A stretch of 64,000 nt of DNA from positions 21,262-85,261 of the IMG/VR virus record IMGVR_UViG_3300044697_000009; one strand, written 5' to 3'. Below are positions 1 through 64,000 of the stretch, in pieces. The notes beneath the pieces are model-generated. The model ran no database searches. It was not told the DNA's origin and saw only the letters and a list, made by a program, of their open reading frames with translations. A program made the translations under genes and the position numbers. The DNA is from a virus. Position 1 is the stretch's first letter; each line of letters starts with the position of its first letter.

Positions 1-3000
1 TATAGTAATTGGGATATAAGCAGGTAAAAGGTCAGTTGAGAAACTCATAGTTGCGGTAGTAAAGGCCTTGTTTTGAAACATGAGTGTTGCTTCTCTCATA
101 TGCTTAAGACCAAGTGGATCATTTAAAGTCTGAGGAGCCCATGTAACCGATGTAGGTATGCTGTTGTAAATTGTAATAGGACCTACAACAAAATCCAATG
201 CATAGTTGACATAGATATTTGAATTAGCATTATTAACAGATTGGATACTTGTTATAATAGCTTCTTGAATCGTAGTTTCAGTAACAGTTGAGTAATTATG
301 AAATGTACAACCAAGATCAGTGTTCATTGTATTGATCATTGAGTTAAAACTTGTTTGAATATCTCTAAAGTCTTCATTATCAACAAAGAAGCTTCCAGAA
401 GTTCCAGGGACAGTAACACTTACTGGGACTGAAAACGTATTATCGTCAATCACAGTGACTTGATACGTACCATCAATACTAGGTGTTGAGTTACTTCCTG
501 AGATCGTGATAACCCGACCAGTTTGAAGATTATGATTATCACATGTAATAACAGTAGGATCTGCAGCTGAAATATTAGTTATAGTTCCAGTACCTTCGAT
601 TGTTTCAAATGCTTCATAAACATCAGCTGCCGTTGCACCACTTTGAGCCAATCGTTTAGAATCATTGGCTACTTGATTAATCAATGCGTCAACAGCAGTT
701 CTAAGATCAACTCCAGCTGAAATCTCTAGGTTCTCAGTATACGTATGAGTCAAAGTTACGTCTGTATCCATTTTTTGGAGAAGGTTATTATATCCGTAGA
801 CTGTGAGAAGTTGTTCTTGAACAAGTACATCACCAACATCGACGTTACTTAGTCCAGTGAATAGTAATTGAGTCCCAAAATATGCATCAACTGCTAACTG
901 AACGTCTATTTCTCGATCTGCATAATCAGTACGATCAAAATTCTTACGTTCCTGCTCGATATAATTTGTATCTCCAGCACCTAAATACTGTAAGTCATCA
1001 GCAGAATTAATAACTCCGCATGTATCTGTTTTATCAAAAACAGACCAAGTATTTGTTAACGTACTATAGCGATAAGCAATTGTAGCGTATGTATCGTCTG
1101 TAGAACTAACAGTATAAACAGTATAGCTATTGTCCGATTCATAACCTATTCCCCAGGTAGCTGAGTTAAAATTAGTGTATTGAGTCGTTGCAAGTGGTAA
1201 GACTAAAGTATCTATAGGACGAGAAATAATATTAACGCCAGCTTCTGATACTGTATGGATACCTTTAGTAGTCCACGCAAAAACCAAGTTGTTCTGAACA
1301 TCAACCGAATCAGGCGCTATAAGTATAACGCTACTATCAAACAACGCTAGGTTAAAAGGAGCAACTTCTCCAGATATACGGAATAATCCGTCTTCTTTAA
1401 AAACAAATAAACTATCACGTAATGGAAATATTCTTAATATTGCTTTATCTTTTGCACCAACATCAATTGTGTTAACAAGCGGCACGGCTTCAGGTTGCAA
1501 GTATTGTGAATAATAAATCCTATTTGGAAGGACTTGATCGTCACTAACGGGAGCACCATCTGCAGCTCTGATACTTCCAGTTGTACCAGCAACTGTTACA
1601 TGTACTGGAATACTAAAAGTATTAGCGTCAATAACCGTTGCCGTGTATAATCCATCGATATTTGGTGTTGAGTTACTACCTATAATCAAGACTTGATCTA
1701 GATTTGTTAAACCATGGCTTGTAGCAGTAATTACTGTAGGATTAGCAGCGGTGATATTAGTTATAGTATCAGAAGGTGAAAGATCTGGGTTAAAACTTGT
1801 ACCAACGTTTTCATCGTTAGCTATGACATAAAATGGATTTGAAGACAATGTTCGTTCTTGAAGTGAAATTTGTCCAGGAACTGTTAAACTACTAGAAAGA
1901 TAATATGCATTAACTGAGCTATCAGCGTTTTGATTAATGATTCTAACAAGACTTCTAGCAGTTTCATCAACTGCCGTCGCTGGAGATTCAGAAGTAGACA
2001 ACAATACAGTATTGGTTGCGGCATTTTCACCAGTACCAGATTGAGTCGTAGTAACAGTAAATCCACTTGTACCAGCTGCCGAAGCTGAAGTAATTCCATC
2101 ACCAACCGTAGTTATTGTAACGTCATCTCCAGAAACTGTTGTTATGAAATCATAGTTATATCTAGCAATAGTATAATTTGTTTTAAGGGCAACAGTATTT
2201 GCATTATCACCAGAATTCACACTTACACGAATACCAGTTAATCCGGCAGGAGCAGGATCTGTAGCAGTACCAAGTTCATACCAAACGTAGTATTGAGTCT
2301 GATTCTCAGCTGAATTAATAGTAAAATAGCTTGCAGCTCCAGAACTATTTAAAGTCGATGCTGCTTTAGTCACGACATCTGTAATTTGTGGAGTTCCTGT
2401 TGCGAAGTTATAAGTCGTAGTATGTATACCATCAGTAATCATTAACAATGGAGTAATGGAATTATTAAAATCGGTAATCATCTTAGCAACGCCAAGAAGA
2501 TTTATGGTTAATTGATGCGGGCTTCTTGTATTGGCATAGAACATACAGTTCTTGAAATAGTTCATGTCAACGCAATAAGGCGGAGCTTGATTTGCACTTA
2601 AAATCCCAGTTCCATTTGCAGCATCGGTATACAAGAATGCGCCCAAAAATGCATCTGGAGTATCATCAGTAACAATAATATAACCATTTGATATATCAGT
2701 ATTAGTCGGATAAGCTTCGTAGACTTGTTGAAGTTCATCACTAGGTGAGACATCCGTCTGAATTACAGAAGGGCCAGTTGCTATTGCTTGAGGAGATCTA
2801 TAGATTTGAAAAAAGTCGTTTGTAGTAACACCTTGAGGTATAGTTATTCTTAAGACAACATTAGCTGTTGTCGTTAAGCTAAGCCCTGAGATATATTTTG
2901 ACATAGAATCTGGAGATATAACAGGAGTTGTTCCAGAGGTAGGCTCAGTTTGAAGTGCAGTAAGTATTGACCTAAGATATGTTTGTAATGCAACGAGTTC

Positions 3001-4932
3001 TGCATCGGTAGCTGGAGAATCAGGAACTGCCGGTTGAGTAATATTTGTAAATGTATTGCTATTAATTGTAGCTGAAACTACACTAACAAGTCCGGTAGCT
3101 GATGTCAAAAAAGTAATACCAGGTCCAAAAGTAAATGTCACACCGGTATTATTGACGTTAATTCCACTTGAAATAGTAACGGTATTAGGACCAGCAGCTC
3201 CTATTGCTGTTACATACGTATAACTAGGAATTCCTGTACCGGATACAAGGCTTCCTACAAAGATTCCTGAGATATCGGCTAAATTTGTTAATACGTTATT
3301 TGCAACGCCAGACGTTGTCGTGTTAACTGTGAATACTGTAGTACCTGCAGTCGCATCAATAGAAGGACCAACATTTGCGTTAGTAATCGTTAAAAGATTT
3401 GATATAGTAAAGCTACCAGCACTACCAGCAACAGTAACATCAACTGGAACTGTAAATTGAGTTGAATTCAATACAGTCACGGTCTGAGACCCATCGATAC
3501 TAGGTGTTGAGTTACTACCAGAAATCGTAATAGTATCGCCAGTAGCTAATCCATGTGGTGTCAATGTAGTGACTAAAGTAGGATTTGCAACAGAGATATT
3601 TGATATATTTATAGTTGAAGACGTAGTTGTAATACTAAAATCTGATGTAGCTCCTAGAATTGCTGCAGATGTTTGACTAGCAACAGTAGCGGCGTCGTCA
3701 TTTGTAGTTAAAGACACCTGAATTCCAGTCTTACCAGGAAGTGCCGGGTCATTACCTGCCGATGAGACTTGATACCAAACGTAGTATTCTGTTACGTTAT
3801 TGGCATTATTAAGCGTGAAATAGCTTCCAGCTAAACTCTGAGAATAATCAGCACCAGTTGCAACAGTTGTTACTTGTGCAGTACCACTTGATTCATTACC
3901 GGTAGTAGTAAAAGTATTAAACACACTAGATACTGTCTCAGGACCATCTAGTGTTCCAGTTGTGGGAGTAAATCCCGAAAGATTAATCGATTGGCCAGAT
4001 ACGAAATAATCATTGGGATCTACTCCCGTGTTAGTAAAGGCGACACTGGCAACGCCATTACTTATGCTACTACCAGAGATCTGAAGCGGAGCAACTGATA
4101 CTTGATCGGCATAAACTATATCAGCGTCTAATTCTTCTGTCAGATTTATTAAATTTTCTTGTAATTCAATGCCTGTTGCATTTGTTGATAATCCGTATGT
4201 TTCAACAAATTGATTAAACGTAATAAGGCTCGGATTACTTGAGTTATTTGCTGTATCATCTAATGCACCTAAAAGATTCATAAAATCTCTTAACAAAAGA
4301 CTAAGCAATGGATTATATATAGTTACAGGCTCACTTGGAGATCCATAAATCAAGTTATCATTGACGTCAATTGTATTCCATAATACACGATACTCAACAC
4401 CAGCGTCTTGAGTCATATATCCAGTTTGACTACCAGTTGTGACATCAAGTGTTGCAGTTAAATCTAAAGCATTGATGCCGCCAGCATTAGTTATATATCC
4501 ATCCGCAGTTGTGAATTGACTTGGATCAGAAGCTGAGATTTTTTGAACACCATTTGAAGTCGTGAAATAAAAATTACTATTGGCCTCAATAAAACGAATT
4601 CTACGTCCTGTTTGAGGTTCAGTATAACTACCGGCAAATGTATTAAAGATCTCATTTCCACTTGTATCAGTTGTACCGGTATCGTATTGAAGACTTGTTG
4701 CAAAATGTCTTAAGATTCTATTTTTGTAGACTGCAAGTTGTTTTGCTCTATCGTTTTCATCTCCAAAGCTTTGGCCATAGAGTTGATATCCACGACGACT
4801 CTCAATAACGCCATCACGTTTAATAATAACGTTAGTTGCTTCCATTAAACTACCAGGAGGAGTTAAATCTGGATCAAGAGAGTTCGGTTGTGGATTCAAA
4901 CCGATAGCTTTTAAGAGAACACTTGCGGACAT
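1..4932 (-). CDS. Large tail nozzle/hub-like virion protein (P22 gp10 / T7 gp12-like), 3' end outside window
   Basis: ATG at 4932 just after the adaptor stop (MSASVLLKAIGLNPQPNSLD...GSLMEATNVIIKRDGVIESRRGY). The frame appears open to the window edge. Contains repeated inserted beta-domains. Function is inferred from position and N-terminal motif. Confidence 0.7.
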   Translation of the reverse strand, partial: MSASVLLKAIGLNPQPNSLDPDLTPPGSLMEATNVIIKRDGVIESRRGYQLYGQSFGDENDRAKQLAVYKNRILRHFATSLQYDTGTTDTSGNEIFNTFAGSYTEPQTGRRIRFIEANSNFYFTTSNGVQKISASDPSQFTTADGYITNAGGINALDLTATLDVTTGSQTGYMTQDAGVEYRVLWNTIDVNDNLIYGSPSEPVTIYNPLLSLLLRDFMNLLGALDDTANNSSNPSLITFNQFVETYGLSTNATGIELQENLINLTEELDADIVYADQVSVAPLQISGSSISNGVASVAFTNTGVDPNDYFVSGQSINLSGFTPTTGTLDGPETVSSVFNTFTTTGNESSGTAQVTTVATGADYSQSLAGSYFTLNNANNVTEYYVWYQVSSAGNDPALPGKTGIQVSLTTNDDAATVASQTSAAILGATSDFSITTTSSTINISNISVANPTLVTTLTPHGLATGDTITISGSNSTPSIDGSQTVTVLNSTQFTVPVDVTVAGSAGSFTISNLLTITNANVGPSIDATAGTTVFTVNTTTSGVANNVLTNLADISGIFVGSLVSGTGIPSYTYVTAIGAAGPNTVTISSGINVNNTGVTFTFGPGITFLTSATGLVSVVSATINSNTFTNITQPAVPDSPATDAELVALQTYLRSILTALQTEPTSGTTPVISPDSMSKYISGLSLTTTANVVLRITIPQGVTTNDFFQIYRSPQAIATGPSVIQTDVSPSDELQQVYEAYPTNTDISNGYIIVTDDTPDAFLGAFLYTDAANGTGILSANQAPPYCVDMNYFKNCMFYANTRSPHQLTINLLGVAKMITDFNNSITPLLMITDGIHTTTYNFATGTPQITDVVTKAASTLNSSGAASYFTINSAENQTQYYVWYELGTATDPAPAGLTGIRVSVNSGDNANTVALKTNYTIARYNYDFITTVSGDDVTITTVGDGITSASAAGTSGFTVTTTQSGTGENAATNTVLLSTSESPATAVDETARSLVRIINQNADSSVNAYYLSSSLTVPGQISLQERTLSSNPFYVIANDENVGTSFNPDLSPSDTITNITAANPTVITATSHGLTNLDQVLIIGSNSTPNIDGLYTATVIDANTFSIPVHVTVAGTTGSIRAADGAPVSDDQVLPNRIYYSQYLQPEAVPLVNTIDVGAKDKAILRIFPLRDSLFVFKEDGLFRISGEVAPFNLALFDSSVILIAPDSVDVQNNLVFAWTTKGIHTVSEAGVNIISRPIDTLVLPLATTQYTNFNSATWGIGYESDNSYTVYTVSSTDDTYATIAYRYSTLTNTWSVFDKTDTCGVINSADDLQYLGAGDTNYIEQERKNFDRTDYADREIDVQLAVDAYFGTQLLFTGLSNVDVGDVLVQEQLLTVYGYNNLLQKMDTDVTLTHTYTENLEISAGVDLRTAVDALINQVANDSKRLAQSGATAADVYEAFETIEGTGTITNISAADPTVITCDNHNLQTGRVITISGSNSTPSIDGTYQVTVIDDNTFSVPVSVTVPGTSGSFFVDNEDFRDIQTSFNSMINTMNTDLGCTFHNYSTVTETTIQEAIITSIQSVNNANSNIYVNYALDFVVGPITIYNSIPTSVTWAPQTLNDPLGLKHMREATLMFQNKAFTTATMSFSTDLLPAYIPITI

Positions 4933-4933
4933 G

Positions 4934-6517
4934 TTATACCCTGCGTCTCACGCCCATTTTATTGTAACGAAGTAAACTATGGCGAGCTGTGATTTTTTGT
5001 GGAGTTCCTTCTACACGATCATCAAGCAATGTACCTTGTTGTTGGTTCATTTCCTGAATCTTTTGTAAAGAATTCTGAAGACCTTGTTGATCGCCAAGAC
5101 TTGCGAGTATTCTTGCCGCTGCACGTTCTGCTAAAGAATTATGTAAATCAGGAGGAAGTTGTGGAATAATTGCTTCATTAGCAGGACAAATATAGTCTCC
5201 GACGCTTAATCCTATTCCGTTATAAGCATTTGGAACCGGAATATCTACTGCATTGAAATAAATCGTATTACCAGAAATCGAGACAATCGGAATATCCCAA
5301 TTAAAGATTCTATGTCCTGGATTAGTTTGTAGGAAATCGATAAGATTTCCATTTGCATAAACACCAGAAGGAATACTAACAAAGTCAATACCCTGAGTAC
5401 CAGTGACAATTCCATTTGTATTCAACGTTGGAATACTAAAAGCTTTTGAATTATTTGTAGTGAATGAATAACTAACATTAGAATACTGAATATGAGCTAC
5501 ATCAGTTGATGAATTCCCATTTGTAGCATTGTTGATAATTCCAGTAAGCGCATTTAATGCAATAACGAAATTACTAGTTGTAGTAACTGAACTACCAGAA
5601 TCAATCAAGAATTGATTAGGACTTGTAAAACTACCTGAAGACCCATTTCCTGTGATAGTAGCTGCGATTTGGAAATTGTCATTATCTACGATGTTAATTA
5701 CTTGATACGTTCCATCAATACTAGGGGTAGAATCACTTCCAGAGATTACAACAGTTTGTCCAAGAGTTAAATAATGATTATCGGCAGTGATTTGAACAGT
5801 ACCAGTTTGAGGTGAAGTAATACTTGTAATTGATACAGAAGAACTAGGAACTGCAGTTAAAGTCGCAATTGGAGTTGTATAGACTTCATAACTACCAGGT
5901 AAATAACTCTGATAAGGAGGGTTTCCAACGGCAGGGAGAACTGAAACCGTTTGGACAAGTTGGATATTAAATACATCACCTGGATTCATTACACTACTAT
6001 TTACTGTAATGTCTTGTGAAAAATACTGAATAATTGCAGCTTGGTCATTGGTAACGAGTTGATTCGGACGAATATAAAACGACATTACAAACTGACCAGT
6101 AGGATCAGCAGTAACAGCAGGTAAAAGAACGATATCATTACCTTCTACGTAATATTTATGAACCGCCTGATTAGCACCGATATTTCTTTGAAAGAAAGCT
6201 TTGTCATCAGGTGAGACACGAGTCATATCGAACATATTGCCGGCATTATCTTGCCATTTTATGTCACGAAGTCTCATACCAATTGCACGATTGGGAATTG
6301 GATAACGATTAATTCCAGTAGTTAAAGGTACGACTTCATACGTAACAAAGAATTCTTCATGATACGTCAATACACTTGGGACTTGAGAAATATACATTTC
6401 TTCGTTCACAAATGCGAGAATATCGTCATTGCTAAATGTGTTTTGACTTATCGGAAAAGCAATCTTACGTTGAATACTAGCGATAAGGTCATCACTCGTC
6501 AGCCACGGATTAGCCAT
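4934..6517 (-). CDS. Head-tail adaptor / tail tubular protein A-like with inserted domains
   Basis: Helical N- and C-terminal parts (DDILAFVNEE; IPQLPPDLHNSLAERAAARIL) flank a beta-rich insert. Lies directly upstream of the nozzle-like gene. Confidence 0.6.
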   Translation of the reverse strand: MANPWLTSDDLIASIQRKIAFPISQNTFSNDDILAFVNEEMYISQVPSVLTYHEEFFVTYEVVPLTTGINRYPIPNRAIGMRLRDIKWQDNAGNMFDMTRVSPDDKAFFQRNIGANQAVHKYYVEGNDIVLLPAVTADPTGQFVMSFYIRPNQLVTNDQAAIIQYFSQDITVNSSVMNPGDVFNIQLVQTVSVLPAVGNPPYQSYLPGSYEVYTTPIATLTAVPSSSVSITSITSPQTGTVQITADNHYLTLGQTVVISGSDSTPSIDGTYQVINIVDNDNFQIAATITGNGSSGSFTSPNQFLIDSGSSVTTTSNFVIALNALTGIINNATNGNSSTDVAHIQYSNVSYSFTTNNSKAFSIPTLNTNGIVTGTQGIDFVSIPSGVYANGNLIDFLQTNPGHRIFNWDIPIVSISGNTIYFNAVDIPVPNAYNGIGLSVGDYICPANEAIIPQLPPDLHNSLAERAAARILASLGDQQGLQNSLQKIQEMNQQQGTLLDDRVEGTPQKITARHSLLRYNKMGVRRRV

Positions 6518-6540
6518 TTAAAGCTCCTGTGGTTTCAGTA

Positions 6541-7077
6541 TTAATATGGATTTTCAGATTTCTTTGAGCTACGTTTTTTCTTCAAAGCCATGAGTTTTTC
6601 AAGCTTTGCATTTAACTCGTCTTCATCCATATCTTCAGGCATATCACCTTGCATTTCAGAAGCAGCAGGAGAACCATGTTCTTCATGAGCAGACAAAGCA
6701 TCATGGACGGTGTTTTCAGCGTCATCAACCATATCATTCATTTCTGAATCACTGGTATCATGTTCTGGAACATCGCCGCCTTCACTCATTTGAAGACTAT
6801 CATCGTCGGAGTTTTGGTCCATAGACATATCGGGACTTTGATCAGGATTTTCTTCTTGATCAACGACTTGTTTAGCTTTGTCAAGACCGGCTTTCAAGTC
6901 CTCAGGACTATCAGCGGCGACAACGGCTTTATGGACTTCAGGCGAAGCCATTTTGTGATGCATGTGCTGGGCAGCTAAATCTCTTAGATGCGAAACAACA
7001 TCCATCTTTGCAGCTTTTTCGGCGTCAGAAAGATTTTTCTTACCTTTCATCACCTTTTCTAGTTTTTCTCGTAACAT
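6541..7077 (-). CDS. Acidic hypothetical protein
   Basis: 178 aa ORF with GGGAG SD; D/E/M-rich. Confidence 0.7.
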   Translation of the reverse strand: MLREKLEKVMKGKKNLSDAEKAAKMDVVSHLRDLAAQHMHHKMASPEVHKAVVAADSPEDLKAGLDKAKQVVDQEENPDQSPDMSMDQNSDDDSLQMSEGGDVPEHDTSDSEMNDMVDDAENTVHDALSAHEEHGSPAASEMQGDMPEDMDEDELNAKLEKLMALKKKRSSKKSENPY

Positions 7078-7098
7078 TTTATTCTCCCTTTAGAATAG

Positions 7099-7380
7099 TT
7101 ACACTTTAAAAAATCGTTTAGTACGATTAAATACTCTTGGTTTTGGAAGTCCTGCGACTTTAACGGGTTCAATCTTAGGCCCTGCAGGAGGAGTTTGAGT
7201 CGGTTGTTCTTGTACACTCATTACTCCAGGTTTTCCATAAGGCGAAGACGTTGCACCTGGAACTGAAGTCTTAGGAGTAACACCAACACTAGGAATACTA
7301 GGTGCTTGATTCCCTATTTTTCCCAATGCTTGTTCTTTTTCAAAAAATCCTTTACGTTGATTGGGATTCTTAAAACTCAT
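7099..7380 (-). CDS. Pro-rich basic hypothetical protein
   Basis: 93 aa ORF in the late operon, coupled to the upstream small ORF. Confidence 0.6.
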   Translation of the reverse strand: MSFKNPNQRKGFFEKEQALGKIGNQAPSIPSVGVTPKTSVPGATSSPYGKPGVMSVQEQPTQTPPAGPKIEPVKVAGLPKPRVFNRTKRFFKV

Positions 7381-7548
7381 TTAGCTTCCTTCCCACATTT
7401 TCTTCAAACGTTTGAATTTATGAACTTTCTCTGGTAATTTTTTACCTTTAGAAGCACGATCAAATTCTTTCACTGTTTTAGGTGAGATTTCACCACGTTC
7501 TTCTGCGGCATGAAAAAATCTACGTTGGGCATCTGATTTATAAGGCAT
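7381..7548 (-). CDS. Small basic phage protein (MPYKSDAQRRFF type), missing from the ORF track
   Basis: Read by hand, 55 aa: MPYKSDAQRRFFHAAEERGEISPKTVKEFDRASKGKKLPEKVHKFKRLKKMWEGS. Fills the gap exactly, with a TAATG overlap. Confidence 0.75.
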   Translation of the reverse strand: MPYKSDAQRRFFHAAEERGEISPKTVKEFDRASKGKKLPEKVHKFKRLKKMWEGS

Positions 7549-8600
7549 TATCCTACTACCATCCAGCTATCACTGTCGCCGTTATAACACAAAGCAACAT
7601 GACCATAATTAGAACTTATTACATAACTTGTTGCACCATCTATATGATCTGCTTCATAAGGCGTGACTGTAATATGATTAGTGCCAGCATGACCATCTAC
7701 ATCTTTAATTATGTAATACTGTCCTTGTGTTGCGCCTTGTGGAAGATTAACAGTACACGCTTTACTAGAAGTTGAAATAGCAACTACGTTATCTATGGTT
7801 AAACCAACACTTAATGGAGATGCGGATGAATTATAGTTCTGAACATTTAAATACACTGAATAATTGAATTGACCTGGACCATCAAGAATAATTGCGTTAT
7901 TTTGATTTCCATTTCCATCAGTGCCAGTGGTGATAATTACACTGCCACCGATTGGACCACTAGTACTATTTGTGCTTCCTGCCATAATATTTATATTACC
8001 ACCATTAGCTGAGTTAGATGTACCAGCCGAAAGACTTAATGCAGCTCCTCCAGCTTGATCTGAATTTCCGCAACTAATATTGACACGTCCTGCTTGGCCA
8101 GATCCACTAGAAACGCTACCGCCAGAGATGTTTATAGTAGAAGCATTTCCGCTTCCAGCATTAGCTATGTTTCCGCCTTTGATGTTTATTACTCCAGCAT
8201 TACCAGTAGATGAAGGATTAAGTAAATCACCAGTTAACAACAGGAGTTCAGATGAATCATTAGAAACAGAATTTGTATCTGTAGAACCAATCATTATTAA
8301 TTGCTGAGATTGGTCGTCATCAGAAACATTACCAATAAATGCGCCTGGTCCAGCTGAATTCAGAGTTAATGAAGCTTCAGCTTCTATAGGACTAGGAAGA
8401 CCACTACCACCACCTGCATCTTGAAAACTAGGATCAACATCAGGGCCATTAGATGTCAGGACTTGACCAGATGTTCCTTGGTTAGATGATTGAACTGCAG
8501 TCTGAGCATCTTCAAGTGCTGAAACGACAGTATTCGTGTACATTGGATCACCACCAAGTACGCTCTGCAGAAGATTAATTATCGTTTGATTAATAGCCAT
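7548..8600 (-). CDS. Tail fibre/spike-like protein
   Basis: GTSGQVLTSNG motif, G/N/S-rich GxInIxxG repeats, and a C-terminal LP-x4-G-x5-KD...ITxxP...IDG...NYG domain shared with the other fibres. Confidence 0.65.
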   Translation of the reverse strand: MAINQTIINLLQSVLGGDPMYTNTVVSALEDAQTAVQSSNQGTSGQVLTSNGPDVDPSFQDAGGGSGLPSPIEAEASLTLNSAGPGAFIGNVSDDDQSQQLIMIGSTDTNSVSNDSSELLLLTGDLLNPSSTGNAGVINIKGGNIANAGSGNASTINISGGSVSSGSGQAGRVNISCGNSDQAGGAALSLSAGTSNSANGGNINIMAGSTNSTSGPIGGSVIITTGTDGNGNQNNAIILDGPGQFNYSVYLNVQNYNSSASPLSVGLTIDNVVAISTSSKACTVNLPQGATQGQYYIIKDVDGHAGTNHITVTPYEADHIDGATSYVISSNYGHVALCYNGDSDSWMVVG

Positions 8601-8608
8601 ATATTTCC

Positions 8609-10690
8609 TTATAAAATTCTAACAATAGACATTTCAAGAGCACTACCATATGCTTCGCCTAAACCGATAGAAAATGTTGGTCCACTAGTAACTTGTTGTA
8701 ACTTCAGAGTCACACTAGATGAAGTACCAGGTGCATAAATTCCTGTTATTGTTACTGGAGATCCTCCAGACCCAGAGCCACCACTGACATATACCGACAT
8801 TGGAGCAGAAACTACATTTGTTCCATCTGTTAGTTGAAACGAACACCAACCAGTTCCACCAGTAGATGAAAATGCTAAAAAAGAAACAAAATAAACAGCA
8901 CTTGAAGATGCTGGTGTAAATGTTATGCCGGGTAAAGAACTACCGGCAGCTGAAACAGTTATATTGTTTGATGTTCTTGTATTTAAAGTATCATTACCGC
9001 CAGTCAATCCGAAATCAGCATATCCTATAGTAGAACCGCCAGTCCAAAAATTGGTATGATCGAAGTATCCAGACCAATATGTATTCGTTGGATTAGAAGT
9101 TAATGTAGTCAAAAGTTGTGCTTCTGAACCACCAGATGGTTTTATATAATAATTGTTATCAGACTTTGGATAAATTGCTACATATCCAGAAGGAACTGAT
9201 GATGGAGTCGTGATTTTGTTGATGGCGATACCACCAGGAGACTGAGCCTCTATAGTACCGTTACCACCAGTCTGAAGAAGCAAGATTTCATTATTTGAAG
9301 CAACAATGCTTATCCCTGAACCACGATCTGAGACTTCATTAGTTAATATCGTGTTTTGAAATGTTTTATTACCAGCAAATGTTTGAGCCCCTGTATTAAC
9401 CATTCCTGGATTGGTAGCTGAAGCACTTTGTGCATAGAGATCGTTGCTTACGATTACTAAACCGTTACTTGACGCACTCTGTGAATCAAAAGTTCCAATT
9501 GTATTGACACCACTTCCGCCACCACCAGAACTGCCACCAAATGAATACCAATTCGTACCATCTGAGTAATAAGCCGCAGAACCGTAGTTTGAAGAAATCG
9601 TGGCACTAGAAGCACCATCAATTGTTTCTGAACTATGAGGATCAATAGTAATATTGTGTGTAGCTGAAGCGCCTTTATAGTCTTTTACATAAATTACACG
9701 ACCTGAAGTAGGACTAGGTAACGTAATAGTCGATACGGCACTACTGACATCAACATCCAAGAAATAATCAGTTGTTGAATTATCAACTGAATAACTTCCA
9801 GACACGGCATTAGTTGTAAAACGAATTCCACCTAGAAATTCATGAACTGCAGTACTACTTGCGGCACCAAGTGTGACTTGACTACTAGTAGAATTACCTA
9901 AAACAGTGTTTCCATCAGATGTCAATGCACCAGTAAATGTTTTACTGCCAGAAAAACTCTGAGTCCCAGTATTGACCAATCCAGGTTCTGTACTAGAAGC
10001 AGATTGAGTAGATAATACGTTACTAACAAGGCTTAAACCATTTGAGTTCGCGCTCTGTGAATCTAAAGCACCGATACTTGTTGGAACACTTGATATTCCA
10101 AGCATTGTGTTGACTTGTGACACTGTCAGGTCACTAGGTGAGGCTGAACTACCTGTATTATTACCCTTTAAAGTATTGGATGCCATCTGTGAGAGATTTG
10201 AATTCCCAACAGTATTAGATGCAAGATTTGCTCCGGTAATGCCAGCAGATCCTGAGAGATTTGTATTTGTCAGTCCAGTGATTGTATTACTACCGGCAGC
10301 GATTGTTTTATTAGTCAATGTATCTGTAGTATTTCTACCAACTAATGTATCAGTTGCATCGGGAAGTGTGACTGTACGATTTGCAGTTTGAACGCCAGCG
10401 AGAGTTAATTCAGTACCAGTTGTAGCACCAGAAACAGAGAAATCAATGACCTTTGTCGTATCTGTAGGATCTACGAAATCGGTATTAGAAGCGTCTAAGT
10501 CTTTATTTTGCAACCTATTAGCACCTTGATCTGCATGAGTCTCAGTTACGACTGGAGATGCATTAGTGCCGTTATGAAAATTGATTTTGTTGATTGTGTT
10601 TAAGACTTCAATCTCACCTAGTTGACTAACACTTGATGTAGACACCGGAACGACTTGAAATCCGAACATTAAACGACGTATATTAAGCAT
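8609..10690 (-). CDS. Tail fibre protein
   Basis: 693 aa, S/T/G-rich, with TLVGRNTTDTLTNKTI and TGxQxFxGxKTF fibre repeats. Confidence 0.7.
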   Translation of the reverse strand: MLNIRRLMFGFQVVPVSTSSVSQLGEIEVLNTINKINFHNGTNASPVVTETHADQGANRLQNKDLDASNTDFVDPTDTTKVIDFSVSGATTGTELTLAGVQTANRTVTLPDATDTLVGRNTTDTLTNKTIAAGSNTITGLTNTNLSGSAGITGANLASNTVGNSNLSQMASNTLKGNNTGSSASPSDLTVSQVNTMLGISSVPTSIGALDSQSANSNGLSLVSNVLSTQSASSTEPGLVNTGTQSFSGSKTFTGALTSDGNTVLGNSTSSQVTLGAASSTAVHEFLGGIRFTTNAVSGSYSVDNSTTDYFLDVDVSSAVSTITLPSPTSGRVIYVKDYKGASATHNITIDPHSSETIDGASSATISSNYGSAAYYSDGTNWYSFGGSSGGGGSGVNTIGTFDSQSASSNGLVIVSNDLYAQSASATNPGMVNTGAQTFAGNKTFQNTILTNEVSDRGSGISIVASNNEILLLQTGGNGTIEAQSPGGIAINKITTPSSVPSGYVAIYPKSDNNYYIKPSGGSEAQLLTTLTSNPTNTYWSGYFDHTNFWTGGSTIGYADFGLTGGNDTLNTRTSNNITVSAAGSSLPGITFTPASSSAVYFVSFLAFSSTGGTGWCSFQLTDGTNVVSAPMSVYVSGGSGSGGSPVTITGIYAPGTSSSVTLKLQQVTSGPTFSIGLGEAYGSALEMSIVRIL

Positions 10691-10691
10691 A

Positions 10692-11186
10692 TTAATCCGT
10701 AATCAAGAGTGATTTAGCTGTGTAACCAATCGTACCTGAATGATTAGATCCAGTAATACTGGTAGATGAGAATTGGACTTGACCCAAGTCTGTAATAGAG
10801 AATGTAACGTCTCCGTTGCCCGTATATTCCCTTGACATTTCCCATTTATTACCAGTAGGATTATTAGGATTGTATATAACTTCTAAAGTCCCAAACTCCG
10901 ATACTGTCGTAGCACCTGATCCAGTTGTAGATCTATAAACAGTGTATTGAACTGCTGCACCTTGTACTGCCGCAACCGGGAAGGCTAAAGCTGGTAAACT
11001 AACATTTGTATTAACATTAGCGACCATTGTATAGATTTGAGGAGGAATATCGTAAGGACCTGCAACTGATGCAAGAGCATCTGCCGTTAATTCAGCGAAC
11101 TGAGTAATAGCAGGCGCCCAGTTTGGGGAATCAGCAGATACGGGGAATTGTATAGGAGTTCCAGATATAGTAACAGTGATTGGCAT
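10692..11186 (-). CDS. Virion structural protein (hypothetical)
   Basis: Beta-rich ORF downstream of a late-promoter motif. ATG at 11186. Confidence 0.6.
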   Translation of the reverse strand: MPITVTISGTPIQFPVSADSPNWAPAITQFAELTADALASVAGPYDIPPQIYTMVANVNTNVSLPALAFPVAAVQGAAVQYTVYRSTTGSGATTVSEFGTLEVIYNPNNPTGNKWEMSREYTGNGDVTFSITDLGQVQFSSTSITGSNHSGTIGYTAKSLLITD

Positions 11187-11216
11187 CAATAACCTATAGT
11201 AGAAAAGAGATCTACT

Positions 11217-11229
11217 ATATAGTTATTAA
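11217..11229 (-). promoter_or_regulatory. Putative phage late promoter TTAATAACTATAT
   Basis: Recurrent intergenic motif upstream of structural genes. Confidence 0.65.
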
Positions 11230-11231
11230 CT

Positions 11232-12731
11232 TTATGATCTTTTAGGATAAGGAAAATTTGTCCAGGTTTTTTCTAGTTTCTCGTATTTATTTTTCTTTAA
11301 TAAAAGCACATACTTACCTTTTTTAGGTTTCTTTTTAATCGGTAAGTCCTTGTATTGTAGTCTTGCGTATTCATCAAGGAGTTGTTTCACCTCCAATGGC
11401 ATAGCCTTCCTGTTTTGAAACCCTCCTTCAGTATTCCATTCTGGAAGCCATTCTATACCTAGGTCTTTAGCATATTTTTTCATGCTAGATGTTCTTGTAA
11501 AATGCCGTTCAGTTACTTCTTTACCATCTTTAACATAGACCTGGGTTGATCCATAGTTTTTACCTAAGTAATCAAAATTACAAGCCTGGTATATAGTTCC
11601 TATTTCACCTGCATCAGGATCGCTATAAGCCGTAAATATACGTTTTTCTGTATTATTCACCATCCATCTACAACTAAACATAACTAGCCGTGAGCCTAAA
11701 TTCTTCGGAGTCCAGCTAGCGCAGGCTCCTCGTTGAATCAAGGCTTCTAATTTCTTATCGAATTGATAGCTATTAGGCTCAGCTATCATCACGACTCCGC
11801 CTAATAACCCGTTGTATCTAGCTGTAAACACGTATCTAACGCCAAATCCACAAGTCCCAAGCCATTCGTATCTTTCAATAAACTTTCTATGTTCATCCGT
11901 AATCTTTTCTTGAGCTAAAACGAATTCACTAGCTTTTACGTTTAAAGGCATTCCATTTTTGATGTCTTCTTTAAGTAGTTGATCTCTCTTAAGTTTTTGC
12001 CAACATACATTTTTTGGAAGACTATCTTTTTTAATATTTCTATTATAGTCGGAAAACTCAGGTTTTAAATTAGTGTAATGACATAATTCGTACATCTGTT
12101 GTTCGGTTCTAACTTTAGATAAAGGAATAACGTGATCTATATCCCATATTTCACCGTAGTTATCCCAAGTCATATTAGGTTGGAATTGAGACTCCAGATA
12201 CATTTTAAGTTCTTCTAGAGTACATCCTATGTATTCAGAAAAATGAGTGTCCTTTTTCCAAGACGTTCGTTTTAATGCGTAATATAACCTATTTCTGAGT
12301 CTTCGGCTTAATTTATAGAATAAATCATTTTTTTCTCGATCTTTTCTATAAGACCGTCTTTTTATTCTAATTATAGGCTTATTATCATGGTAATATTGTC
12401 TAGTTCTTTGTTTTATATTTTCTTTTTTAGATTCATAATATTTTTTAGTATTTATAGATCTGCATTCTTTACATTGTGTACATAATCCATCCGGATTGTT
12501 TTTATCTTTAGTAAAGTATTCGGCGGGTTTTTGAATGCCACAAGTTCTACAAATTTTTGAAGAAACTGATATAGAATTATTTTTTGGATTATTTAGACGA
12601 CGAATTCTTTTTTTCTTAGAACCGCAATTTCTGCAATATGTTCTATATCCGTCTTTAGTTAAACTATGTTTATTGAATTCACTTATATTATATTCTGTAT
12701 GACATAATGTACATGTTTTTCGATCAATCAT
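11232..12731 (-). CDS. Zn-finger/HNH endonuclease fused to a Mom-like (GNAT-fold) DNA modification domain
   Basis: Two CxxC...CxxC repeats; HNH-type WDIDHVIPLS...HYTNL; C-terminal AYSDPDAGEIGTIYQACNFDYLG resembles the Mom-family YAD-x5-GTIYQAxN motif. Confidence 0.7.
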   Translation of the reverse strand: MIDRKTCTLCHTEYNISEFNKHSLTKDGYRTYCRNCGSKKKRIRRLNNPKNNSISVSSKICRTCGIQKPAEYFTKDKNNPDGLCTQCKECRSINTKKYYESKKENIKQRTRQYYHDNKPIIRIKRRSYRKDREKNDLFYKLSRRLRNRLYYALKRTSWKKDTHFSEYIGCTLEELKMYLESQFQPNMTWDNYGEIWDIDHVIPLSKVRTEQQMYELCHYTNLKPEFSDYNRNIKKDSLPKNVCWQKLKRDQLLKEDIKNGMPLNVKASEFVLAQEKITDEHRKFIERYEWLGTCGFGVRYVFTARYNGLLGGVVMIAEPNSYQFDKKLEALIQRGACASWTPKNLGSRLVMFSCRWMVNNTEKRIFTAYSDPDAGEIGTIYQACNFDYLGKNYGSTQVYVKDGKEVTERHFTRTSSMKKYAKDLGIEWLPEWNTEGGFQNRKAMPLEVKQLLDEYARLQYKDLPIKKKPKKGKYVLLLKKNKYEKLEKTWTNFPYPKRS

Positions 12732-12737
12732 ACATAC

Positions 12738-12766
12738 ACTATATCACAAGTTATATAAAAAGTCAA
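12738..12766 (-). promoter_or_regulatory. Sigma70-type promoter for the HNH-Mom gene (probably leaderless)
   Basis: TTGACT-17 bp-TATAGT with TG extension; the ATG is 6 nt downstream of the -10 box. Confidence 0.75.
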
Positions 12767-12787
12767 GTGTTTTTTGCATGAATTATA

Positions 12788-12816
12788 TAAAAAAGAGGGG
12801 GCTGTTAACCCCCTCT
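12788..12816 (-). terminator. Rho-independent terminator after the major capsid gene
   Basis: AGAGGGGG-TTAACAG-CCCCCTCT followed by a T-run on the minus strand. Confidence 0.85.
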
Positions 12817-12829
12817 AGATACTGAGGAA

Positions 12830-14071
12830 TTAGGTATTTACGATGTTGTTGACCAATACGTTTCTACCTGGGGCCATGCAAAATATCGCCTGATCCGAGT
12901 AGAGACGGAGTTCATAGGCTGCAGAGTTTTCCAAATCGCGGAAAAACTCTTCACCTTGACCAGGTCGTTTAAACGTCATATCAGTTGAACCAACTCGGAA
13001 CCATTCTTCCATAGCAAGGATATAAGCATAACCTTGTTTAACGTAGATAGAAGGCTCGATTTCGATCTCACCGTTTTGTGAGAAGAAACGGAGAGCTTTC
13101 CCACCGTTTTGGAGTTGAACAGAAGAATACGATTCGTCGTATCTGCGGAGAGCAGCTTGGTCAGACAGAACGTTTGACCAGGTACGAGGATTCAAGAGAG
13201 CCAAGACGTTACCATCGAGACCTTTTTCAACTGCACGAGCAGTCGCATAGTTCAAGATGTTAAACGAAAGAGCGGAACTTGAAGCGGAATACGTATTACC
13301 TTTCCAGAGGTTAAACTGAGCCGCGTTGATATTAAACAACGTAGTTTGATTCGTAAGAATCATATGGATACCAGGAAATTCGTTACCATAAGCGCCAGCG
13401 TGCCAGATAACGTCGTTAGTCTGAACGCCAGTAGCGTTAGTTGACAATGTAACGGTTTGAGCCGTCATATCAACAGCGGAAACTGAGAAGTTCCCACGAG
13501 ATGTCGAACCGTTGCTGGAACGAATCTCAATCGGCATACCTTCAGCACCAGCCCAGATACCAGGAGCCCATTCAGACGTAGTGATTGTAAGAACAGCGCC
13601 AGACGTACTAGCGATGGTCGCGTAACCAACTTGTCCATAGAGCATCTCGATTTCGAGCTTTTTAGCCATAGAACGGAGCATGTTGGCAACGAGGAATTTC
13701 GTCGCATCCATGAACGCTTTTTGACCACCAAGGGCTGCACGAGAAGCAGCGGCATAACCGAGCAGTGAACGAAGCACTACAGGATTACCACGGACTTGAG
13801 CATCCTTGATTTGACCAGCGATAGGAGCATTCAAATTGAAAGCATCTTCATCACTAGCAGCAAAGGTGATACCATGTTCCAGACCCAAGATAACAGGTTG
13901 ATGGTAAAGGTTACCAGGCTGTTTATCTTTAGACAGGAACTTGATTTTATTCATGAGCTTAACTCCATCAGGAATCAGCTCGCCAAGTTTATCAGCGTAG
14001 GTTTCTTTGAAGAAACCGTTAAGGGTACCAACCGAGTTATTCGGGGTACCAAATGTATTTGCACTCGCCAT
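12830..14071 (-). CDS. Major capsid protein (HK97 fold)
   Basis: 413 aa, downstream of the scaffold, AAGGAG SD, strongly biased codons and a terminator after it. The N-terminal LNGFFKETY pattern is seen in P22-like capsids. Confidence 0.85.
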   Translation of the reverse strand: MASANTFGTPNNSVGTLNGFFKETYADKLGELIPDGVKLMNKIKFLSKDKQPGNLYHQPVILGLEHGITFAASDEDAFNLNAPIAGQIKDAQVRGNPVVLRSLLGYAAASRAALGGQKAFMDATKFLVANMLRSMAKKLEIEMLYGQVGYATIASTSGAVLTITTSEWAPGIWAGAEGMPIEIRSSNGSTSRGNFSVSAVDMTAQTVTLSTNATGVQTNDVIWHAGAYGNEFPGIHMILTNQTTLFNINAAQFNLWKGNTYSASSSALSFNILNYATARAVEKGLDGNVLALLNPRTWSNVLSDQAALRRYDESYSSVQLQNGGKALRFFSQNGEIEIEPSIYVKQGYAYILAMEEWFRVGSTDMTFKRPGQGEEFFRDLENSAAYELRLYSDQAIFCMAPGRNVLVNNIVNT

Positions 14072-14089
14072 TTTCTATACTCCTTAAAA

Positions 14090-14569
14090 TTAATAGCTTT
14101 CGCCGCTAGAGGTTGCAGGTTCTGTAACGTATTCGACTTCGACACAGCCGTTAAGAGTGTTTGAAGTAGCGATAGATACAGAAGCTACGCAATCCAACAT
14201 CATATCGGAACCGTTACTAGCGATAGGACCGCCAGCATCTTCAGACAATTTGTATAAAACTCCGGTAACGACATCGGCACAACGAAGGCTGACTATCTTT
14301 TGTACGGGTTCTCTAATTTTGACCAAAATATTAAAGGTCCCGGACGAGTCAACGGGTGAAGTGGAATAATTTGCAGTTTCTCCAGAATCCAAAGCGGAAG
14401 TGATTTGATCGACACCTTGTGTCCTGATAAACAGGATGGCAGGTTCGTCACAACTCACTGAAACGCTAGCTGAAGAAGCATTCCCAACGATCACGAAGGG
14501 AATTGAGACTTTTTGAACTTTAAGTTGTCTTTGTAACGTAAGTTCATTACTAGCTTGATATTGAGACAT
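14090..14569 (-). CDS. Capsid decoration/cement-like protein (hypothetical)
   Basis: Beta-rich ORF between scaffold and capsid. ATG 14569 preferred because of the AAGGAAAG SD. Confidence 0.5.
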   Translation of the reverse strand: MSQYQASNELTLQRQLKVQKVSIPFVIVGNASSASVSVSCDEPAILFIRTQGVDQITSALDSGETANYSTSPVDSSGTFNILVKIREPVQKIVSLRCADVVTGVLYKLSEDAGGPIASNGSDMMLDCVASVSIATSNTLNGCVEVEYVTEPATSSGESY

Positions 14570-14690
14570 CTTGTCTTTCCTTCTAAAATAGGTTAATACA
14601 ATGAAATTAAACCCTATTTCTTCCCGTTGGATGTCCACGCCCAATTAAGGTAACGCAGAGTCTACTAAGCAAATACTTTAGTGCTTACAC

Positions 14691-14703
14691 ATATAGTTAT
14701 TAG
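14691..14703 (-). promoter_or_regulatory. Putative late promoter (CTAATAACTATAT) for the capsid operon
   Basis: Motif copy with one mismatch, followed by a hairpin-rich leader. Confidence 0.6.
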
Positions 14704-14766
14704 AAATTATATAATATTTTGGTATATTTTTTGCTTACCATAGGATTATATAATGATTCTGAGGAT

Positions 14767-15672
14767 TTACACCCCAAAAAAGGTTTTGAAATTTACTTTC
14801 TTACCAGTTTCTTTAGGTTCTGCTTTTTTACCAACATCGAGAGTTTTGTTGGAACCAACGGCGACTTTTTCTTTCGCCCTAGCAACATTTTTCTTTCTAA
14901 TGCTGTTAATTTTGTCCTTACCAACAAGTTTCTCTACGACTTCATCAGGCATTACCTGAAACATGGACTTTAAGTCTTCCATTACTTCTTCACGAACCAA
15001 TGGAATAACGTCTTCTGGGAGGACGTCTTTACCATTTTGAAGCCCAACAAGCATATAATCTGCAATCTTTTTAACTATATACGGGGATTTAGGAAGATCA
15101 GTTTTTTGAAGTGCTTGATCCATAAGGATGTCATAACGTTCATATTGTTCTTCTGTAAGTCTTTGTTTTTGTTCTTCTAATGCAGCTTGCTTTTCTCTTT
15201 CACGTTCTTCTTTTAAGGCTTTAAGCTCAGCTTCAAGTTTTTCTTTAGCAAGTTGTTCAGGAGATTTCTTAGAGTCAGCAATTTCTTTCTCAATGATATC
15301 AGCTGCTAGTTTTTTAACATCTAGACCGATATGAGGGTCTGAAAGAACACGAGCTGGATCTTTTCGTAAATCTTCAATGAATTTAACTACTTCCTTTTGA
15401 AGACTTGAGAATTCTTCCATCCGTTTACCAGCGACTTTTGCCATCTGGAGTTGACGAGTGATGTATTCATCGTCATTTGGATCGAATTCTTCCTCGAATT
15501 CTTCACCGTCGACTTTGAGTTTAAATTTTCTTTTAGAAGGTGTGGAAGATTGAGCTGGTTTAGTCTGAGCTTGAGTTTCCTGAGTAGTTTCAGGGGTTTC
15601 AGCCGCAGTGTCTTGTGTTTCAATACTATCTGTTGCTTCTGGCGCCGCAGGAGCGGCTTGATCTTGTGCCAT
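14767..15672 (-). CDS. Capsid scaffolding protein
   Basis: Acidic disordered N-terminus, KLKVDGEE motif, coiled coil; upstream of the capsid. Confidence 0.75.
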   Translation of the reverse strand: MAQDQAAPAAPEATDSIETQDTAAETPETTQETQAQTKPAQSSTPSKRKFKLKVDGEEFEEEFDPNDDEYITRQLQMAKVAGKRMEEFSSLQKEVVKFIEDLRKDPARVLSDPHIGLDVKKLAADIIEKEIADSKKSPEQLAKEKLEAELKALKEEREREKQAALEEQKQRLTEEQYERYDILMDQALQKTDLPKSPYIVKKIADYMLVGLQNGKDVLPEDVIPLVREEVMEDLKSMFQVMPDEVVEKLVGKDKINSIRKKNVARAKEKVAVGSNKTLDVGKKAEPKETGKKVNFKTFFGV

Positions 15673-15754
15673 GGTTTAATTCCTTTCGTCCCGTCCATTG
15701 GATAGGGAGAATAATACCGTCCCGAAATTGGGATAGGTCAATAATTCTAGAGAG

Positions 15755-15982
15755 TTATACGGCTACACCTTTTTTACCTTTGATATTCAGATACGATTTA
15801 TCCTTTAAAGCCTTCATTGGGTCTTGAGAAGCCTTAGCTTCGGCAGTAGCTTTGCCAGGATTGATTAAATCTTGTACCCTAGTGAATTTCTTAGGTTTTT
15901 CTTTCTCTTTTTTCTTACTTGAATCACTATAAGTTTCTTTCATGTCAGGTAACAAACCGTTAAAAGTGTTTATGGATGCCAT
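15755..15982 (-). CDS. Small basic protein whose N-terminus resembles the capsid N-arm
   Basis: MASINTFNGLLPDMKETYSD vs capsid MASANTF...TLNGFFKETYAD. Has an AGGA SD and its own late motif. Confidence 0.65.
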   Translation of the reverse strand: MASINTFNGLLPDMKETYSDSSKKKEKEKPKKFTRVQDLINPGKATAEAKASQDPMKALKDKSYLNIKGKKGVAV

Positions 15983-16003
15983 ATATAATAATTCCTGTCT
16001 GTA

Positions 16004-16016
16004 ATATAGTTATTAA
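16004..16016 (-). promoter_or_regulatory. Putative late promoter TTAATAACTATAT
   Basis: Exact motif copy upstream of the 15982/scaffold unit. Confidence 0.65.
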
Positions 16017-16132
16017 AACTAAAGCAATCGTGAATAGTTTTAATCTTTTATGTCTTTTGATGTATTTATCTTGTTTTATATTCAAAGTATGATGAGATTT
16101 TTGTGGATTCGAATTAAATATGATTTTACCCA

Positions 16133-16471
16133 TTATAAATTACCTACTGCTTGAATAATTTGGTTTTTCATGTATTGAATTCTGTCTGGAGTTAAATAAG
16201 GTGACATTTGTGGAGTTATTTCAACATAACTCAATGCATCAAACGCCAACCAAAGAAGCCCTTGACTTCCATAAAGATTTACTTCTTGTAGAGCTAATTC
16301 TATTTCATTTGCAATTGTTGAACTCATGCCCATAGCCATGTTTTCAGCACCAAATTGTTGTACCATTCCAGTCCATGCGGCTTGTGCTTCTTGAACTTTT
16401 TCTAATGCCGTGTTGTATTGTGTTTGATTCAAATTAAAGTATGTAGGATTTCCATTATATCCGCACGCCAT
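16133..16471 (-). CDS. Hypothetical protein (possible fibre assembly protein)
   Basis: Helical small ORF after the Gly-rich genes. Confidence 0.55.
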   Translation of the reverse strand: MACGYNGNPTYFNLNQTQYNTALEKVQEAQAAWTGMVQQFGAENMAMGMSSTIANEIELALQEVNLYGSQGLLWLAFDALSYVEITPQMSPYLTPDRIQYMKNQIIQAVGNL

Positions 16472-16472
16472 T

Positions 16473-17465
16473 TCATTCCTCATATTCTATTACAACTAAA
16501 CCAGGAGATCCTGAACCACCATTTCCCGCATTGCCTCCAGCTCCACCACCTGCAGTACCGGCGCCACCTCCGCCACCTCCTCCGCCACCACCACCACCAC
16601 GTCCTCCAACTCCAGCTGTACCAGATGTCGCATTAGTACCAGTACCTCCTGTACCAGATGCTACTCCAGTTCCACCATTACCACCATTTCCAGCATTACC
16701 ACCTGAAGGAGAAGGTAAATTTCCTAATGTAAATTCATCTCCAATACCACCTACACCGCCTGCACCACCTCCGCCTCCACCACCAGAAGAACTATTTCCA
16801 GTTCCACCTGTACCAGCTGTACCAACTACAGGAGCAGTAAATGAATTTCCATAAAAAAAACTACTACTAGCAGGAGTTGCTGGAGTTCCGCCATTATTAC
16901 CACTTGCTCCTGTAGAACTAGCGCCACCAGCTCCAGATCCAGAAGCTGCTGTTTGTGAACTAGGTGTATATAACAAACCATAACTTGTTGATGCCGCAGC
17001 TCCGCCTATACCCCCGGCACCTCCAACTGATGCGGATGATGCTATTAAACCTCTAGTGCCATTACTACCACCTGTTCCACCTAATGTTGTAGATACAAGT
17101 CCAACGATTGCCGATAATCCACCTTGACCACCTGAACTCCCATTTGTTCCATCGGCTGGAGTACTTGCTCCTCCAGTTCCTGCAGTTCCACCACTACCAC
17201 CGGAACCGACAGTAATTGTATATGTTGTACCAGGAGTAACAGCTAATGAAACTTCTATAAATGAAGTTGGCCCACCTCCACCTCCACCATTTCCACCGCC
17301 TCCACCACCGCGATTTGTATTTATTTGACTTCCCGCACCACCACCACCTCCACCTCCACCACCAGCTCCTGGACGTAAGAAAGCTTTTATACACGTTACT
17401 CCCGCAGGACATGTCCACGTTCCTGATGTAATAAATGTTTCATATATTTTTCTTGTTTGAGGCAT
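16473..17465 (-). CDS. Glycine-rich adhesin-like protein, paralog 3
   Basis: FITSGTWTCPAGVT...poly-G...GSPGLVVIEY architecture. Confidence 0.75.
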   Translation of the reverse strand: MPQTRKIYETFITSGTWTCPAGVTCIKAFLRPGAGGGGGGGGGAGSQINTNRGGGGGGNGGGGGGPTSFIEVSLAVTPGTTYTITVGSGGSGGTAGTGGASTPADGTNGSSGGQGGLSAIVGLVSTTLGGTGGSNGTRGLIASSASVGGAGGIGGAAASTSYGLLYTPSSQTAASGSGAGGASSTGASGNNGGTPATPASSSFFYGNSFTAPVVGTAGTGGTGNSSSGGGGGGGAGGVGGIGDEFTLGNLPSPSGGNAGNGGNGGTGVASGTGGTGTNATSGTAGVGGRGGGGGGGGGGGGAGTAGGGAGGNAGNGGSGSPGLVVIEYEE

Positions 17466-18463
17466 TACTCAGTCCATTCAATAACTATTAAACCAGAAGA
17501 CCCATTTCCACCAGCACCACCAGAACCTCCAGCACCACCAGATACTAATCCCGCACCACCACCGCCACCGCCGCCTCCTGAACCGCCACCACGTCCTCCA
17601 GTTCCGTTTCCACCAGATGAACCATTTGTTGCAGCACTAGCAGTTGCAGTACTTCCACTAGTTCCATTTCCGCCGGCTCCGCCGTTTCCACCGGAAGGTG
17701 CCGATTGTCCATAAACTGAATATTCATCAGCTGTCGCACCACCACTTCCTCCACCGCCAGCACCTCCTCCCCCATATAAGCTACTAGAACCTGTTCCGTT
17801 AGTGCCTCGTAATCCATTTGTTGAATTAGCGTTAATATATATGAAATATGAATTTGTTGTTCCTGGTGTTCCACTTGTTCCAGCTCCACCATTTCCACCA
17901 GTTGAACTCCCCCCTACGCCACCAGCAGCTCCAGGTCTAGCAGTACCAGAAGTTAAAACTCCAACACCAAATGATGTGCCCGCTGTACCAACTGCACCAA
18001 CTGCTCCTCCAGAACTAGAAGTACCAGGATTTCCTGGACCTCCGCCGCCTCCTGGGTATCCGCCAACTGCGTATATTCCATAAGGAATTCCTAAAGTAAT
18101 TAAATTTCCAAAAGATGATATACCACCAAATCCTCCAGAATTTCCAGTAGTACCAATATTACCAGCAGAACCTCCATTAGCGGCAGATCCACCTGAACCA
18201 CCAGCTCCGATTGTTACTGTATATGTAGTTCCAGGGACAACTGTTAATGGGAAATACCAACCAGATGCAGCACCACCAGAACCTCCAGAAGAACCACCTG
18301 CGCCGCCTCCTCCTGCTCCAGTGTAACCTCCACCTCCTCCACCGCCACTACCACCTCCACCAGCTCCTGGTCTTATATAAATTCTAATATTTTCAACACC
18401 AGCCGGTGCTGTCCAAGTTCCACTTGTTGTAAATATTTGAGAAACTTTTCTAGATTGAGACAT
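17465..18463 (-). CDS. Glycine-rich adhesin-like protein, paralog 2
   Basis: FTTSGTWTAPAGV...GSSGLIVIEW architecture. Confidence 0.75.
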   Translation of the reverse strand: MSQSRKVSQIFTTSGTWTAPAGVENIRIYIRPGAGGGGSGGGGGGGYTGAGGGGAGGSSGGSGGAASGWYFPLTVVPGTTYTVTIGAGGSGGSAANGGSAGNIGTTGNSGGFGGISSFGNLITLGIPYGIYAVGGYPGGGGGPGNPGTSSSGGAVGAVGTAGTSFGVGVLTSGTARPGAAGGVGGSSTGGNGGAGTSGTPGTTNSYFIYINANSTNGLRGTNGTGSSSLYGGGGAGGGGSGGATADEYSVYGQSAPSGGNGGAGGNGTSGSTATASAATNGSSGGNGTGGRGGGSGGGGGGGGAGLVSGGAGGSGGAGGNGSSGLIVIEWTE

Positions 18464-18717
18464 TACCCATTACCATTAACTATAATAGTTCCATCGGGAG
18501 AAGTATAAGTATCTGGATTTGGATATATAGGAGGTAGATATGACCAACCGATTTGTGGTATACAGCTAACTCCATTTAAAGTTAAATTATCTATTCTATT
18601 TACGTAATCGAAATTTTCTCCACCTAATGGATTAACAAAGAATAAATCAAGTATTGAATCATCATCTAATTCAAATACATTAACAATAAAACCTTGTGAA
18701 ATTTGCGCGTATGTCAT
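18463..18717 (-). CDS. Small fibre-associated protein
   Basis: MTYAQISQGFIVNV...PQIGWSY pattern typical of small proteins next to Gly-rich fibre genes. Confidence 0.6.
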   Translation of the reverse strand: MTYAQISQGFIVNVFELDDDSILDLFFVNPLGGENFDYVNRIDNLTLNGVSCIPQIGWSYLPPIYPNPDTYTSPDGTIIVNGNG

Positions 18718-19697
18718 TATTCAATCCATTCTATAACTAACAATCCATTACTTCCTTGCGATCCTGCGGCACCATTTCCACCACTTCCACCAGTTGTACC
18801 GCCAGCTCCGCCACCACCGCCTCCTCCACCACCAGCACCACCTCTACCGCCAGTTGGTTGAGAACCAGGATTTGTACCAGATACGCCATTTGAACCTGTA
18901 GTTAAACTTGCATTTCCACCATTACCACCGTTACCAGCTGTCCCACCTGTTGGAGCGCCAACTCCATAGACATTGTATTCATCACCATTTGAAGCAGTGC
19001 CACCAGCGCCGCCAGCGCCACCACCACCGTTTGTTGATATTCCGGTGCCACCTGTTCCCGAAGTTGCTAATGTTGGTATAGAATTTATTGGAGAAAAAAA
19101 TATATTAGCGGCAGGAGTTCCTACCGTTCCACCATTACTGCCATTAGCACCTGTATCAGAACCACCTGCTCCACCGGAAGAACCATTAGCACCAAGACCA
19201 GGTAATAGTCCATATACGCCACCATTTGAAGCCACACCGCCTCCAGTTCCTCCCGTTGTTGAAGTTCCTGCACCGCCTAAATGACTAGCCAAACCACCAT
19301 TTCCTCCTCCAGTTATATTATTTTGACCAGCAGAAATTAAAGATCCAAGACTTGTTATTCCACCATTACCACCGGCAGATCCTGCAGTTCCAGGATTTCC
19401 AGCAGAACCTCCAGTTCCAGCTGTTCCGCCTGAACCCCCAGAACCAACTGTAACCGTGTATGAAGTTCCTGGAGTAACCATTAAAGATGTATAAAATCCA
19501 GAAGCCGCTCCTCCAGATGATCCTCCACTTCCGCCTCCTCCACCACCGCCAGATGAGCCCGAATATCCTCCCCCACCACCTGCACCACCTCCGCCACCTC
19601 CGGCGCCAGGTCTGATGTAAACTCTTACACTAGTAACGCCAGCAGGAGCCACCCATGTACCAGAAGTTATGAAAGTTGTAAAAAGTTTACGACTCAT
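18717..19697 (-). CDS. Glycine-rich adhesin-like protein, paralog 1
   Basis: FITSGTWVAPAGVT...GSNGLLVIEW architecture. Confidence 0.75.
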   Translation of the reverse strand: MSRKLFTTFITSGTWVAPAGVTSVRVYIRPGAGGGGGGAGGGGGYSGSSGGGGGGGSGGSSGGAASGFYTSLMVTPGTSYTVTVGSGGSGGTAGTGGSAGNPGTAGSAGGNGGITSLGSLISAGQNNITGGGNGGLASHLGGAGTSTTGGTGGGVASNGGVYGLLPGLGANGSSGGAGGSDTGANGSNGGTVGTPAANIFFSPINSIPTLATSGTGGTGISTNGGGGAGGAGGTASNGDEYNVYGVGAPTGGTAGNGGNGGNASLTTGSNGVSGTNPGSQPTGGRGGAGGGGGGGGGAGGTTGGSGGNGAAGSQGSNGLLVIEWIE

Positions 19698-19700
19698 TTC

Positions 19701-22520
19701 TCAAATCATCCACCAATTCCCGGCAGATCCAACATGAAATGTCCAAGAACCATAATTTGTATATAAAACTTTTGATGCACTTAATCCTTCAATCATTTCT
19801 GAAGAATGCGGAGCAATTGTAATGGGATAAGTCTGAGCATTACCAGAACGGTCTTTAATAACAATAGTTCTACCAACAGTTGGTGTCGGTAATGTAATAG
19901 TTATAGCAGCAGATTGATTACAAAGAATTACATCATCAGTAGTAGTCGTATCAACTGTATAATTACTTGTGATAGTTTTAGTAGTTCTATACATACCACC
20001 ATTTATTTGATGTATAGCAGTACTAGATGATTGAGGACCTAGAGTAACACCGCCAGAATCAACTCTAAAAGCTTCAGCTGATGTCACAGATCCAGATGGA
20101 GTTACATTTATTGTGATATAAGTATGATTAGATGAATTCGTGAAAGTTTCACCGGCAATAAAATTCAAAGACCCAGTTGATGCTGAAGGAAATGTAGATG
20201 TTCCATATCCTTGGCCGGAGATAAATCCTAAAATATTACCTGTTGTGGCAGCGGTTGGAGACCCTGATGTACCATTTGCGTATCTATTTCTAGTACCAAC
20301 TGTTCCACCATATCCGGTTTGTACAATTCTTTGGGTAGATCCGGTATTATTAACAATATCAATTGCCGTTCCAGAAGCTGCAGAAGTCTCACCAATAGCA
20401 ATCTGGTTCACGTTATTGATAGAATAATTGCCCATGTTGAGATTTGCGGCTTGTGTACCAAGACTTTGAAGTGATGATGTAACAACAGTGGAATTCAATG
20501 TCGTTCCAGTTAAAGTCCCAGCTGGAGCGATAACTACGTTTTCAGATGCAGCAGTAATCAATCCTTTTCCGTTCACGGTGAATGAAGGAATTGATGTCGA
20601 TGATCCAAAACTACCAGTATTTGAATTCACAGTTGCAAGCGTTAAAGCTGCACTTCCAGGACCAGATGCACTGCCATCTCCCGTCAAAGCTGTAATAGTG
20701 CCAAGCATTGTGTTGACTTGTAAAACTGTCAGATCACTAGGTGTTGCGGAACTTCCAGTGTTATTACCTTTCAATGTGTCTGACGACATTTGGGATAATT
20801 TAGAGTTTGTTACACCGTTGTTTTTAACTTCAAGGTTATTTGAACCATTTATATCTAATGTTGAATTATCAACATTGACGTTCCATGTAACACCACTATT
20901 TGATAATCCTAGTCCTGGGTTGACTACAAATCCAGTTGCTACTTGTACCCACATTGTTCCGTTGTAATAATAAGTATCACCAGCATCATAGGATAAAGGA
21001 TTGTTATCTAATACTAACCATCTGTTTTCAGGAACAGCAAATGAATATGCGTAAGAACCGGGCGTGGCATTTGTAACCGTTGCTATATTGTCTTGATGTC
21101 CTACAAAATTACCACCTAAAGTCCCAGTTTGGCTTATATTAACGCCTAATCTATCGCCAGTTTGAACTGCTCTTCCAAGAGCGTCATGCCATGTAGTTCC
21201 ATCATAAAATACAAAATGTCCAGCACCGATAGATGACCAGGCACCAGTTGGAGAAGCTCCAATTAAATACGTTGTAGTATAATTAACCGGTGATACAGGA
21301 GGTGTTGATAAACTATCATCTATTAAATTAGCTATGATTATTGGATTTTGAGGATAGATTCCTTGAGCTAAGTAGTCAACATAGTTCTTCGTTGCCGCGT
21401 CTTGATTCGAAGTAGGATCAGTGACATTATGTATAAAATTTGAACCCATATCAAGGGCCCCGCTCATTGTGTCACCAGTCTTTAAAACGTTTAACGAAGC
21501 CGCACCTGTTAAACTAGCGGTGATTGTTCCAGCAGAAAAATCTCCAGAAGAATCACGTTCGACTATCGTTGATGCAGTATTAGATGAAGTAGCAGAATCT
21601 AGGATTACTTTATCAGTCGCAAGCATAAACCCGTTATTTGATTCAGTAACAGCAGCATGTAATGTAGGAGATGTTTGATTGCCGTGAGCATGAACGTGAT
21701 CAGCTAATGCTAAATAAGATGAAGATCCAGCAACGTTTGAAGTCCCGATTTGAACCGGAGCAGTTGAATCGTTAAGCATTGCTGAGACATTGGCGACAGA
21801 AAGATCTGAGGCATTTGCTGTTGAACCAGAGTTATTACCTTTGAGAGTCAAGGAAGCCATTTGAGCAAGCTTACTATTACTTACTACATTGCTTTGAATT
21901 GTGGAAGAAACTGATCCAGGTCCTGTTGCAACAACATCACCAGTTAACGCCGTAATAGCTTCATCAGAAAACGCATTGATTTGTCCTTGGATTTTTTCAA
22001 GGGCAGAAAGAATAGAATCTGTTGCTGAGATCGGTGTATTAGCGCCGACAGAATATCCTGTTAATAATTTCCCAGTAACAACAGTAGACGCTATTGATGT
22101 ACTAGATTGAGTACCTGTAACATCACCTGATAAAGATCCAGTAAATCCTGTTGAGTTACCGGATAAACTAGCAGTAATAATACCAGCTGAGAAATTACCT
22201 GAAGAATCACGTTCGACTAATGTAGAAGCGGTGTTAGTTGAAGTCGCTTCTGAAACAGTTGTAACAGTATTTGCGATATTAGTTGCTGATTGTCCGCCAA
22301 CTGAATTAACGGTAGCTGAAGCACTTCCAGGGCCAGTAGCTGAGACATCCCCAGTTAAAGCTGAAATAAAATCAGTAGAACCGAATTGATATGTAGTACC
22401 ATCACTGTCTTGAAGATATATACTAGTACCTTGAATATATAATTCGATGAATCCACTTGGAGGAGGCGAAGGAGTTGTTGAATATTGTGCTAAAACTAAT
22501 AAAGAACCTGGATTTGCCAT
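19701..22520 (-). CDS. Long tail fibre protein
   Basis: 939 aa with LTGDVxATGPGS repeats, DPTSNQDAATKNYVD and TVNGKGLITAAS fibre motifs. Confidence 0.8.
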   Translation of the reverse strand: MANPGSLLVLAQYSTTPSPPPSGFIELYIQGTSIYLQDSDGTTYQFGSTDFISALTGDVSATGPGSASATVNSVGGQSATNIANTVTTVSEATSTNTASTLVERDSSGNFSAGIITASLSGNSTGFTGSLSGDVTGTQSSTSIASTVVTGKLLTGYSVGANTPISATDSILSALEKIQGQINAFSDEAITALTGDVVATGPGSVSSTIQSNVVSNSKLAQMASLTLKGNNSGSTANASDLSVANVSAMLNDSTAPVQIGTSNVAGSSSYLALADHVHAHGNQTSPTLHAAVTESNNGFMLATDKVILDSATSSNTASTIVERDSSGDFSAGTITASLTGAASLNVLKTGDTMSGALDMGSNFIHNVTDPTSNQDAATKNYVDYLAQGIYPQNPIIIANLIDDSLSTPPVSPVNYTTTYLIGASPTGAWSSIGAGHFVFYDGTTWHDALGRAVQTGDRLGVNISQTGTLGGNFVGHQDNIATVTNATPGSYAYSFAVPENRWLVLDNNPLSYDAGDTYYYNGTMWVQVATGFVVNPGLGLSNSGVTWNVNVDNSTLDINGSNNLEVKNNGVTNSKLSQMSSDTLKGNNTGSSATPSDLTVLQVNTMLGTITALTGDGSASGPGSAALTLATVNSNTGSFGSSTSIPSFTVNGKGLITAASENVVIAPAGTLTGTTLNSTVVTSSLQSLGTQAANLNMGNYSINNVNQIAIGETSAASGTAIDIVNNTGSTQRIVQTGYGGTVGTRNRYANGTSGSPTAATTGNILGFISGQGYGTSTFPSASTGSLNFIAGETFTNSSNHTYITINVTPSGSVTSAEAFRVDSGGVTLGPQSSSTAIHQINGGMYRTTKTITSNYTVDTTTTDDVILCNQSAAITITLPTPTVGRTIVIKDRSGNAQTYPITIAPHSSEMIEGLSASKVLYTNYGSWTFHVGSAGNWWMI

Positions 22521-22529
22521 ATTTTTTCC

Positions 22530-22865
22530 TTAAAGTATAATTACTTCTCCACCGGGTTGGATAACTAAACTTGCTCCGGATTGTAATGTTAGACCTGGAG
22601 TAATTAAAGTTTCATCTGTATTTACAGTTACAGTTCCATTAACATTTCGTTGTGTTATATATCCTTGTGCTTCAATAGCCCCTGAGTCTTGGACATTTGT
22701 ACCAGGAGAATCTTGAATCGTTGTTCCTGTATCATCGGCCCACCTAGTAATAGCTCCAGTTGTTGTAGGTGATAATCCAGTAACATTTCCAGAACCAGAA
22801 CCTGATTCGATATAAATCAACTGTAGATTGCCAGTATAAGGATTTAAGATCGTCTTATAAGCCAT
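22530..22865 (-). CDS. Hypothetical virion protein
   Basis: 111 aa, tightly packed in the late operon. Confidence 0.6.
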   Translation of the reverse strand: MAYKTILNPYTGNLQLIYIESGSGSGNVTGLSPTTTGAITRWADDTGTTIQDSPGTNVQDSGAIEAQGYITQRNVNGTVTVNTDETLITPGLTLQSGASLVIQPGGEVIIL

Positions 22866-23291
22866 TTATGTCCTAACTGCCGATGTTAAATTCGCACTAC
22901 TGTCATAACCAAGAGTAAGAGTCGCAACAAGAGTTCCAGATAATCCACCAGAATAGTATTCAATCTCAGTTGGAACTGTCTGACTATCTATAACTGAATT
23001 CGTTATACTGATACTATCGAAACTAACTGGAATTAACTGAGCGACATTAATAACGCTTTGATTCCCAGAACTATCAATCTTTGGAATCTGTAGTGTTCCA
23101 TTTGATTGACCATTCTGCGTTCCATACATTATTACACTATCACCATCAGTAGCTGTAACACTAACTAACAATTCCCCATTCACTGTCAAAGGAGCAGTCA
23201 GTGTCGCAGTAGTTCTTAATGCCTGAGCAATAGGGTCATAAGAATATTGAAGTATTTGTTGATGGTCTAAACCACTTGGTGTAAAAGCCAT
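22866..23291 (-). CDS. Hypothetical virion protein
   Basis: 141 aa after the portal, with a GGLSGTLVATLTLGYD motif. Confidence 0.6.
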   Translation of the reverse strand: MAFTPSGLDHQQILQYSYDPIAQALRTTATLTAPLTVNGELLVSVTATDGDSVIMYGTQNGQSNGTLQIPKIDSSGNQSVINVAQLIPVSFDSISITNSVIDSQTVPTEIEYYSGGLSGTLVATLTLGYDSSANLTSAVRT

Positions 23292-25399
23292 TATTTCCTC
23301 ATAGGTGGAGTCATTTGATTAGCCATTACTGGTAAGTTACGAAACTGTCCAGGAGGCTGTGGGATATTAGGTAACGCCATAGGCGCTTGTCCGTTACTAA
23401 GTGTCACTCCTGGAGTAATAGGTCCAAGTGCAGGATTAGATAATATAGGAGCAGGACCTTGTCCAGGTGGCGGTATCACTCCATGAGGACCGCCCTGGAC
23501 ATTAGGAGTGGGACCACCGGGAGAAGGAGGAGTTCCCGATGGCCCCGTTTGTTGACCGGGCAACGGAGGAAGTTGCTGTTCTCCGATCAACTGTAGTAAG
23601 CCTGGATCTGTATTTCTTAATGCATTTAAATGAGCCTCGATATGATCCATTACGATTTTAACAAGTTCTGGATTTTCTCTCAAATCTGGATCATCAAGTA
23701 CGGCTTTATGTTCTTGAACGTGTTGAGAATGTTTATCAGTTGGCGATACTAAAGGATTTTCACCATTCAATAATTTTTCATTCTCACGTTTAATTGTTAA
23801 GAGTTCTTTCATCTCGATGTTGTACATATCATCAAGACGGCCTGTATTAATAACTTGGAAGTATTGTTGAGGATCTGTCAAAAGTTTCATCTGAAGGAGT
23901 TGTTCTGCCATTTGAACACGACCAGCGATTGTCCGTGACAATGGGTTACCAACATCAACAACAACACGATTGATCTCAGAGATATCATCTCCAGTAAATT
24001 CTTTAAGCATAGAACGATTGCTAACGCCAACTAATGTAACAATCTTAGGCGTCATCGCAAAGTCTTTAAGAATACTCAGTAATCCCGTACCAACGTTCTC
24101 AATAAGTTTAACGTATGATTGTTGAAGACCTGATACGAATTGAAGCGCCATGGATTGAACAAGAGCAAGAGCAGTTCCAGATTTCAATGAAGCTTCTGGA
24201 TTACCACGAGCAACAGAGTTAACACCTGAGATCGTCTCAGCAGATTGAATACACATATCTAGGAATTTAAAGATTTCAGCTGGTGTTTGTGTCAGGTTCA
24301 AAGGCTCAGGTTTCATGTTACCTTCGATAATGTTCATTGCACCTTCGAGCTGGTTGACTGCGATATCAGCGCCACGAGGTACAAATAGATTCTGAACACC
24401 AAATGCGTTTTCGTTAGTTGCAATCGTACTGAATAAAGAATTGATTAATTCCTGAATCGGCATGATATCAAACATGTCAGTATATCCATAAGGAGTACCA
24501 AGGATCTCAGCAGGTACGATTCTAAAGATCGGAATTGTTCTATAAGGCATCTTGGCGTCTTGAAGAATACAATCGCTATCCAAGAACAACATATATCGAC
24601 CTTCAGGCAAGGCTTCAGATTGACGATGAAAAAATTCGTATACTGCGATGTCATCTGTTTCATCATTTGACCAAACAGCTAAACGATATACAGAACTATC
24701 TGTTTTGGAAGGAATTCCACGGATTTTATCAGCTAGTTCAGGATACTTAGCCATTAAGTTATAGCGATTTTGAAAACTACGACAAAGAATCCAATCATTG
24801 TCCCAATTTTCTTTTGTACCATCCACTACGACATCAAATGGAGTTAATGTAGTGAATTCGATTTCACCTTCGTAATTAAACTCACCAGTTTCAGGATCAG
24901 CATCATAAAGATTACCGCCCATTGCATTCCAGGCAAGTTTTATATATCCAGCACCAAGTACAATAGCAAGTTCGACGGCTTTATTTAAAACGTCTTCAAG
25001 ATGTTTTTCTCTCATGTAGTAATCAAGAATACCATCTGCGATAATCGTTTGAGATTCTGACTTAGCATCAGAGTTTACAGCACGAGCTTCCATAATAGGA
25101 CGATTTGAAGTAATCATGATGTAAATATGTCGTGCTAAGTTTCTAAAATGGTTTACTGGAAATTGTATTAACTCACCTTGATCGCCAGTAAAGTTAACTC
25201 TATGTCCATAACCCAGGTCATGTTCATATGCGCCATGATACATTCTCCACATATTGCTAAGTTTTTCTAAATACGCATTAGCTCTTAACATATTGAAGAA
25301 GCTCTGTGCTCTTGATAAACACGTACTTGCTACAACATCTGGAGTATTAGCTGCGAAATAAATCGAATCAGCTTGTTTAAAAGAACTTGTATCGCTCAT
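23291..25399 (-). CDS. Portal protein
   Basis: 702 aa directly after TerL. The ETISGVNSVARG...SGTAL motif is P22-portal-like; Pro/Gln-rich tail. Confidence 0.85.
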   Translation of the reverse strand: MSDTSSFKQADSIYFAANTPDVVASTCLSRAQSFFNMLRANAYLEKLSNMWRMYHGAYEHDLGYGHRVNFTGDQGELIQFPVNHFRNLARHIYIMITSNRPIMEARAVNSDAKSESQTIIADGILDYYMREKHLEDVLNKAVELAIVLGAGYIKLAWNAMGGNLYDADPETGEFNYEGEIEFTTLTPFDVVVDGTKENWDNDWILCRSFQNRYNLMAKYPELADKIRGIPSKTDSSVYRLAVWSNDETDDIAVYEFFHRQSEALPEGRYMLFLDSDCILQDAKMPYRTIPIFRIVPAEILGTPYGYTDMFDIMPIQELINSLFSTIATNENAFGVQNLFVPRGADIAVNQLEGAMNIIEGNMKPEPLNLTQTPAEIFKFLDMCIQSAETISGVNSVARGNPEASLKSGTALALVQSMALQFVSGLQQSYVKLIENVGTGLLSILKDFAMTPKIVTLVGVSNRSMLKEFTGDDISEINRVVVDVGNPLSRTIAGRVQMAEQLLQMKLLTDPQQYFQVINTGRLDDMYNIEMKELLTIKRENEKLLNGENPLVSPTDKHSQHVQEHKAVLDDPDLRENPELVKIVMDHIEAHLNALRNTDPGLLQLIGEQQLPPLPGQQTGPSGTPPSPGGPTPNVQGGPHGVIPPPGQGPAPILSNPALGPITPGVTLSNGQAPMALPNIPQPPGQFRNLPVMANQMTPPMRK

Positions 25400-26865
25400 A
25401 ATATCCTCTTGGGTTTGGACTTAACATTAAAGATTTTTTTATATACATCAGCAGGGTCTTGATTTTGAGTATTGTAGTATTTCATTTGATCAATCATCGT
25501 GAGACTTGATGGATTGATATCGTAGTTAGCTGGATATGGATTTTTTCCAAAAATAACGTTACGAACTAAATAAATCAATGCATCGACTGCATCATAATGT
25601 GCATCATCAGGAGATCTCGCAAAACGATTCCTTGCATTCCTACTATCCCATTTAGCGTTCTTAAGATGCCGTATTAATGTTACACATCTAGGATGGATTA
25701 TTATTTTCTTTGCCGCCAACAATGTTCTAAGATTATTAACCGCTGTTTCTTTTTCATCTTTTTTAGTAGGTATGAAGTTTATACGATTACCACTGTTAAC
25801 CAAGATCTCACGAATCGTAATATAATCTACGTCACTGAATCTAAGATAAGGTGTCTTGACTTCCAATGACAAAGGATTGGTCCAGAGTTCTTTTTCTTTT
25901 GTATCAATCCTCTCGACAAGTTTTACAAGACTTTCGTTAGGATTATTAAAGTTCATAATGAGTTCGTCTTCAATAATGATTTTATTTGCACGGAAGTCGA
26001 AGTATCCAAATACAACAACAGTTAAGTCCCGACCACCAGTATCCATAGCTTCGTATGCATCATAAAATGGAGGTTTTGGCCATTCTTTAACGATTTCTTT
26101 TTCTAAGACTGCATCAAATTCAGGAACGACGGATAAAGTAGGATCTTTAATGACTTGGCATAAGAATTCCCGTTTCCAGGAGTCTGAGTTCTCACCACCC
26201 ATTGATTCTTTAAGACGTTCGATTTGTTCTTCTTTAAGTAATGGATTGTCGTAGACTGTCTTTCTAGTAAGTTTATTTCGCGTCTCCGCTTCCTCAATAA
26301 ACTTAAAAAAATCATGGTCAAGGTCTGCTGGAGGAGTACTAGCAAGTACGATCTTACCTCCAGTATGAATAGTTGTAGGAATAAAGATTTGTTCTACAAT
26401 ATACCTTAAATCTGTACAAAAACCTGCTTCATCGATTAATACAAGTGTAGCTTTTTGACCACGGAGACGATCATAGTGTTTATTGTCTGTACCGGCTAAC
26501 TGGATTTGTGAACCATTACTGAAGTAATATGTATGGTACTTAGCTTTGAAGTCCGGGCGGATACTTTGAGGACAATCATTTAAGAGTTCAGTAAAGATTT
26601 TTTCAAACACGGAATGAATATGGACTTTTGTATCTGTTACTAGTTTTATAATTGCGTCATTTTTTCTAAGTGCGTGTTCAAGTGCTAGAATCGCCATGAG
26701 ATACGATTTACCACTTTGACGACTTAAGAGCCATACGAGGATACTATGAGGATCGGAGTTATAAAAGAGATCATACATCTCTTGTTGGACTCTGTGGCAT
26801 TTCCATCTAAGGTTGCCTTGCGTCCATAAAATAGCCCGGGCCTGCTGAGTATCGAGTTTAGACAT
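25396..26865 (-). CDS. terL: Terminase large subunit
   Basis: Walker A SRQSGKS, Walker B VLIDEAG, motif III ASTP, nuclease AMDTG...HYDAVDA. Confidence 0.9.
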   Translation of the reverse strand: MSKLDTQQARAILWTQGNLRWKCHRVQQEMYDLFYNSDPHSILVWLLSRQSGKSYLMAILALEHALRKNDAIIKLVTDTKVHIHSVFEKIFTELLNDCPQSIRPDFKAKYHTYYFSNGSQIQLAGTDNKHYDRLRGQKATLVLIDEAGFCTDLRYIVEQIFIPTTIHTGGKIVLASTPPADLDHDFFKFIEEAETRNKLTRKTVYDNPLLKEEQIERLKESMGGENSDSWKREFLCQVIKDPTLSVVPEFDAVLEKEIVKEWPKPPFYDAYEAMDTGGRDLTVVVFGYFDFRANKIIIEDELIMNFNNPNESLVKLVERIDTKEKELWTNPLSLEVKTPYLRFSDVDYITIREILVNSGNRINFIPTKKDEKETAVNNLRTLLAAKKIIIHPRCVTLIRHLKNAKWDSRNARNRFARSPDDAHYDAVDALIYLVRNVIFGKNPYPANYDINPSSLTMIDQMKYYNTQNQDPADVYKKIFNVKSKPKRIL

Positions 26866-27259
26866 CGTCCTCACCAGTTGCAAGACGTAAGAGTTCTGCT
26901 TGAGGTATGTCTTTACCGAGGTCAGCTAAGTTCTCGGTTTTTGTTATGTCTTTAAGGATTTTACAATAGATATCAAATCTTTTAGCTTCTTCAAGAGTTA
27001 ATGCGCGAGTCAATGAAAAATCACGGAGTTTTGAGATCTCAGTTCTACAGATATATTCTTGGTCATTAGTCTCAAACTTCTTTGCATCTGATTCAGTTTT
27101 GATTAAAGGAACTGTACCTTCAACAAGAGCTTTGAGATGAGTAATCTCTTCTTCTTGAGCTTTAATTGTTTTTAAAAGTTCTGTATTTGTTTTAGTCAGA
27201 GCAATATTGAAAGCTTTTAGATCTATGATTTCTTTTGCAATATCAAGTTTGTCTTTCAT
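26858..27259 (-). CDS. Hypothetical protein (terminase small subunit candidate)
   Basis: Helical 133 aa ORF overlapping the terL start; assignment by position only. Confidence 0.45.
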   Translation of the reverse strand: MKDKLDIAKEIIDLKAFNIALTKTNTELLKTIKAQEEEITHLKALVEGTVPLIKTESDAKKFETNDQEYICRTEISKLRDFSLTRALTLEEAKRFDIYCKILKDITKTENLADLGKDIPQAELLRLATGEDDV

Positions 27260-27594
27260 TAAAACCTCGCAGGCGTTTGAATCGGTTGACCTTGCTTCAT
27301 TGTTTTAGCGAGACTAAGACCTGATACGTGGGTTCTGACTTCGTCGTATGCTTTTGCTTGAGCATTCACAGTCTTGATAATTGCTTCATCTTGGTCTTTT
27401 AAGGCCTTGATTTCAGCATCATAATTCTGTTTCATGTCTTGGATTTCTTTAGATCGGTCTTTTAATTCATACAGACCAGCTAAGATACCCGCTATAACGA
27501 CAGCGGTAGCTGACTGCCAATCTGCTTGAAAAAATAATACTTTTCCAATAGTTAGAGAAAAAAGGAAAAGCGGGGCGTGTTTTAGATAACTCAT
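27259..27594 (-). CDS. Membrane protein with coiled coil (possible holin/spanin-like)
   Basis: Two hydrophobic N-terminal segments followed by a coiled coil; GGAGG SD. Confidence 0.5.
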   Translation of the reverse strand: MSYLKHAPLFLFSLTIGKVLFFQADWQSATAVVIAGILAGLYELKDRSKEIQDMKQNYDAEIKALKDQDEAIIKTVNAQAKAYDEVRTHVSGLSLAKTMKQGQPIQTPARF

Positions 27595-27710
27595 TTTATC
27601 CTCCAAGTTATTGAAATTATTAAAGAGTTTTGCGTAAACCGCTCTTTTGTCCGGGTCAAAGCCCGTGTATTGCCCTAACTGGGCCTCCGGTATTGCTAAA
27701 TCTCTCTAAG

Positions 27711-27756
27711 ATATAGTTATTAAATTCTTAGATAATCCCCGTTTTAATAACTATTT
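27711..27756. promoter_or_regulatory. Divergent pair of late-promoter motifs
   Basis: Minus copy at 27711-27723 faces the packaging operon. Plus copy TTAATAACTATTT at 27744-27756 faces the lysis genes. Confidence 0.65.
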
Positions 27757-27759
27757 AGT

Positions 27760-27897
27760 ATGAAAATAAAACACTTAGATCAATCACCTATCTGCCCGGT
27801 ATGTTCTGCCTGGATGCTTACACATCCTAGTAATCATGAGTATCTTAAGTGTATAAGTTGTGGATTTTGTTGTAAAATTATAAAAAGGTTGAAATAA
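27760..27897 (+). CDS. Small zinc-ribbon protein
   Basis: Read by hand: MKIKHLDQSPICPVCSAWMLTHPSNHEYLKCISCGFCCKIIKRLK. TAATG-coupled to the endolysin. Confidence 0.6.
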   Translation: MKIKHLDQSPICPVCSAWMLTHPSNHEYLKCISCGFCCKIIKRLK

Positions 27898-28331
27898 TGG
27901 TTGGATTAGATTGGAATGACCCTAATTCTTTATTAAGTCAGTATTTTCGAGTGCACGAAGCGTTGTATCTACCTACCTGGGGGCGATTAGCAACAGAAGA
28001 TGATGGTTTGACTGATGAAATTAAAGAAAATTTATTAGATCTTTGTTCTAAGATGGACCAAATACGTGAATTCCTTGGATTTCCTATGAATGTCCATTGT
28101 ATGTACCGTCCTCCGAGCTATAACCTAGTGATTGGAGCACCAGAGAATGACGTCCATAGTCTAGGACAAGCCGTTGACTTTGATTGCAACCCTGATCTCA
28201 CAATAGATGAAATCAGAGACAAAGTTTTACCGGTATTAGATAAATATAATATAAGAATGGAAAGAAACACATCGACATGGATTCATTTAGATACACATCC
28301 TGTCGGAAATGCTAGATATTTTTATCCATAA
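27897..28331 (+). CDS. Peptidase M15 family endolysin
   Basis: YRPPSYN, H-x6-D (HSLGQAVD) and WIHLD zinc-peptidase motifs. Confidence 0.85.
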   Translation: MVGLDWNDPNSLLSQYFRVHEALYLPTWGRLATEDDGLTDEIKENLLDLCSKMDQIREFLGFPMNVHCMYRPPSYNLVIGAPENDVHSLGQAVDFDCNPDLTIDEIRDKVLPVLDKYNIRMERNTSTWIHLDTHPVGNARYFYP

Positions 28332-28340
28332 GGAGATAAA

Positions 28341-28508
28341 ATGGCTAAACCTAAATTAGGATCTGGAGAAAGATTCGCAAGATTGAAGAAACATATTCAA
28401 AGCGAAGGATATTCTTCTGAATCAGCTCAGAAAATCGCAGCTTCGGTAGGACAGAAAAAATATGGAGCTAAGAAAATGGCCCATATGGCAGCTAAGAATC
28501 GGAAATAA
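28341..28508 (+). CDS. Small basic phage protein (KPKLGSGERF type)
   Basis: Read by hand, 55 aa: MAKPKLGSGERFARLKKHIQSEG...GQKKYGAKKM. AAGGAG SD. Confidence 0.75.
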   Translation: MAKPKLGSGERFARLKKHIQSEGYSSESAQKIAASVGQKKYGAKKMAHMAAKNRK

Positions 28509-28509
28509 T

Positions 28510-28701
28510 TCAAGAAGCTTGTCTTTTTAATCGCATTTTTGATTTAATACGTTCTCTATTACAATCAGGGCAGTAGTGACCATTCCAAAGACCACCGGTT
28601 GAGTCCTTCCACCGTTTGTCTTTAGTATTATATTTCCCGTCTTGTATCCGTAGCTTAAGTTGTTTACAGATACGACATTCCGTCATGTTCTGTTCACTCA
28701 T
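28510..28701 (-). CDS. Small CxxC protein
   Basis: CRIC...CPDC. Confidence 0.6.
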   Translation of the reverse strand: MSEQNMTECRICKQLKLRIQDGKYNTKDKRWKDSTGGLWNGHYCPDCNRERIKSKMRLKRQAS

Positions 28702-28915
28702 TTTCTACTGCCTTTCTTAAAGGAATGACTTTAGACTTTTGTTTCAACCCATCAATAACTTTGAGATAAACGTTTTTATGAGAAATCAAGGATCTGACGA
28801 GATTAAATACAGCTTTTTCATCACTCCAGTCTGATTTATCCATAGCCCTAAGCCATGCAAATACAATAGGATCGTCTTGGTATTGTTCTGTAATAGTATC
28901 AATGATTTTGGACAT
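28694..28915 (-). CDS. Hypothetical protein
   Basis: GGAGG SD, 73 aa. Confidence 0.6.
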   Translation of the reverse strand: MSKIIDTITEQYQDDPIVFAWLRAMDKSDWSDEKAVFNLVRSLISHKNVYLKVIDGLKQKSKVIPLRKAVENE

Positions 28916-28942
28916 TTAAGCCTCCTGCTTATCTGAATAAAG

Positions 28943-29209
28943 TTATTCGTCTTGAATAACTATCTGCATTTTATAGAAATTAATAAATACTTGGTGTTTG
29001 TTATCAATTGCTTCTAATAAAAACTTTAATTCTTTAAGGTCTTCAGCCTCAATCAGTATTTCCTTTAATCCATCATCGTCTATAAGTTCTTGTTTATACT
29101 CAAAGAGTTCATTAAACCTACCTTGAAGTTCAAGAGTTTCCATATAATGAATTTCTTCTGCTTCAAGTACTAATGGGAGTTTAGATTTCCGTGATAATTT
29201 AAAGACCAA
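28943..29209 (-). CDS. Hypothetical protein
   Basis: 88 aa, adjacent to the HAD gene. Confidence 0.5.
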   Translation of the reverse strand: MVFKLSRKSKLPLVLEAEEIHYMETLELQGRFNELFEYKQELIDDDGLKEILIEAEDLKELKFLLEAIDNKHQVFINFYKMQIVIQDE

Positions 29210-29569
29210 TTATTCATCCTTGAGATAGATATGGCTTCCAAGCACGCTATTGGCATCAGAATCGTCAATCCATTTGGTTGGCTTAGTTTGTACATAGTCA
29301 ACAATATCTTCTAACTCTAAGGCTTTTACAGCTTCAAGGGCCCATTTATATCCGGCTGCCGACCAAACGACAATCGTCATACCACGTCCTTTATATTTCC
29401 TTAAGAGTTCTACGTGTTTTGTATGTGGTTTTAAATAATTAATGGAGTTGTCATAAGGATCTATTATCTTTAATTTGTATTCACTAGGAATTTTGTATGT
29501 ATGATCCCACATTAATAGCGTGTTATCTACATCACATACTATAACAGATTCGTTTTCTATAACCTGCAT
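29210..29569 (-). CDS. HAD-superfamily phosphatase (capless)
   Basis: Motif I CDVDNTL, motif II VWSA, K(P) and IDD. Confidence 0.8.
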   Translation of the reverse strand: MQVIENESVIVCDVDNTLLMWDHTYKIPSEYKLKIIDPYDNSINYLKPHTKHVELLRKYKGRGMTIVVWSAAGYKWALEAVKALELEDIVDYVQTKPTKWIDDSDANSVLGSHIYLKDE

Positions 29570-29592
29570 CGCTCCTCCGATTATCAGGTTTT

Positions 29593-29621
29593 ACTATACC
29601 ACAGTTTACTATAAATGTCAA
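29593..29621 (-). promoter_or_regulatory. Sigma70-type promoter
   Basis: TTGACA-17-TATAGT with TG extension. Confidence 0.75.
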
Positions 29622-29628
29622 GAGAAAT

Positions 29629-29823
29629 TTAGTACTTTGGATCGAATTTACATTTAGTACAGGTTAGGTGCCCTTCTTCATTATACTCATAAGTATGCGG
29701 AGGACAACACTTTTCTTCTGTATTCAATGGTTTATGATCGGACTTGTGTTCCGTATGTACAGGAAGGTTTAATACAAAGAAAAATAATAAAAGAATTACC
29801 CAGAACATTTCTTTTCTTTCCAA
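29629..29823 (-). CDS. Small membrane-anchored Cys/His protein
   Basis: Hydrophobic N-terminus, CCPPH...CTKC. Confidence 0.5.
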   Translation of the reverse strand: MERKEMFWVILLLFFFVLNLPVHTEHKSDHKPLNTEEKCCPPHTYEYNEEGHLTCTKCKFDPKY

Positions 29824-29892
29824 ATCACAGTCTTACCGCAGATCCAGCATTTCATTCCGTATAACGTGATTCCATAATTATGTACTTTACAC

Positions 29893-30720
29893 TTAGCCAT
29901 GAGTTTTTAAAATACCTTCTATTATCTGGTACATAGACCAAACGTACTTACTAAAGGCTACGTCTTCAAGATTTAATTGGTCTATAATCGATTTAATCCA
30001 GTCGGGTTTTTTATCAATGTGCTTTACTTCCATAATAAAGTCGTCATGATTCGTGTACTTAGTACCTAAGTCATGGAATTTATCCCATAGGCCTTGGTTC
30101 TTAATGTCTTGTATTACATTGACACTTGGGGTTAATAACGCTAGAGGTGAGATGTTTTGATCAATAGTTACCCTAAGATCTTCACCGTCTTGATATGCAT
30201 AACGTTTATAGATGATGTCTACAACAGGACGGAGCTGATTCATAATGAATATGTAATTCAATAACTTAGCTTGGGTTACGACATCGTCATGAGGAATGTC
30301 TGTATTATATTGGAATAATTCATCATCTATTGGAAGCTCGGGCTTAGATGACTGAGTCAATGCTTTAAATGCATTAGGACCTATACGAAGACGGTTCTTA
30401 CGACTATCACCTTGTTGTTTGTATTTACATTCCAAAAAGACTTCATCACTCCATTTACCGTTTGGAGCATAGGCTCTAATTCTTATCTTTCTTCTATCAT
30501 CAAGTCCAGCTAAGTGTTGTTTAAGAAATGTAAAGTCCGGGCTATCAAAATAAATACTACGATTCAATGTATATACTGTATTAGGCTGAGGAAAGTATAA
30601 CTCCATGTGTTTTTTAATCTCAGCTTTAACCTCGATATAATACTGTTTCTGTACTATATACTTTTGCTCAATTCTATTTAAGTCGATAGAATTACCTTCA
30701 GGAATACCAACATTACTCAT
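29893..30720 (-). CDS. VTC-domain (polyphosphate polymerase-like, CYTH/TTM) protein
   Basis: SIYFDS, RRKIRIRAY, FLECK, YKRYAY, LRVTID, MEVK and FSKY motifs of bacterial VTC-domain proteins. Confidence 0.85.
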   Translation of the reverse strand: MSNVGIPEGNSIDLNRIEQKYIVQKQYYIEVKAEIKKHMELYFPQPNTVYTLNRSIYFDSPDFTFLKQHLAGLDDRRKIRIRAYAPNGKWSDEVFLECKYKQQGDSRKNRLRIGPNAFKALTQSSKPELPIDDELFQYNTDIPHDDVVTQAKLLNYIFIMNQLRPVVDIIYKRYAYQDGEDLRVTIDQNISPLALLTPSVNVIQDIKNQGLWDKFHDLGTKYTNHDDFIMEVKHIDKKPDWIKSIIDQLNLEDVAFSKYVWSMYQIIEGILKTHG

Positions 30721-31035
30721 TATGTGTCCTTTTAATTACACGGAATTTATTACGACGTTTCTTAATCTTTCGTTCACGAAGGTCATCCTTGATTACGACA
30801 TAGATCATAGTAGATAATCCAATGAGAAACAATAGAATAAACCCTACGGATTTCAGGCAGACTTCCCCTCGTATTAGTACAAGTACGTCGACTTGCATTA
30901 GGAAAACAATAAGAAATACTTCTTTATTGTGACAGGCGATCAAGCCTGTATAGATTAACTAACTGTACAACAACAACTGCTGTACTTCACATTACAGTTA
31001 TTAATTTAGAGGTATGAAAAACGTATGTTTTTGCA

Positions 31036-31551
31036 TTATTTTTTTAGTAATGTTGTAGTTAATTCATTTGTTGCATATACAGGACGTATAGGAGTTAATG
31101 AATTTATGTATTTACAAAAGGATTCGGCATCATGTATATTATCGAAGTACCCGATAGTACTAGACTTATTCTGAGAATTGACTATATCAACACGTACTAA
31201 AGTCTTTGTTTTAGGATCTATTACAATACGAGTCTTGTATTTAACAGGTGGGACTTGGTTATAGAGTTTATAGCCTTGAGATTTGTATAAGTCATAATAA
31301 TAGGATTGACGTATACGTAAGTCTTCAGGACTACAGAATTCAAGGATATAGAGTTTTAAGTTACTATAGTATTTATTTAATGATTTGTTACTATGGATAC
31401 CTTGTTTCATATCCGAGATATGCTTAGACACACTAATTAGTATATTGTTACTATAACTAATATATAGACTTTTAGTACGATGATGTACGAAGGCATAAAC
31501 ACCAGATTGGGATAATTCTTTCATGTTACTATAATTAGATACAAGGACCAT
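31036..31551 (-). CDS. GIY-YIG-like endonuclease
   Basis: SGVYAF-x8-YISYS, HSNKSL and YN motifs (variant). Confidence 0.6.
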   Translation of the reverse strand: MVLVSNYSNMKELSQSGVYAFVHHRTKSLYISYSNNILISVSKHISDMKQGIHSNKSLNKYYSNLKLYILEFCSPEDLRIRQSYYYDLYKSQGYKLYNQVPPVKYKTRIVIDPKTKTLVRVDIVNSQNKSSTIGYFDNIHDAESFCKYINSLTPIRPVYATNELTTTLLKK

Positions 31552-31556
31552 ACAAT

Positions 31557-31569
31557 ATATAGTTATTAA
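31557..31569 (-). promoter_or_regulatory. Putative late promoter TTAATAACTATAT
   Basis: Exact copy 5 nt upstream of the GIY-YIG ATG. Confidence 0.6.
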
Positions 31570-31795
31570 ATAGAGGTGGTTATATCACCTCGATACGGGA
31601 ATTTCCATGTAATGAAATCAAGGACTTAGTATGTTACTATAGTAGTATTTTTAAAGAAATACATAAGAAATTGGACTTAATGTACCTAAAACATACATTT
31701 TTAGTGTTAGAATTATGTTACTATAGTGAAATCCTGTAAGTGGTTGTATTGACTATAGTTATAACTCTTACCCCTCAGAGACTACCTACCCCCAC

Positions 31796-31812
31796 CTGGC
31801 ATAATCCTTGCA
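31796..31812 (+). promoter_or_regulatory. Sigma54 (-24/-12)-type promoter
   Basis: CTGGCATAATCCTTGCA has the GG/GC spacing of YTGGCACGRNNNTTGCW. An IHF consensus AATCAAGGACTTA lies at 31616-31628. Confidence 0.55.
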
Positions 31813-32158
31813 ATAATAGCAATCCCTATACCATATACGCTATACAATCCCCGACTATTATAATGATAGATACAAAATAATAACATATTGATAATACTAT
31901 AGTAACACGAAGGTTGTATGTGTTATATACAGTTATAGTAATTCCCTAATAGTTGTAGATGTACAGAATATGTACTACAGAACGTATACAATCAGATCTA
32001 ATACGTTTGGGGATGGTTTGGTATGGGATTTGTAACGAGAAGTGGGTGAGAGATGGAGTTGAGACGAATGTTTAATCTACCCTTCCCTTTACCCTTTGAC
32101 CTAGACCAGAACGTAGGCAGACATTCCCCTCTTCTTACCCTTTGCTTGAACTACTGTC

Positions 32159-32187
32159 TTGACTCCGTCTCTCTTTTCTTGTATATT
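32159..32187 (+). promoter_or_regulatory. Sigma70-type early promoter
   Basis: TTGACT-17-TATATT before the first plus-strand ORF. Confidence 0.55.
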
Positions 32188-32269
32188 AGTTATATATTGA
32201 TTCGTTGATAATGAAACTAAAGTTTTTAAAACATATACCGATATAGTAACAGAACGTTAGTGAAAGGAT

Positions 32270-32512
32270 TTGAATATGAATACGAAAACAGGTACGATAG
32301 TACAGTTATTCCCTAAACCGAAGTATTCCAGCTATAGAACGTATTTGAACTCATTGAACGTTGAAGTAGAGCAGGAACGGTCGGGAACTACCAATACCGA
32401 TATACCTCAACCAGAAGGTTATATCCTAAATATTGACGTTGAAGAACCTAAATGCGAAGCCTGTAAGCTCTATCTATCGAAATGTTATTGTTTAGGGGGA
32501 GATGCATCATGA
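32270..32512 (+). CDS. Hypothetical protein with a C-terminal Cys cluster
   Basis: AAGGA SD; CEAC...CYC. Confidence 0.55.
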   Translation: MNMNTKTGTIVQLFPKPKYSSYRTYLNSLNVEVEQERSGTTNTDIPQPEGYILNIDVEEPKCEACKLYLSKCYCLGGDAS

Positions 32513-32700
32513 TTCCAGTATATACGATTACCCATAAAACGACCTCACTAACTCATGGAAAAATCTATGTCTATCAAAACCATAAGCTTATATTCGTTAA
32601 GACTTGGACTAATCCAAAGACAATTGACTTGATTAAATCTGAAATCCGTAGTATTATACAGAATAGATACGGAAATGTTATAGAATTGAGGACTGCATGA
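32509..32700 (+). CDS. Hypothetical protein
   Basis: ATGA-coupled start with a GGGGGAG SD. Confidence 0.55.
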   Translation: MIPVYTITHKTTSLTHGKIYVYQNHKLIFVKTWTNPKTIDLIKSEIRSIIQNRYGNVIELRTA

Positions 32701-32853
32701 CACCGTTTGAAGCATTATGGAGTCTAGGATTGTTAGGACTAACGATATACGAAGGTTATGGAATGCCTAACGACCTAGATAAAATCTTTAAAATCTCAGT
32801 TGTAACGTTTTTATTTGGTATATACACGACGTTACGTACGAAAGGAACACGCC

Positions 32854-33705
32854 ATGACTAAAGACCAAGTATTAAAGCGTATTAAGGGCAACGACCTACG
32901 TATTAAGTACAAACCTAGGAAACATACGTTTGAAGCAAGTAATCTCGTTATAGACGCGAATACAATGCAAGGTTGGTCATACGACTGGTATACAATCTTA
33001 CATTACTTCGATAAAACGTTGGTGTTAAATACCTATCGTTATTCACATTCAACTATTAAACACGTATATAAAATCATGAGTCTTTTGGATACATTAGGTT
33101 TAAAATACGAATGTCTTGAAGCACCTCAAGGTCTCCAGGATTTACATAGTTCAGTATTTTATAATATCAAAGAATTAGCTAAGTTTATCGTGAAACAGAA
33201 ATATTCGAAAACGAAGATTTACGACTTTAACATTAAAGAACAACGAAAACAGTTAAAACTACTGAATAAATTAGGTTTTCCCTATAGTAAAAAAGAATTA
33301 GAACTACAGATTGAGGTCGAAGAAAAGAAACGAGACCAACGTTTGATTCAACAACGTGAATACCATAAGAAGCGTGCAGCTGAACTATCCGCAAAACGTA
33401 AAGAACGAGCTGAAATTTTAAAGAAATTCAAATCATCTAAGTACGTTCTTATGAGTCTTTGGAACAACCTTGTTACTGTAGTAACCCTTAATAAATTCTT
33501 AAGAACACATAATATTGATATTGAAAATTTTTCTAAATATTACAATGTGAAAAAAAGTATTTTAGATACACTTGAGAACTACGATTTGTTGAACTCAGAA
33601 GCGATAACCTCGCTGAAAAAAGCACAGAATGCATACAATGTAATGCAAAAGTTTAAACAGTCTCAAAACGATTATAACGCAGTATATAATGTCGAAGTTG
33701 TGTAA
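32854..33705 (+). CDS. Hypothetical protein
   Basis: Basic ORF of about 283 aa; AAGGA SD before ATG 32854. Confidence 0.7.
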   Translation: MTKDQVLKRIKGNDLRIKYKPRKHTFEASNLVIDANTMQGWSYDWYTILHYFDKTLVLNTYRYSHSTIKHVYKIMSLLDTLGLKYECLEAPQGLQDLHSSVFYNIKELAKFIVKQKYSKTKIYDFNIKEQRKQLKLLNKLGFPYSKKELELQIEVEEKKRDQRLIQQREYHKKRAAELSAKRKERAEILKKFKSSKYVLMSLWNNLVTVVTLNKFLRTHNIDIENFSKYYNVKKSILDTLENYDLLNSEAITSLKKAQNAYNVMQKFKQSQNDYNAVYNVEVV

Positions 33706-33821
33706 CTATTTAAAAAGGTAGGGAATTTATGCGTAGTTTATTTGTAGTATTGTTGACGCTGTTATTTACTGTAGTTGTATATAACTTTACGACTAACGTA
33801 TTCACGACACAAAATGAAGTC

Positions 33822-33850
33822 TTGACAGTGATCACGAAATAATGTAGAAT
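33822..33850 (+). promoter_or_regulatory. Sigma70-type promoter for the tRNA/AAA operon
   Basis: TTGACA-17-TAGAAT. Confidence 0.7.
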
Positions 33851-33884
33851 AAATATTATAGAGTATTTTGTATTAGACGATACA

Positions 33885-33957
33885 AGTCCCGTAGCTCAAT
33901 GGTTAGAGCAGGCTCTTTATAAGGGTCAGGTTGCTGGTTCGAGTCCAGCCGGGACTA
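33885..33957 (+). tRNA. tRNA-Ile (anticodon UAU), CCA not encoded
   Basis: Acceptor AGTCCCG/CGGGACT, D arm GCTC-AATGGTTA-GAGC, anticodon arm GGCTC-TTTATAA-GGGTC, T arm GCTGG-TTCGAGT-CCAGC. Confidence 0.9.
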
Positions 33958-33976
33958 TTAAACGAAAGGGTATGAT

Positions 33977-34981
33977 ATGAAACCAAGTGATTTAAGACAA
34001 TTGATCGAAACACGTTTTAAAGCAGGTATTCGTAGACCATTGCACGTCGAATCAAGTCCTGGATTAGGCAAGACTCAAATCCCTGCGCAGATCGCTAAAG
34101 ACTTAGGTATTGGATTTATTGCAATTCATGCTCCGTTACTTCAGCCTGAGGACTACGGGTTTCCTGTCATTAACCAAACGCGTGACGACGTTGATTTCGT
34201 TGTTAGTCGCACGAAATTCCCTATTGAGTCGTCCAAATGCCCTGAGACTGGTATTCTTTTAATTGACGAATTGTCGCAGGCAGATAATTCTGCTCAAAAA
34301 ATCTTAGCGAATCTTATTCAAGAACGTGAAATCCACGGTCAACATTTAAAACCCGGGTGGATGATCATTACTACGGGTAATAGAACAACTGACAGAGCAG
34401 GTGCGAACCGTTTACTTTCACATCTAAAGAACCGTTTAACGACAATTGAACTTGAACCGTCACTTGATGACTGGACTAACTGGGCATTATCAAACGACGT
34501 CAAGACTGAAGTCATCTCATTTATTAGGTTTCGCCCTGGATTATTGTCAAGTTTTGACCCACAACAAGACGTAAACCCGACACCTAGGTCATGGACTGAA
34601 GGTGTATCTGCCGCATTCGGTATTGTCAACCCTGCTCAGGAATTCCAAGTCTTCAAAGGAGACGTAGGCGAAGGTCCTGCTGCTGAATTCTGCGCATTTC
34701 TTAAGATCTACCGTAACCTTCCAAATCCTGATCTCATCGTAATGAATCCAAAGACTGCCGAAGTCCCTAAAGACCCAGCAACGATGTATGCATTGACAGG
34801 TGCATTGAGTACAAGAGCGACGACTGAAAACTTCGTTCGTATTCTTGAGTACATGAAACGTTTGACACCTGAATTCACTGTATTGTTTGTACGTGATGCA
34901 TTGCATAAAACTCCAGGAATTGCAAATACAAAAGAATTCATTACGTGGGCAGCAGGCGACGGCGCTAAACTCTTAAGCTAA
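33977..34981 (+). CDS. AAA+ ATPase (MoxR/AAA_5-like)
   Basis: SSPGLGKT, LLIDE, TGNR, LKNR and PTPRSW motifs. Confidence 0.9.
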   Translation: MKPSDLRQLIETRFKAGIRRPLHVESSPGLGKTQIPAQIAKDLGIGFIAIHAPLLQPEDYGFPVINQTRDDVDFVVSRTKFPIESSKCPETGILLIDELSQADNSAQKILANLIQEREIHGQHLKPGWMIITTGNRTTDRAGANRLLSHLKNRLTTIELEPSLDDWTNWALSNDVKTEVISFIRFRPGLLSSFDPQQDVNPTPRSWTEGVSAAFGIVNPAQEFQVFKGDVGEGPAAEFCAFLKIYRNLPNPDLIVMNPKTAEVPKDPATMYALTGALSTRATTENFVRILEYMKRLTPEFTVLFVRDALHKTPGIANTKEFITWAAGDGAKLLS

Positions 34982-35083
34982 GGTACTGTATGGAATATTT
35001 AAGCTTGATTAATACTTATTTCGAGTTTATAATAGTTGTAGTCGTAGTCATCGTATTATGTTTTATTGATTAACGAGGTATAT

Positions 35084-35917
35084 ATGCTTAATGAAAAAGC
35101 TGTATTAGTGAATCTTAAGATCTCCCAGTGGACTGGTCGGAAGTTTGATAAACGTGCAACGTCAACGGTCGTAACGACGCATAACACTGACGTACAGGCA
35201 GGTAACTATTCAAAGAAACTCTTACCCGGAGCAAAAGAACTTGACGCAATACAGAATACGTCAGCTAACATACGTAGCTTTTTTTATCAACAAACGTTGC
35301 CTTGGTGTAACGAAGGCTCTAGAATCCTTGCTAGTTCAAATTACCTAGGTTTCACTAACGCGATTCGTACCCATAAATCAGAATTCGAAACCGCTGTCAA
35401 GGAGTTTATTAAAAAATACCCAGAACTTAAGGACATGGCCAAGACTAAACTCGGTGATTTGTTCAACGACTACGAATACCCAGACGTTGCGACACTTCAA
35501 AACTCGTTTGGTTGCGAAGTTTCCTACATGCCGGTGCCTACAGTTGGTGACTTCCGCGTTGAGTTAACGCCTGAAGAAAAACAGAACTTCGAAAAACAAA
35601 TTAAACTTGCTGAGACTCAGGCATTAAACGACGTATGGCAACGTTTAAACTCGGTCGTATCAAAAGCAGTTGATAAACTAAAGTCTCCTGATGCCGTGTT
35701 TCGTGATTCACTAATTGAGAATATTCAAGATTTATGTAACCTTTTGCCAAGACTTAATGTCACTGAAAACGAAAACGTTGAGAAAATGCGGCAAGACGTA
35801 CAAAAAATTGTTGACAGCATTAGCGCTGAAGATTGTAGAAAAATCCCCGAAGTCCGTTCACATGCCGCCGAACGCCTTGATGAAGCAATGAAACGTATGT
35901 CTGGGTTTATTTCATGA
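35084..35917 (+). CDS. DUF3150-like helical protein of the AAA+/vWA module
   Basis: LVNLKISQWTGRKFD, TLPW and FNDYEYP; lies between the AAA+ and vWA genes. Confidence 0.6.
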   Translation: MLNEKAVLVNLKISQWTGRKFDKRATSTVVTTHNTDVQAGNYSKKLLPGAKELDAIQNTSANIRSFFYQQTLPWCNEGSRILASSNYLGFTNAIRTHKSEFETAVKEFIKKYPELKDMAKTKLGDLFNDYEYPDVATLQNSFGCEVSYMPVPTVGDFRVELTPEEKQNFEKQIKLAETQALNDVWQRLNSVVSKAVDKLKSPDAVFRDSLIENIQDLCNLLPRLNVTENENVEKMRQDVQKIVDSISAEDCRKIPEVRSHAAERLDEAMKRMSGFIS

Positions 35918-36117
35918 AACCTTTGACTGAACTCGAATACAAACTTTTAACGCCGGGCATGAAAGTTAAGTGTATTGATCATACACTTACAACGAGTCTT
36001 GAAAAATATAAAATCTATAAAGTAAAAACTATATGTTTTAATTGTATTGTTGTTGAAGAAACTCCGCATTTTTTACCGTTTGCTTATTCTAGATTTACGT
36101 TAGATTTAGGGGAATAA
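35914..36117 (+). CDS. Family A small SH3-like paralog (A1)
   Basis: MKPLTELEYKLLTPGMKVKC...RFTLDLGE. Confidence 0.7.
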   Translation: MKPLTELEYKLLTPGMKVKCIDHTLTTSLEKYKIYKVKTICFNCIVVEETPHFLPFAYSRFTLDLGE

Positions 36118-36119
36118 CT

Positions 36120-37238
36120 ATGAACGAAAAGATTTCAAAAGCAAAAGCATTGCTGGTACTTGATCAACCGTTTTTCGCAAGTCTCCTTTTGACGATGCCG
36201 ATTCATGAAGACAAAAAGATTACTACAATGGCAACAAACGGCGATTGGATCAAGTTTAACCCAGAATTCGTTGATAAATTATCGATTCAAGAACTTATCT
36301 TTGTCCTAGCGCATGAAACAATGCACTGCGTTTTCCAGCACATGCTTAGACGTGGGGATAAAAACCATAATAAATACAATATTGCGGGGGATTATGTCAT
36401 TAACGATCATTTGATTCGCGAACATGTAGGCGAAATGCCTCATGGCGGACTTCATAACCCCCAGTTAGTACAAGAAGGCAATGGGACGACTGAAGGCGTT
36501 TATGCCTTATTACCTAAGGAAGACGAACAAAAAACAGCGGGCAACATGGGTCAAGGTGGAAGCATGGATGAAGTCGAGTCCGATGACTTGACCCAGGCAG
36601 AAGCAAATCAAAAGTCTGAAGAAATGCGAGTCAAGGTTATTCAGGCAAAGAACGCGGCTAAGACGTGTGGCAAATTCTCAGCAGGCCTTGAGAGACTCGT
36701 TAATGATTTAACCCGCCCTAGAATTGACTGGAGAACAGTATTGAGACGATTCTTAAGCGATCGGGCAAAAGTTGATCTGAGTTATGCAAAACCTAAGCGG
36801 CGTTTCATGGCCGACGACGTAAACCTGCCAAGTCTGTTAGGTGAGCAGTTAGGTGAAATCGTCATTGCAGTTGATTGTTCAGGCAGTATTGATGACAAAC
36901 TTCTAAACGAGTTTGGTACTGAAATTTCAAGTATCAAAGAAGACACAAAACCAGTGAAAGTCCACGTAATTTATTTTGATTCTGAAGTCCTAAGGCATGA
37001 TGAATTCTCAAGAGACGACGACCTTCGCATCAACGCATGCGGTGGCGGTGGGACGGCATTCTCACCCGTGTTTAGATATATCCAAAACAAAAACATTAGC
37101 CCTGTGGCATGTGTATTTTTGACTGATCTTCAGTGCAATGACTTCGGTCAAACACCGAGTTACAATGTAATGTGGGCATCGACTGACAATGGCAATGCGC
37201 CGTTTGGTGAAATCTTATTATTGAAAGATGCCGCATGA
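36120..37238 (+). CDS. DUF2201-type metallopeptidase + vWA-like domain protein
   Basis: TMATNG, HETMH (HExxH), MIDAS-like DCSGS, GGGGTAF, FLTD. Confidence 0.85.
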   Translation: MNEKISKAKALLVLDQPFFASLLLTMPIHEDKKITTMATNGDWIKFNPEFVDKLSIQELIFVLAHETMHCVFQHMLRRGDKNHNKYNIAGDYVINDHLIREHVGEMPHGGLHNPQLVQEGNGTTEGVYALLPKEDEQKTAGNMGQGGSMDEVESDDLTQAEANQKSEEMRVKVIQAKNAAKTCGKFSAGLERLVNDLTRPRIDWRTVLRRFLSDRAKVDLSYAKPKRRFMADDVNLPSLLGEQLGEIVIAVDCSGSIDDKLLNEFGTEISSIKEDTKPVKVHVIYFDSEVLRHDEFSRDDDLRINACGGGGTAFSPVFRYIQNKNISPVACVFLTDLQCNDFGQTPSYNVMWASTDNGNAPFGEILLLKDAA

Positions 37239-37444
37239 AACCGTTAGATGAAATCTCTTTGAAGTTTTTAAAGCCCGGCACGAAACTTAAATGTATTAAT
37301 GCCATATATGAATTGAGAAATGGAGAAATATACGAATTTATGGAAATTTATTCCATTAACAATGGAAATATAACAATTAATTTAAAAAATGTTAAACATA
37401 CTTATTTCATTAACCGTTTTACACTAGACTTGGGATGTGAATGA
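37235..37444 (+). CDS. Family A small SH3-like paralog (A2)
   Basis: MKPLDEISLKFLKPGTKLKC...RFTLDLGCE. Confidence 0.7.
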   Translation: MKPLDEISLKFLKPGTKLKCINAIYELRNGEIYEFMEIYSINNGNITINLKNVKHTYFINRFTLDLGCE

Positions 37445-38088
37445 AAGCATTTAATAACAATACTTACATAAAACAAGAGATCGTGGGAAATCTAGTAAAA
37501 TCAAGATTCACATCTCAAAACATTACACTACAAACGGATTCATTACCGAAGTGGTTAGTCTTTTATTTAAATTGCCAACCTGATAAAAATAGAATTCTTG
37601 AAGTCATCAACGCTATAGAGCCGGGAATGGACTTAGATAATATAAAGCAGTTATTCATGATTCATGTCCTTGAATTCTCACTACTTCAGTTCGATCATTC
37701 AAAAAATCTGAAAGTTAAAAAAGCGATTATACAAGTAATAAATCTTTATAAACAAAACAATACTGACAAAAAAAAATGGAATGCCGCTCAATCCGCCGCT
37801 TATGCCGCCTCTAATGCTACTTATGCCGCTAATGCCATTAATGCCGCTTATGCCGCTAATGCCGCCTATGCCGCCTCTAATGCTACTTATGCCGCTAATG
37901 CCGCCGCCTATGCCGCCTCTAATGCTACTTATGCCGCTAATGCCGCTAATGCCGCCGCCTATGCCGCCGCCTATGCCGCCGCTAATGCTACTTATGCCGC
38001 TTGTGCCGCCGCTTATGCCGCCGCTCAAAACAGGTTATTAGACTACTTAATTAAATTAATACAAGACTTAAAGGTAAATGCTGCATGA
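37441..38088 (+). CDS. Ala-rich repeat protein
   Basis: AAYAA/ANAA repeats near the C-terminus. Confidence 0.7.
   Translation: MKAFNNNTYIKQEIVGNLVKSRFTSQNITLQTDSLPKWLVFYLNCQPDKNRILEVINAIEPGMDLDNIKQLFMIHVLEFSLLQFDHSKNLKVKKAIIQVINLYKQNNTDKKKWNAAQSAAYAASNATYAANAINAAYAANAAYAASNATYAANAAAYAASNATYAANAANAAAYAAAYAAANATYAACAAAYAAAQNRLLDYLIKLIQDLKVNAA
37781..38026 (+). repeat. Coding minisatellite of (T/A)ATGCCGC(C/T) units
   Basis: Several near-identical TATGCCGCCTCTAATGCTACTTATGCCGCTAATGCC blocks. Confidence 0.85.
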
Positions 38089-38309
38089 CTCCTATAACTA
38101 AAGACATGCTCATATATTTACAACGTGGGACGAAGGTAAAAAGCCTTGAAAATAGAGGCCACAGGGAAATTGGATTAGTAAAAGATAAGATTTATACGAT
38201 TAATAGAATTTATCCTACAGAAAGTTTAGATGGATATCTTTCATTACAAGAAGTTCCTAGTCCTATTTATTTATCAACTAGATTTACATTGGACTTAGAG
38301 GAAAAATGA
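38085..38309 (+). CDS. Family A small SH3-like paralog (A3)
   Basis: LIYLQRGTKVKS...RFTLDLEEK. Confidence 0.7.
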   Translation: MTPITKDMLIYLQRGTKVKSLENRGHREIGLVKDKIYTINRIYPTESLDGYLSLQEVPSPIYLSTRFTLDLEEK

Positions 38310-38488
38310 AACTATTATTAATCCTAGTATTGACTTTTCTTATAAGTTGTGCTCAGCCCGTTGAATTTTCAACTATTACCCAACCTGTGATTCAATATTG
38401 TACCAAACAATGCCAAAACTACGGCAGAACGTTGGACTTCATAGTAATTTATCCAAATGATCAGGGCGATATGTGTCAATGTAATTAA
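38306..38488 (+). CDS. Small Cys-rich lipoprotein
   Basis: Signal peptide with a LISC lipobox. Confidence 0.55.
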   Translation: MKLLLILVLTFLISCAQPVEFSTITQPVIQYCTKQCQNYGRTLDFIVIYPNDQGDMCQCN

Positions 38489-38616
38489 TCTAAATATTTT
38501 CTTTGACTTTCTAAAACTAATTCGATACAACGTGTTCAGTGTCTGTCAGGTAGCTGATAGCTATTAAAGCTATTAGTGGGGGTGGGGTTGTTCCGTGACC
38601 CCCGACTAAGGAAAAT

Positions 38617-38898
38617 ATGAAGATCACAAACACGATGCTAAAAGAATACCTAGACCTTAAGCAAGAACAAAAACGTATTGAAGCCCGACTACTTGAAATC
38701 AAATCAGAAATCATTGAACAAGGTGGCTGTCAGACTCAAGATTACGTTGCAGGTATAAGAGTCCAGCCTCGTCGAGTCCTGGCTAGTATTGAGACGTTTG
38801 AAGACTTATTAGGCGAATTCTACATGACTAGAAATAATCTAGTGAATACAATACAGGTCACCTACGTTGACGTAGTTAAACGCCCAAACCGGCCATAA
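38617..38898 (+). CDS. Hypothetical coiled-coil protein
   Basis: AAGGA SD, 93 aa. Confidence 0.6.
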   Translation: MKITNTMLKEYLDLKQEQKRIEARLLEIKSEIIEQGGCQTQDYVAGIRVQPRRVLASIETFEDLLGEFYMTRNNLVNTIQVTYVDVVKRPNRP

Positions 38899-39202
38899 CT
38901 TTAACACTTTCATAGTACTTTAAAGCAATATAACCCTATAGTATGAGAGTTGCATACTTAGTTTTGTATGCCTGCTGTAGTCGTTAAACAATTCTCAGTC
39001 TATCTCTACGATAAATTCTCAATCATTCTTCGTGTCGGTGACCAATTAATAGTTGATACTTCTGAAGGCATTGCATGGCGCCCCGGCTATGAACAATATA
39101 CTTTTGACATTTCGACTGAAGAATACAGACTAATAGATAACTGACAATCGCCGCACATTGACAATTTTTGTCAAGTCCTAAGGCTTATATTCAATTCCTA
39201 GA

Positions 39203-39219
39203 CTGGCATGTATCCTGCA
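39203..39219 (+). promoter_or_regulatory. Sigma54-type promoter
   Basis: CTGGCATGTATCCTGCA with correct GG/GC spacing, 46 nt upstream of ORF 39266. Confidence 0.55.
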
Positions 39220-39265
39220 CATAATATAAAATTATTATTAACTTCCATATAAAGGAGAAAAATTT

Positions 39266-39739
39266 ATGGAAACTGTTCTTAATACAAATGAAATTAAAGA
39301 AATTGCAAATTCATCTAACACAGCTAAAGCGATTTTTAATGAACTCGGCAGACGTGTCAGGTCCCGGTCGAGACTTGATCTTCGAAAACTGAAATACGAA
39401 ATTTTGTCAAGTGGAAATCAAGTAGTTGACGAAGAATATGTCGAAACGTTTAAAAAACTTCAGGCCTCGGGAGCTGGTAAACTCGTTAGCGGAAGACTTG
39501 GAAATCCAACTAGATTTATTTGGAATTATAAATTGAAAGATGTTACAAATTCCGCATTTGAACCTGAAACTAAAGTTAATGAGCCTGGTATTAAACCGGT
39601 GAGACGTAAATCCAAGACTCGATCTAAGCACAAAGACTTGTCATTGGCGCCCATTACAATAACGTTTCAACTTCCAAATGATATCAGAAGCGAAGATTTG
39701 AGTGCATTAATGAGTCTAGTAAAGGAATTATCGAAATGA
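39266..39739 (+). CDS. Putative winged-helix-like DNA-binding protein
   Basis: FKKLQASGAGKLVSGRLGNPTRFIW; AAGGAG SD. The fold is an inference. Confidence 0.55.
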   Translation: METVLNTNEIKEIANSSNTAKAIFNELGRRVRSRSRLDLRKLKYEILSSGNQVVDEEYVETFKKLQASGAGKLVSGRLGNPTRFIWNYKLKDVTNSAFEPETKVNEPGIKPVRRKSKTRSKHKDLSLAPITITFQLPNDIRSEDLSALMSLVKELSK

Positions 39740-40062
39740 AAGTATTAGTGATTGAAAGTGACTACGACCTGGCTGAGAGTTTAAAACTAGCTATCAATAA
39801 CCTTGGTGCAGAAGTTGATATAGCATTTGATATAAAAACGGCAGCTAAGCTTTTGAATTACCATTATGATTTAATACTAGCTGACCATATGCTATTAAAA
39901 GTATCAGGGAATTTTGATATCTTATCTAAAGTCAAGTCTAATTCGGTCGTAGTCCTTTCTTCACTAACACCTAACGAAACAAAGGAATTGAAGTACAACC
40001 ATATACAAAAACCATTCGGATTAAAAGAAATAGAAGATTATATAAACCCTAAACACCCGTAG
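39736..40062 (+). CDS. Single-domain response regulator (REC)
   Basis: KVLVIESD, DLILAD (phosphoacceptor), VVLSS, KPF. Confidence 0.8.
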   Translation: MKVLVIESDYDLAESLKLAINNLGAEVDIAFDIKTAAKLLNYHYDLILADHMLLKVSGNFDILSKVKSNSVVVLSSLTPNETKELKYNHIQKPFGLKEIEDYINPKHP

Positions 40063-40268
40063 AAGTTTTATACACTTGGATTCTATAATAATTTCCTTAT
40101 GTTATAGTGTCTGAGTCTAATACTATCTAAGACTTATACATGGCAGAGTTTTAATTCTCTAATGATTTCAATCCCCTAACATTGGCACGAACTGTGAAAT
40201 ACCAATTACCAGACAGCACGAGTAACGAGACGATAAGATCTACTCGGAAGCAAGTCGAAGTAAGGTGG

Positions 40269-40296
40269 TTGACTTCAAGTATTGAGATGACATAAT
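40269..40296 (+). promoter_or_regulatory. Sigma70-type promoter for the candidate ncRNA
   Basis: TTGACT-16-CATAAT with TG extension. Confidence 0.5.
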
Positions 40297-40309
40297 GTAG
40301 GTAAATTAG

Positions 40310-40650
40310 TGGACGGTCTTTAGACTTATGGAACTAGTTCGAAACATTAGTAGTCGGTATCAAGTAAACCTTGCAAGCTTAACAAGTACTATGAGAAAAA
40401 GTCGTTGCTTTTTCCATGGGATACGGATGGCGGGTTACCATCACGGGACGAATCTCCCGGCGGACAGCGGACCTTACTTACCTCGGGGCTTTAATGCCTA
40501 AAACACAGGGGTTATACGGAATCACGAAACACGCGGTTTCCCAAGAGAAGTACGGCAACGATGCTTTAACCGTGGAAATAAGGATTCTTTCGAATAAAAG
40601 TCGAAACGGCGGGATAGCATGGCCTAGGCCTAAACTTTCCTAGCTGTCTA
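40310..40650 (+). ncRNA. Candidate ~340-nt structured ncRNA
   Basis: GC-richer segment with paired ends (TGGACGGT/GCTGTCTA), multiple nested hairpins and a GCAA tetraloop. Confidence 0.5.
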
Positions 40651-40668
40651 ACGATGAGGTCGTTACTG

Positions 40669-40866
40669 ATGAGACTATCTAAAACTGTAATTATTAAAAT
40701 GACTAGAAAAGATGCCGAAGAATTAGGTCTTCTGATTTGTAAATGTGGGCATCCTAGAAACAATCATTTTGATTTTGATGAAAAACCTTGCGCACATTGT
40801 CCATGTAAATATTTTCACGAAATTTCTCGACGTGGTATTATAATTAAATCAAGGAGTAAAAAATGA
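40669..40866 (+). CDS. Small Zn-binding protein
   Basis: CKCGH-x4-H...CAHCPC; GAGGT SD. Confidence 0.6.
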   Translation: MRLSKTVIIKMTRKDAEELGLLICKCGHPRNNHFDFDEKPCAHCPCKYFHEISRRGIIIKSRSKK

Positions 40867-40973
40867 TAATTAGTACATCCAATTGCATGGTTTCTTTATT
40901 TAATCTTTTTTGGATTTAAAGTAGGAAGAAAATGTAAAATGAGATACTTTGAATATCAAGTTAGGAATCGAAA

Positions 40974-41303
40974 ATGAAGTTTTACTTAACAATATTCGCA
41001 TTGATTTTATTAGGCTGTAGTCCTGGAGACTACGCTACGTTACAAGGCCCACCAGGGCCGCAAGGTCCTATTGGAAATCCTGGTAGTAGTGTTACAATGG
41101 TACAGTTTTGTTCGAATTATTCAACTACATACCCGTCAACATTTCCTGAATACGGATTCTGTGTATCAAATAATCTTTATGCAACGTATTGGAATGGGAC
41201 AGATGCTTGGACTGCGGAAATCGTACCTGGGTATTATGATTCAACATCAACGTCTGCTCCTTGTAGTTTTACTGTTTTACCTAACTGTGTGGTGGAAAAT
41301 TGA
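40974..41303 (+). CDS. Lipoprotein with a short collagen-like segment
   Basis: LLGC lipobox, GPPGPQGPIGNPG. Confidence 0.7.
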   Translation: MKFYLTIFALILLGCSPGDYATLQGPPGPQGPIGNPGSSVTMVQFCSNYSTTYPSTFPEYGFCVSNNLYATYWNGTDAWTAEIVPGYYDSTSTSAPCSFTVLPNCVVEN

Positions 41304-41521
41304 ATCGCAAATACAAACGTCTTAATAAATTTATGTTGAAATTCTTACAACCCGGAGTTAAAGTAAAATACGTAGGAAATCTTCGAGAAAATCATCATTA
41401 TAAATTAAAACGTTATAAAGTCTATGAATTCATTAATTATTTTGGTTACAATCATGTGATTATTCATGCTGAGAATCGTAATATCAACGTTCCATGCCAT
41501 GCATTTACATTGGATATCTAA
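41300..41521 (+). CDS. Family A paralog (A4)
   Basis: LKFLQPGVKVK...AFTLDI. Confidence 0.7.
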   Translation: MNRKYKRLNKFMLKFLQPGVKVKYVGNLRENHHYKLKRYKVYEFINYFGYNHVIIHAENRNINVPCHAFTLDI

Positions 41522-41733
41522 TGAAGACATTTCCTAAACATTTAAAAAAACTTCTAGTACCTGGAGTTAAACTAAAGTGTGTAGATGATTCTTCAAATAC
41601 GCGTAAAGATAAAATAAAAATGAATGAGATTTACACATTTGACGGCTGGCATGAAGTATGGGACAATGAAATTTATATAAAAGAAAACAATCAGTCTTGG
41701 TTTATAGATCGGTTTACATTGGATTTAGAATGA
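41521..41733 (+). CDS. Family A paralog (A5)
   Basis: LKKLLVPGVKLKC...RFTLDLE. Confidence 0.7.
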   Translation: MKTFPKHLKKLLVPGVKLKCVDDSSNTRKDKIKMNEIYTFDGWHEVWDNEIYIKENNQSWFIDRFTLDLE

Positions 41734-42044
41734 CCCTCACTGCTGAAGCATTAAAATTTTTGCCAGATGGCACAAGACTTAGAAGCCTAGTGAATGATGT
41801 TGGTCTTGAATTTAATAAAATCTATACTTTAGATATATTTCCTAAGACTTATTCCACACTTAATGGAATGTTAAAAGAATTATACGCAGATAAATTAATT
41901 GAATTAATTCCTGATGGCGTAGGTTTATTATCTAAAATCAAGTTTAATCGCACTGAATTTAAAACACAAGTATTATCACTCAAAGAATTTCCATATAAAG
42001 AATTCCCTATTAGTTATTTTTCTCTAGACTTGGAGTCATTATGA
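41730..42044 (+). CDS. Family A paralog (A6) carrying an inserted capsid N-arm copy
   Basis: LKFLPDGTRL...TLNGMLKELYADKLIELIPDGVGLLSKIKF...YFSLDLE. Confidence 0.75.
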   Translation: MTLTAEALKFLPDGTRLRSLVNDVGLEFNKIYTLDIFPKTYSTLNGMLKELYADKLIELIPDGVGLLSKIKFNRTEFKTQVLSLKEFPYKEFPISYFSLDLESL

Positions 42045-42216
42045 AAATGAAAATCGTTGAATCCTTGAAACCAATCTGTGTAATCTGTGGCGAAAAAAAC
42101 CTAGAGTTGTATTACAATGACACAGAAGTCCGGTGTTTAAAATGTATTCCAACAGGGCATAATGTCGAAACTAGAAATGAAACGTTTGAAGTCAAGAAAC
42201 CTGAGGCGTTACACTA

Positions 42217-42498
42217 ATGTGGAAAGTTGGCGATAAAATCAAATGTATTTTATATGATGGCGATTCTATCCAACCTTGGATAACTATAGGAAAGACCTAT
42301 GAAATACTCGAAGTCATAAAAAATTATCATTACGATAATGAACATAAAGATAAATATAATCAACAATATAGAATAATGAATGACCAAGGTGGAAGTTGGT
42401 GGATACAACCGCATTGTTTTAAACTAGTATTTAAAACTACGGGCCCAGAGAAATCTGAAGTCGAAATCCTGGATAGAATACAAGAGAATTTTAAATGA
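42217..42498 (+). CDS. Family B paralog (B1)
   Basis: MWKVGDKIKC...SEVEILDRIQENFK. Confidence 0.7.
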   Translation: MWKVGDKIKCILYDGDSIQPWITIGKTYEILEVIKNYHYDNEHKDKYNQQYRIMNDQGGSWWIQPHCFKLVFKTTGPEKSEVEILDRIQENFK

Positions 42499-42713
42499 AA
42501 CCATTAGATGAAACTACAGTAAAATTCCTAACGCCCGGAGTGAAATTAAAATGTATCGTTAAGGGGGAAAAATATTCTCTACAAACAAATAAAACATACA
42601 CATTTAACAACATATCTGGAATAATTAACGATATAACAGTAATTTGTGTTATGGAAGGAAATAAAAAATTAGGCCCATATTTTGCTTATAGATTTACATT
42701 GGATTTAGAATGA
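42495..42713 (+). CDS. Family A paralog (A7)
   Basis: MKPLDETTVKFLTPGVKLKC...RFTLDLE. Confidence 0.7.
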   Translation: MKPLDETTVKFLTPGVKLKCIVKGEKYSLQTNKTYTFNNISGIINDITVICVMEGNKKLGPYFAYRFTLDLE

Positions 42714-42913
42714 CTGATATTGAATACAAACTTTTAACTCCAGGTATGAAAATAAAACGTATTAAGATTTCAACGGCGGTTTATAATATAAAAATAGGGA
42801 GTATATCCACAGTTGAGAAAACATTTGAACTTATTGATAGAAAATTTATTCAAGTTAAAGAATGCGATCAGTTTTGGTATTTTCATGAAGATTTTACATT
42901 GGAGATTGATTAA
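42710..42913 (+). CDS. Family A paralog (A8)
   Basis: EYKLLTPGMKIK...DFTLEID. Confidence 0.7.
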   Translation: MTDIEYKLLTPGMKIKRIKISTAVYNIKIGSISTVEKTFELIDRKFIQVKECDQFWYFHEDFTLEID

Positions 42914-43079
42914 TGTACCACATCTATGACAATGGTAAACGAATCACAATCACGCCCGTGTCATATAATTTCGTCTTGACAAATCTATTCCCAACTGCCA
43001 AAATAGACACTATGACGCTATCAAGTCTAAAACCAGGGGAAGAATACAATTATCATCAATATAAATTCGTGAGACAAGT

Positions 43080-43364
43080 ATGAAAATTAAAGCAAAGCTC
43101 ATGGACCAAAGTATTATTCTAGAAAACAATGGATTTGAATGGATAGTAACAGAAAGTAATGTACTTGACACACCTAAAAACACTACGTTTAAAACGTTAG
43201 TTGAGTTTCAATTCCATCACCCTTGGTATTCATTAGAAGAAATCGGAATAGAAGAATATTACGTAGGATGTATTCATGACTTAAAAATACGAGAAATCTT
43301 TATAACTCGTGAAGAATATTGTACTAAATGTAATTATACAAGAACTTTAAAACCTGGAGAATGA
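43080..43364 (+). CDS. Hypothetical protein with a C-terminal Cys/His cluster
   Basis: CIH...CTKC. Confidence 0.55.
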   Translation: MKIKAKLMDQSIILENNGFEWIVTESNVLDTPKNTTFKTLVEFQFHHPWYSLEEIGIEEYYVGCIHDLKIREIFITREEYCTKCNYTRTLKPGE

Positions 43365-43365
43365 A

Positions 43366-44754
43366 ATGAAACGAAGTCTTAAATCACTTCAAGGTATGTT
43401 TCCAATCGTAGCTCAAGTCTCTCCTTATCCAGGATATAAACGTCCTGGAGAGAATTTCTTTCATTATATGCCTTATAACTTTGAAGTATCTGAAATCATT
43501 ATTACTAAAATCCAATATCAAGAAAATAATAATATCATGACCTTAAATTATATTCCATTATCTACACCAGATTCGTTCTTTGAACGAACAATTCATATTG
43601 ATGATGAATTCATAATTGAAGTCCTAACGGGCAAGAAACGTAAGGACATCATGGCTAAGTATTATACTTATCTTAATGAAAATCTTTCCCGGCTTAACTA
43701 TCTCCAGTTCAGAATTGGAAGTGATCCTGAATTCTTTGTTGAAGATTCAAAAGGTGAAATTATTCCTAGTTTTAAATTTCTCGGTAGTAAACAACAACCT
43801 AGTCATACATGGGGACAAATTCAAGTCGGAAGTCTTATTGAAGCTACAAATCAAAAAATGTATTGGGATGGCTTCCAGGCCGAATTTGAAACTCTTGCTT
43901 CGACTTGTTTTGGGTGGTTAGTAGATAGTATTTGGTATGGTTTGAAAGGATTATACGAAGAAGCTAAGAAATTTAACCCTGAAGCTAAAATTTCAGCTAA
44001 AACTCTTGTTGAAATTCCTATGAAAGAATTTGAAGCAACAGATCCGAAGTTCCTCGAATTTGGTTGTATGCCAAGTAAAAATGCTTACGGACTTAATGCT
44101 CCATTACTTAATGGAACGCAGACTAGACTTAGATCTACAGGTGGACATATTCACTTCGGTATTGGAAAAATGCCTGAGTATAAATATAGAGAAGTAGTTA
44201 AGACTCTTGACGCAATTCTTGGAGTTGCTTGTGTCGCATTGTTTCAAGGTCATGATCATCCTGAAAGACGAATGATGTACGGACTTCCTGGTGAATATAG
44301 AACACCTCAACACGGTCTTGAATATCGAGTACTTAGTAATGCTTGGATGTTTCATCCATTGATATCTAATCTTGTATTAGACTTATCTCGACAATCATTT
44401 AGATTCGGTGCCGCTGGACTTCGTAAACAATGGAAAACTTCAGAAGAAGAAACTATTGCTTGTATCAAGAATTGTGACGTTAAACTTGCTCAAGAAATCC
44501 TAAGTCGAAACAAAGACCTTTTCTTAAAACTTCTTGGTAGTTGTTATACACAATACATGACTAATAAAGAAGTCTTGACATTGTTATATAACATCTTCTA
44601 TAATGGAATGGATACTGCGATTAAGAATCCAAAGGATATCGTAGGTAATTGGTGTCTTGAAGGTGAAGGATTGTGGCGTGGGCATTCAAATGGAACTGGA
44701 AAACAAGTAAATACTGGTGTTCAAATCTTGATTACCGGCGATAAAGCCGCATAA
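43366..44754 (+). CDS. phiEco32-like COOH-NH2 ligase type 2
   Basis: IGSDPEFF, DGFQAEF, FGCMPS.NAY, RSTGGHIHFG, YGLPGEYR, GLEYRVLSN.W. Confidence 0.85.
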   Translation: MKRSLKSLQGMFPIVAQVSPYPGYKRPGENFFHYMPYNFEVSEIIITKIQYQENNNIMTLNYIPLSTPDSFFERTIHIDDEFIIEVLTGKKRKDIMAKYYTYLNENLSRLNYLQFRIGSDPEFFVEDSKGEIIPSFKFLGSKQQPSHTWGQIQVGSLIEATNQKMYWDGFQAEFETLASTCFGWLVDSIWYGLKGLYEEAKKFNPEAKISAKTLVEIPMKEFEATDPKFLEFGCMPSKNAYGLNAPLLNGTQTRLRSTGGHIHFGIGKMPEYKYREVVKTLDAILGVACVALFQGHDHPERRMMYGLPGEYRTPQHGLEYRVLSNAWMFHPLISNLVLDLSRQSFRFGAAGLRKQWKTSEEETIACIKNCDVKLAQEILSRNKDLFLKLLGSCYTQYMTNKEVLTLLYNIFYNGMDTAIKNPKDIVGNWCLEGEGLWRGHSNGTGKQVNTGVQILITGDKAA

Positions 44755-44763
44755 GGATAAGAT

Positions 44764-45051
44764 ATGATTTTTGATGCAACTAAACCCGAACCTGATTCTA
44801 AACCAAAAGTCGTTGAACTAGCCGAAAATGCTGGTATTAAAGACGATATGTTAGAAACTGTTCATGAATTAATGAAAATGTATAGCGGGAAGACTCCAAA
44901 GGATTTCTCTGTAGAAGAATTCTATTACATGTTTGAAGCAGGAATGCATAAAGCTGGAGTTAAGAACAACTTTAGACTCAAGTCTTTAATGAAACTATGC
45001 CATGCATATCTATATGGATATTCACTTGGCCGAGTAATTACAAAGGATTAA
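44764..45051 (+). CDS. Hypothetical protein
   Basis: AAGGA SD, 95 aa. Confidence 0.6.
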   Translation: MIFDATKPEPDSKPKVVELAENAGIKDDMLETVHELMKMYSGKTPKDFSVEEFYYMFEAGMHKAGVKNNFRLKSLMKLCHAYLYGYSLGRVITKD

Positions 45052-45053
45052 AT

Positions 45054-45293
45054 ATGTGGAAAGTTTTTATTGAATTCGTTGGTGAGAATGACTTAACGTT
45101 TATTCCCGGGAATTATCTTTTCAAGACTCGCAGCCATGCCGCAATGGGTACTGATAATACACGAGGATTTCCATTATTGTCATCGGCAATTCAATACACA
45201 TTGAGTGAAGACTTCGTTGAGTACCTAGATTCAAAACATCCTATGAAGGAAATTAAATCTCTTTGTATTAAATTTGTTGATATCGGAGACTAA
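45054..45293 (+). CDS. Hypothetical protein
   Basis: AAGGA SD before ATG 45054. Confidence 0.55.
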   Translation: MWKVFIEFVGENDLTFIPGNYLFKTRSHAAMGTDNTRGFPLLSSAIQYTLSEDFVEYLDSKHPMKEIKSLCIKFVDIGD

Positions 45294-45445
45294 TATGTAT
45301 TCTGTAGTTAAACATACTCCCGAAAAACTCATCGTTGTCGAGGATAAAATCGAGACTCGTGAAGAAGCCGAATATGCAATGGCCGAAGCTATTATAGAAG
45401 ATAATCAGTATTTTTATGAAATCGTGACTAATGGAGACGTAAAAA

Positions 45446-45664
45446 ATGCGTGAATTTTTCGCTGTAATTGGATTTATTTCATTGGCACTTCTGGGAGCTT
45501 GGGGGATGAGTTCATGTGAACGCAAATACTTTCCGGAAAAAACACTTCAGCAACGTGTAAAAGAAGCTGAAGACGAGTGCCGGGAATTAGGTGCTACTGG
45601 GTATTCATTTCAAACTGGTTGTATTTTTTCAATTCCTAAGAAATCTTCGGGAGATAAGAAATGA
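45446..45664 (+). CDS. Small membrane/lipoprotein
   Basis: Hydrophobic N-terminus ending in MSSC. Confidence 0.55.
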   Translation: MREFFAVIGFISLALLGAWGMSSCERKYFPEKTLQQRVKEAEDECRELGATGYSFQTGCIFSIPKKSSGDKK

Positions 45665-46170
45665 CATACAAAGAAGCTAAAGAAATTCTTAAGACAGCTA
45701 AAAATAAAAACATTGGAAAACCTTTAGGTGAAGGTTATTATCTAATGATGGATAAACAATTCCTTGTAGTTAAAAAAGGATTATTAGAAGCATTGCGAAT
45801 CAATTCAAAAAATGAGTTTACTTTAGGATTGATTAAACCTACTCGTTCTGTATTAAACATCGTGAATCAATTCCTTCCATATAAACTTAAAATCAAATCA
45901 GGTCTTGTTTATATCGGAAATATGGAATATTGGAAAGGAATGAGGCTTGATTCAAACGGTGAAGTAATGATAGACCAAGCTTGGGATGAAGATTCAGAAT
46001 ACACCATGACATGTTTCAGATGTGAAACTAGGTATTCAAATACTCACTGTAGTAATTGTGTATCCGATTATATTGAAGAACTTGAAACAGATGCTGAAAC
46101 TATAGAACCAGAAGGAGATCCTGACGACTACGACGATGATTATAACCAACCTATTGACGATTGGAGTTAA
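45661..46170 (+). CDS. Hypothetical protein with a CxxC pair and acidic tail
   Basis: CFRC...CSNC followed by a D/E-rich end. Confidence 0.6.
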   Translation: MTYKEAKEILKTAKNKNIGKPLGEGYYLMMDKQFLVVKKGLLEALRINSKNEFTLGLIKPTRSVLNIVNQFLPYKLKIKSGLVYIGNMEYWKGMRLDSNGEVMIDQAWDEDSEYTMTCFRCETRYSNTHCSNCVSDYIEELETDAETIEPEGDPDDYDDDYNQPIDDWS

Positions 46171-46442
46171 GACGTATGGTTATTCAAACTAAGAAACTAG
46201 ATATGAAAGAATACAAAGAAAAATTAATAGAACAACAAGGATTTTTGTGTCCTTGGACATCTGAATACATCGAACCAAGTAACGTTGAAATCTTGTATCT
46301 CAACGGTATGGACTTTGCTATTTCACATCACGGATTAAATCAACTTCGGGATGACCCTAAATGGGGAAAAGTTTATATCAACAACAAAATAGTTCATAGT
46401 ATTGATATTTCAGGTGGAAGATTCATAAGGGATATGGGATGA
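46161..46442 (+). CDS. Hypothetical protein
   Basis: Packed ORF in the operon; start codon uncertain. Confidence 0.5.
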   Translation: MELRRMVIQTKKLDMKEYKEKLIEQQGFLCPWTSEYIEPSNVEILYLNGMDFAISHHGLNQLRDDPKWGKVYINNKIVHSIDISGGRFIRDMG

Positions 46443-46642
46443 TTTACGAAGTCTTAGGATATAATACGAATCATTTAGAAAAATCACCATGCTGTATCAT
46501 TAAGTCTGAAAGTTTTGAATTATGCGATCATATTTTCCAGACATTAGGTGTGTTTTTCGCAGTGAATCGTTATAATAGTTTTAAACTTGTCCTAAAATGT
46601 GTTGACAATGGACAAATAATTAAAAATGGAGAGAAAAAATGA
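46439..46642 (+). CDS. Hypothetical protein
   Basis: ATGA-coupled ORF. Confidence 0.5.
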   Translation: MIYEVLGYNTNHLEKSPCCIIKSESFELCDHIFQTLGVFFAVNRYNSFKLVLKCVDNGQIIKNGEKK

Positions 46643-47499
46643 CTAAACGTAAACCCAAAGTCATTGATTCGATTCAAAACGAACTCAAGATGTTATTTAC
46701 AGAAGATATTCCTGATATTGCATTAAAAGAACCAGTCAAAGGTAGTGAATTTATCCGTAAAGGTTTTGTTGAATGTATCGATAACAAAGGCATTGAACAT
46801 TTATTAAATAAACACAAAATCTATGTCCTTAATGAAATCCATGTTTCTCAGACTAAACTTGAAGTATGTTGCGAAGACGGCAAGATGCATTTCTTAGATA
46901 CTAAGTTCTTCAAAGGTATTGATTATGGTCCTTTCATTGAAGGTGATTCTGTGTCATGTGCGGGATTCGCGGATTCTGAACAACTAGAAGGTAAAATTAT
47001 TAATCCAGCTGAACTAATCCATCTTAATGGAATCGTCAAATCCGGTGATGAAACTCATGCCGTTGTATCATGGAGTAGTTATGTATTTAAAATTCCTAAT
47101 CAACAACTTCGTTTAAGACAAAGATATCCCAAACTTCCTGATAATCCGTTTAAAGAAAACGATGTAGTCCGATGTATAATTGGATACAAATCTGAAATCT
47201 TTCCTAATTGGAAATACACAGTAGTCGCTAAAGATAGAGAACGTGTATTAATAAAAGAACGATCTGATAGATGGTATCCTCATACACATTTTATTTTAGA
47301 TAATAAATCCAAGACAAAACAAATTCGTCAAAATCGTGACTTAAAACAAAGTATTCGGGAGTATTTAAATCTTCATAGTAATGAAATCGTATCTCCCCAC
47401 GATCTTATTGAATATCTTAAGACTTTGAAACATGACGTTGATGTCAATGTAGTTATTAATGAAATTCGCGATTTTGCGAGAACTAGCTTTCACTGGTGA
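46639..47499 (+). CDS. Protein with tandem SH3-like segments related to families A/B
   Basis: FIRKGFVECID...KIY, PFIEGDSVSC, PFKENDVVRCI...KY...HFILD. Confidence 0.6.
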   Translation: MTKRKPKVIDSIQNELKMLFTEDIPDIALKEPVKGSEFIRKGFVECIDNKGIEHLLNKHKIYVLNEIHVSQTKLEVCCEDGKMHFLDTKFFKGIDYGPFIEGDSVSCAGFADSEQLEGKIINPAELIHLNGIVKSGDETHAVVSWSSYVFKIPNQQLRLRQRYPKLPDNPFKENDVVRCIIGYKSEIFPNWKYTVVAKDRERVLIKERSDRWYPHTHFILDNKSKTKQIRQNRDLKQSIREYLNLHSNEIVSPHDLIEYLKTLKHDVDVNVVINEIRDFARTSFHW

Positions 47500-47715
47500 G
47501 GTTTTGATTGGAAGATTTATGCACATTCCCACAAACAATAAAAGAAGTCGCAACAAGCGAGTATTCCGTAAAACTCGTACAACACAAACACTTGTATGAG
47601 ATCCGTTACGATGATATGCCGAGAGGATTACCTTTCAGTAATCTGACTATTGCGATAGATGTTTTTGAAAAACTCTTGACTAAACCATATAAAATAAACA
47701 ATAATTAGGACTGAT

Positions 47716-47925
47716 ATGTTGAAACTCGTTAAAGTCAAAACTATGTTTGGATTTGAAATGAACTTTAGGCATCATCAGTTACTAGAGATTCGTCAAGACA
47801 AGAAATACAAAAACGTCTGTCATATCAGGACTTCAATACGAGACAAAGAAGGTAAGCCTATGTGGTTTACTGTAGAACACTCGGCGATTGATGTAATCAA
47901 CCGTTATAACGAAACGAAAGGTTAA
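47716..47925 (+). CDS. Hypothetical protein
   Basis: AGGA SD, 69 aa. Confidence 0.55.
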   Translation: MLKLVKVKTMFGFEMNFRHHQLLEIRQDKKYKNVCHIRTSIRDKEGKPMWFTVEHSAIDVINRYNETKG

Positions 47926-47927
47926 GT

Positions 47928-49265
47928 ATGTACAGTCTTAAGACAAGATCTATTACTAAAAAAATAGACAAATCAACGTACTCTAAATACATGAGTGTTA
48001 GGAAACTTCTTAAGGAATATAATAAAACTCATACTAATAATATCGATGAACTAGAGTATGCCCAAAATGAAATGAAGCAGTTTATTAGGAAGTTTCGTAA
48101 AGAATTAAAAGAATGTAAAACTGAATACAAATTCTCGTATGTCGTTAAAAACAGGTCATGGAAATATTTATTTGGCGATAGTATTAGCCATTCATTTGAG
48201 ATCAATACGTTCCATGATTCAAGTATTTTAAAGAACTTTAGACATGAAATGGTTCATAAAAACCTTTTCTTTAGCCAAGAAAAACCTAAAATCGAATGGT
48301 TCAAAGAAATCAACCAAAAAATCCAGGATAATTATCGTAAAAAGAAAATTCAGAAACGAAGTCTCAGGGTGCAATCTAGAACTGGAGTAAATAAAAACGG
48401 CGATCAAGTACAGTATAAAGTCTGTGGTGCCGTGATGTATCAACGTCCAAAACAGTTAAAGAGAGGTGAATCTCCTAAGACTCATGTATCATATGATAAG
48501 GAAATGATTATGAAGTTAATGAAATCTAGAGACAAACAAGTCATATTTGAAGAAAAGAAACCAAAGACTAAAGACAATTACATTGGTATTGAAATCGAAT
48601 TCTTCTGCGATCTCGATCGTGATGATTTAAGTTACCAACTTGCCAACGAAGGTCTTGGTAAATATGTAGCACTTCATACAGATGGCAGTATCCAACAAGA
48701 CGCTGGAACATTTGATCATGAAATCTGTATCCTTGCAAAAGAAAAAGAAATCTTTGGTGTTGTTAAAGACGTATGTAAAGTTCTTCAAGACGCAAATGCG
48801 AGAGTCAACAAATCTTGCGGGCTTCATGTACATTTGGATATGAGAAATCGTGATCACAAAACGGCGTTCTATAACCTAGCTTCAAGTCAAAATGCTTTAT
48901 TCGCAATGAATCCATTCTCAAGACAAGCTGGAACATATTGTAAACGAATTGATACAAAAGACTTCGCAAAAGCTGCGTGTCAAGACCGGTACTTCGGTAT
49001 TAATGCCCAGGCTTATGAAAAACATAAAACAATTGAAATCCGTATTCATTCTGGAACAATTATGGAAGACAAGATTAATAACTGGGTTAAGATTCTTATG
49101 GCGATTGTTAATAAACCCGAGAAAGTTGAAAAATCAGCTTCAACACTATTGGAATTTGTGACTCAATTCGATATCGATAAAAAACTCACGAAATACATCT
49201 ATGAAAGAGTTTCTAAGTTCGCTGGCGAAGATAAACGTGGCGTTGAAGAACGAGGTGTCGCTTAA
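47928..49265 (+). CDS. Amidoligase_2-family COOH-NH2 ligase
   Basis: IGIEIEF, DGSI, HEI, VNKSCGLHVHLD, RY.GIN, TIEIRIHSGT. Confidence 0.85.
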   Translation: MYSLKTRSITKKIDKSTYSKYMSVRKLLKEYNKTHTNNIDELEYAQNEMKQFIRKFRKELKECKTEYKFSYVVKNRSWKYLFGDSISHSFEINTFHDSSILKNFRHEMVHKNLFFSQEKPKIEWFKEINQKIQDNYRKKKIQKRSLRVQSRTGVNKNGDQVQYKVCGAVMYQRPKQLKRGESPKTHVSYDKEMIMKLMKSRDKQVIFEEKKPKTKDNYIGIEIEFFCDLDRDDLSYQLANEGLGKYVALHTDGSIQQDAGTFDHEICILAKEKEIFGVVKDVCKVLQDANARVNKSCGLHVHLDMRNRDHKTAFYNLASSQNALFAMNPFSRQAGTYCKRIDTKDFAKAACQDRYFGINAQAYEKHKTIEIRIHSGTIMEDKINNWVKILMAIVNKPEKVEKSASTLLEFVTQFDIDKKLTKYIYERVSKFAGEDKRGVEERGVA

Positions 49266-49505
49266 ATGTTTAAAGCTGGCGATAAAGTTATGGTAATAAT
49301 CCCCATAGGTCATTTACAACAGAATGATATTAGAACTCTTAGAATCCATCACTATACAAAAAAACTTTATATACCTCACAATGAAGGTACTAAAGAAGGA
49401 TGGTGGGTTGAAGGAAATGAAAAATGTTTAAAATTACTACAAAAGCCCGCACCTAAAACAGAAATAGAAGCTTTAGATCGTTTTCAACAGAATTTTAAAT
49501 ACTAA
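49266..49505 (+). CDS. Family B paralog (B2)
   Basis: MFKAGDKV...TEIEALDRFQQNFKY. Confidence 0.7.
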   Translation: MFKAGDKVMVIIPIGHLQQNDIRTLRIHHYTKKLYIPHNEGTKEGWWVEGNEKCLKLLQKPAPKTEIEALDRFQQNFKY

Positions 49506-49514
49506 GGAGATTAT

Positions 49515-50600
49515 ATGTGTAAAATTTGTATCATCCCTGGAATTACCGACAAGACTACAGAACTCGTTTGGAAATTCATTACAAAAATGTCAAAAGAAAT
49601 GTCTGGATATTCTGAAACCGATGGATTTGGATATGCAGCTTTTGACGGCCAAGGTAATTTGTTTGGTGAACGTTGGCTTAATCCTAAAGAAGCATTCTCA
49701 AACCGTGATGAAAAAAATATCCTCGTACAAGAATTGATTCATAAATACAAAGGATTCTTGAGAGGAAAGCTTCCTATCTACAATAAATTCGGCGAAGGTA
49801 ATATGAATAGTCTTAGGACTGCTATACTTCACGCAAGGAATGCAACAACCGAGAAAGGACTCATCAATGTCCATCCTTTTGTTCATGGAGACTCGGCATT
49901 GATCCATAACGGAATAATCGCAAATCATGAACAACTTCACAAAAAATACTCTACATGTGATAGTGAAGTCATATTGACTGAATACAATAAATTTAACGTA
50001 ACTAACAATATTAAGAACATCAATAACGTTGCATCAAAACTTGATGGATATTATGCATGTAGTGTATTATCTAAAACTGATGACAATAAGTACATAGTCG
50101 ATGTATTTAAAGAAGATTCGGCAAGACTTAAAGGTTATTTCATCAAGGAATTTAATACTGTTGTATTCGCTACTCCCGGTGCAAATGATACCTACGGTCC
50201 GATTCAATCCGTATGTCGAGACTTAAACCTAACTATTGTGGACGAATTTGATCTTGAAGACTCAAGTCTCCTTCGAATGGATGCAATGACCGGCGAAGTC
50301 TTAGATATGTGCAAGTTCAATTCTAAATTCAAGAAAGGTAAACGAGAAGTCACTGTTATTGATAAATGGACTCAAGAATTCGGTAACCATAACCGTGGCG
50401 GCGGCAGTCAACGAAGTTTCTCTGAAAAACAAAAAGATGAAGAACTTGAACGTCAGTTACTTGAGAATCTTTCATTTATGAACTACGAAGACGATACAAA
50501 AGAATTCACGGTATTGAATCAAGAAACGAAGTTCAATGAAGCCGGAGACTGGGAACAATCTGAGAATGGTGTCTGGAGAAAGAAAACGGCGGCACAATGA
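49515..50600 (+). CDS. Class II (Ntn) glutamine amidotransferase
   Basis: Cys2 (MCKI), DGFG, HARNAT, NVHPF, HNGII, DSE. Confidence 0.9.
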   Translation: MCKICIIPGITDKTTELVWKFITKMSKEMSGYSETDGFGYAAFDGQGNLFGERWLNPKEAFSNRDEKNILVQELIHKYKGFLRGKLPIYNKFGEGNMNSLRTAILHARNATTEKGLINVHPFVHGDSALIHNGIIANHEQLHKKYSTCDSEVILTEYNKFNVTNNIKNINNVASKLDGYYACSVLSKTDDNKYIVDVFKEDSARLKGYFIKEFNTVVFATPGANDTYGPIQSVCRDLNLTIVDEFDLEDSSLLRMDAMTGEVLDMCKFNSKFKKGKREVTVIDKWTQEFGNHNRGGGSQRSFSEKQKDEELERQLLENLSFMNYEDDTKEFTVLNQETKFNEAGDWEQSENGVWRKKTAAQ

Positions 50601-50839
50601 CTAGAAAGTTCAAACCTGGAGACAAAGTTCTAAGAACTATTGATTCTGGAGCCTATGGAATCACAGTCCCAGGGCAAATCTATACAGTGAAAAGAACGAA
50701 AGACAACGGACATATAGCATTAGTCGAATGCCCAGATGGATTTGGATATTCAATGAAATCGTTTACTTTAGTAAGTACTGCTCCATTAACGGAATTTGAA
50801 TGGTTAGATAGAGTACAGGAGAATTTTAAAGATGTATGA
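50597..50839 (+). CDS. Family B paralog (B3)
   Basis: KFKPGDKV...TEFEWLDRVQENFKDV. Confidence 0.7.
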   Translation: MTRKFKPGDKVLRTIDSGAYGITVPGQIYTVKRTKDNGHIALVECPDGFGYSMKSFTLVSTAPLTEFEWLDRVQENFKDV

Positions 50840-51062
50840 CACTGATTTTGATTATACTGTATCAGATAAAAAAACATATCATGTCTATGCTAGTTGCAAT
50901 AATATCGTAACAAGACAGTGTTTTGGATTAACTCTAAAGTTTACAGATCATGAAGGAAGTATCATAAAGCTCGACTATGATCCAGATATGTTTAAAGATG
51001 TGACTAAACAAGCAGTTGAAAGATTATTGTATACATATTATAATTGGGGAATTTCCCTTTAA
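50832..51062 (+). CDS. Hypothetical protein
   Basis: Packed ORF, 76 aa. Confidence 0.5.
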   Translation: MYDTDFDYTVSDKKTYHVYASCNNIVTRQCFGLTLKFTDHEGSIIKLDYDPDMFKDVTKQAVERLLYTYYNWGISL

Positions 51063-51071
51063 GGAGTCAAA

Positions 51072-51818
51072 ATGAAAATCATGCCTTACAAACGTTTTAG
51101 TAAATCTTGTAGGACTTTACGCCAAGCATTCGGCATGCGAAGTCTTCGGGTTGTTCATCCAGATTTAACACCTCGTGGTAGAGAAACTGTTATCAACTGG
51201 GGTTCAGCTAAATCAAAACCTATGGCTGTGTGCAAATTCTTAAACCCTCCTGATAAAGTAGCTGTGGCGGTTAATAAACTTGAGACATTCAAGATTCTTA
51301 AAGATGCTGGTGTCAATGTTCCTGAATTCTCAAAATCAGTAGAAGACGCTAAGACTTGGATTGAAAAAGGATACAAAGTCCTGGTTCGAAGTCTTTTAAG
51401 AAGTCATAGTGGTCAAGGAATAAAAGTAATTGATACAGTTGAAGACCTACCGTTGTATGCACCTTTGTATGTTCGTTACTATAGAAAAAAACATGAATTC
51501 CGGGTCCATGTCGTAAACGGTGAAGTCGTTGATTATATCGAGAAAAAAGCTAGACAAAATAAACCAATGAATTTTAATCCTTATATCAGAAGCTACGATA
51601 ACGGATGGGTTTTTTGTCGAGACGGCATTACTCATATCCAAGAAGTCAAAGACGAAGCGATAAAAGCTGTCAAAGCCTTAGGTCTTGATTTCGGTGCAGT
51701 TGATGTAATCTTTACTAAGAAAGATAAACCAGTAGTTCTTGAAGTCAATACGGCTCCAGCTATGAGTGGAACTACTATCAATGCATACGTCTCAGCCTTT
51801 GAACAGTACATGTACTAA
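51072..51818 (+). CDS. ATP-grasp peptide ligase (RimK/phiEco32-like)
   Basis: INWG, NKLET, HSGQGI, EFRVHV, LGLDFGAVDV, LEVNTAP. Confidence 0.9.
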   Translation: MKIMPYKRFSKSCRTLRQAFGMRSLRVVHPDLTPRGRETVINWGSAKSKPMAVCKFLNPPDKVAVAVNKLETFKILKDAGVNVPEFSKSVEDAKTWIEKGYKVLVRSLLRSHSGQGIKVIDTVEDLPLYAPLYVRYYRKKHEFRVHVVNGEVVDYIEKKARQNKPMNFNPYIRSYDNGWVFCRDGITHIQEVKDEAIKAVKALGLDFGAVDVIFTKKDKPVVLEVNTAPAMSGTTINAYVSAFEQYMY

Positions 51819-51827
51819 GGAGATTAT

Positions 51828-52358
51828 GTGTTTAAAATCGGACAACGAGTAAAAATAACTAATACAAACGACATCATAGCCGGCGATTATCATTTTGTAA
51901 ATAATGAAGTCTTAACTATTAACGCGACAAGTACTCATGATGGTCGTGTATATTATTGGCTTGGTAGACAAGGTGAAAATCGAATAGCTATCTACGAAAC
52001 TGGTATTCGTAAATTATTCAAGAAACGTCCTAAAGACATTGTCAATTCCGAATGGACTTTAAAAGATGAAATCCAAGTCCTTGATAGAATAAGAAAGAAC
52101 TTCCAATCTGATGATGATTACTATGACTATGATGATCCTGTTGAAAGAATTAGACCTATTACACCGGAAAATTTGACTGAACCAATGGATGTTAGAGTTA
52201 CTACTGCTCAAACTCTTCAAGGAATGCAGCAAAACCTACAACAACAAATGGGATTGATACAGCCTAATATTCAAGGTGTAGTACTTCAAAATCAAATCCA
52301 AGATTTTCAACAGCAATGGACAGGAGATAATGTTACACAGAATCCTTTTAGGAGATAA
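51828..52358 (+). CDS. Family B paralog (B4) with a Q-rich extension
   Basis: FKIGQRVKI...DEIQVLDRIRKNFQ followed by an acidic/Q-rich tail. Confidence 0.65.
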   Translation: MFKIGQRVKITNTNDIIAGDYHFVNNEVLTINATSTHDGRVYYWLGRQGENRIAIYETGIRKLFKKRPKDIVNSEWTLKDEIQVLDRIRKNFQSDDDYYDYDDPVERIRPITPENLTEPMDVRVTTAQTLQGMQQNLQQQMGLIQPNIQGVVLQNQIQDFQQQWTGDNVTQNPFRR

Positions 52359-52359
52359 A

Positions 52360-52584
52360 ATGGAAACTGAAGAAAGAAAACTTGAGAAAAAAGAGATAGT
52401 AACACTAATGCTTAAGAAAGTCGAAGAAATAGTCCATGCAGGTATTGATTCAACTGATACAGAAGGATATAGTCCATTAGATCTTATTGTATTGACAATT
52501 AACCATGTTATGATCCTGGCTGAGACACAACGTAAAGCCGAAGCTGAATTTGATTCAGATGATGATTCAGGAACCTTACAATGA
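52360..52584 (+). CDS. Acidic hypothetical protein
   Basis: AGGAG SD. Confidence 0.6.
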   Translation: METEERKLEKKEIVTLMLKKVEEIVHAGIDSTDTEGYSPLDLIVLTINHVMILAETQRKAEAEFDSDDDSGTLQ

Positions 52585-52829
52585 ACTTACGACATAAATT
52601 CATTAGACATAATAGGAATATGGACATATGTTATTTAGTTAACAAAGTATTTGATACAGGAAAGAAGCTTAAACTAAGTCTCATCGCATTTAATATGGGG
52701 TATACAGAAACATATCGCTTGAACATACAGTTCAAAGCTGTTATATTCAAAGAAGAATTAAAGAACTGGCAACTATGCCTAGATAGTAATGCTAAATGCT
52801 TAAGATATTCTGAATGGAAACAAATATGA
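52581..52829 (+). CDS. Hypothetical protein
   Basis: ATGA-coupled ORF. Confidence 0.55.
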   Translation: MNLRHKFIRHNRNMDICYLVNKVFDTGKKLKLSLIAFNMGYTETYRLNIQFKAVIFKEELKNWQLCLDSNAKCLRYSEWKQI

Positions 52830-53074
52830 CTCGTTTAAGATTTAAGAAAACACACCAAGGATACGCAACAAATGAGTTATTCATTAAGAAAGACTTGTAT
52901 TATGGCTACATAGCTATAGATAAAAAATACTATTACTGGAATGTATATAACTCTGAGAATAGAAAGATTTATTGGGGACGAACACTTACACTAAAAGCCG
53001 CTAAAACATGTCTTAAAGACGCTTTTAGAGCGTTAGGAGCTACGTTTTATGACGAAGTCAGACAAAAAGATTAA
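52826..53074 (+). CDS. Hypothetical protein
   Basis: ATGA-coupled ORF. Confidence 0.55.
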   Translation: MTRLRFKKTHQGYATNELFIKKDLYYGYIAIDKKYYYWNVYNSENRKIYWGRTLTLKAAKTCLKDAFRALGATFYDEVRQKD

Positions 53075-53357
53075 GAAACTAAAACTCAAAGAGATCCTGT
53101 ATTGTATATACTGCGGAAAGAAGTCAGCATTCAAAGTCTGTAACGAATGTTATTTAATCGAATTATAAGGAGAATATATGGAAATCCTGCAACTCAATAC
53201 CCCAATTAAAGTCTTGATTAAAGATAAAGAACCTGCCGAGGCTATTGCTATCTGGGATTACGGTCGTGACGAAGACATTCAATTCCTTTGTTTCAAAGAA
53301 AAAGATGGACAAAGTATATTTGTTAACGGAACTGATATACGTCGAAGAAAATAATAC

Positions 53358-53386
53358 TTGACTTTTTATGAAAAATGTGATATAGT
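53358..53386 (+). promoter_or_regulatory. Sigma70-type promoter
   Basis: TTGACT-17-TATAGT with TG extension, near-identical to the promoters at 12738 and 59365. Confidence 0.8.
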
Positions 53387-53501
53387 ATTACAGTTACATT
53401 ACGACAGCCGATAAGGCTGTATAGCAATGTGAAATTAACTACTAAGAAATAACAACACAGCACGATTAACAAAATTAACACTAAGTAGCGAATTGTGAGA
53501 G

Positions 53502-53825
53502 GTGTATTTAATGCTTAAATCAAAAAAAGTAATTCCTTCAGAAACTACTGATAAGATTAAAGAATATTTAGTACATAACTTAGAATCTATTACTAAAGAC
53601 TTCAATAAGTTTGATGAATTATATAACGCAATAAAAGAAATTACACCTAAGGAACTTCAGAACGACTTGCAACAACAAAGAACCCAAGAACTCTTGTATT
53701 TCATGTGTCATAAAGTATCTGATGCAATAGGTGTCGATACCGAATCAGTTATTAATGTAGTTGAATCTAGACTTCCAGAAATAATGGAGATGTATAACAA
53801 ACAAAAAGGAGAAACAAATGCTTAA
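53502..53825 (+). CDS. Hypothetical protein
   Basis: Helical ORF downstream of the promoter; start may be a few codons later. Confidence 0.6.
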   Translation: MYLMLKSKKVIPSETTDKIKEYLVHNLESITKDFNKFDELYNAIKEITPKELQNDLQQQRTQELLYFMCHKVSDAIGVDTESVINVVESRLPEIMEMYNKQKGETNA

Positions 53826-54039
53826 ATTCCTCATCGGTAATCTTCTCATCACGGGCGTAACTGCTGGATTGCTTGGATTTGTCCTTAGTATCTACAATGT
53901 AGGTGTTTTGGGTGGATTCTTGACGTCTGTTGTTGCAGTACTTGGTATTACGTACTTCTATACCATTCCACAATGGACTTTGATGAAGTATTTGAAATCA
54001 ACTTCCTGTTCTATGAACAGTAGTAGTAAGGTTTCATAA
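53818..54039 (+). CDS. Two-TM membrane protein
   Basis: Two hydrophobic segments; AGGAG SD. Confidence 0.6.
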   Translation: MLKFLIGNLLITGVTAGLLGFVLSIYNVGVLGGFLTSVVAVLGITYFYTIPQWTLMKYLKSTSCSMNSSSKVS

Positions 54040-54270
54040 TGTTAGTAATTCTAGTACTTGGCATATTTCTTGCAACCATAGTTAATTTCATGTATTATGA
54101 ATACAGAGTGGTAAAAGGTTTGAAATCTGAACCTAGTTACATCACATCGAAATATACTAACTATTTGTTATACAAGAAATATTCTAAGAAGACATCAGCT
54201 CGATCTGTCATGCTTAATTCCGAGGAATAGCATATAGCATAGGTGAAAGTCCTGTCATGTCGAATTAATA

Positions 54271-54350
54271 GAGGCTGTAGTTTAATGGTAAAACAATCAG
54301 GCGGAGAGTAATCCCTGAATAAGTTCTACGTTCGAGTCGTAGCGGCCTCA
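54271..54350 (+). tRNA. tRNA-like element with an aberrant extended anticodon arm (identity undetermined)
   Basis: Acceptor GAGGCTG/CGGCCTC, D arm GTTT-AATGGTA-AAAC and T arm CTACG-TTCGAGT-CGTAG are canonical. The anticodon arm TCAGG-12 nt-CCTGA is not. Confidence 0.65.
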
Positions 54351-54379
54351 CTCCAAAAGGTGTATATGGATAATAAATT

Positions 54380-54850
54380 ATGGAATTGACAATTGATGAA
54401 CATAAAGTTATCATAGATGATGAAGATTATGAGAAAATATCAAAATTTAAATGGTATATTTTAATCACTGTAGATGGAAATAAATATGTTTCAAAAACAG
54501 CTAAATCGGACATAAAATTTATACATCATTTGGTTTTTGGTAAACCTGAAAATGGTAAATGTATTGACCACATAAATGGAAATGGTTTGGATAATAGAAA
54601 ATCCAATTTAAGAATATGCACAAATCAAATGAATCAAGGAAATCAAAAGATAAAGAAAAGCAATACATCTGGTTACAAAGGTGTCGGTTGGGTTAAGGAT
54701 AGAAAAAAATGGAGAGCATACATTTGCTTTGGAAGAAAATATAAACATTTAGGTTCCTTCGAATCGAAGGAAGAAGCGGCCAGAAAGTATGATGAATATG
54801 CAAAACTCGTTTTTGGTGAATTTGCCAGAACAAACTTTAAAGCAGATTAA
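54380..54850 (+). mobile_element. Free-standing HNH-AP2 homing endonuclease
   Basis: IDHINGNGLDNRKSNLR (HNH) followed by SGYKGV...WRAYI...LGSF...AARKYD...GEFARTNF (AP2). Confidence 0.9.
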
Positions 54851-55436
54851 AGATTTAAGATATAACGGAAAAATTATTTTTCCTGAAGAAAAGTTGATGT
54901 TTAAGGCATTGGAATTAACACCAATTGAAAAGGTTAAAGTTGTAATATTGGCCCAGGATTGTTATCATGGAGAAAGACAAGCAAATGGGTTAGCTTTCTC
55001 GGTAAATAGAGGTGAGAAAATACCACCGTCACTACAGAACATTTTCCTTGAACTTTGTACAGATCTTGATATTCCAGTACCTAGTCATGGAGATTTAACT
55101 AAGTGGGCGGAACAAGGTGTATTACTTCTGAATTCTGTATTAACTGTTGAGAAAGGTAAACCTGGTAGTCATTTTGGTATTGGCTGGGAGGATTATACAA
55201 ATAATATTATTAAAAAAGTGAATCAAAAACAAACGCCTGTAGTATTTATGTTGTGGGGAAAGAAAGCACAAGAAAAATCATATCTTATAGATAATAGTAT
55301 CCATCTTGTACTAACTGCAAGTCATCCTTCACCTCTGTCCGCTTATCGTGGATTTTTAGGATGCGGTTGTTTTAGTGAATGTAACAAGTTCTTAGAATCT
55401 AGATCTATTTCAGGAATTGACTGGAGACTTGAATAA
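54789..55436 (+). CDS. ung: Uracil-DNA glycosylase, family 1
   Basis: VKVVILAQDCYH (variant of GQDPYH), GLAFSV, PPSL.NI, WA.QGVLLLN, HPSPLS. Confidence 0.9.
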   Translation: MMNMQNSFLVNLPEQTLKQIKDLRYNGKIIFPEEKLMFKALELTPIEKVKVVILAQDCYHGERQANGLAFSVNRGEKIPPSLQNIFLELCTDLDIPVPSHGDLTKWAEQGVLLLNSVLTVEKGKPGSHFGIGWEDYTNNIIKKVNQKQTPVVFMLWGKKAQEKSYLIDNSIHLVLTASHPSPLSAYRGFLGCGCFSECNKFLESRSISGIDWRLE

Positions 55437-55870
55437 TGCGTGTCGGTGATGTAGTAACTCCATACAAGAAAATGTATGATAAGTTTAAACCTAGACGTTT
55501 AGAATATGGAAAGAAATATATTGTAACTGAATTTGCTAGAACTGAAATCGAAGATAGGAAATACGGACTTCAAGGAGTTCGACTTAGATATTTAAATGGA
55601 CAACCAGTAGGTGAATATTATGTAAATAATAAAAACGTAGGATATCCATATCCCATGACAATGTTCTATATAGTGGAACAACGAGGTAAACCAGTATCTG
55701 AAATCGAGTACTTAGACCGTATACAAAAGAACTTTAAAGATGATGAAGTTAAACCTAGGTATTCAGTAGCTCAAATAAGAAATCTTATGGATACAATAAA
55801 TAATACGAATGTTGATGAAGTTATTAATATTGATGAAGTTATTGAAGAAATCATGGGTACGGAAGAATAA
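55436..55870 (+). CDS. Family B paralog (B5) with an acidic extension
   Basis: MRVGDVV...SEIEYLDRIQKNFKDD. Confidence 0.65.
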   Translation: MRVGDVVTPYKKMYDKFKPRRLEYGKKYIVTEFARTEIEDRKYGLQGVRLRYLNGQPVGEYYVNNKNVGYPYPMTMFYIVEQRGKPVSEIEYLDRIQKNFKDDEVKPRYSVAQIRNLMDTINNTNVDEVINIDEVIEEIMGTEE

Positions 55871-56163
55871 TGAGTCTTGATAGACTGAGTTACGAAATTG
55901 AAGAATATCTTAAATTCAGTTGTAAAGATCGAGGTATAGAAGTAGAACTATACCATAGTCCTAATACTCCGAATTATATCATGTATTTTCGAAAATCATC
56001 TTGGAGTAAATCTGTAAAATTTGAAATTCCATTACATATAATGTCTAATATAATACTGAGCGGCTATTATTCTAAATCATTATATGAAGTCCACAAATTA
56101 ATAGAATATAGATTGTCTTTAGATGGTTGTATTGACGCTATTAAAACGGCATTAAATAAATGA
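55870..56163 (+). CDS. Hypothetical protein
   Basis: TAATG-coupled ORF. Confidence 0.5.
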   Translation: MSLDRLSYEIEEYLKFSCKDRGIEVELYHSPNTPNYIMYFRKSSWSKSVKFEIPLHIMSNIILSGYYSKSLYEVHKLIEYRLSLDGCIDAIKTALNK

Positions 56164-56483
56164 ATAATCTATTTACATCGTTATGCATGTTCTTATCTCT
56201 CCATAATCCAGGATGTAACGCATTCCTAGATGCCAGTATGCAGAAAGTTGAAGTCGAGCAGAACGTAAACAAGGCTCAGGTCATTATTTTAGATCAAACA
56301 TACAAAACAGTAGGCAAGACTAATGTTATTGCAATAGCGGCGATATACGGCGGTATAGATGCATATAATAAGAAGGATCTGAAGATTAGTACACCTATTA
56401 AGATCTTGTATATAGAGAATCTGACAGTTGAGGTGTCTCCTAATCAGGTAAAGAGTTTAGTTAATTGGAAAATACAGTTTTGA
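56160..56483 (+). CDS. Hypothetical protein (possibly exported)
   Basis: ATGA-coupled, hydrophobic N-terminus. Confidence 0.5.
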   Translation: MNNLFTSLCMFLSLHNPGCNAFLDASMQKVEVEQNVNKAQVIILDQTYKTVGKTNVIAIAAIYGGIDAYNKKDLKISTPIKILYIENLTVEVSPNQVKSLVNWKIQF

Positions 56484-56637
56484 GGTATAATATGAAGATG
56501 ACATTTTATGCTATATGTGATAAACATGGAAGAACGTATTGGACAGATTCTAAACGGTCTGGATGTGAATCGTTGTTAAAAGAAATGAAGAAAATAAATA
56601 AAAAGATAAAGATTGTGAAGTTTAAAGGAGTCTATAG

Positions 56638-56898
56638 ATGAAGGCGTTTATTCTACGAGATCGTACCGGCAAGTTATGGGGTATTAACTCTTCGTATAAC
56701 AATGCGGTGTTATTTCTAGATGCTGGTTCTGGTATGCAAGCATGGCAGAATCTCGGTAGTAGTGCAAATCCGTATGAACTTGTTGAAGTCGATATTACTG
56801 ATTCTGTTAAGTTAATTAAAGTATTTGATGACGATAAAACTATGAAATTGGAGACAAAAGATGGGACGATTGTACCACAAGAAAATAAACCTTCTTGA
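56638..56898 (+). CDS. Hypothetical protein
   Basis: AAGGAG SD. Confidence 0.6.
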   Translation: MKAFILRDRTGKLWGINSSYNNAVLFLDAGSGMQAWQNLGSSANPYELVEVDITDSVKLIKVFDDDKTMKLETKDGTIVPQENKPS

Positions 56899-57322
56899 CG
56901 CACCTAAGGACTCTTGGATCATTACTACAGCAAATACAAAATCAAAGTATTGGCCGGGACTATTAGCTAATATTAAATCTGAATTCCCCGAATCATTTAA
57001 ACAATTTATGGTTCATTGTGATTGTTTTGATGAGGCATTGATTTGCCCAACAATTGTATGTAGTCCTGAAAATGGTAAAAGACTAGTGTTTTTATTGACA
57101 TCTGACGGATTTAACAAAAAAGATAATACTAAATACAAAGTTTTTAAGAATCTTGCTAATAGTATTGAAGACTTATTCTCTATGTACGAAGTCCCTAAAG
57201 AAATTTACTCAGATAATCTTTGTGGTGAGATTTTTAAACTCCAGCCCGAAGGTGTTGAAGAATTATTGTTGAGTTTTATGGATAAATATGATGTGATTTG
57301 GAATATGTGTGATGAAAAATAA
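56861..57322 (+). CDS. Degenerate macro-domain-like protein
   Basis: NLLDAP...IITTAN...IKSEFP...FLLTS...LCGEIF follows the macro-domain pattern, but the Gly-rich loops are altered. Confidence 0.5.
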   Translation: MGRLYHKKINLLDAPKDSWIITTANTKSKYWPGLLANIKSEFPESFKQFMVHCDCFDEALICPTIVCSPENGKRLVFLLTSDGFNKKDNTKYKVFKNLANSIEDLFSMYEVPKEIYSDNLCGEIFKLQPEGVEELLLSFMDKYDVIWNMCDEK

Positions 57323-58301
57323 ACTCTCTCATTCTAGTATTACGATGTATCTTGAATCATCTATGAAGTGGTTCTTGCATTATCGTGAGAAAATCCGACC
57401 AGTTAAGACTAAATCAGCGTTAGTGTTTGGTAATGCACTTGACGCAGCATTCAATAGTTTGTTACAGCATAGAAACTTATCTAAAGCAATGCAAGTCTTT
57501 ATGTATCGTATGAAAAACGTTATAATAAATAATAAACGGGTGAAGATCGATGAAACTGATTTAGTGATATATACAAAAAATGATTTAGACCAGGAATTAC
57601 TTGAATATTTCAAAGCGACAGAACACAGTAATCCTCAATGGATGTCACTATGCTTAAAAGGTAAATTAATAGTTGAGGCGTATTATAACGAAGTCCTTCC
57701 AAGGATTAAAGACGTCCTAAGTATTCAAAAACGTGTACGGCTTGAAAATGCTGATGGAGATAGTATTGAAGGAAAGCTAGACGCGATAGTGAGGTGGGAA
57801 GACGGCAATGTTTATCTCGTGGATAATAAATCCTCTACAGTTAGATATACTCCTGAAAGTGTTAAAGAAAGTAATCAACTAGCATTGTATAATTACATCG
57901 AGAAAGATAATTATCCAATTAATGCTTGTGGGTTCATAGTATTGAATAAAAACATTAATAAAAACAAGACTAAGACTTGTATATCATGTGGATACGTGAC
58001 TCAATCAAATCATAAGAAATGTAATAACGAAGTCAATGGAAAACGCTGCAATGGTGAATTCATAGTACAGATCCATCCAACAGTAAGTATTGAATACATA
58101 TTTGATGTTCTTGGTGATTCCGATGGTGAAAGAGTAATTGAAGAATTTGATAAAGTCAATAACTTAATCCATAATGGTGAGTTTAAATGTCCTGGTGATA
58201 ACTGTAAATCAAAATTCGGTGTATGTCAATATTGGAACTATTGTAGAACTGGTGATATGACTGGATTAGTTAAACTCCCAGAGCGGAAACGAAAACGATG
58301 A
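57309..58301 (+). CDS. PD-(D/E)xK (RecB/Cas4-like) exonuclease
   Basis: LSHSSI, FGNALD, GKLD, VDNKS, QLALY and a C-terminal Cys cluster. Confidence 0.8.
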   Translation: MMKNKLSHSSITMYLESSMKWFLHYREKIRPVKTKSALVFGNALDAAFNSLLQHRNLSKAMQVFMYRMKNVIINNKRVKIDETDLVIYTKNDLDQELLEYFKATEHSNPQWMSLCLKGKLIVEAYYNEVLPRIKDVLSIQKRVRLENADGDSIEGKLDAIVRWEDGNVYLVDNKSSTVRYTPESVKESNQLALYNYIEKDNYPINACGFIVLNKNINKNKTKTCISCGYVTQSNHKKCNNEVNGKRCNGEFIVQIHPTVSIEYIFDVLGDSDGERVIEEFDKVNNLIHNGEFKCPGDNCKSKFGVCQYWNYCRTGDMTGLVKLPERKRKR

Positions 58302-58359
58302 AACCTATTACAGATACAGAGATTTCAGATTGTAAAACTTTTTTAGAATATGGCGAATT

Positions 58360-59154
58360 ATGAAGATATGGCAGAGTTATTTCGATAGTAACGGATTGTT
58401 GTGTCAAAAAGGTCCAACATTTGATGGAGGAGATACTCCATGTCATTCTGGGTTATGCTATTCAGCGAAGTATCTTGGTTGTGATTTTCCTACAACTACG
58501 CGTATATTGGACTGTTATAGAAAATTAACAACATCGTCGGGATTATTATTTAGAAATCCTGTGAATTACAATAATCCAAGTGATACATCAAGAGATCAAT
58601 ACGTTGGATTTGTGTGTGGATTATTAATAAATTATTATCGTTCATTGGTTTATGAATTATATGATGCATTACCTAGAAATTTTCTAAAATGGCCAGTTTA
58701 TCCAAATGGCGACTTATTTACAATCCAAGACTATGTATTGTTTAATAGATATAAAGTTTCTCGTTTTGTTCGTGAAATCGGAGACTTTCTACTTTTACTT
58801 GAAGTCCTAGTACAATGTTTTTGGACTACTAGAGTTCCAGGCAAGATAGCTACATTCTTGTATAAACTCACTAAGTGGAATTGGTTATTATATAACGCCA
58901 GTCCTAATGCTGAAGGTGTTCCTCAAGACCCTCGTGGGCCAGAAAGCACTAGTAATGATTTAAACGTATTTCATCAACTTCTAGTATCAAAGCTTATTCA
59001 GCCGAGTCTTATGAGTCGCATAGCCTCTAAAATCTATGCCTGTTACCGTCCTAAAGGCATTCAGTACGCATTTGATTCGTATTTTGAGGGAGATATGTCA
59101 CCCCCTGTAAACATTCTCTTAAAACCTGTTATAAAGCGTTATTTCTATGCTTAG
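58360..59154 (+). CDS. Hypothetical protein
   Basis: 264 aa with DGGDT and SRDQ motifs; function not recognised. Confidence 0.65.
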   Translation: MKIWQSYFDSNGLLCQKGPTFDGGDTPCHSGLCYSAKYLGCDFPTTTRILDCYRKLTTSSGLLFRNPVNYNNPSDTSRDQYVGFVCGLLINYYRSLVYELYDALPRNFLKWPVYPNGDLFTIQDYVLFNRYKVSRFVREIGDFLLLLEVLVQCFWTTRVPGKIATFLYKLTKWNWLLYNASPNAEGVPQDPRGPESTSNDLNVFHQLLVSKLIQPSLMSRIASKIYACYRPKGIQYAFDSYFEGDMSPPVNILLKPVIKRYFYA

Positions 59155-59359
59155 TTTGTTTTTATTATCTATCCTTGCTCAAGGAAGTCCTGTACATTCG
59201 TGTAACCAAAAAGTATATGACATAATCTATAAACGAATTATACAAGACTCTATGACTAAACCTGATGACAAGGAATCAATGGATCTCAGGAATAATGCTA
59301 TAGAAGCACTACGTCTTCTCTGTAATGGACAGAAAAGTAAATACGAAACTAATAAATAA
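59147..59359 (+). CDS. Small exported protein
   Basis: Signal-like N-terminus. Confidence 0.45.
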   Translation: MLSLFLLSILAQGSPVHSCNQKVYDIIYKRIIQDSMTKPDDKESMDLRNNAIEALRLLCNGQKSKYETNK

Positions 59360-59364
59360 TTTAC

Positions 59365-59393
59365 TTGACTTTTTGCTTAAATTGTGGTATAGT
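59365..59393 (+). promoter_or_regulatory. Sigma70-type promoter for the replication/recombination genes
   Basis: TTGACT-17-TATAGT with TG extension. Confidence 0.8.
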
Positions 59394-59425
59394 ATATTTC
59401 TGTTTTGATGAAAAAGGAGTTTCCT

Positions 59426-59728
59426 ATGGGACGTAAAAAAGAACAGGAAGAATTAGAACTCAATAATTCTGTTGAACCTGAATCAGAAATCTCACAATCC
59501 GTTTCGACTCAATCTCAAGACCCCAACGGTAATGTTCTCTATACCCACGAAAGTCTTGGTATTTTTAAAGACATGAAAACTGGTGAATGGAAAGTCGCCT
59601 GTATCAAGTTTAATCCAGATACGTCTGAAGCCAAGATGTATGATGTCATTACATGTGGTTATAAAGACTTTGCTATTGAGAGATTTAAAATCGAATCAAG
59701 TAAACGTGTTATGAGAAACGAGAGGTAA
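59426..59728 (+). CDS. Hypothetical protein
   Basis: AAGGAG SD before ATG 59426. Confidence 0.6.
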   Translation: MGRKKEQEELELNNSVEPESEISQSVSTQSQDPNGNVLYTHESLGIFKDMKTGEWKVACIKFNPDTSEAKMYDVITCGYKDFAIERFKIESSKRVMRNER

Positions 59729-60264
59729 TGATGAAAACATATAAAACTAAAAAAGGTACAGAACTTCAGTTAATGCAACTCAAAGGTAAAGACTACATGA
59801 TGGTGGCATACCGCGTTGCTTGGCTTGTTGATGAATGTGACTCGTACTCAATCGACACAGAAATTTTGTCCCATGATGCCGAACATGCCACAGTCAAAAC
59901 GACCCTTAAGATCTTTGATAAAGACGGTAAACTTGTGAAATCAACGCAAGCAACAAAAACCGAACACAAGAAGGATTTCAATGATTTCCTAGAAAAAGCG
60001 GAGACCGGGAGCCTTGGACGTGCATTGAGTTATGCTGGATTTGGTACGCAGTTCGCAGTCGCTGACATGGACGAAGGCGCCAGGATTGTGGATACCCCGC
60101 TAGAAGCGACATCTGGGCAATCGAAGGAATCGTCACCAACCGTCCGGCGCTCTTCGTTCCGCAAGCCAGCTAAAGACGCGGCACCGGCAGAATCTCAATC
60201 TACTCCCACTCAAGCGGTTGAAACCTCAAATGGTAATGGAGCTACAAGCTTCAATAAATGGTGA
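59728..60264 (+). CDS. Rad52-like single-strand annealing protein
   Basis: KGKDYMMVAYRV...EKAETGSLGRAL...GFG followed by a disordered tail. Confidence 0.7.
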   Translation: MMKTYKTKKGTELQLMQLKGKDYMMVAYRVAWLVDECDSYSIDTEILSHDAEHATVKTTLKIFDKDGKLVKSTQATKTEHKKDFNDFLEKAETGSLGRALSYAGFGTQFAVADMDEGARIVDTPLEATSGQSKESSPTVRRSSFRKPAKDAAPAESQSTPTQAVETSNGNGATSFNKW

Positions 60265-60267
60265 TCT

Positions 60268-60576
60268 ATGCTTAAAGAAGTCAGAGACAAGCTTAAAGCT
60301 ATGAGTCTTGAATTGTATGGAGCAAGTAGTAAATGGAATAAACTTTTGAATCAACCTGAAATCATCATAGAAGAAACAGAACACAACGGCGTTAAGGTTA
60401 AGACAAAGACTACGAAGTATCATACAGTTGATGAATTGATCCAAGAAATGGAAAAAGCAATCGAAACAAAGCGTATAGAAAACACGCGAAAGGAAGAAAA
60501 TGAGCGACGAGTCAGGGAAGCAAGACTTGCAAAAGGAATCCCAACCGGAGACGCAACAGGAGAATCAGCAGATTGA
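60268..60576 (+). CDS. Hypothetical protein
   Basis: 102 aa ORF. Confidence 0.5.
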   Translation: MLKEVRDKLKAMSLELYGASSKWNKLLNQPEIIIEETEHNGVKVKTKTTKYHTVDELIQEMEKAIETKRIENTRKEENERRVREARLAKGIPTGDATGESAD

Positions 60577-60925
60577 TGCACTACAAAACGCTTTGTCTCA
60601 AGGTGATGCGCAGCAGGTAGATCAGCACGATCCATTAGATACTCATGCTCAATTATTCCATCTATATACTCCTCGTCTTCGAGGCATGCTTAATATGATG
60701 AATAAAAAAGCATTGATTCGATTGTTGTTCAGTCTAATTCAATTCCCTTTGCAAGAAGGCGAACTTAAAACTAGAAGTAAACTTGAAAAAGATGCATTTC
60801 AAATCTCAGATCAGATGCTTACATCTAAATACTTGATGGTGTTAGGTACTTATCTTCAGATTGAAACTGAAAACGCTAAAAAACTTGAAACTAATTCTAT
60901 AGAAGGAGAAACAAATGGCAGGTAA
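60500..60925 (+). CDS. Hypothetical protein
   Basis: AAGGAAG SD; overlaps the previous ORF. Confidence 0.55.
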   Translation: MSDESGKQDLQKESQPETQQENQQIDALQNALSQGDAQQVDQHDPLDTHAQLFHLYTPRLRGMLNMMNKKALIRLLFSLIQFPLQEGELKTRSKLEKDAFQISDQMLTSKYLMVLGTYLQIETENAKKLETNSIEGETNGR

Positions 60926-61187
60926 ATATAAACGTTCTATTATTGGAAGTATCGTCAAATCTAAAGACCCCAACAAACCTCCGTATATGAAAATCAACGG
61001 GAGTCATACGTTGAAAGACGGTCAGTATCTCAATCTTGAGAACAAAGATTTTCAACTCTCAAGTCTTGATGAAGCATTGAAGGCTGGTCGTATGTCTCCT
61101 GAAACTGTCGCTGAAGCTAAGGCTCGGATTGGTAATATTCCCTCGTTTGTTTTGTATCATGTCGTGAGTGTTTCTAAAGACGAATAA
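60915..61187 (+). CDS. Hypothetical protein
   Basis: AAGGAG SD, 90 aa. Confidence 0.6.
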   Translation: MAGKYKRSIIGSIVKSKDPNKPPYMKINGSHTLKDGQYLNLENKDFQLSSLDEALKAGRMSPETVAEAKARIGNIPSFVLYHVVSVSKDE

Positions 61188-61193
61188 CTCTAA

Positions 61194-61348
61194 AGTGTGA
61201 GCGGCGTGGTAGCTGAATCTGGGCGCTGTATGGCACCTGGTACTGGAGACACGCGGGGAGCATCAATGACCTTTCTAAAGGCCCGGATAGGTGTAAGGTT
61301 GAAATTTGCAATACCCTATCTAGTCGGAGTAGCGCCCGACCCACACTA
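61194..61348 (+). ncRNA. Candidate tRNA-shaped multi-arm ncRNA (~155 nt)
   Basis: AGTGTG/CACACT closing stem, GCGTG/CACGC arm, GATAGG/CCTATC arm, and terminal GTCGG-AGTAGCGC-CCGAC arm. Confidence 0.55.
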
Positions 61349-61363
61349 TCAAAAGGATAAGAT

Positions 61364-61687
61364 ATGCATGCAAAAGAAGCAAGGGAAATAGTCGAAGACT
61401 TCGCAAAAAACTACGTACCAAAACGAAGAGAAAAGTTAATGGCGGAGATTCGAAAGAAAGCTCAAAATGGATACAATGTTTTGTATTTCAGCGAGTACTG
61501 GGTTGATCCTGATGACTATGGGTATTTGAAACTTCTTGGTTATACTGTAGAAGAACCTAAATATGAAAGTGTTCAATCACTGCAAGGAATTCAGCAACAA
61601 GCATACCCAACAATATATAATCCATATTGGTATCCAAGTCAAATAAATCAAGGCATAACATATATAGAAGGAAAAATAGAATGGTAA
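61364..61687 (+). CDS. Hypothetical protein
   Basis: AAGGA SD, 107 aa. Confidence 0.6.
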   Translation: MHAKEAREIVEDFAKNYVPKRREKLMAEIRKKAQNGYNVLYFSEYWVDPDDYGYLKLLGYTVEEPKYESVQSLQGIQQQAYPTIYNPYWYPSQINQGITYIEGKIEW

Positions 61688-63642
61688 AATACATTCGTCT
61701 TTGTGAAGGATTGAATGATAAAGGTAAATTGATTTCTCCAGAAGAAATCTCAGATTATATTAATACAGTTGAAAGTCGTGAACATGATTGGTATTCAAGT
61801 ATTTATTACTATACTGATAAACATTTAGAACAATTTCAAAAAACAGGAACTATATCAGGTATTACTGATGTAAAGACTGATAAACTCGTATTTGATTTTG
61901 ATTCAAAACAAGATATCGAAATGGCTAGAACCGATACAATTGAAGCGATTTCTAGGCTTGAGAAATTCGGAATCAAAGATGAAAGTATTGAGATCTATTT
62001 CTCAGGTCAAAAAGGATTTTCGTTAGTAGTTCCTTTAGAAAAAGAACTCACTCCACAACAATTATCTGATATTGCTATTAATAAAATAGGCTACGGTCTT
62101 AAAACTCTTGACACGAGTATCTACAACGCTAGTCGTATCTTTAGACTCCCTGGTACAAGGCATCAAGCTTCTGGACTCTATAAAATTCCGTTAGATAAGA
62201 TCGATATTCAAGAACTTCCTATTGAAAGCATAAAAGAACTTGCGTCTCAATTCTATGACGTAGAATCTAGGACTCCGGCCAAACCATTGCCTGAATTATT
62301 CGAAACTGAAACCATTGATGTTACTCCCGAAGTAGCTGATACAGATTTCGAAGTTGATTATTCAAAAAAACCAAGCCGATGGACAAATTGTAAATGGAGT
62401 ATTGCTCAAGGTAACTTTGGTCCTGGAGAACGTCATACGGCACTCACGATATTAGCTGCAACATGCCGTGGGTTCGGATTTACAAAAGACATGACATACG
62501 ACATTTGTAAAGGCGCGCTTCGTAGGAGTCATGAAAAATTTGGTAAAGGTGGCACGACTAAAGACGAATTATACGAGAATATTATAGAACAAAGTATTTT
62601 CGGTGATAATTGGAAAGGTGGCCAGTACACCTGTAAGAAAGATCCATGGCTTAAACTGTATTGTGAAAGCTTAGGCGAACATAAATGTGAAGCACCAGAA
62701 GACGATGCTCCGTTATGTATGCCAATGGATAAGATGTGGAAAGACTTCATTGATTACGCAGAGAACTTTGAAAAGAATTTAATTAAAGTTGGTCTTGAGA
62801 GTTTTGATTCCAACGTCGTTTTGACTACTTCGGCACTTTACGGATTACTTGGTGCTCCTGGTGCAGCTAAAACTACTGTAGCACTTCAGTTCTTAAGGAA
62901 TGCGTCTAAACAAGGAATTCCTTCCATGTTCTTTTCAATGGATATGGGGAATCGTCCGATCTGTGCAAAACTGATACAAAATGAAACTGGTATTCCTTAC
63001 AGAAGTTGTCTTGAACTTGTCAAAGCAAATAAAAACCGAGCTATAGATTTGATGAAACAAATCTCACCTAAATATGAAAACGTTGCTATGAGTTTTAAAT
63101 GCGGATTAAATGTTGAGCAGATTCGTGAAGGTATTGAAGAACAAAACAAGATAAACGGTCCTGGTAACGAAGTAAAGTTCGTCGTGATTGACTATCTTGA
63201 GAACATCTCGTCTCAGTATTCAGATCAAACAGCAAGTACTGGATACATAGCTAATTGTCTTAAAGACCTTGCGACAGAATTAAATGTCTGTATCTTGTTG
63301 TTACTTCAGACGCAAAAACATTCAACACCTGAGGTCTCAGATCCACTTCTTAATCTCCGTGGGGTTAAAGGCTCAAGTCTGATCGAACAAGCTTGTAGTT
63401 GCATCATAAGTATTTGGAGAGAAGGTTACGGACCTCAGTACAAAGACAATGATAAATACCTATCCATGGCCGTTATCAAGAATCGTTTCGGTGAATTATG
63501 GAGAGGTGATTTTTCTTGGGAAGGTAAACGTGGTCAGATTTCTGAATTATCAGAAGAACAAGAAGTCGAATTAAAGGATTTTCTTAAATCAAAAGAAGAA
63601 ATGAAACGAAGTACGAATAATAACTTTAATAAGTGGGATTGA
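61681..63642 (+). CDS. AEP-type primase fused to a DnaB-like SF4 helicase
   Basis: VFDFD, FSGQKGF, RIFRLPGTRH (AEP); GAPGAAKT, FFSMDM, VVIDYL, KGSSLIEQ, KNRFG (SF4). Confidence 0.85.
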   Translation: MVKYIRLCEGLNDKGKLISPEEISDYINTVESREHDWYSSIYYYTDKHLEQFQKTGTISGITDVKTDKLVFDFDSKQDIEMARTDTIEAISRLEKFGIKDESIEIYFSGQKGFSLVVPLEKELTPQQLSDIAINKIGYGLKTLDTSIYNASRIFRLPGTRHQASGLYKIPLDKIDIQELPIESIKELASQFYDVESRTPAKPLPELFETETIDVTPEVADTDFEVDYSKKPSRWTNCKWSIAQGNFGPGERHTALTILAATCRGFGFTKDMTYDICKGALRRSHEKFGKGGTTKDELYENIIEQSIFGDNWKGGQYTCKKDPWLKLYCESLGEHKCEAPEDDAPLCMPMDKMWKDFIDYAENFEKNLIKVGLESFDSNVVLTTSALYGLLGAPGAAKTTVALQFLRNASKQGIPSMFFSMDMGNRPICAKLIQNETGIPYRSCLELVKANKNRAIDLMKQISPKYENVAMSFKCGLNVEQIREGIEEQNKINGPGNEVKFVVIDYLENISSQYSDQTASTGYIANCLKDLATELNVCILLLLQTQKHSTPEVSDPLLNLRGVKGSSLIEQACSCIISIWREGYGPQYKDNDKYLSMAVIKNRFGELWRGDFSWEGKRGQISELSEEQEVELKDFLKSKEEMKRSTNNNFNKWD

Positions 63643-63643
63643 T

Positions 63644-63958
63644 ATGGATAAAGAACAAGTTCCTGATCTCTTTACCGTAACATTCGTCGGTGAGTATCTT
63701 GAGATTATTTGTAAATTCCAACGGGAGATGATCGAAGAAACCGAACACGGAGTATACCGTGAAATAGCTCCTGGTGTTGTCCATGGATATCTCATAGATT
63801 TCGATGATAAGTATTATTTCCTTGGCGATGACAAAAGAGTTATTACTCGTTGCCTTGATAGATCTGAAGTCTCATATATCGAAGTAATTGAAGAACAAAA
63901 TGAGTATGATAAAATCTTAGATCATATGCCGATTCCCGGTGAAAACGAGTCGAACTAA
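63644..63958 (+). CDS. Hypothetical protein
   Basis: 104 aa acidic ORF. Confidence 0.55.
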   Translation: MDKEQVPDLFTVTFVGEYLEIICKFQREMIEETEHGVYREIAPGVVHGYLIDFDDKYYFLGDDKRVITRCLDRSEVSYIEVIEEQNEYDKILDHMPIPGENESN

Positions 63959-64000
63959 TGTATGATAAACTCATATTTGGAAAAAATAATACCGAGAATG
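63958..64000 (+). CDS. 5' end of the next gene (truncated by the window)
   Basis: TAATG-coupled MYDKLIFGKNNTEN... Confidence 0.45.
   Translation, partial: MYDKLIFGKNNTEN

What the first reader, a model, noticed from the sequence alone, without database searches (positions are those of the whole stretch)
42217..55870. Family B: five SH3-like proteins sharing a tag E(I/V/F)ExLDR(I/V/F)QxNFK, interleaved with peptide-ligase genes
Seen: 42217 (SEVEILDRIQENFK), 49266 (TEIEALDRFQQNFK), 50597 (TEFEWLDRVQENFK), 51828 (DEIQVLDRIRKNFQ) and 55436 (SEIEYLDRIQKNFK) all start with an (F/W)KxG(D/Q)xV-like barrel start. Their cores diverge, but they keep the same ~14-aa amphipathic helix. B2, B3 and B4 sit directly downstream of the amidoligase, the GATase and the ATP-grasp gene respectively. 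Inference: the helix may be a docking or leader motif that makes these proteins substrates or target-selecting adaptors of the ligase system, like leader peptides in ATP-grasp pathways.
Basis: partly seen in the sequence, partly recalled or inferred. Interest (0 to 1): 0.78.

Follow-up and report, generated by a model that had tools for sequence, protein, structure and literature searches.

The report
Phage barrel proteins sharing a helix
Five small barrel-shaped proteins of an uncultured phage share a very conserved end helix on a flexible tether, most likely a common docking handle, and their genes sit among enzymes whose product nobody knows, so the helix could be used to fish for that system's partner.

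Summary
Exactly five ORFs in the window, and in the complete 85,261-bp phage genome, carry E(I/V/F)(E/Q)xLDR(I/V/F)(Q/R)xNF(K/Q); shuffled sequence gave none. Synonymous codons vary under the motif, so it is a peptide signal.

An exhaustive profile search found 71 further hits in metagenomes: 68 small tagged proteins and 3 untagged multi-barrel proteins. The tag carries 3.1 bits per position against 1.3 for the barrel. AlphaFold models a confident SH3-like barrel, a Lys/Pro linker and a less confident helix.

Linkage to the ligases is only partly supported. All 4 metagenome relatives keep tagged genes beside the amidotransferase, the amidoligase or ORF 50832 homologs. But 0 of 86 other cassette loci carry the tag, and the helix-less sister family A sits among unrelated genes.

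Small barrels with lineage-specific tails are enriched around this cassette: 2.83% against 0.09% of gene pairs. Several such tails are ribosome-binding-site junctions. This scan noted the same pattern earlier in a Rhizobium-type phage (e1-3433680).

Best reading: a tethered docking helix for one unidentified partner. No binding or modification is shown.

The parts
42217..42498 (+). B1: 93-aa SH3-like barrel, Lys/Pro linker and C-terminal tag helix (tag DNA 42457-42495). It lies within the family A block; its stop overlaps the start of the next gene.
   Evidence: (AF2 with 69 sequences: pLDDT 87, barrel residues 1-72, helix 81-91)
49266..49505 (+). B2: 79 aa, tag at 49461-49499. It starts directly after the stop codon of the Amidoligase_2 gene.
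50597..50839 (+). B3: 80 aa, tag at 50792-50830. It overlaps the stop of the class-II GATase gene by 4 nt (ATGA). Relatives L088 and L089 have a tagged gene in the same place.
51828..52358 (+). B4: 176 aa, GTG start 9 nt after the ATP-grasp stop. The tag is internal (52068-52106) and is followed by an acidic Asp/Tyr patch and a Gln-rich extension. It is the weakest tag match.
   Evidence: tag HMM E = 6e-4
55436..55870 (+). B5: 144 aa with an N-terminal extension. The tag is internal (55700-55738) and is followed by an acidic 44-residue tail. It follows the phrog_12143 (unknown function) gene, not a ligase.
43366..44754 (+). phiEco32-type COOH-NH2 ligase (PF14395, phrog_3815). At 462 aa it has N- and C-terminal extensions that at most 1 of the 59 loci it hits shares.
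47928..49265 (+). Amidoligase_2 (PF12224, phrog_2443), 445 aa. Its N-terminal ~195 residues are not matched in any fetched locus, including the tag-bearing relative L090.
49515..50600 (+). Class-II (Ntn, Met-Cys start) glutamine amidotransferase-like protein, 361 aa
50832..51062 (+). 76-aa protein of no known family, lying between B3 and the ATP-grasp gene. Its homologs lie next to or between tagged genes in L087 and L088 and are absent from the 86 tag-free cassette loci. Candidate partner, untested.
51072..51818 (+). RimK-like ATP-grasp ligase (PF08443, phrog_2599), 248 aa, 36-45% identical to homologs in IMG/VR loci

Best explanation
The five B proteins are paralogs of a phage-only family. 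Each is a small SH3-like beta-barrel, followed by a Lys/Pro-rich flexible linker and a 13-15-residue acidic amphipathic helix that normally ends the protein. I read the helix as a tethered docking handle. All paralogs would use it to bind the same single partner, while their diverged barrel loops give each copy a different second contact or cargo. The partner is not identified. The gene positions make a component of the amidoligase cassette, or the small ORF 50832 protein, the first candidates; a conserved host protein is equally possible. Shown: the family, the peptide-level conservation, the fold, and the conserved gene positions in relatives. Inferred: that the helix docks on a partner, and what that partner is.
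For: 1. The signal is a peptide, not DNA. Arg is AGA or CGT, Leu is CTG, TTA or CTT, and Asp, Asn and Phe codons vary. Two tags are internal. Only 1 of 5 tags holds an SD-like 4-mer.
2. An exhaustive HMM search of 1.84 billion representatives gave 76 hits at E <= 1e-3: 5 are the window's own and 71 are others. Of the 71, 68 are small tagged proteins and 3 are untagged multi-barrel proteins.
3. In the 69-member alignment the tag carries 3.11 bits per position against 1.32 for the barrel. L85 and N91 are 99% conserved and F92 97%. In 64 of 69 members the protein ends 1-4 residues after NF.
4. AF2 with 69 sequences gives mean pLDDT 87. The barrel (residues 1-72) is above 90 and the linker plus helix is about 65-70. 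So the helix is predicted but not confidently packed on the barrel. The linker is 32% Lys and 15% Pro.
5. Polar as well as hydrophobic helix positions are conserved.
6. Context is conserved. All 4 metagenome loci with tagged genes hold a cassette gene or an ORF 50832 homolog. A tagged gene follows the GATase in L088 and L089 (ATGA overlap in L089), and two tagged genes lie upstream of the amidoligase in L090.
7. In the window, B genes directly follow 3 of the 4 enzyme genes, p = 6e-4 to 3.4e-3 under random placement.
Against: No binding is shown.

The cassette exists without the tag: 0 of 80 IMG/VR loci and 0 of 6 reference-phage loci carry it.

The four relatives belong to the same lineage, so conserved gene order may be inheritance rather than function.

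Family A, the homologous barrel without the helix (hhalign probability 96%, E = 2.4e-9), is interleaved with MoxR-like ATPase and VWA-type genes. Wedging between genes is therefore a habit of these mini-genes.

Conserved polar positions could be explained by helix-stabilising i/i+4 salt bridges and a C-cap Asn (my inference). The hydrophobic moment is 0.46, above the shuffled mean of 0.30 but below the shuffled 95th percentile of 0.57.

The ligase N-terminal extensions, which might have served as receptors, are not conserved even in L090.
Confidence: 0.45

Rival explanations
1. The helix is a structural or self-association element of this barrel subfamily. It packs on its own barrel or pairs copies into dimers or oligomers, with no external partner. 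The position next to ligase genes comes from tandem duplication and inherited gene order.
For: The family profile's best solved-structure sequence matches are eL21 chains (E = 0.004-0.07). There an SH3-like barrel is followed at the same distance by a similar helix, 'EFLNRVKTN' against 'EWLDRVQEN', so barrel plus helix may be one inherited unit. Intrahelical salt-bridge spacing could explain the conserved polar residues (inference). Family A shows that interleaving needs no ligase link. No tag was found on an unrelated or longer protein; 2 of 2 longer hits are untagged multi-barrel proteins.
Against: The helix and linker have lower pLDDT (about 65-70) than the barrel (above 90), and the linker is Lys/Pro-rich, which suggests a tether rather than a packed element. 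The helix is far better conserved than the barrel it would pack on (3.1 against 1.3 bits). Family A barrels do without it.
Confidence: 0.3
2. The B proteins are substrates or protein-type modifiers of the cassette enzymes. The tag presents the C-terminus, or a Glu or Lys of the tag, to the RimK-like ATP-grasp or the COOH-NH2 ligases, which add amino acids or join it to a target.
For: Gene neighbourhood in the window and its relatives. The last residue is Glu or Asp in 27 of 69 family members. From established knowledge, RimK extends the Glu-rich C-terminus of ribosomal protein S6 (abstracts of PMC10375531 and PMC7343187, listed). Peptide-level acidic tails on small barrels recur near the cassette in phiM6, L066 and L057.
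Against: The last residue is not conserved: B1 ends in K, B2 in Y and B3 in V, and B4 and B5 run on for 70 and 44 residues. The invariant residues are L, N and F, not an acceptor Glu or Lys. 0 of 86 other cassette loci have the tag.
Confidence: 0.12
3. The motif is a by-product of a DNA or RNA signal, a ribosome-binding site plus start codon of the next gene or a recombination junction, rather than a selected peptide.
For: This is true of several look-alike tails elsewhere. In CVT22, LENE is almost always xTG GAG AAT GAA plus stop plus ATG: 17 of 22 have an SD-like 4-mer and 18 of 22 an ATG at the junction. CW02 LLEENV scores 8 of 9 and 9 of 9. RKAQEK has nearly invariant DNA. The stops of B1 and B3 do overlap the next start.
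Against: Codons vary at synonymous sites in all five tags. Only 1 of 5 has an SD-like 4-mer. B4 and B5 tags are internal, with no gene start nearby. B2 has its own GGAG after the stop. The peptide is conserved in 68 other small proteins from separate 50%-identity clusters.
Confidence: 0.03

Closest known systems
phiEco32-type phage amidoligase cassette (Pfam PF14395 COOH-NH2_lig, PF12224 Amidoligase_2, class-II GATase, RimK-like ATP-grasp; Iyer, Abhiman, Burroughs and Aravind 2009, Mol Biosyst)
   Same: The four enzyme genes between which B2-B4 sit are members of this cassette. The ATP-grasp has homologs in 315 GenBank phage records and 461 IMG/VR stretches.
   Different: The B proteins are not part of the conserved cassette: 0 of 86 other cassette loci carry the tag. 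The 2009 paper was not held. As cited in PMC10580990 (passages read), it proposes cell-wall modification, not a protein substrate. Whether it mentions small barrel proteins I could not check.
Tail-sharing small proteins of Rhizobium-type phages (phiM6; IMG/VR loci L066 and L057; earlier scan note e1-3433680)
   Same: These are multi-copy small proteins with hKxGDxV-type starts, next to or inside the same cassette. They share one lineage-specific C-terminal peptide that is conserved at the peptide level. The family B barrel HMM detects some of them: 3 in phiM6 and 2 in L066.
   Different: Their tail is an 11-14-residue acidic, probably unstructured peptide at the extreme C-terminus (DQEPxEDEExL, SPEQNGDxDDDI). 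It is not a helix and shows no sequence similarity to the B tag.
Family A of the same phage (8 mini-proteins ending RFTLDLE)
   Same: It is the homologous SH3-like barrel (hhalign probability 96.2%, E = 2.4e-9). Its genes are wedged between other genes in the same way.
   Different: Family A ends at the last barrel strand: RFTL aligns with CFKL of family B. It lacks the linker and helix and sits among non-ligase genes.
Ribosomal protein eL21 (L21e), SH3-like barrel followed by a helix
   Same: It is the best sequence match among solved structures (E = 0.004, 21 bits). The alignment runs through the barrel into the tag. eL21 chains appear among the structural matches at Z = 5.7.
   Different: The Pfam L21e model finds nothing in this genome at E <= 10, and L21e is not among the families listed for the 69 members. 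The eL21 stretch shown is more basic than the acidic B tag. Bacteria lack eL21 (established knowledge).
Leader-peptide helices of ATP-grasp RiPP pathways such as microviridin (recalled, not checked here)
   Same: A short conserved helix serves as the recognition element for a ligase.
   Different: Leaders are N-terminal, precede a short core peptide and are removed. Here the helix is C-terminal on a folded domain, and no precursor-like core is present.

Membership tests
SH3-like small beta-barrel fold (SH3 / KOW / Tudor / PsaE class) | Five- to six-stranded small closed barrel of about 60-70 residues | tested here: met
   The AF2 model has pLDDT above 90 over residues 1-72, with strands 7-10, 27-29, 32-35, 49-54, 60-63 and 68-72. 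VIA-align gives Z = 7.3 for PsaE (rmsd 2.3, 61 aligned), 6.7 for Spt5 KOW and 5.2-6.0 for SH3 domains. Foldseek's best E is 5.6e-3, with PetP, YorP and SH3 domains. Z values under 8 show a common arrangement only.
Ribosomal protein L21e (Pfam PF01157) | Match to the Pfam model above its curated cut-off (27 bits) | tested here: not met
   0 matches in the whole genome at E <= 10. PF01157 is not among the 25 of 34 families listed for the 69 members at E <= 5. There is only a marginal profile-to-PDB match, E = 0.004.
phiEco32-type amidoligase cassette (as a conserved component) | Present in cassette-bearing phages generally | tested here: not met
   The tag regex is absent from 80 of 80 IMG/VR ATP-grasp loci (1.37 Mb) and 6 of 6 reference-phage loci. 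No tagged member was found by tblastn in 50,697 phage records with B5, P0007 or P0008.
phiEco32-type amidoligase cassette (as a lineage-specific accessory) | Conserved gene position inside the cassette in independent relatives | tested here: met
   All 4 tag-bearing metagenome loci hold a cassette gene or an ORF 50832 homolog. A tagged gene follows the GATase in L088 and L089, and two lie upstream of the amidoligase in L090. The loci are short (1.1-3.0 kb) and belong to one lineage.
RimK-type substrates (C-terminal Glu tail extended by an ATP-grasp ligase) | Conserved acidic extreme C-terminus | tested here: not met
   27 of 69 members end in E or D. The others end in V, I, G, Y, F and other residues. 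B1-B3 end in K, Y and V, and B4 and B5 have long extensions.
RimK-type substrates | Mass shift or modification by the enzyme | not testable with these tools
   This needs co-expression and intact-mass MS.
Translational-coupling junction tails (SD plus start codon encoded in the upstream gene's last codons) | DNA more constrained than the peptide requires, with an SD-like 4-mer and ATG at the junction | tested here: not met
   For family B, 1 of 5 tags has an SD-like 4-mer, synonymous sites vary and two tags are internal. The feature is met for CVT22 LENE (17 of 22; 18 of 22) and CW02 (8 of 9; 9 of 9).

The most novel reading that the evidence does not exclude
The small SH3-like barrels with lineage-specific C-terminal peptides are the missing protein partners of the phiEco32-type amidoligase cassette. 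In this reading the tag (here a helix, in Rhizobium-type phages an acidic tail, in L012 a basic-aromatic tail) recruits one of the ligases. The variable barrel selects different host or phage targets. The set would then work like exchangeable substrate adaptors, in the manner of F-box proteins, for a phage-encoded peptide- or glutamyl-ligation system; alternatively the barrels are themselves conjugated as protein tags. That would give a first mechanism for a cassette that has lacked a known product since 2009.
Probability: 0.12. Interest if true: 0.85.

Novelty: new variant of a known kind. Interest (0 to 1): 0.55.

Why it matters
The phiEco32-type amidoligase cassette occurs in hundreds of lytic phages: 315 GenBank records and 461 IMG/VR stretches match its ATP-grasp gene. 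I found no experimental study of its product in the searched library.

A conserved, tethered peptide handle carried by several co-located proteins is an easy experimental entry point. The tag peptide can serve as bait, and the five proteins can be checked for mass shifts.

The wider result is that multi-copy small barrels with lineage-specific tails are about 30 times enriched around this cassette compared with random viral loci. I did not find this in print. It deserves a proper phylogenetically controlled test.

The work also gives a caution. Several conserved C-terminal 'tags' of phage mini-proteins are really the ribosome-binding site and start codon of the next gene, read in the upstream frame.

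Tried and rejected
Complex prediction of the ATP-grasp ligase (36-row alignment A7) with B1 (69-row alignment A6) gave 'no answer': score 0.00 in both runs against a mark of 0.32, and the controls were not run. This is evidence neither for nor against binding. The other three enzymes and ORF 50832 could not be tried because the cap is 1 job.

The first AF2 run with only the 5 window paralogs was poor, at pLDDT 49. It was replaced by the 69-sequence run.

The word-indexed homolog search returned only the 5 window proteins. The exhaustive search was needed.

Other searches that found no family members:
- IMG/VR with A2 and with A4: pattern matches (37 and 56 stretches), none confirmed.
- GTDB genome contigs: no pattern match.
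- tblastn of B5 and P0008 against 50,697 phage records: no match.
- tblastn of P0007: two weak matches (E = 0.04 and 0.7), neither reaching the tag.
- megablast of window 42000-56000 against phages: no match.

Pfam gave no family for the 69 members at E <= 0.01 beyond three single-member hits. PHROGs gave only weak matches of unknown function for B1 and B3. The ESM Atlas gave only unnamed phage clusters and DUFs.

The idea that the ligases' N-terminal extensions are tag receptors was dropped. The extensions are not matched in L090 or in other loci.

The idea that CW02 LLEENV and CVT22 LENE share a peptide function with IQENFK was dropped. The shared E-N is encoded by the GAGAAT of an SD junction in those phages.

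The eL21 lead was tested and membership was not met.

The search among longer proteins found no tag on another domain: 2 hits, both untagged multi-barrel proteins. By the tool's own note this is weak evidence.

Papers:
- Iyer et al. 2009 (DOI and PMC3268129) and the PhiRIO-1 paper (PMC3754069) are not held. I saw nothing of them and know their content only through citing passages and an earlier scan note.
- Text searches for the tag letters and for paralogous small phage proteins with conserved C-termini returned 0 papers.
- Supplementary files were not consulted.

Limits of the control:
- The control loci were drawn with a P-loop codon pattern and are phylogenetically unrelated, whereas the cassette loci come from a few related lineages. 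The 30-fold enrichment may therefore be a lineage trait.
- Only 80 of the 120 control loci fetched were used; all 120 were used.
- L019 and L031 were left out of alignment A7. L019 was dropped for an in-frame stop; L031 was dropped with it without a separate check.

Full report
**What is there.** The window is the right-hand 64 kb of a complete 85,261-bp virus record with direct terminal repeats. On the + strand between 42 and 56 kb lie the four enzymes of the phiEco32-type amidoligase cassette:
- a COOH-NH2 ligase (43366-44754; PF14395, phrog_3815);
- an Amidoligase_2 (47928-49265; PF12224);
- a class-II glutamine amidotransferase-like protein with a Met-Cys start (49515-50600);
- a RimK-like ATP-grasp ligase (51072-51818; phrog_2599, E = 2e-69).

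- The strict motif occurs five times in the six frames of the window, and none of 100 shuffles gave a hit.
- The whole genome has the same five and no more.
- A tag-only HMM built from 69 family members finds the five at E = 2.6e-10 to 6e-4; the next-best segment has E = 3.5.
- Under the tag the codons differ at synonymous sites: Arg is AGA or CGT, Leu is CTG, TTA or CTT, and Asp, Asn, Gln and Phe codons vary. Two tags (B4, B5) are internal, and only one of the five contains an SD-like 4-mer.

The conservation is therefore selected at the peptide level.

**The family.**
- A word-indexed search of 5.8 billion clusters returned only the five window proteins.
- HMMER run over 1.84 billion representatives gave 76 hits at E <= 1e-3, of which 71 were new.
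- Of the 71, 68 are 74-106 aa long, start M(F/W)K(V/I)GDK and end (P)PK(T/N)(E/D)h(E/D)(W/F/Y)LD(R/A/C/N)h(Q/K/R)xNFK(E/D), with or without G-h. The other three are untagged tandem multi-barrel proteins.
- Ten of ten members looked up are metagenome singletons on contigs of 1-12.5 kb, none named beyond 'hypothetical protein'.
- No tagged member was found in 50,697 GenBank phage records, in IMG/VR or in 185,579 species genomes.
- In the 69-member alignment (66 of the 68 small new hits plus B1-B3; B4, B5, two tag-divergent small hits and the three multi-barrel hits left out) the tag averages 3.11 bits per position against 1.32 for the barrel. L85 and N91 are 99% conserved and F92 97%. In 64 of 69 members the protein ends 1-4 residues after NF.

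B4 and B5, with 70 and 44 further residues, are the exceptions.

**Fold.**
- With five sequences AlphaFold failed, at pLDDT 49. With 69 it gave pLDDT 87.
- The model is a six-stranded barrel over residues 1-72 (pLDDT above 90), a linker, and a helix at 81-91 (pLDDT about 65-70).
- Structural searches place the barrel in the SH3 / KOW / Tudor / PsaE class: VIA Z = 7.3 to 5.2, Foldseek best E = 5.6e-3. Many uncharacterised small phage proteins also match. No match covers the helix.
- The linker is 32% Lys and 15% Pro. The helix has a mean net charge of -1.5 and a hydrophobic moment of 0.46, against a shuffled mean of 0.30 and a shuffled 95th percentile of 0.57.

**Relation to family A.** The window's other mini-protein family has 8 members ending RFTLDLE, at 35.9-42.9 kb. 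It aligns with the family B barrel at hhalign probability 96.2%, E = 2.4e-9, and its RFTL falls on B's CFKL. So A's 'tail' is the last barrel strand, and B equals A's barrel plus a linker and helix. Family A genes are wedged among a MoxR-like ATPase, a VWA-type protein and other non-ligase genes. Interleaving is therefore not specific to ligases.

**Linkage to the ligases: evidence for.**
- B2, B3 and B4 directly follow three of the four enzyme genes, with a 0-nt gap, a 4-nt overlap and a 9-nt gap. Random placement gives p = 6e-4 with 74 genes, or 3.4e-3 with 42 local genes.
- All four metagenome contigs that encode tagged proteins (1.1-3.0 kb) are syntenic with this region.
  - L089 has the GATase followed by a tagged gene with an ATGA overlap.
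  - L088 has the GATase, two small ORFs, a tagged gene, a homolog of ORF 50832 and a second tagged gene.
  - L090 has two tagged genes upstream of an Amidoligase_2 homolog (47% identity over residues 195-435) and a GATase.
  - L087 has a tagged gene, a small membrane protein, an ORF 50832 homolog and a second tagged gene.

**Linkage to the ligases: evidence against.**
- None of 80 IMG/VR loci centred on the ATP-grasp gene (1.37 Mb), and none of six reference-phage loci, has the tag. The cassette works without it.
- The four relatives are one lineage.
- B1 and B5 are not next to a ligase.
- The lineage-specific N-terminal extensions of the two ligases are not conserved even in L090.

**A wider pattern, with a caveat.** Reading the cassette regions of other phages, I found multi-copy small proteins with hKxGDxV-type starts that share lineage-specific C-terminal peptides:
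- CW02: P-x-LLEENV, 8-9 copies.
- CVT22: (F)SLENE, 16 copies.
- phiM6: DQEPxEDEExL, 10 copies.
- L066: SPEQNGDxDDDI, 13 copies.
- L057: DPKQQPDEEDDI, 7-8 copies.
- L012 (an 85.5-kb contig): KKxH(L/W)P…, 8 copies.

An unbiased detector scored at least 5 of 8 identical residues in the last 8, with the cross-locus null at 0.093% of pairs.
- In 80 cassette loci cut to 8 kb it found tail-sharing pairs in 149 of 5,270 within-locus gene pairs (2.83%).
- In 80 quasi-random viral loci of equal total length, none with cassette genes, it found 4 of 4,327 (0.092%).
- Loci with a family of three or more numbered 9 of 80 against 0 of 80.

A barrel-only HMM hit 13 of 80 cassette loci against 1 of 120 control loci.

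The caveat is that many of these tails are not peptide signals. In CVT22 the Leu codon before GAG almost always ends in G, making GGAG, and an ATG follows within a few bases. 17 of 22 tails have an SD-like 4-mer and 18 of 22 have an ATG at the junction. CW02 scores 8 of 9 and 9 of 9. RKAQEK tails have nearly invariant DNA. Those tails are the next gene's ribosome-binding site read in the upstream frame, laid over the last barrel strand.

The acidic tails of phiM6, L066 and L057, the L012 tail and the B tag vary freely at synonymous sites and are true peptide motifs.

The control loci are also phylogenetically unrelated to the cassette loci, so the enrichment may be a lineage trait. I re-observed it independently in phiM6.

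**An unexpected lead.** The family profile's best matches among solved-structure sequences are all eukaryotic ribosomal protein eL21 (E = 0.004-0.07). The alignment runs from the barrel into the tag, with 'EFLNRVKTN' and 'EFLERVKSN' against 'EWLDRVQEN'. eL21 chains also appear among the structural matches at Z = 5.7. But the Pfam L21e model finds nothing in the genome at E <= 10, and L21e is not among the families listed for the 69 members. I record this as a resemblance that slightly favours 'barrel plus helix is one old unit', not as membership.

**Mechanism.** I commit to the tethered docking handle at 0.45. The structural or self-association helix comes next at 0.30, ligase substrate or modifier at 0.12, and a DNA-level artefact at 0.03. 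The rest is unassigned. The one complex prediction allowed (ATP-grasp with B1) gave no answer and counts for nothing. I put the chance that the partner is a cassette component at about 0.15-0.2 overall.

**Literature.** I found no paper with the tag letters or describing such tail-sharing families (library limits apply). I found no experimental work on the cassette's product. PMC10580990 (passages read) cites Iyer et al. 2009 for a proposed cell-wall role. The 2009 paper itself and the PhiRIO-1 paper were not held. Supplements were not consulted.

**Verdict.** The feature is real and statistically solid: a new helix-bearing subfamily of a phage SH3-like mini-protein superfamily. Part of the apparent cross-phage support for 'tags' dissolves into ribosome-binding-site junctions.

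Noticed in passing
window 35914-42913: The conserved C-terminal 'RFTLDLE' of family A (8 mini-proteins) aligns with the last beta-strand (CFKL) of the family B barrel (hhalign probability 96%). Families A and B are subfamilies of one SH3-like barrel. All 8 family A stops have an ATG at the junction.
   Followed up: yes
window 50832-51062; L087 575-811; L088 1698-1937: A 76-79-aa protein of no known family sits next to or between tagged genes in the window and in two metagenome relatives. It is absent from 86 tag-free cassette loci. It may be the tag's partner; this is untested.
   Followed up: partly
L012 (IMG/VR contig of 85.5 kb) 2564-15012: A phage of the same size with the same cassette carries about 8 small proteins ending in a basic-aromatic peptide: KK(S/N/H)H(L/W)P followed by W-M-K, W-W-L or xRIFGxK. 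Synonymous codons vary.
   Followed up: partly
L066, L057, L004 (phiM6): These loci hold long acidic C-terminal peptides (SPEQNGDxDDDI, DPKQQPDEEDDI, DQEPxEDEExL) on 7-13 small proteins per locus around the cassette. They are conserved at the peptide level. This is the same phenomenon as earlier scan note e1-3433680.
   Followed up: partly
L005 (CVT22), L001 (CW02), L030, L079: Recurrent protein tails LENE, LLEENV, RKAQEK and FKGN coincide with GGAG-type or AAGGA-type ribosome-binding sites and the ATG of the next gene. In these cases the 'conserved C-terminal motif' is largely a translational-coupling junction.
   Followed up: yes
window 43366-44754 and 47928-49265: Both ligases are about 180-200 aa longer than their CW02 and phiEco32 counterparts. 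The COOH-NH2 ligase N- and C-terminal extensions are matched in at most 1 of 59 loci. The amidoligase N-terminal ~195 residues are matched in none.
   Followed up: partly
window 37441-38088: This ORF has a long Ala/Asn/Tyr-rich low-complexity repeat (AAYAASNATYAANA-like units). The repeat also opens long ORFs in another frame and on the opposite strand.
   Followed up: no
window 54380-54850 and 54789-55436: An HNH endonuclease gene (phrog_99, E = 1e-42) overlaps by 62 nt the start of the ORF that matches phrog_12143 (E = 8e-59, unknown function), just upstream of B5.
   Followed up: no
P0021, P0058, P0065, P0078, P0079 (metagenome proteins): These proteins consist of 2-5 tandem copies of the same barrel (FKVGDKV…FELVKEE units) without the tag. 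The barrel therefore also exists as a repeat module.
   Followed up: no
family B profile against PDB sequences: The best sequence matches among solved structures are eukaryotic ribosomal protein eL21, with the similarity extending into the tag helix (E = 0.004). Pfam L21e membership is not met.
   Followed up: yes
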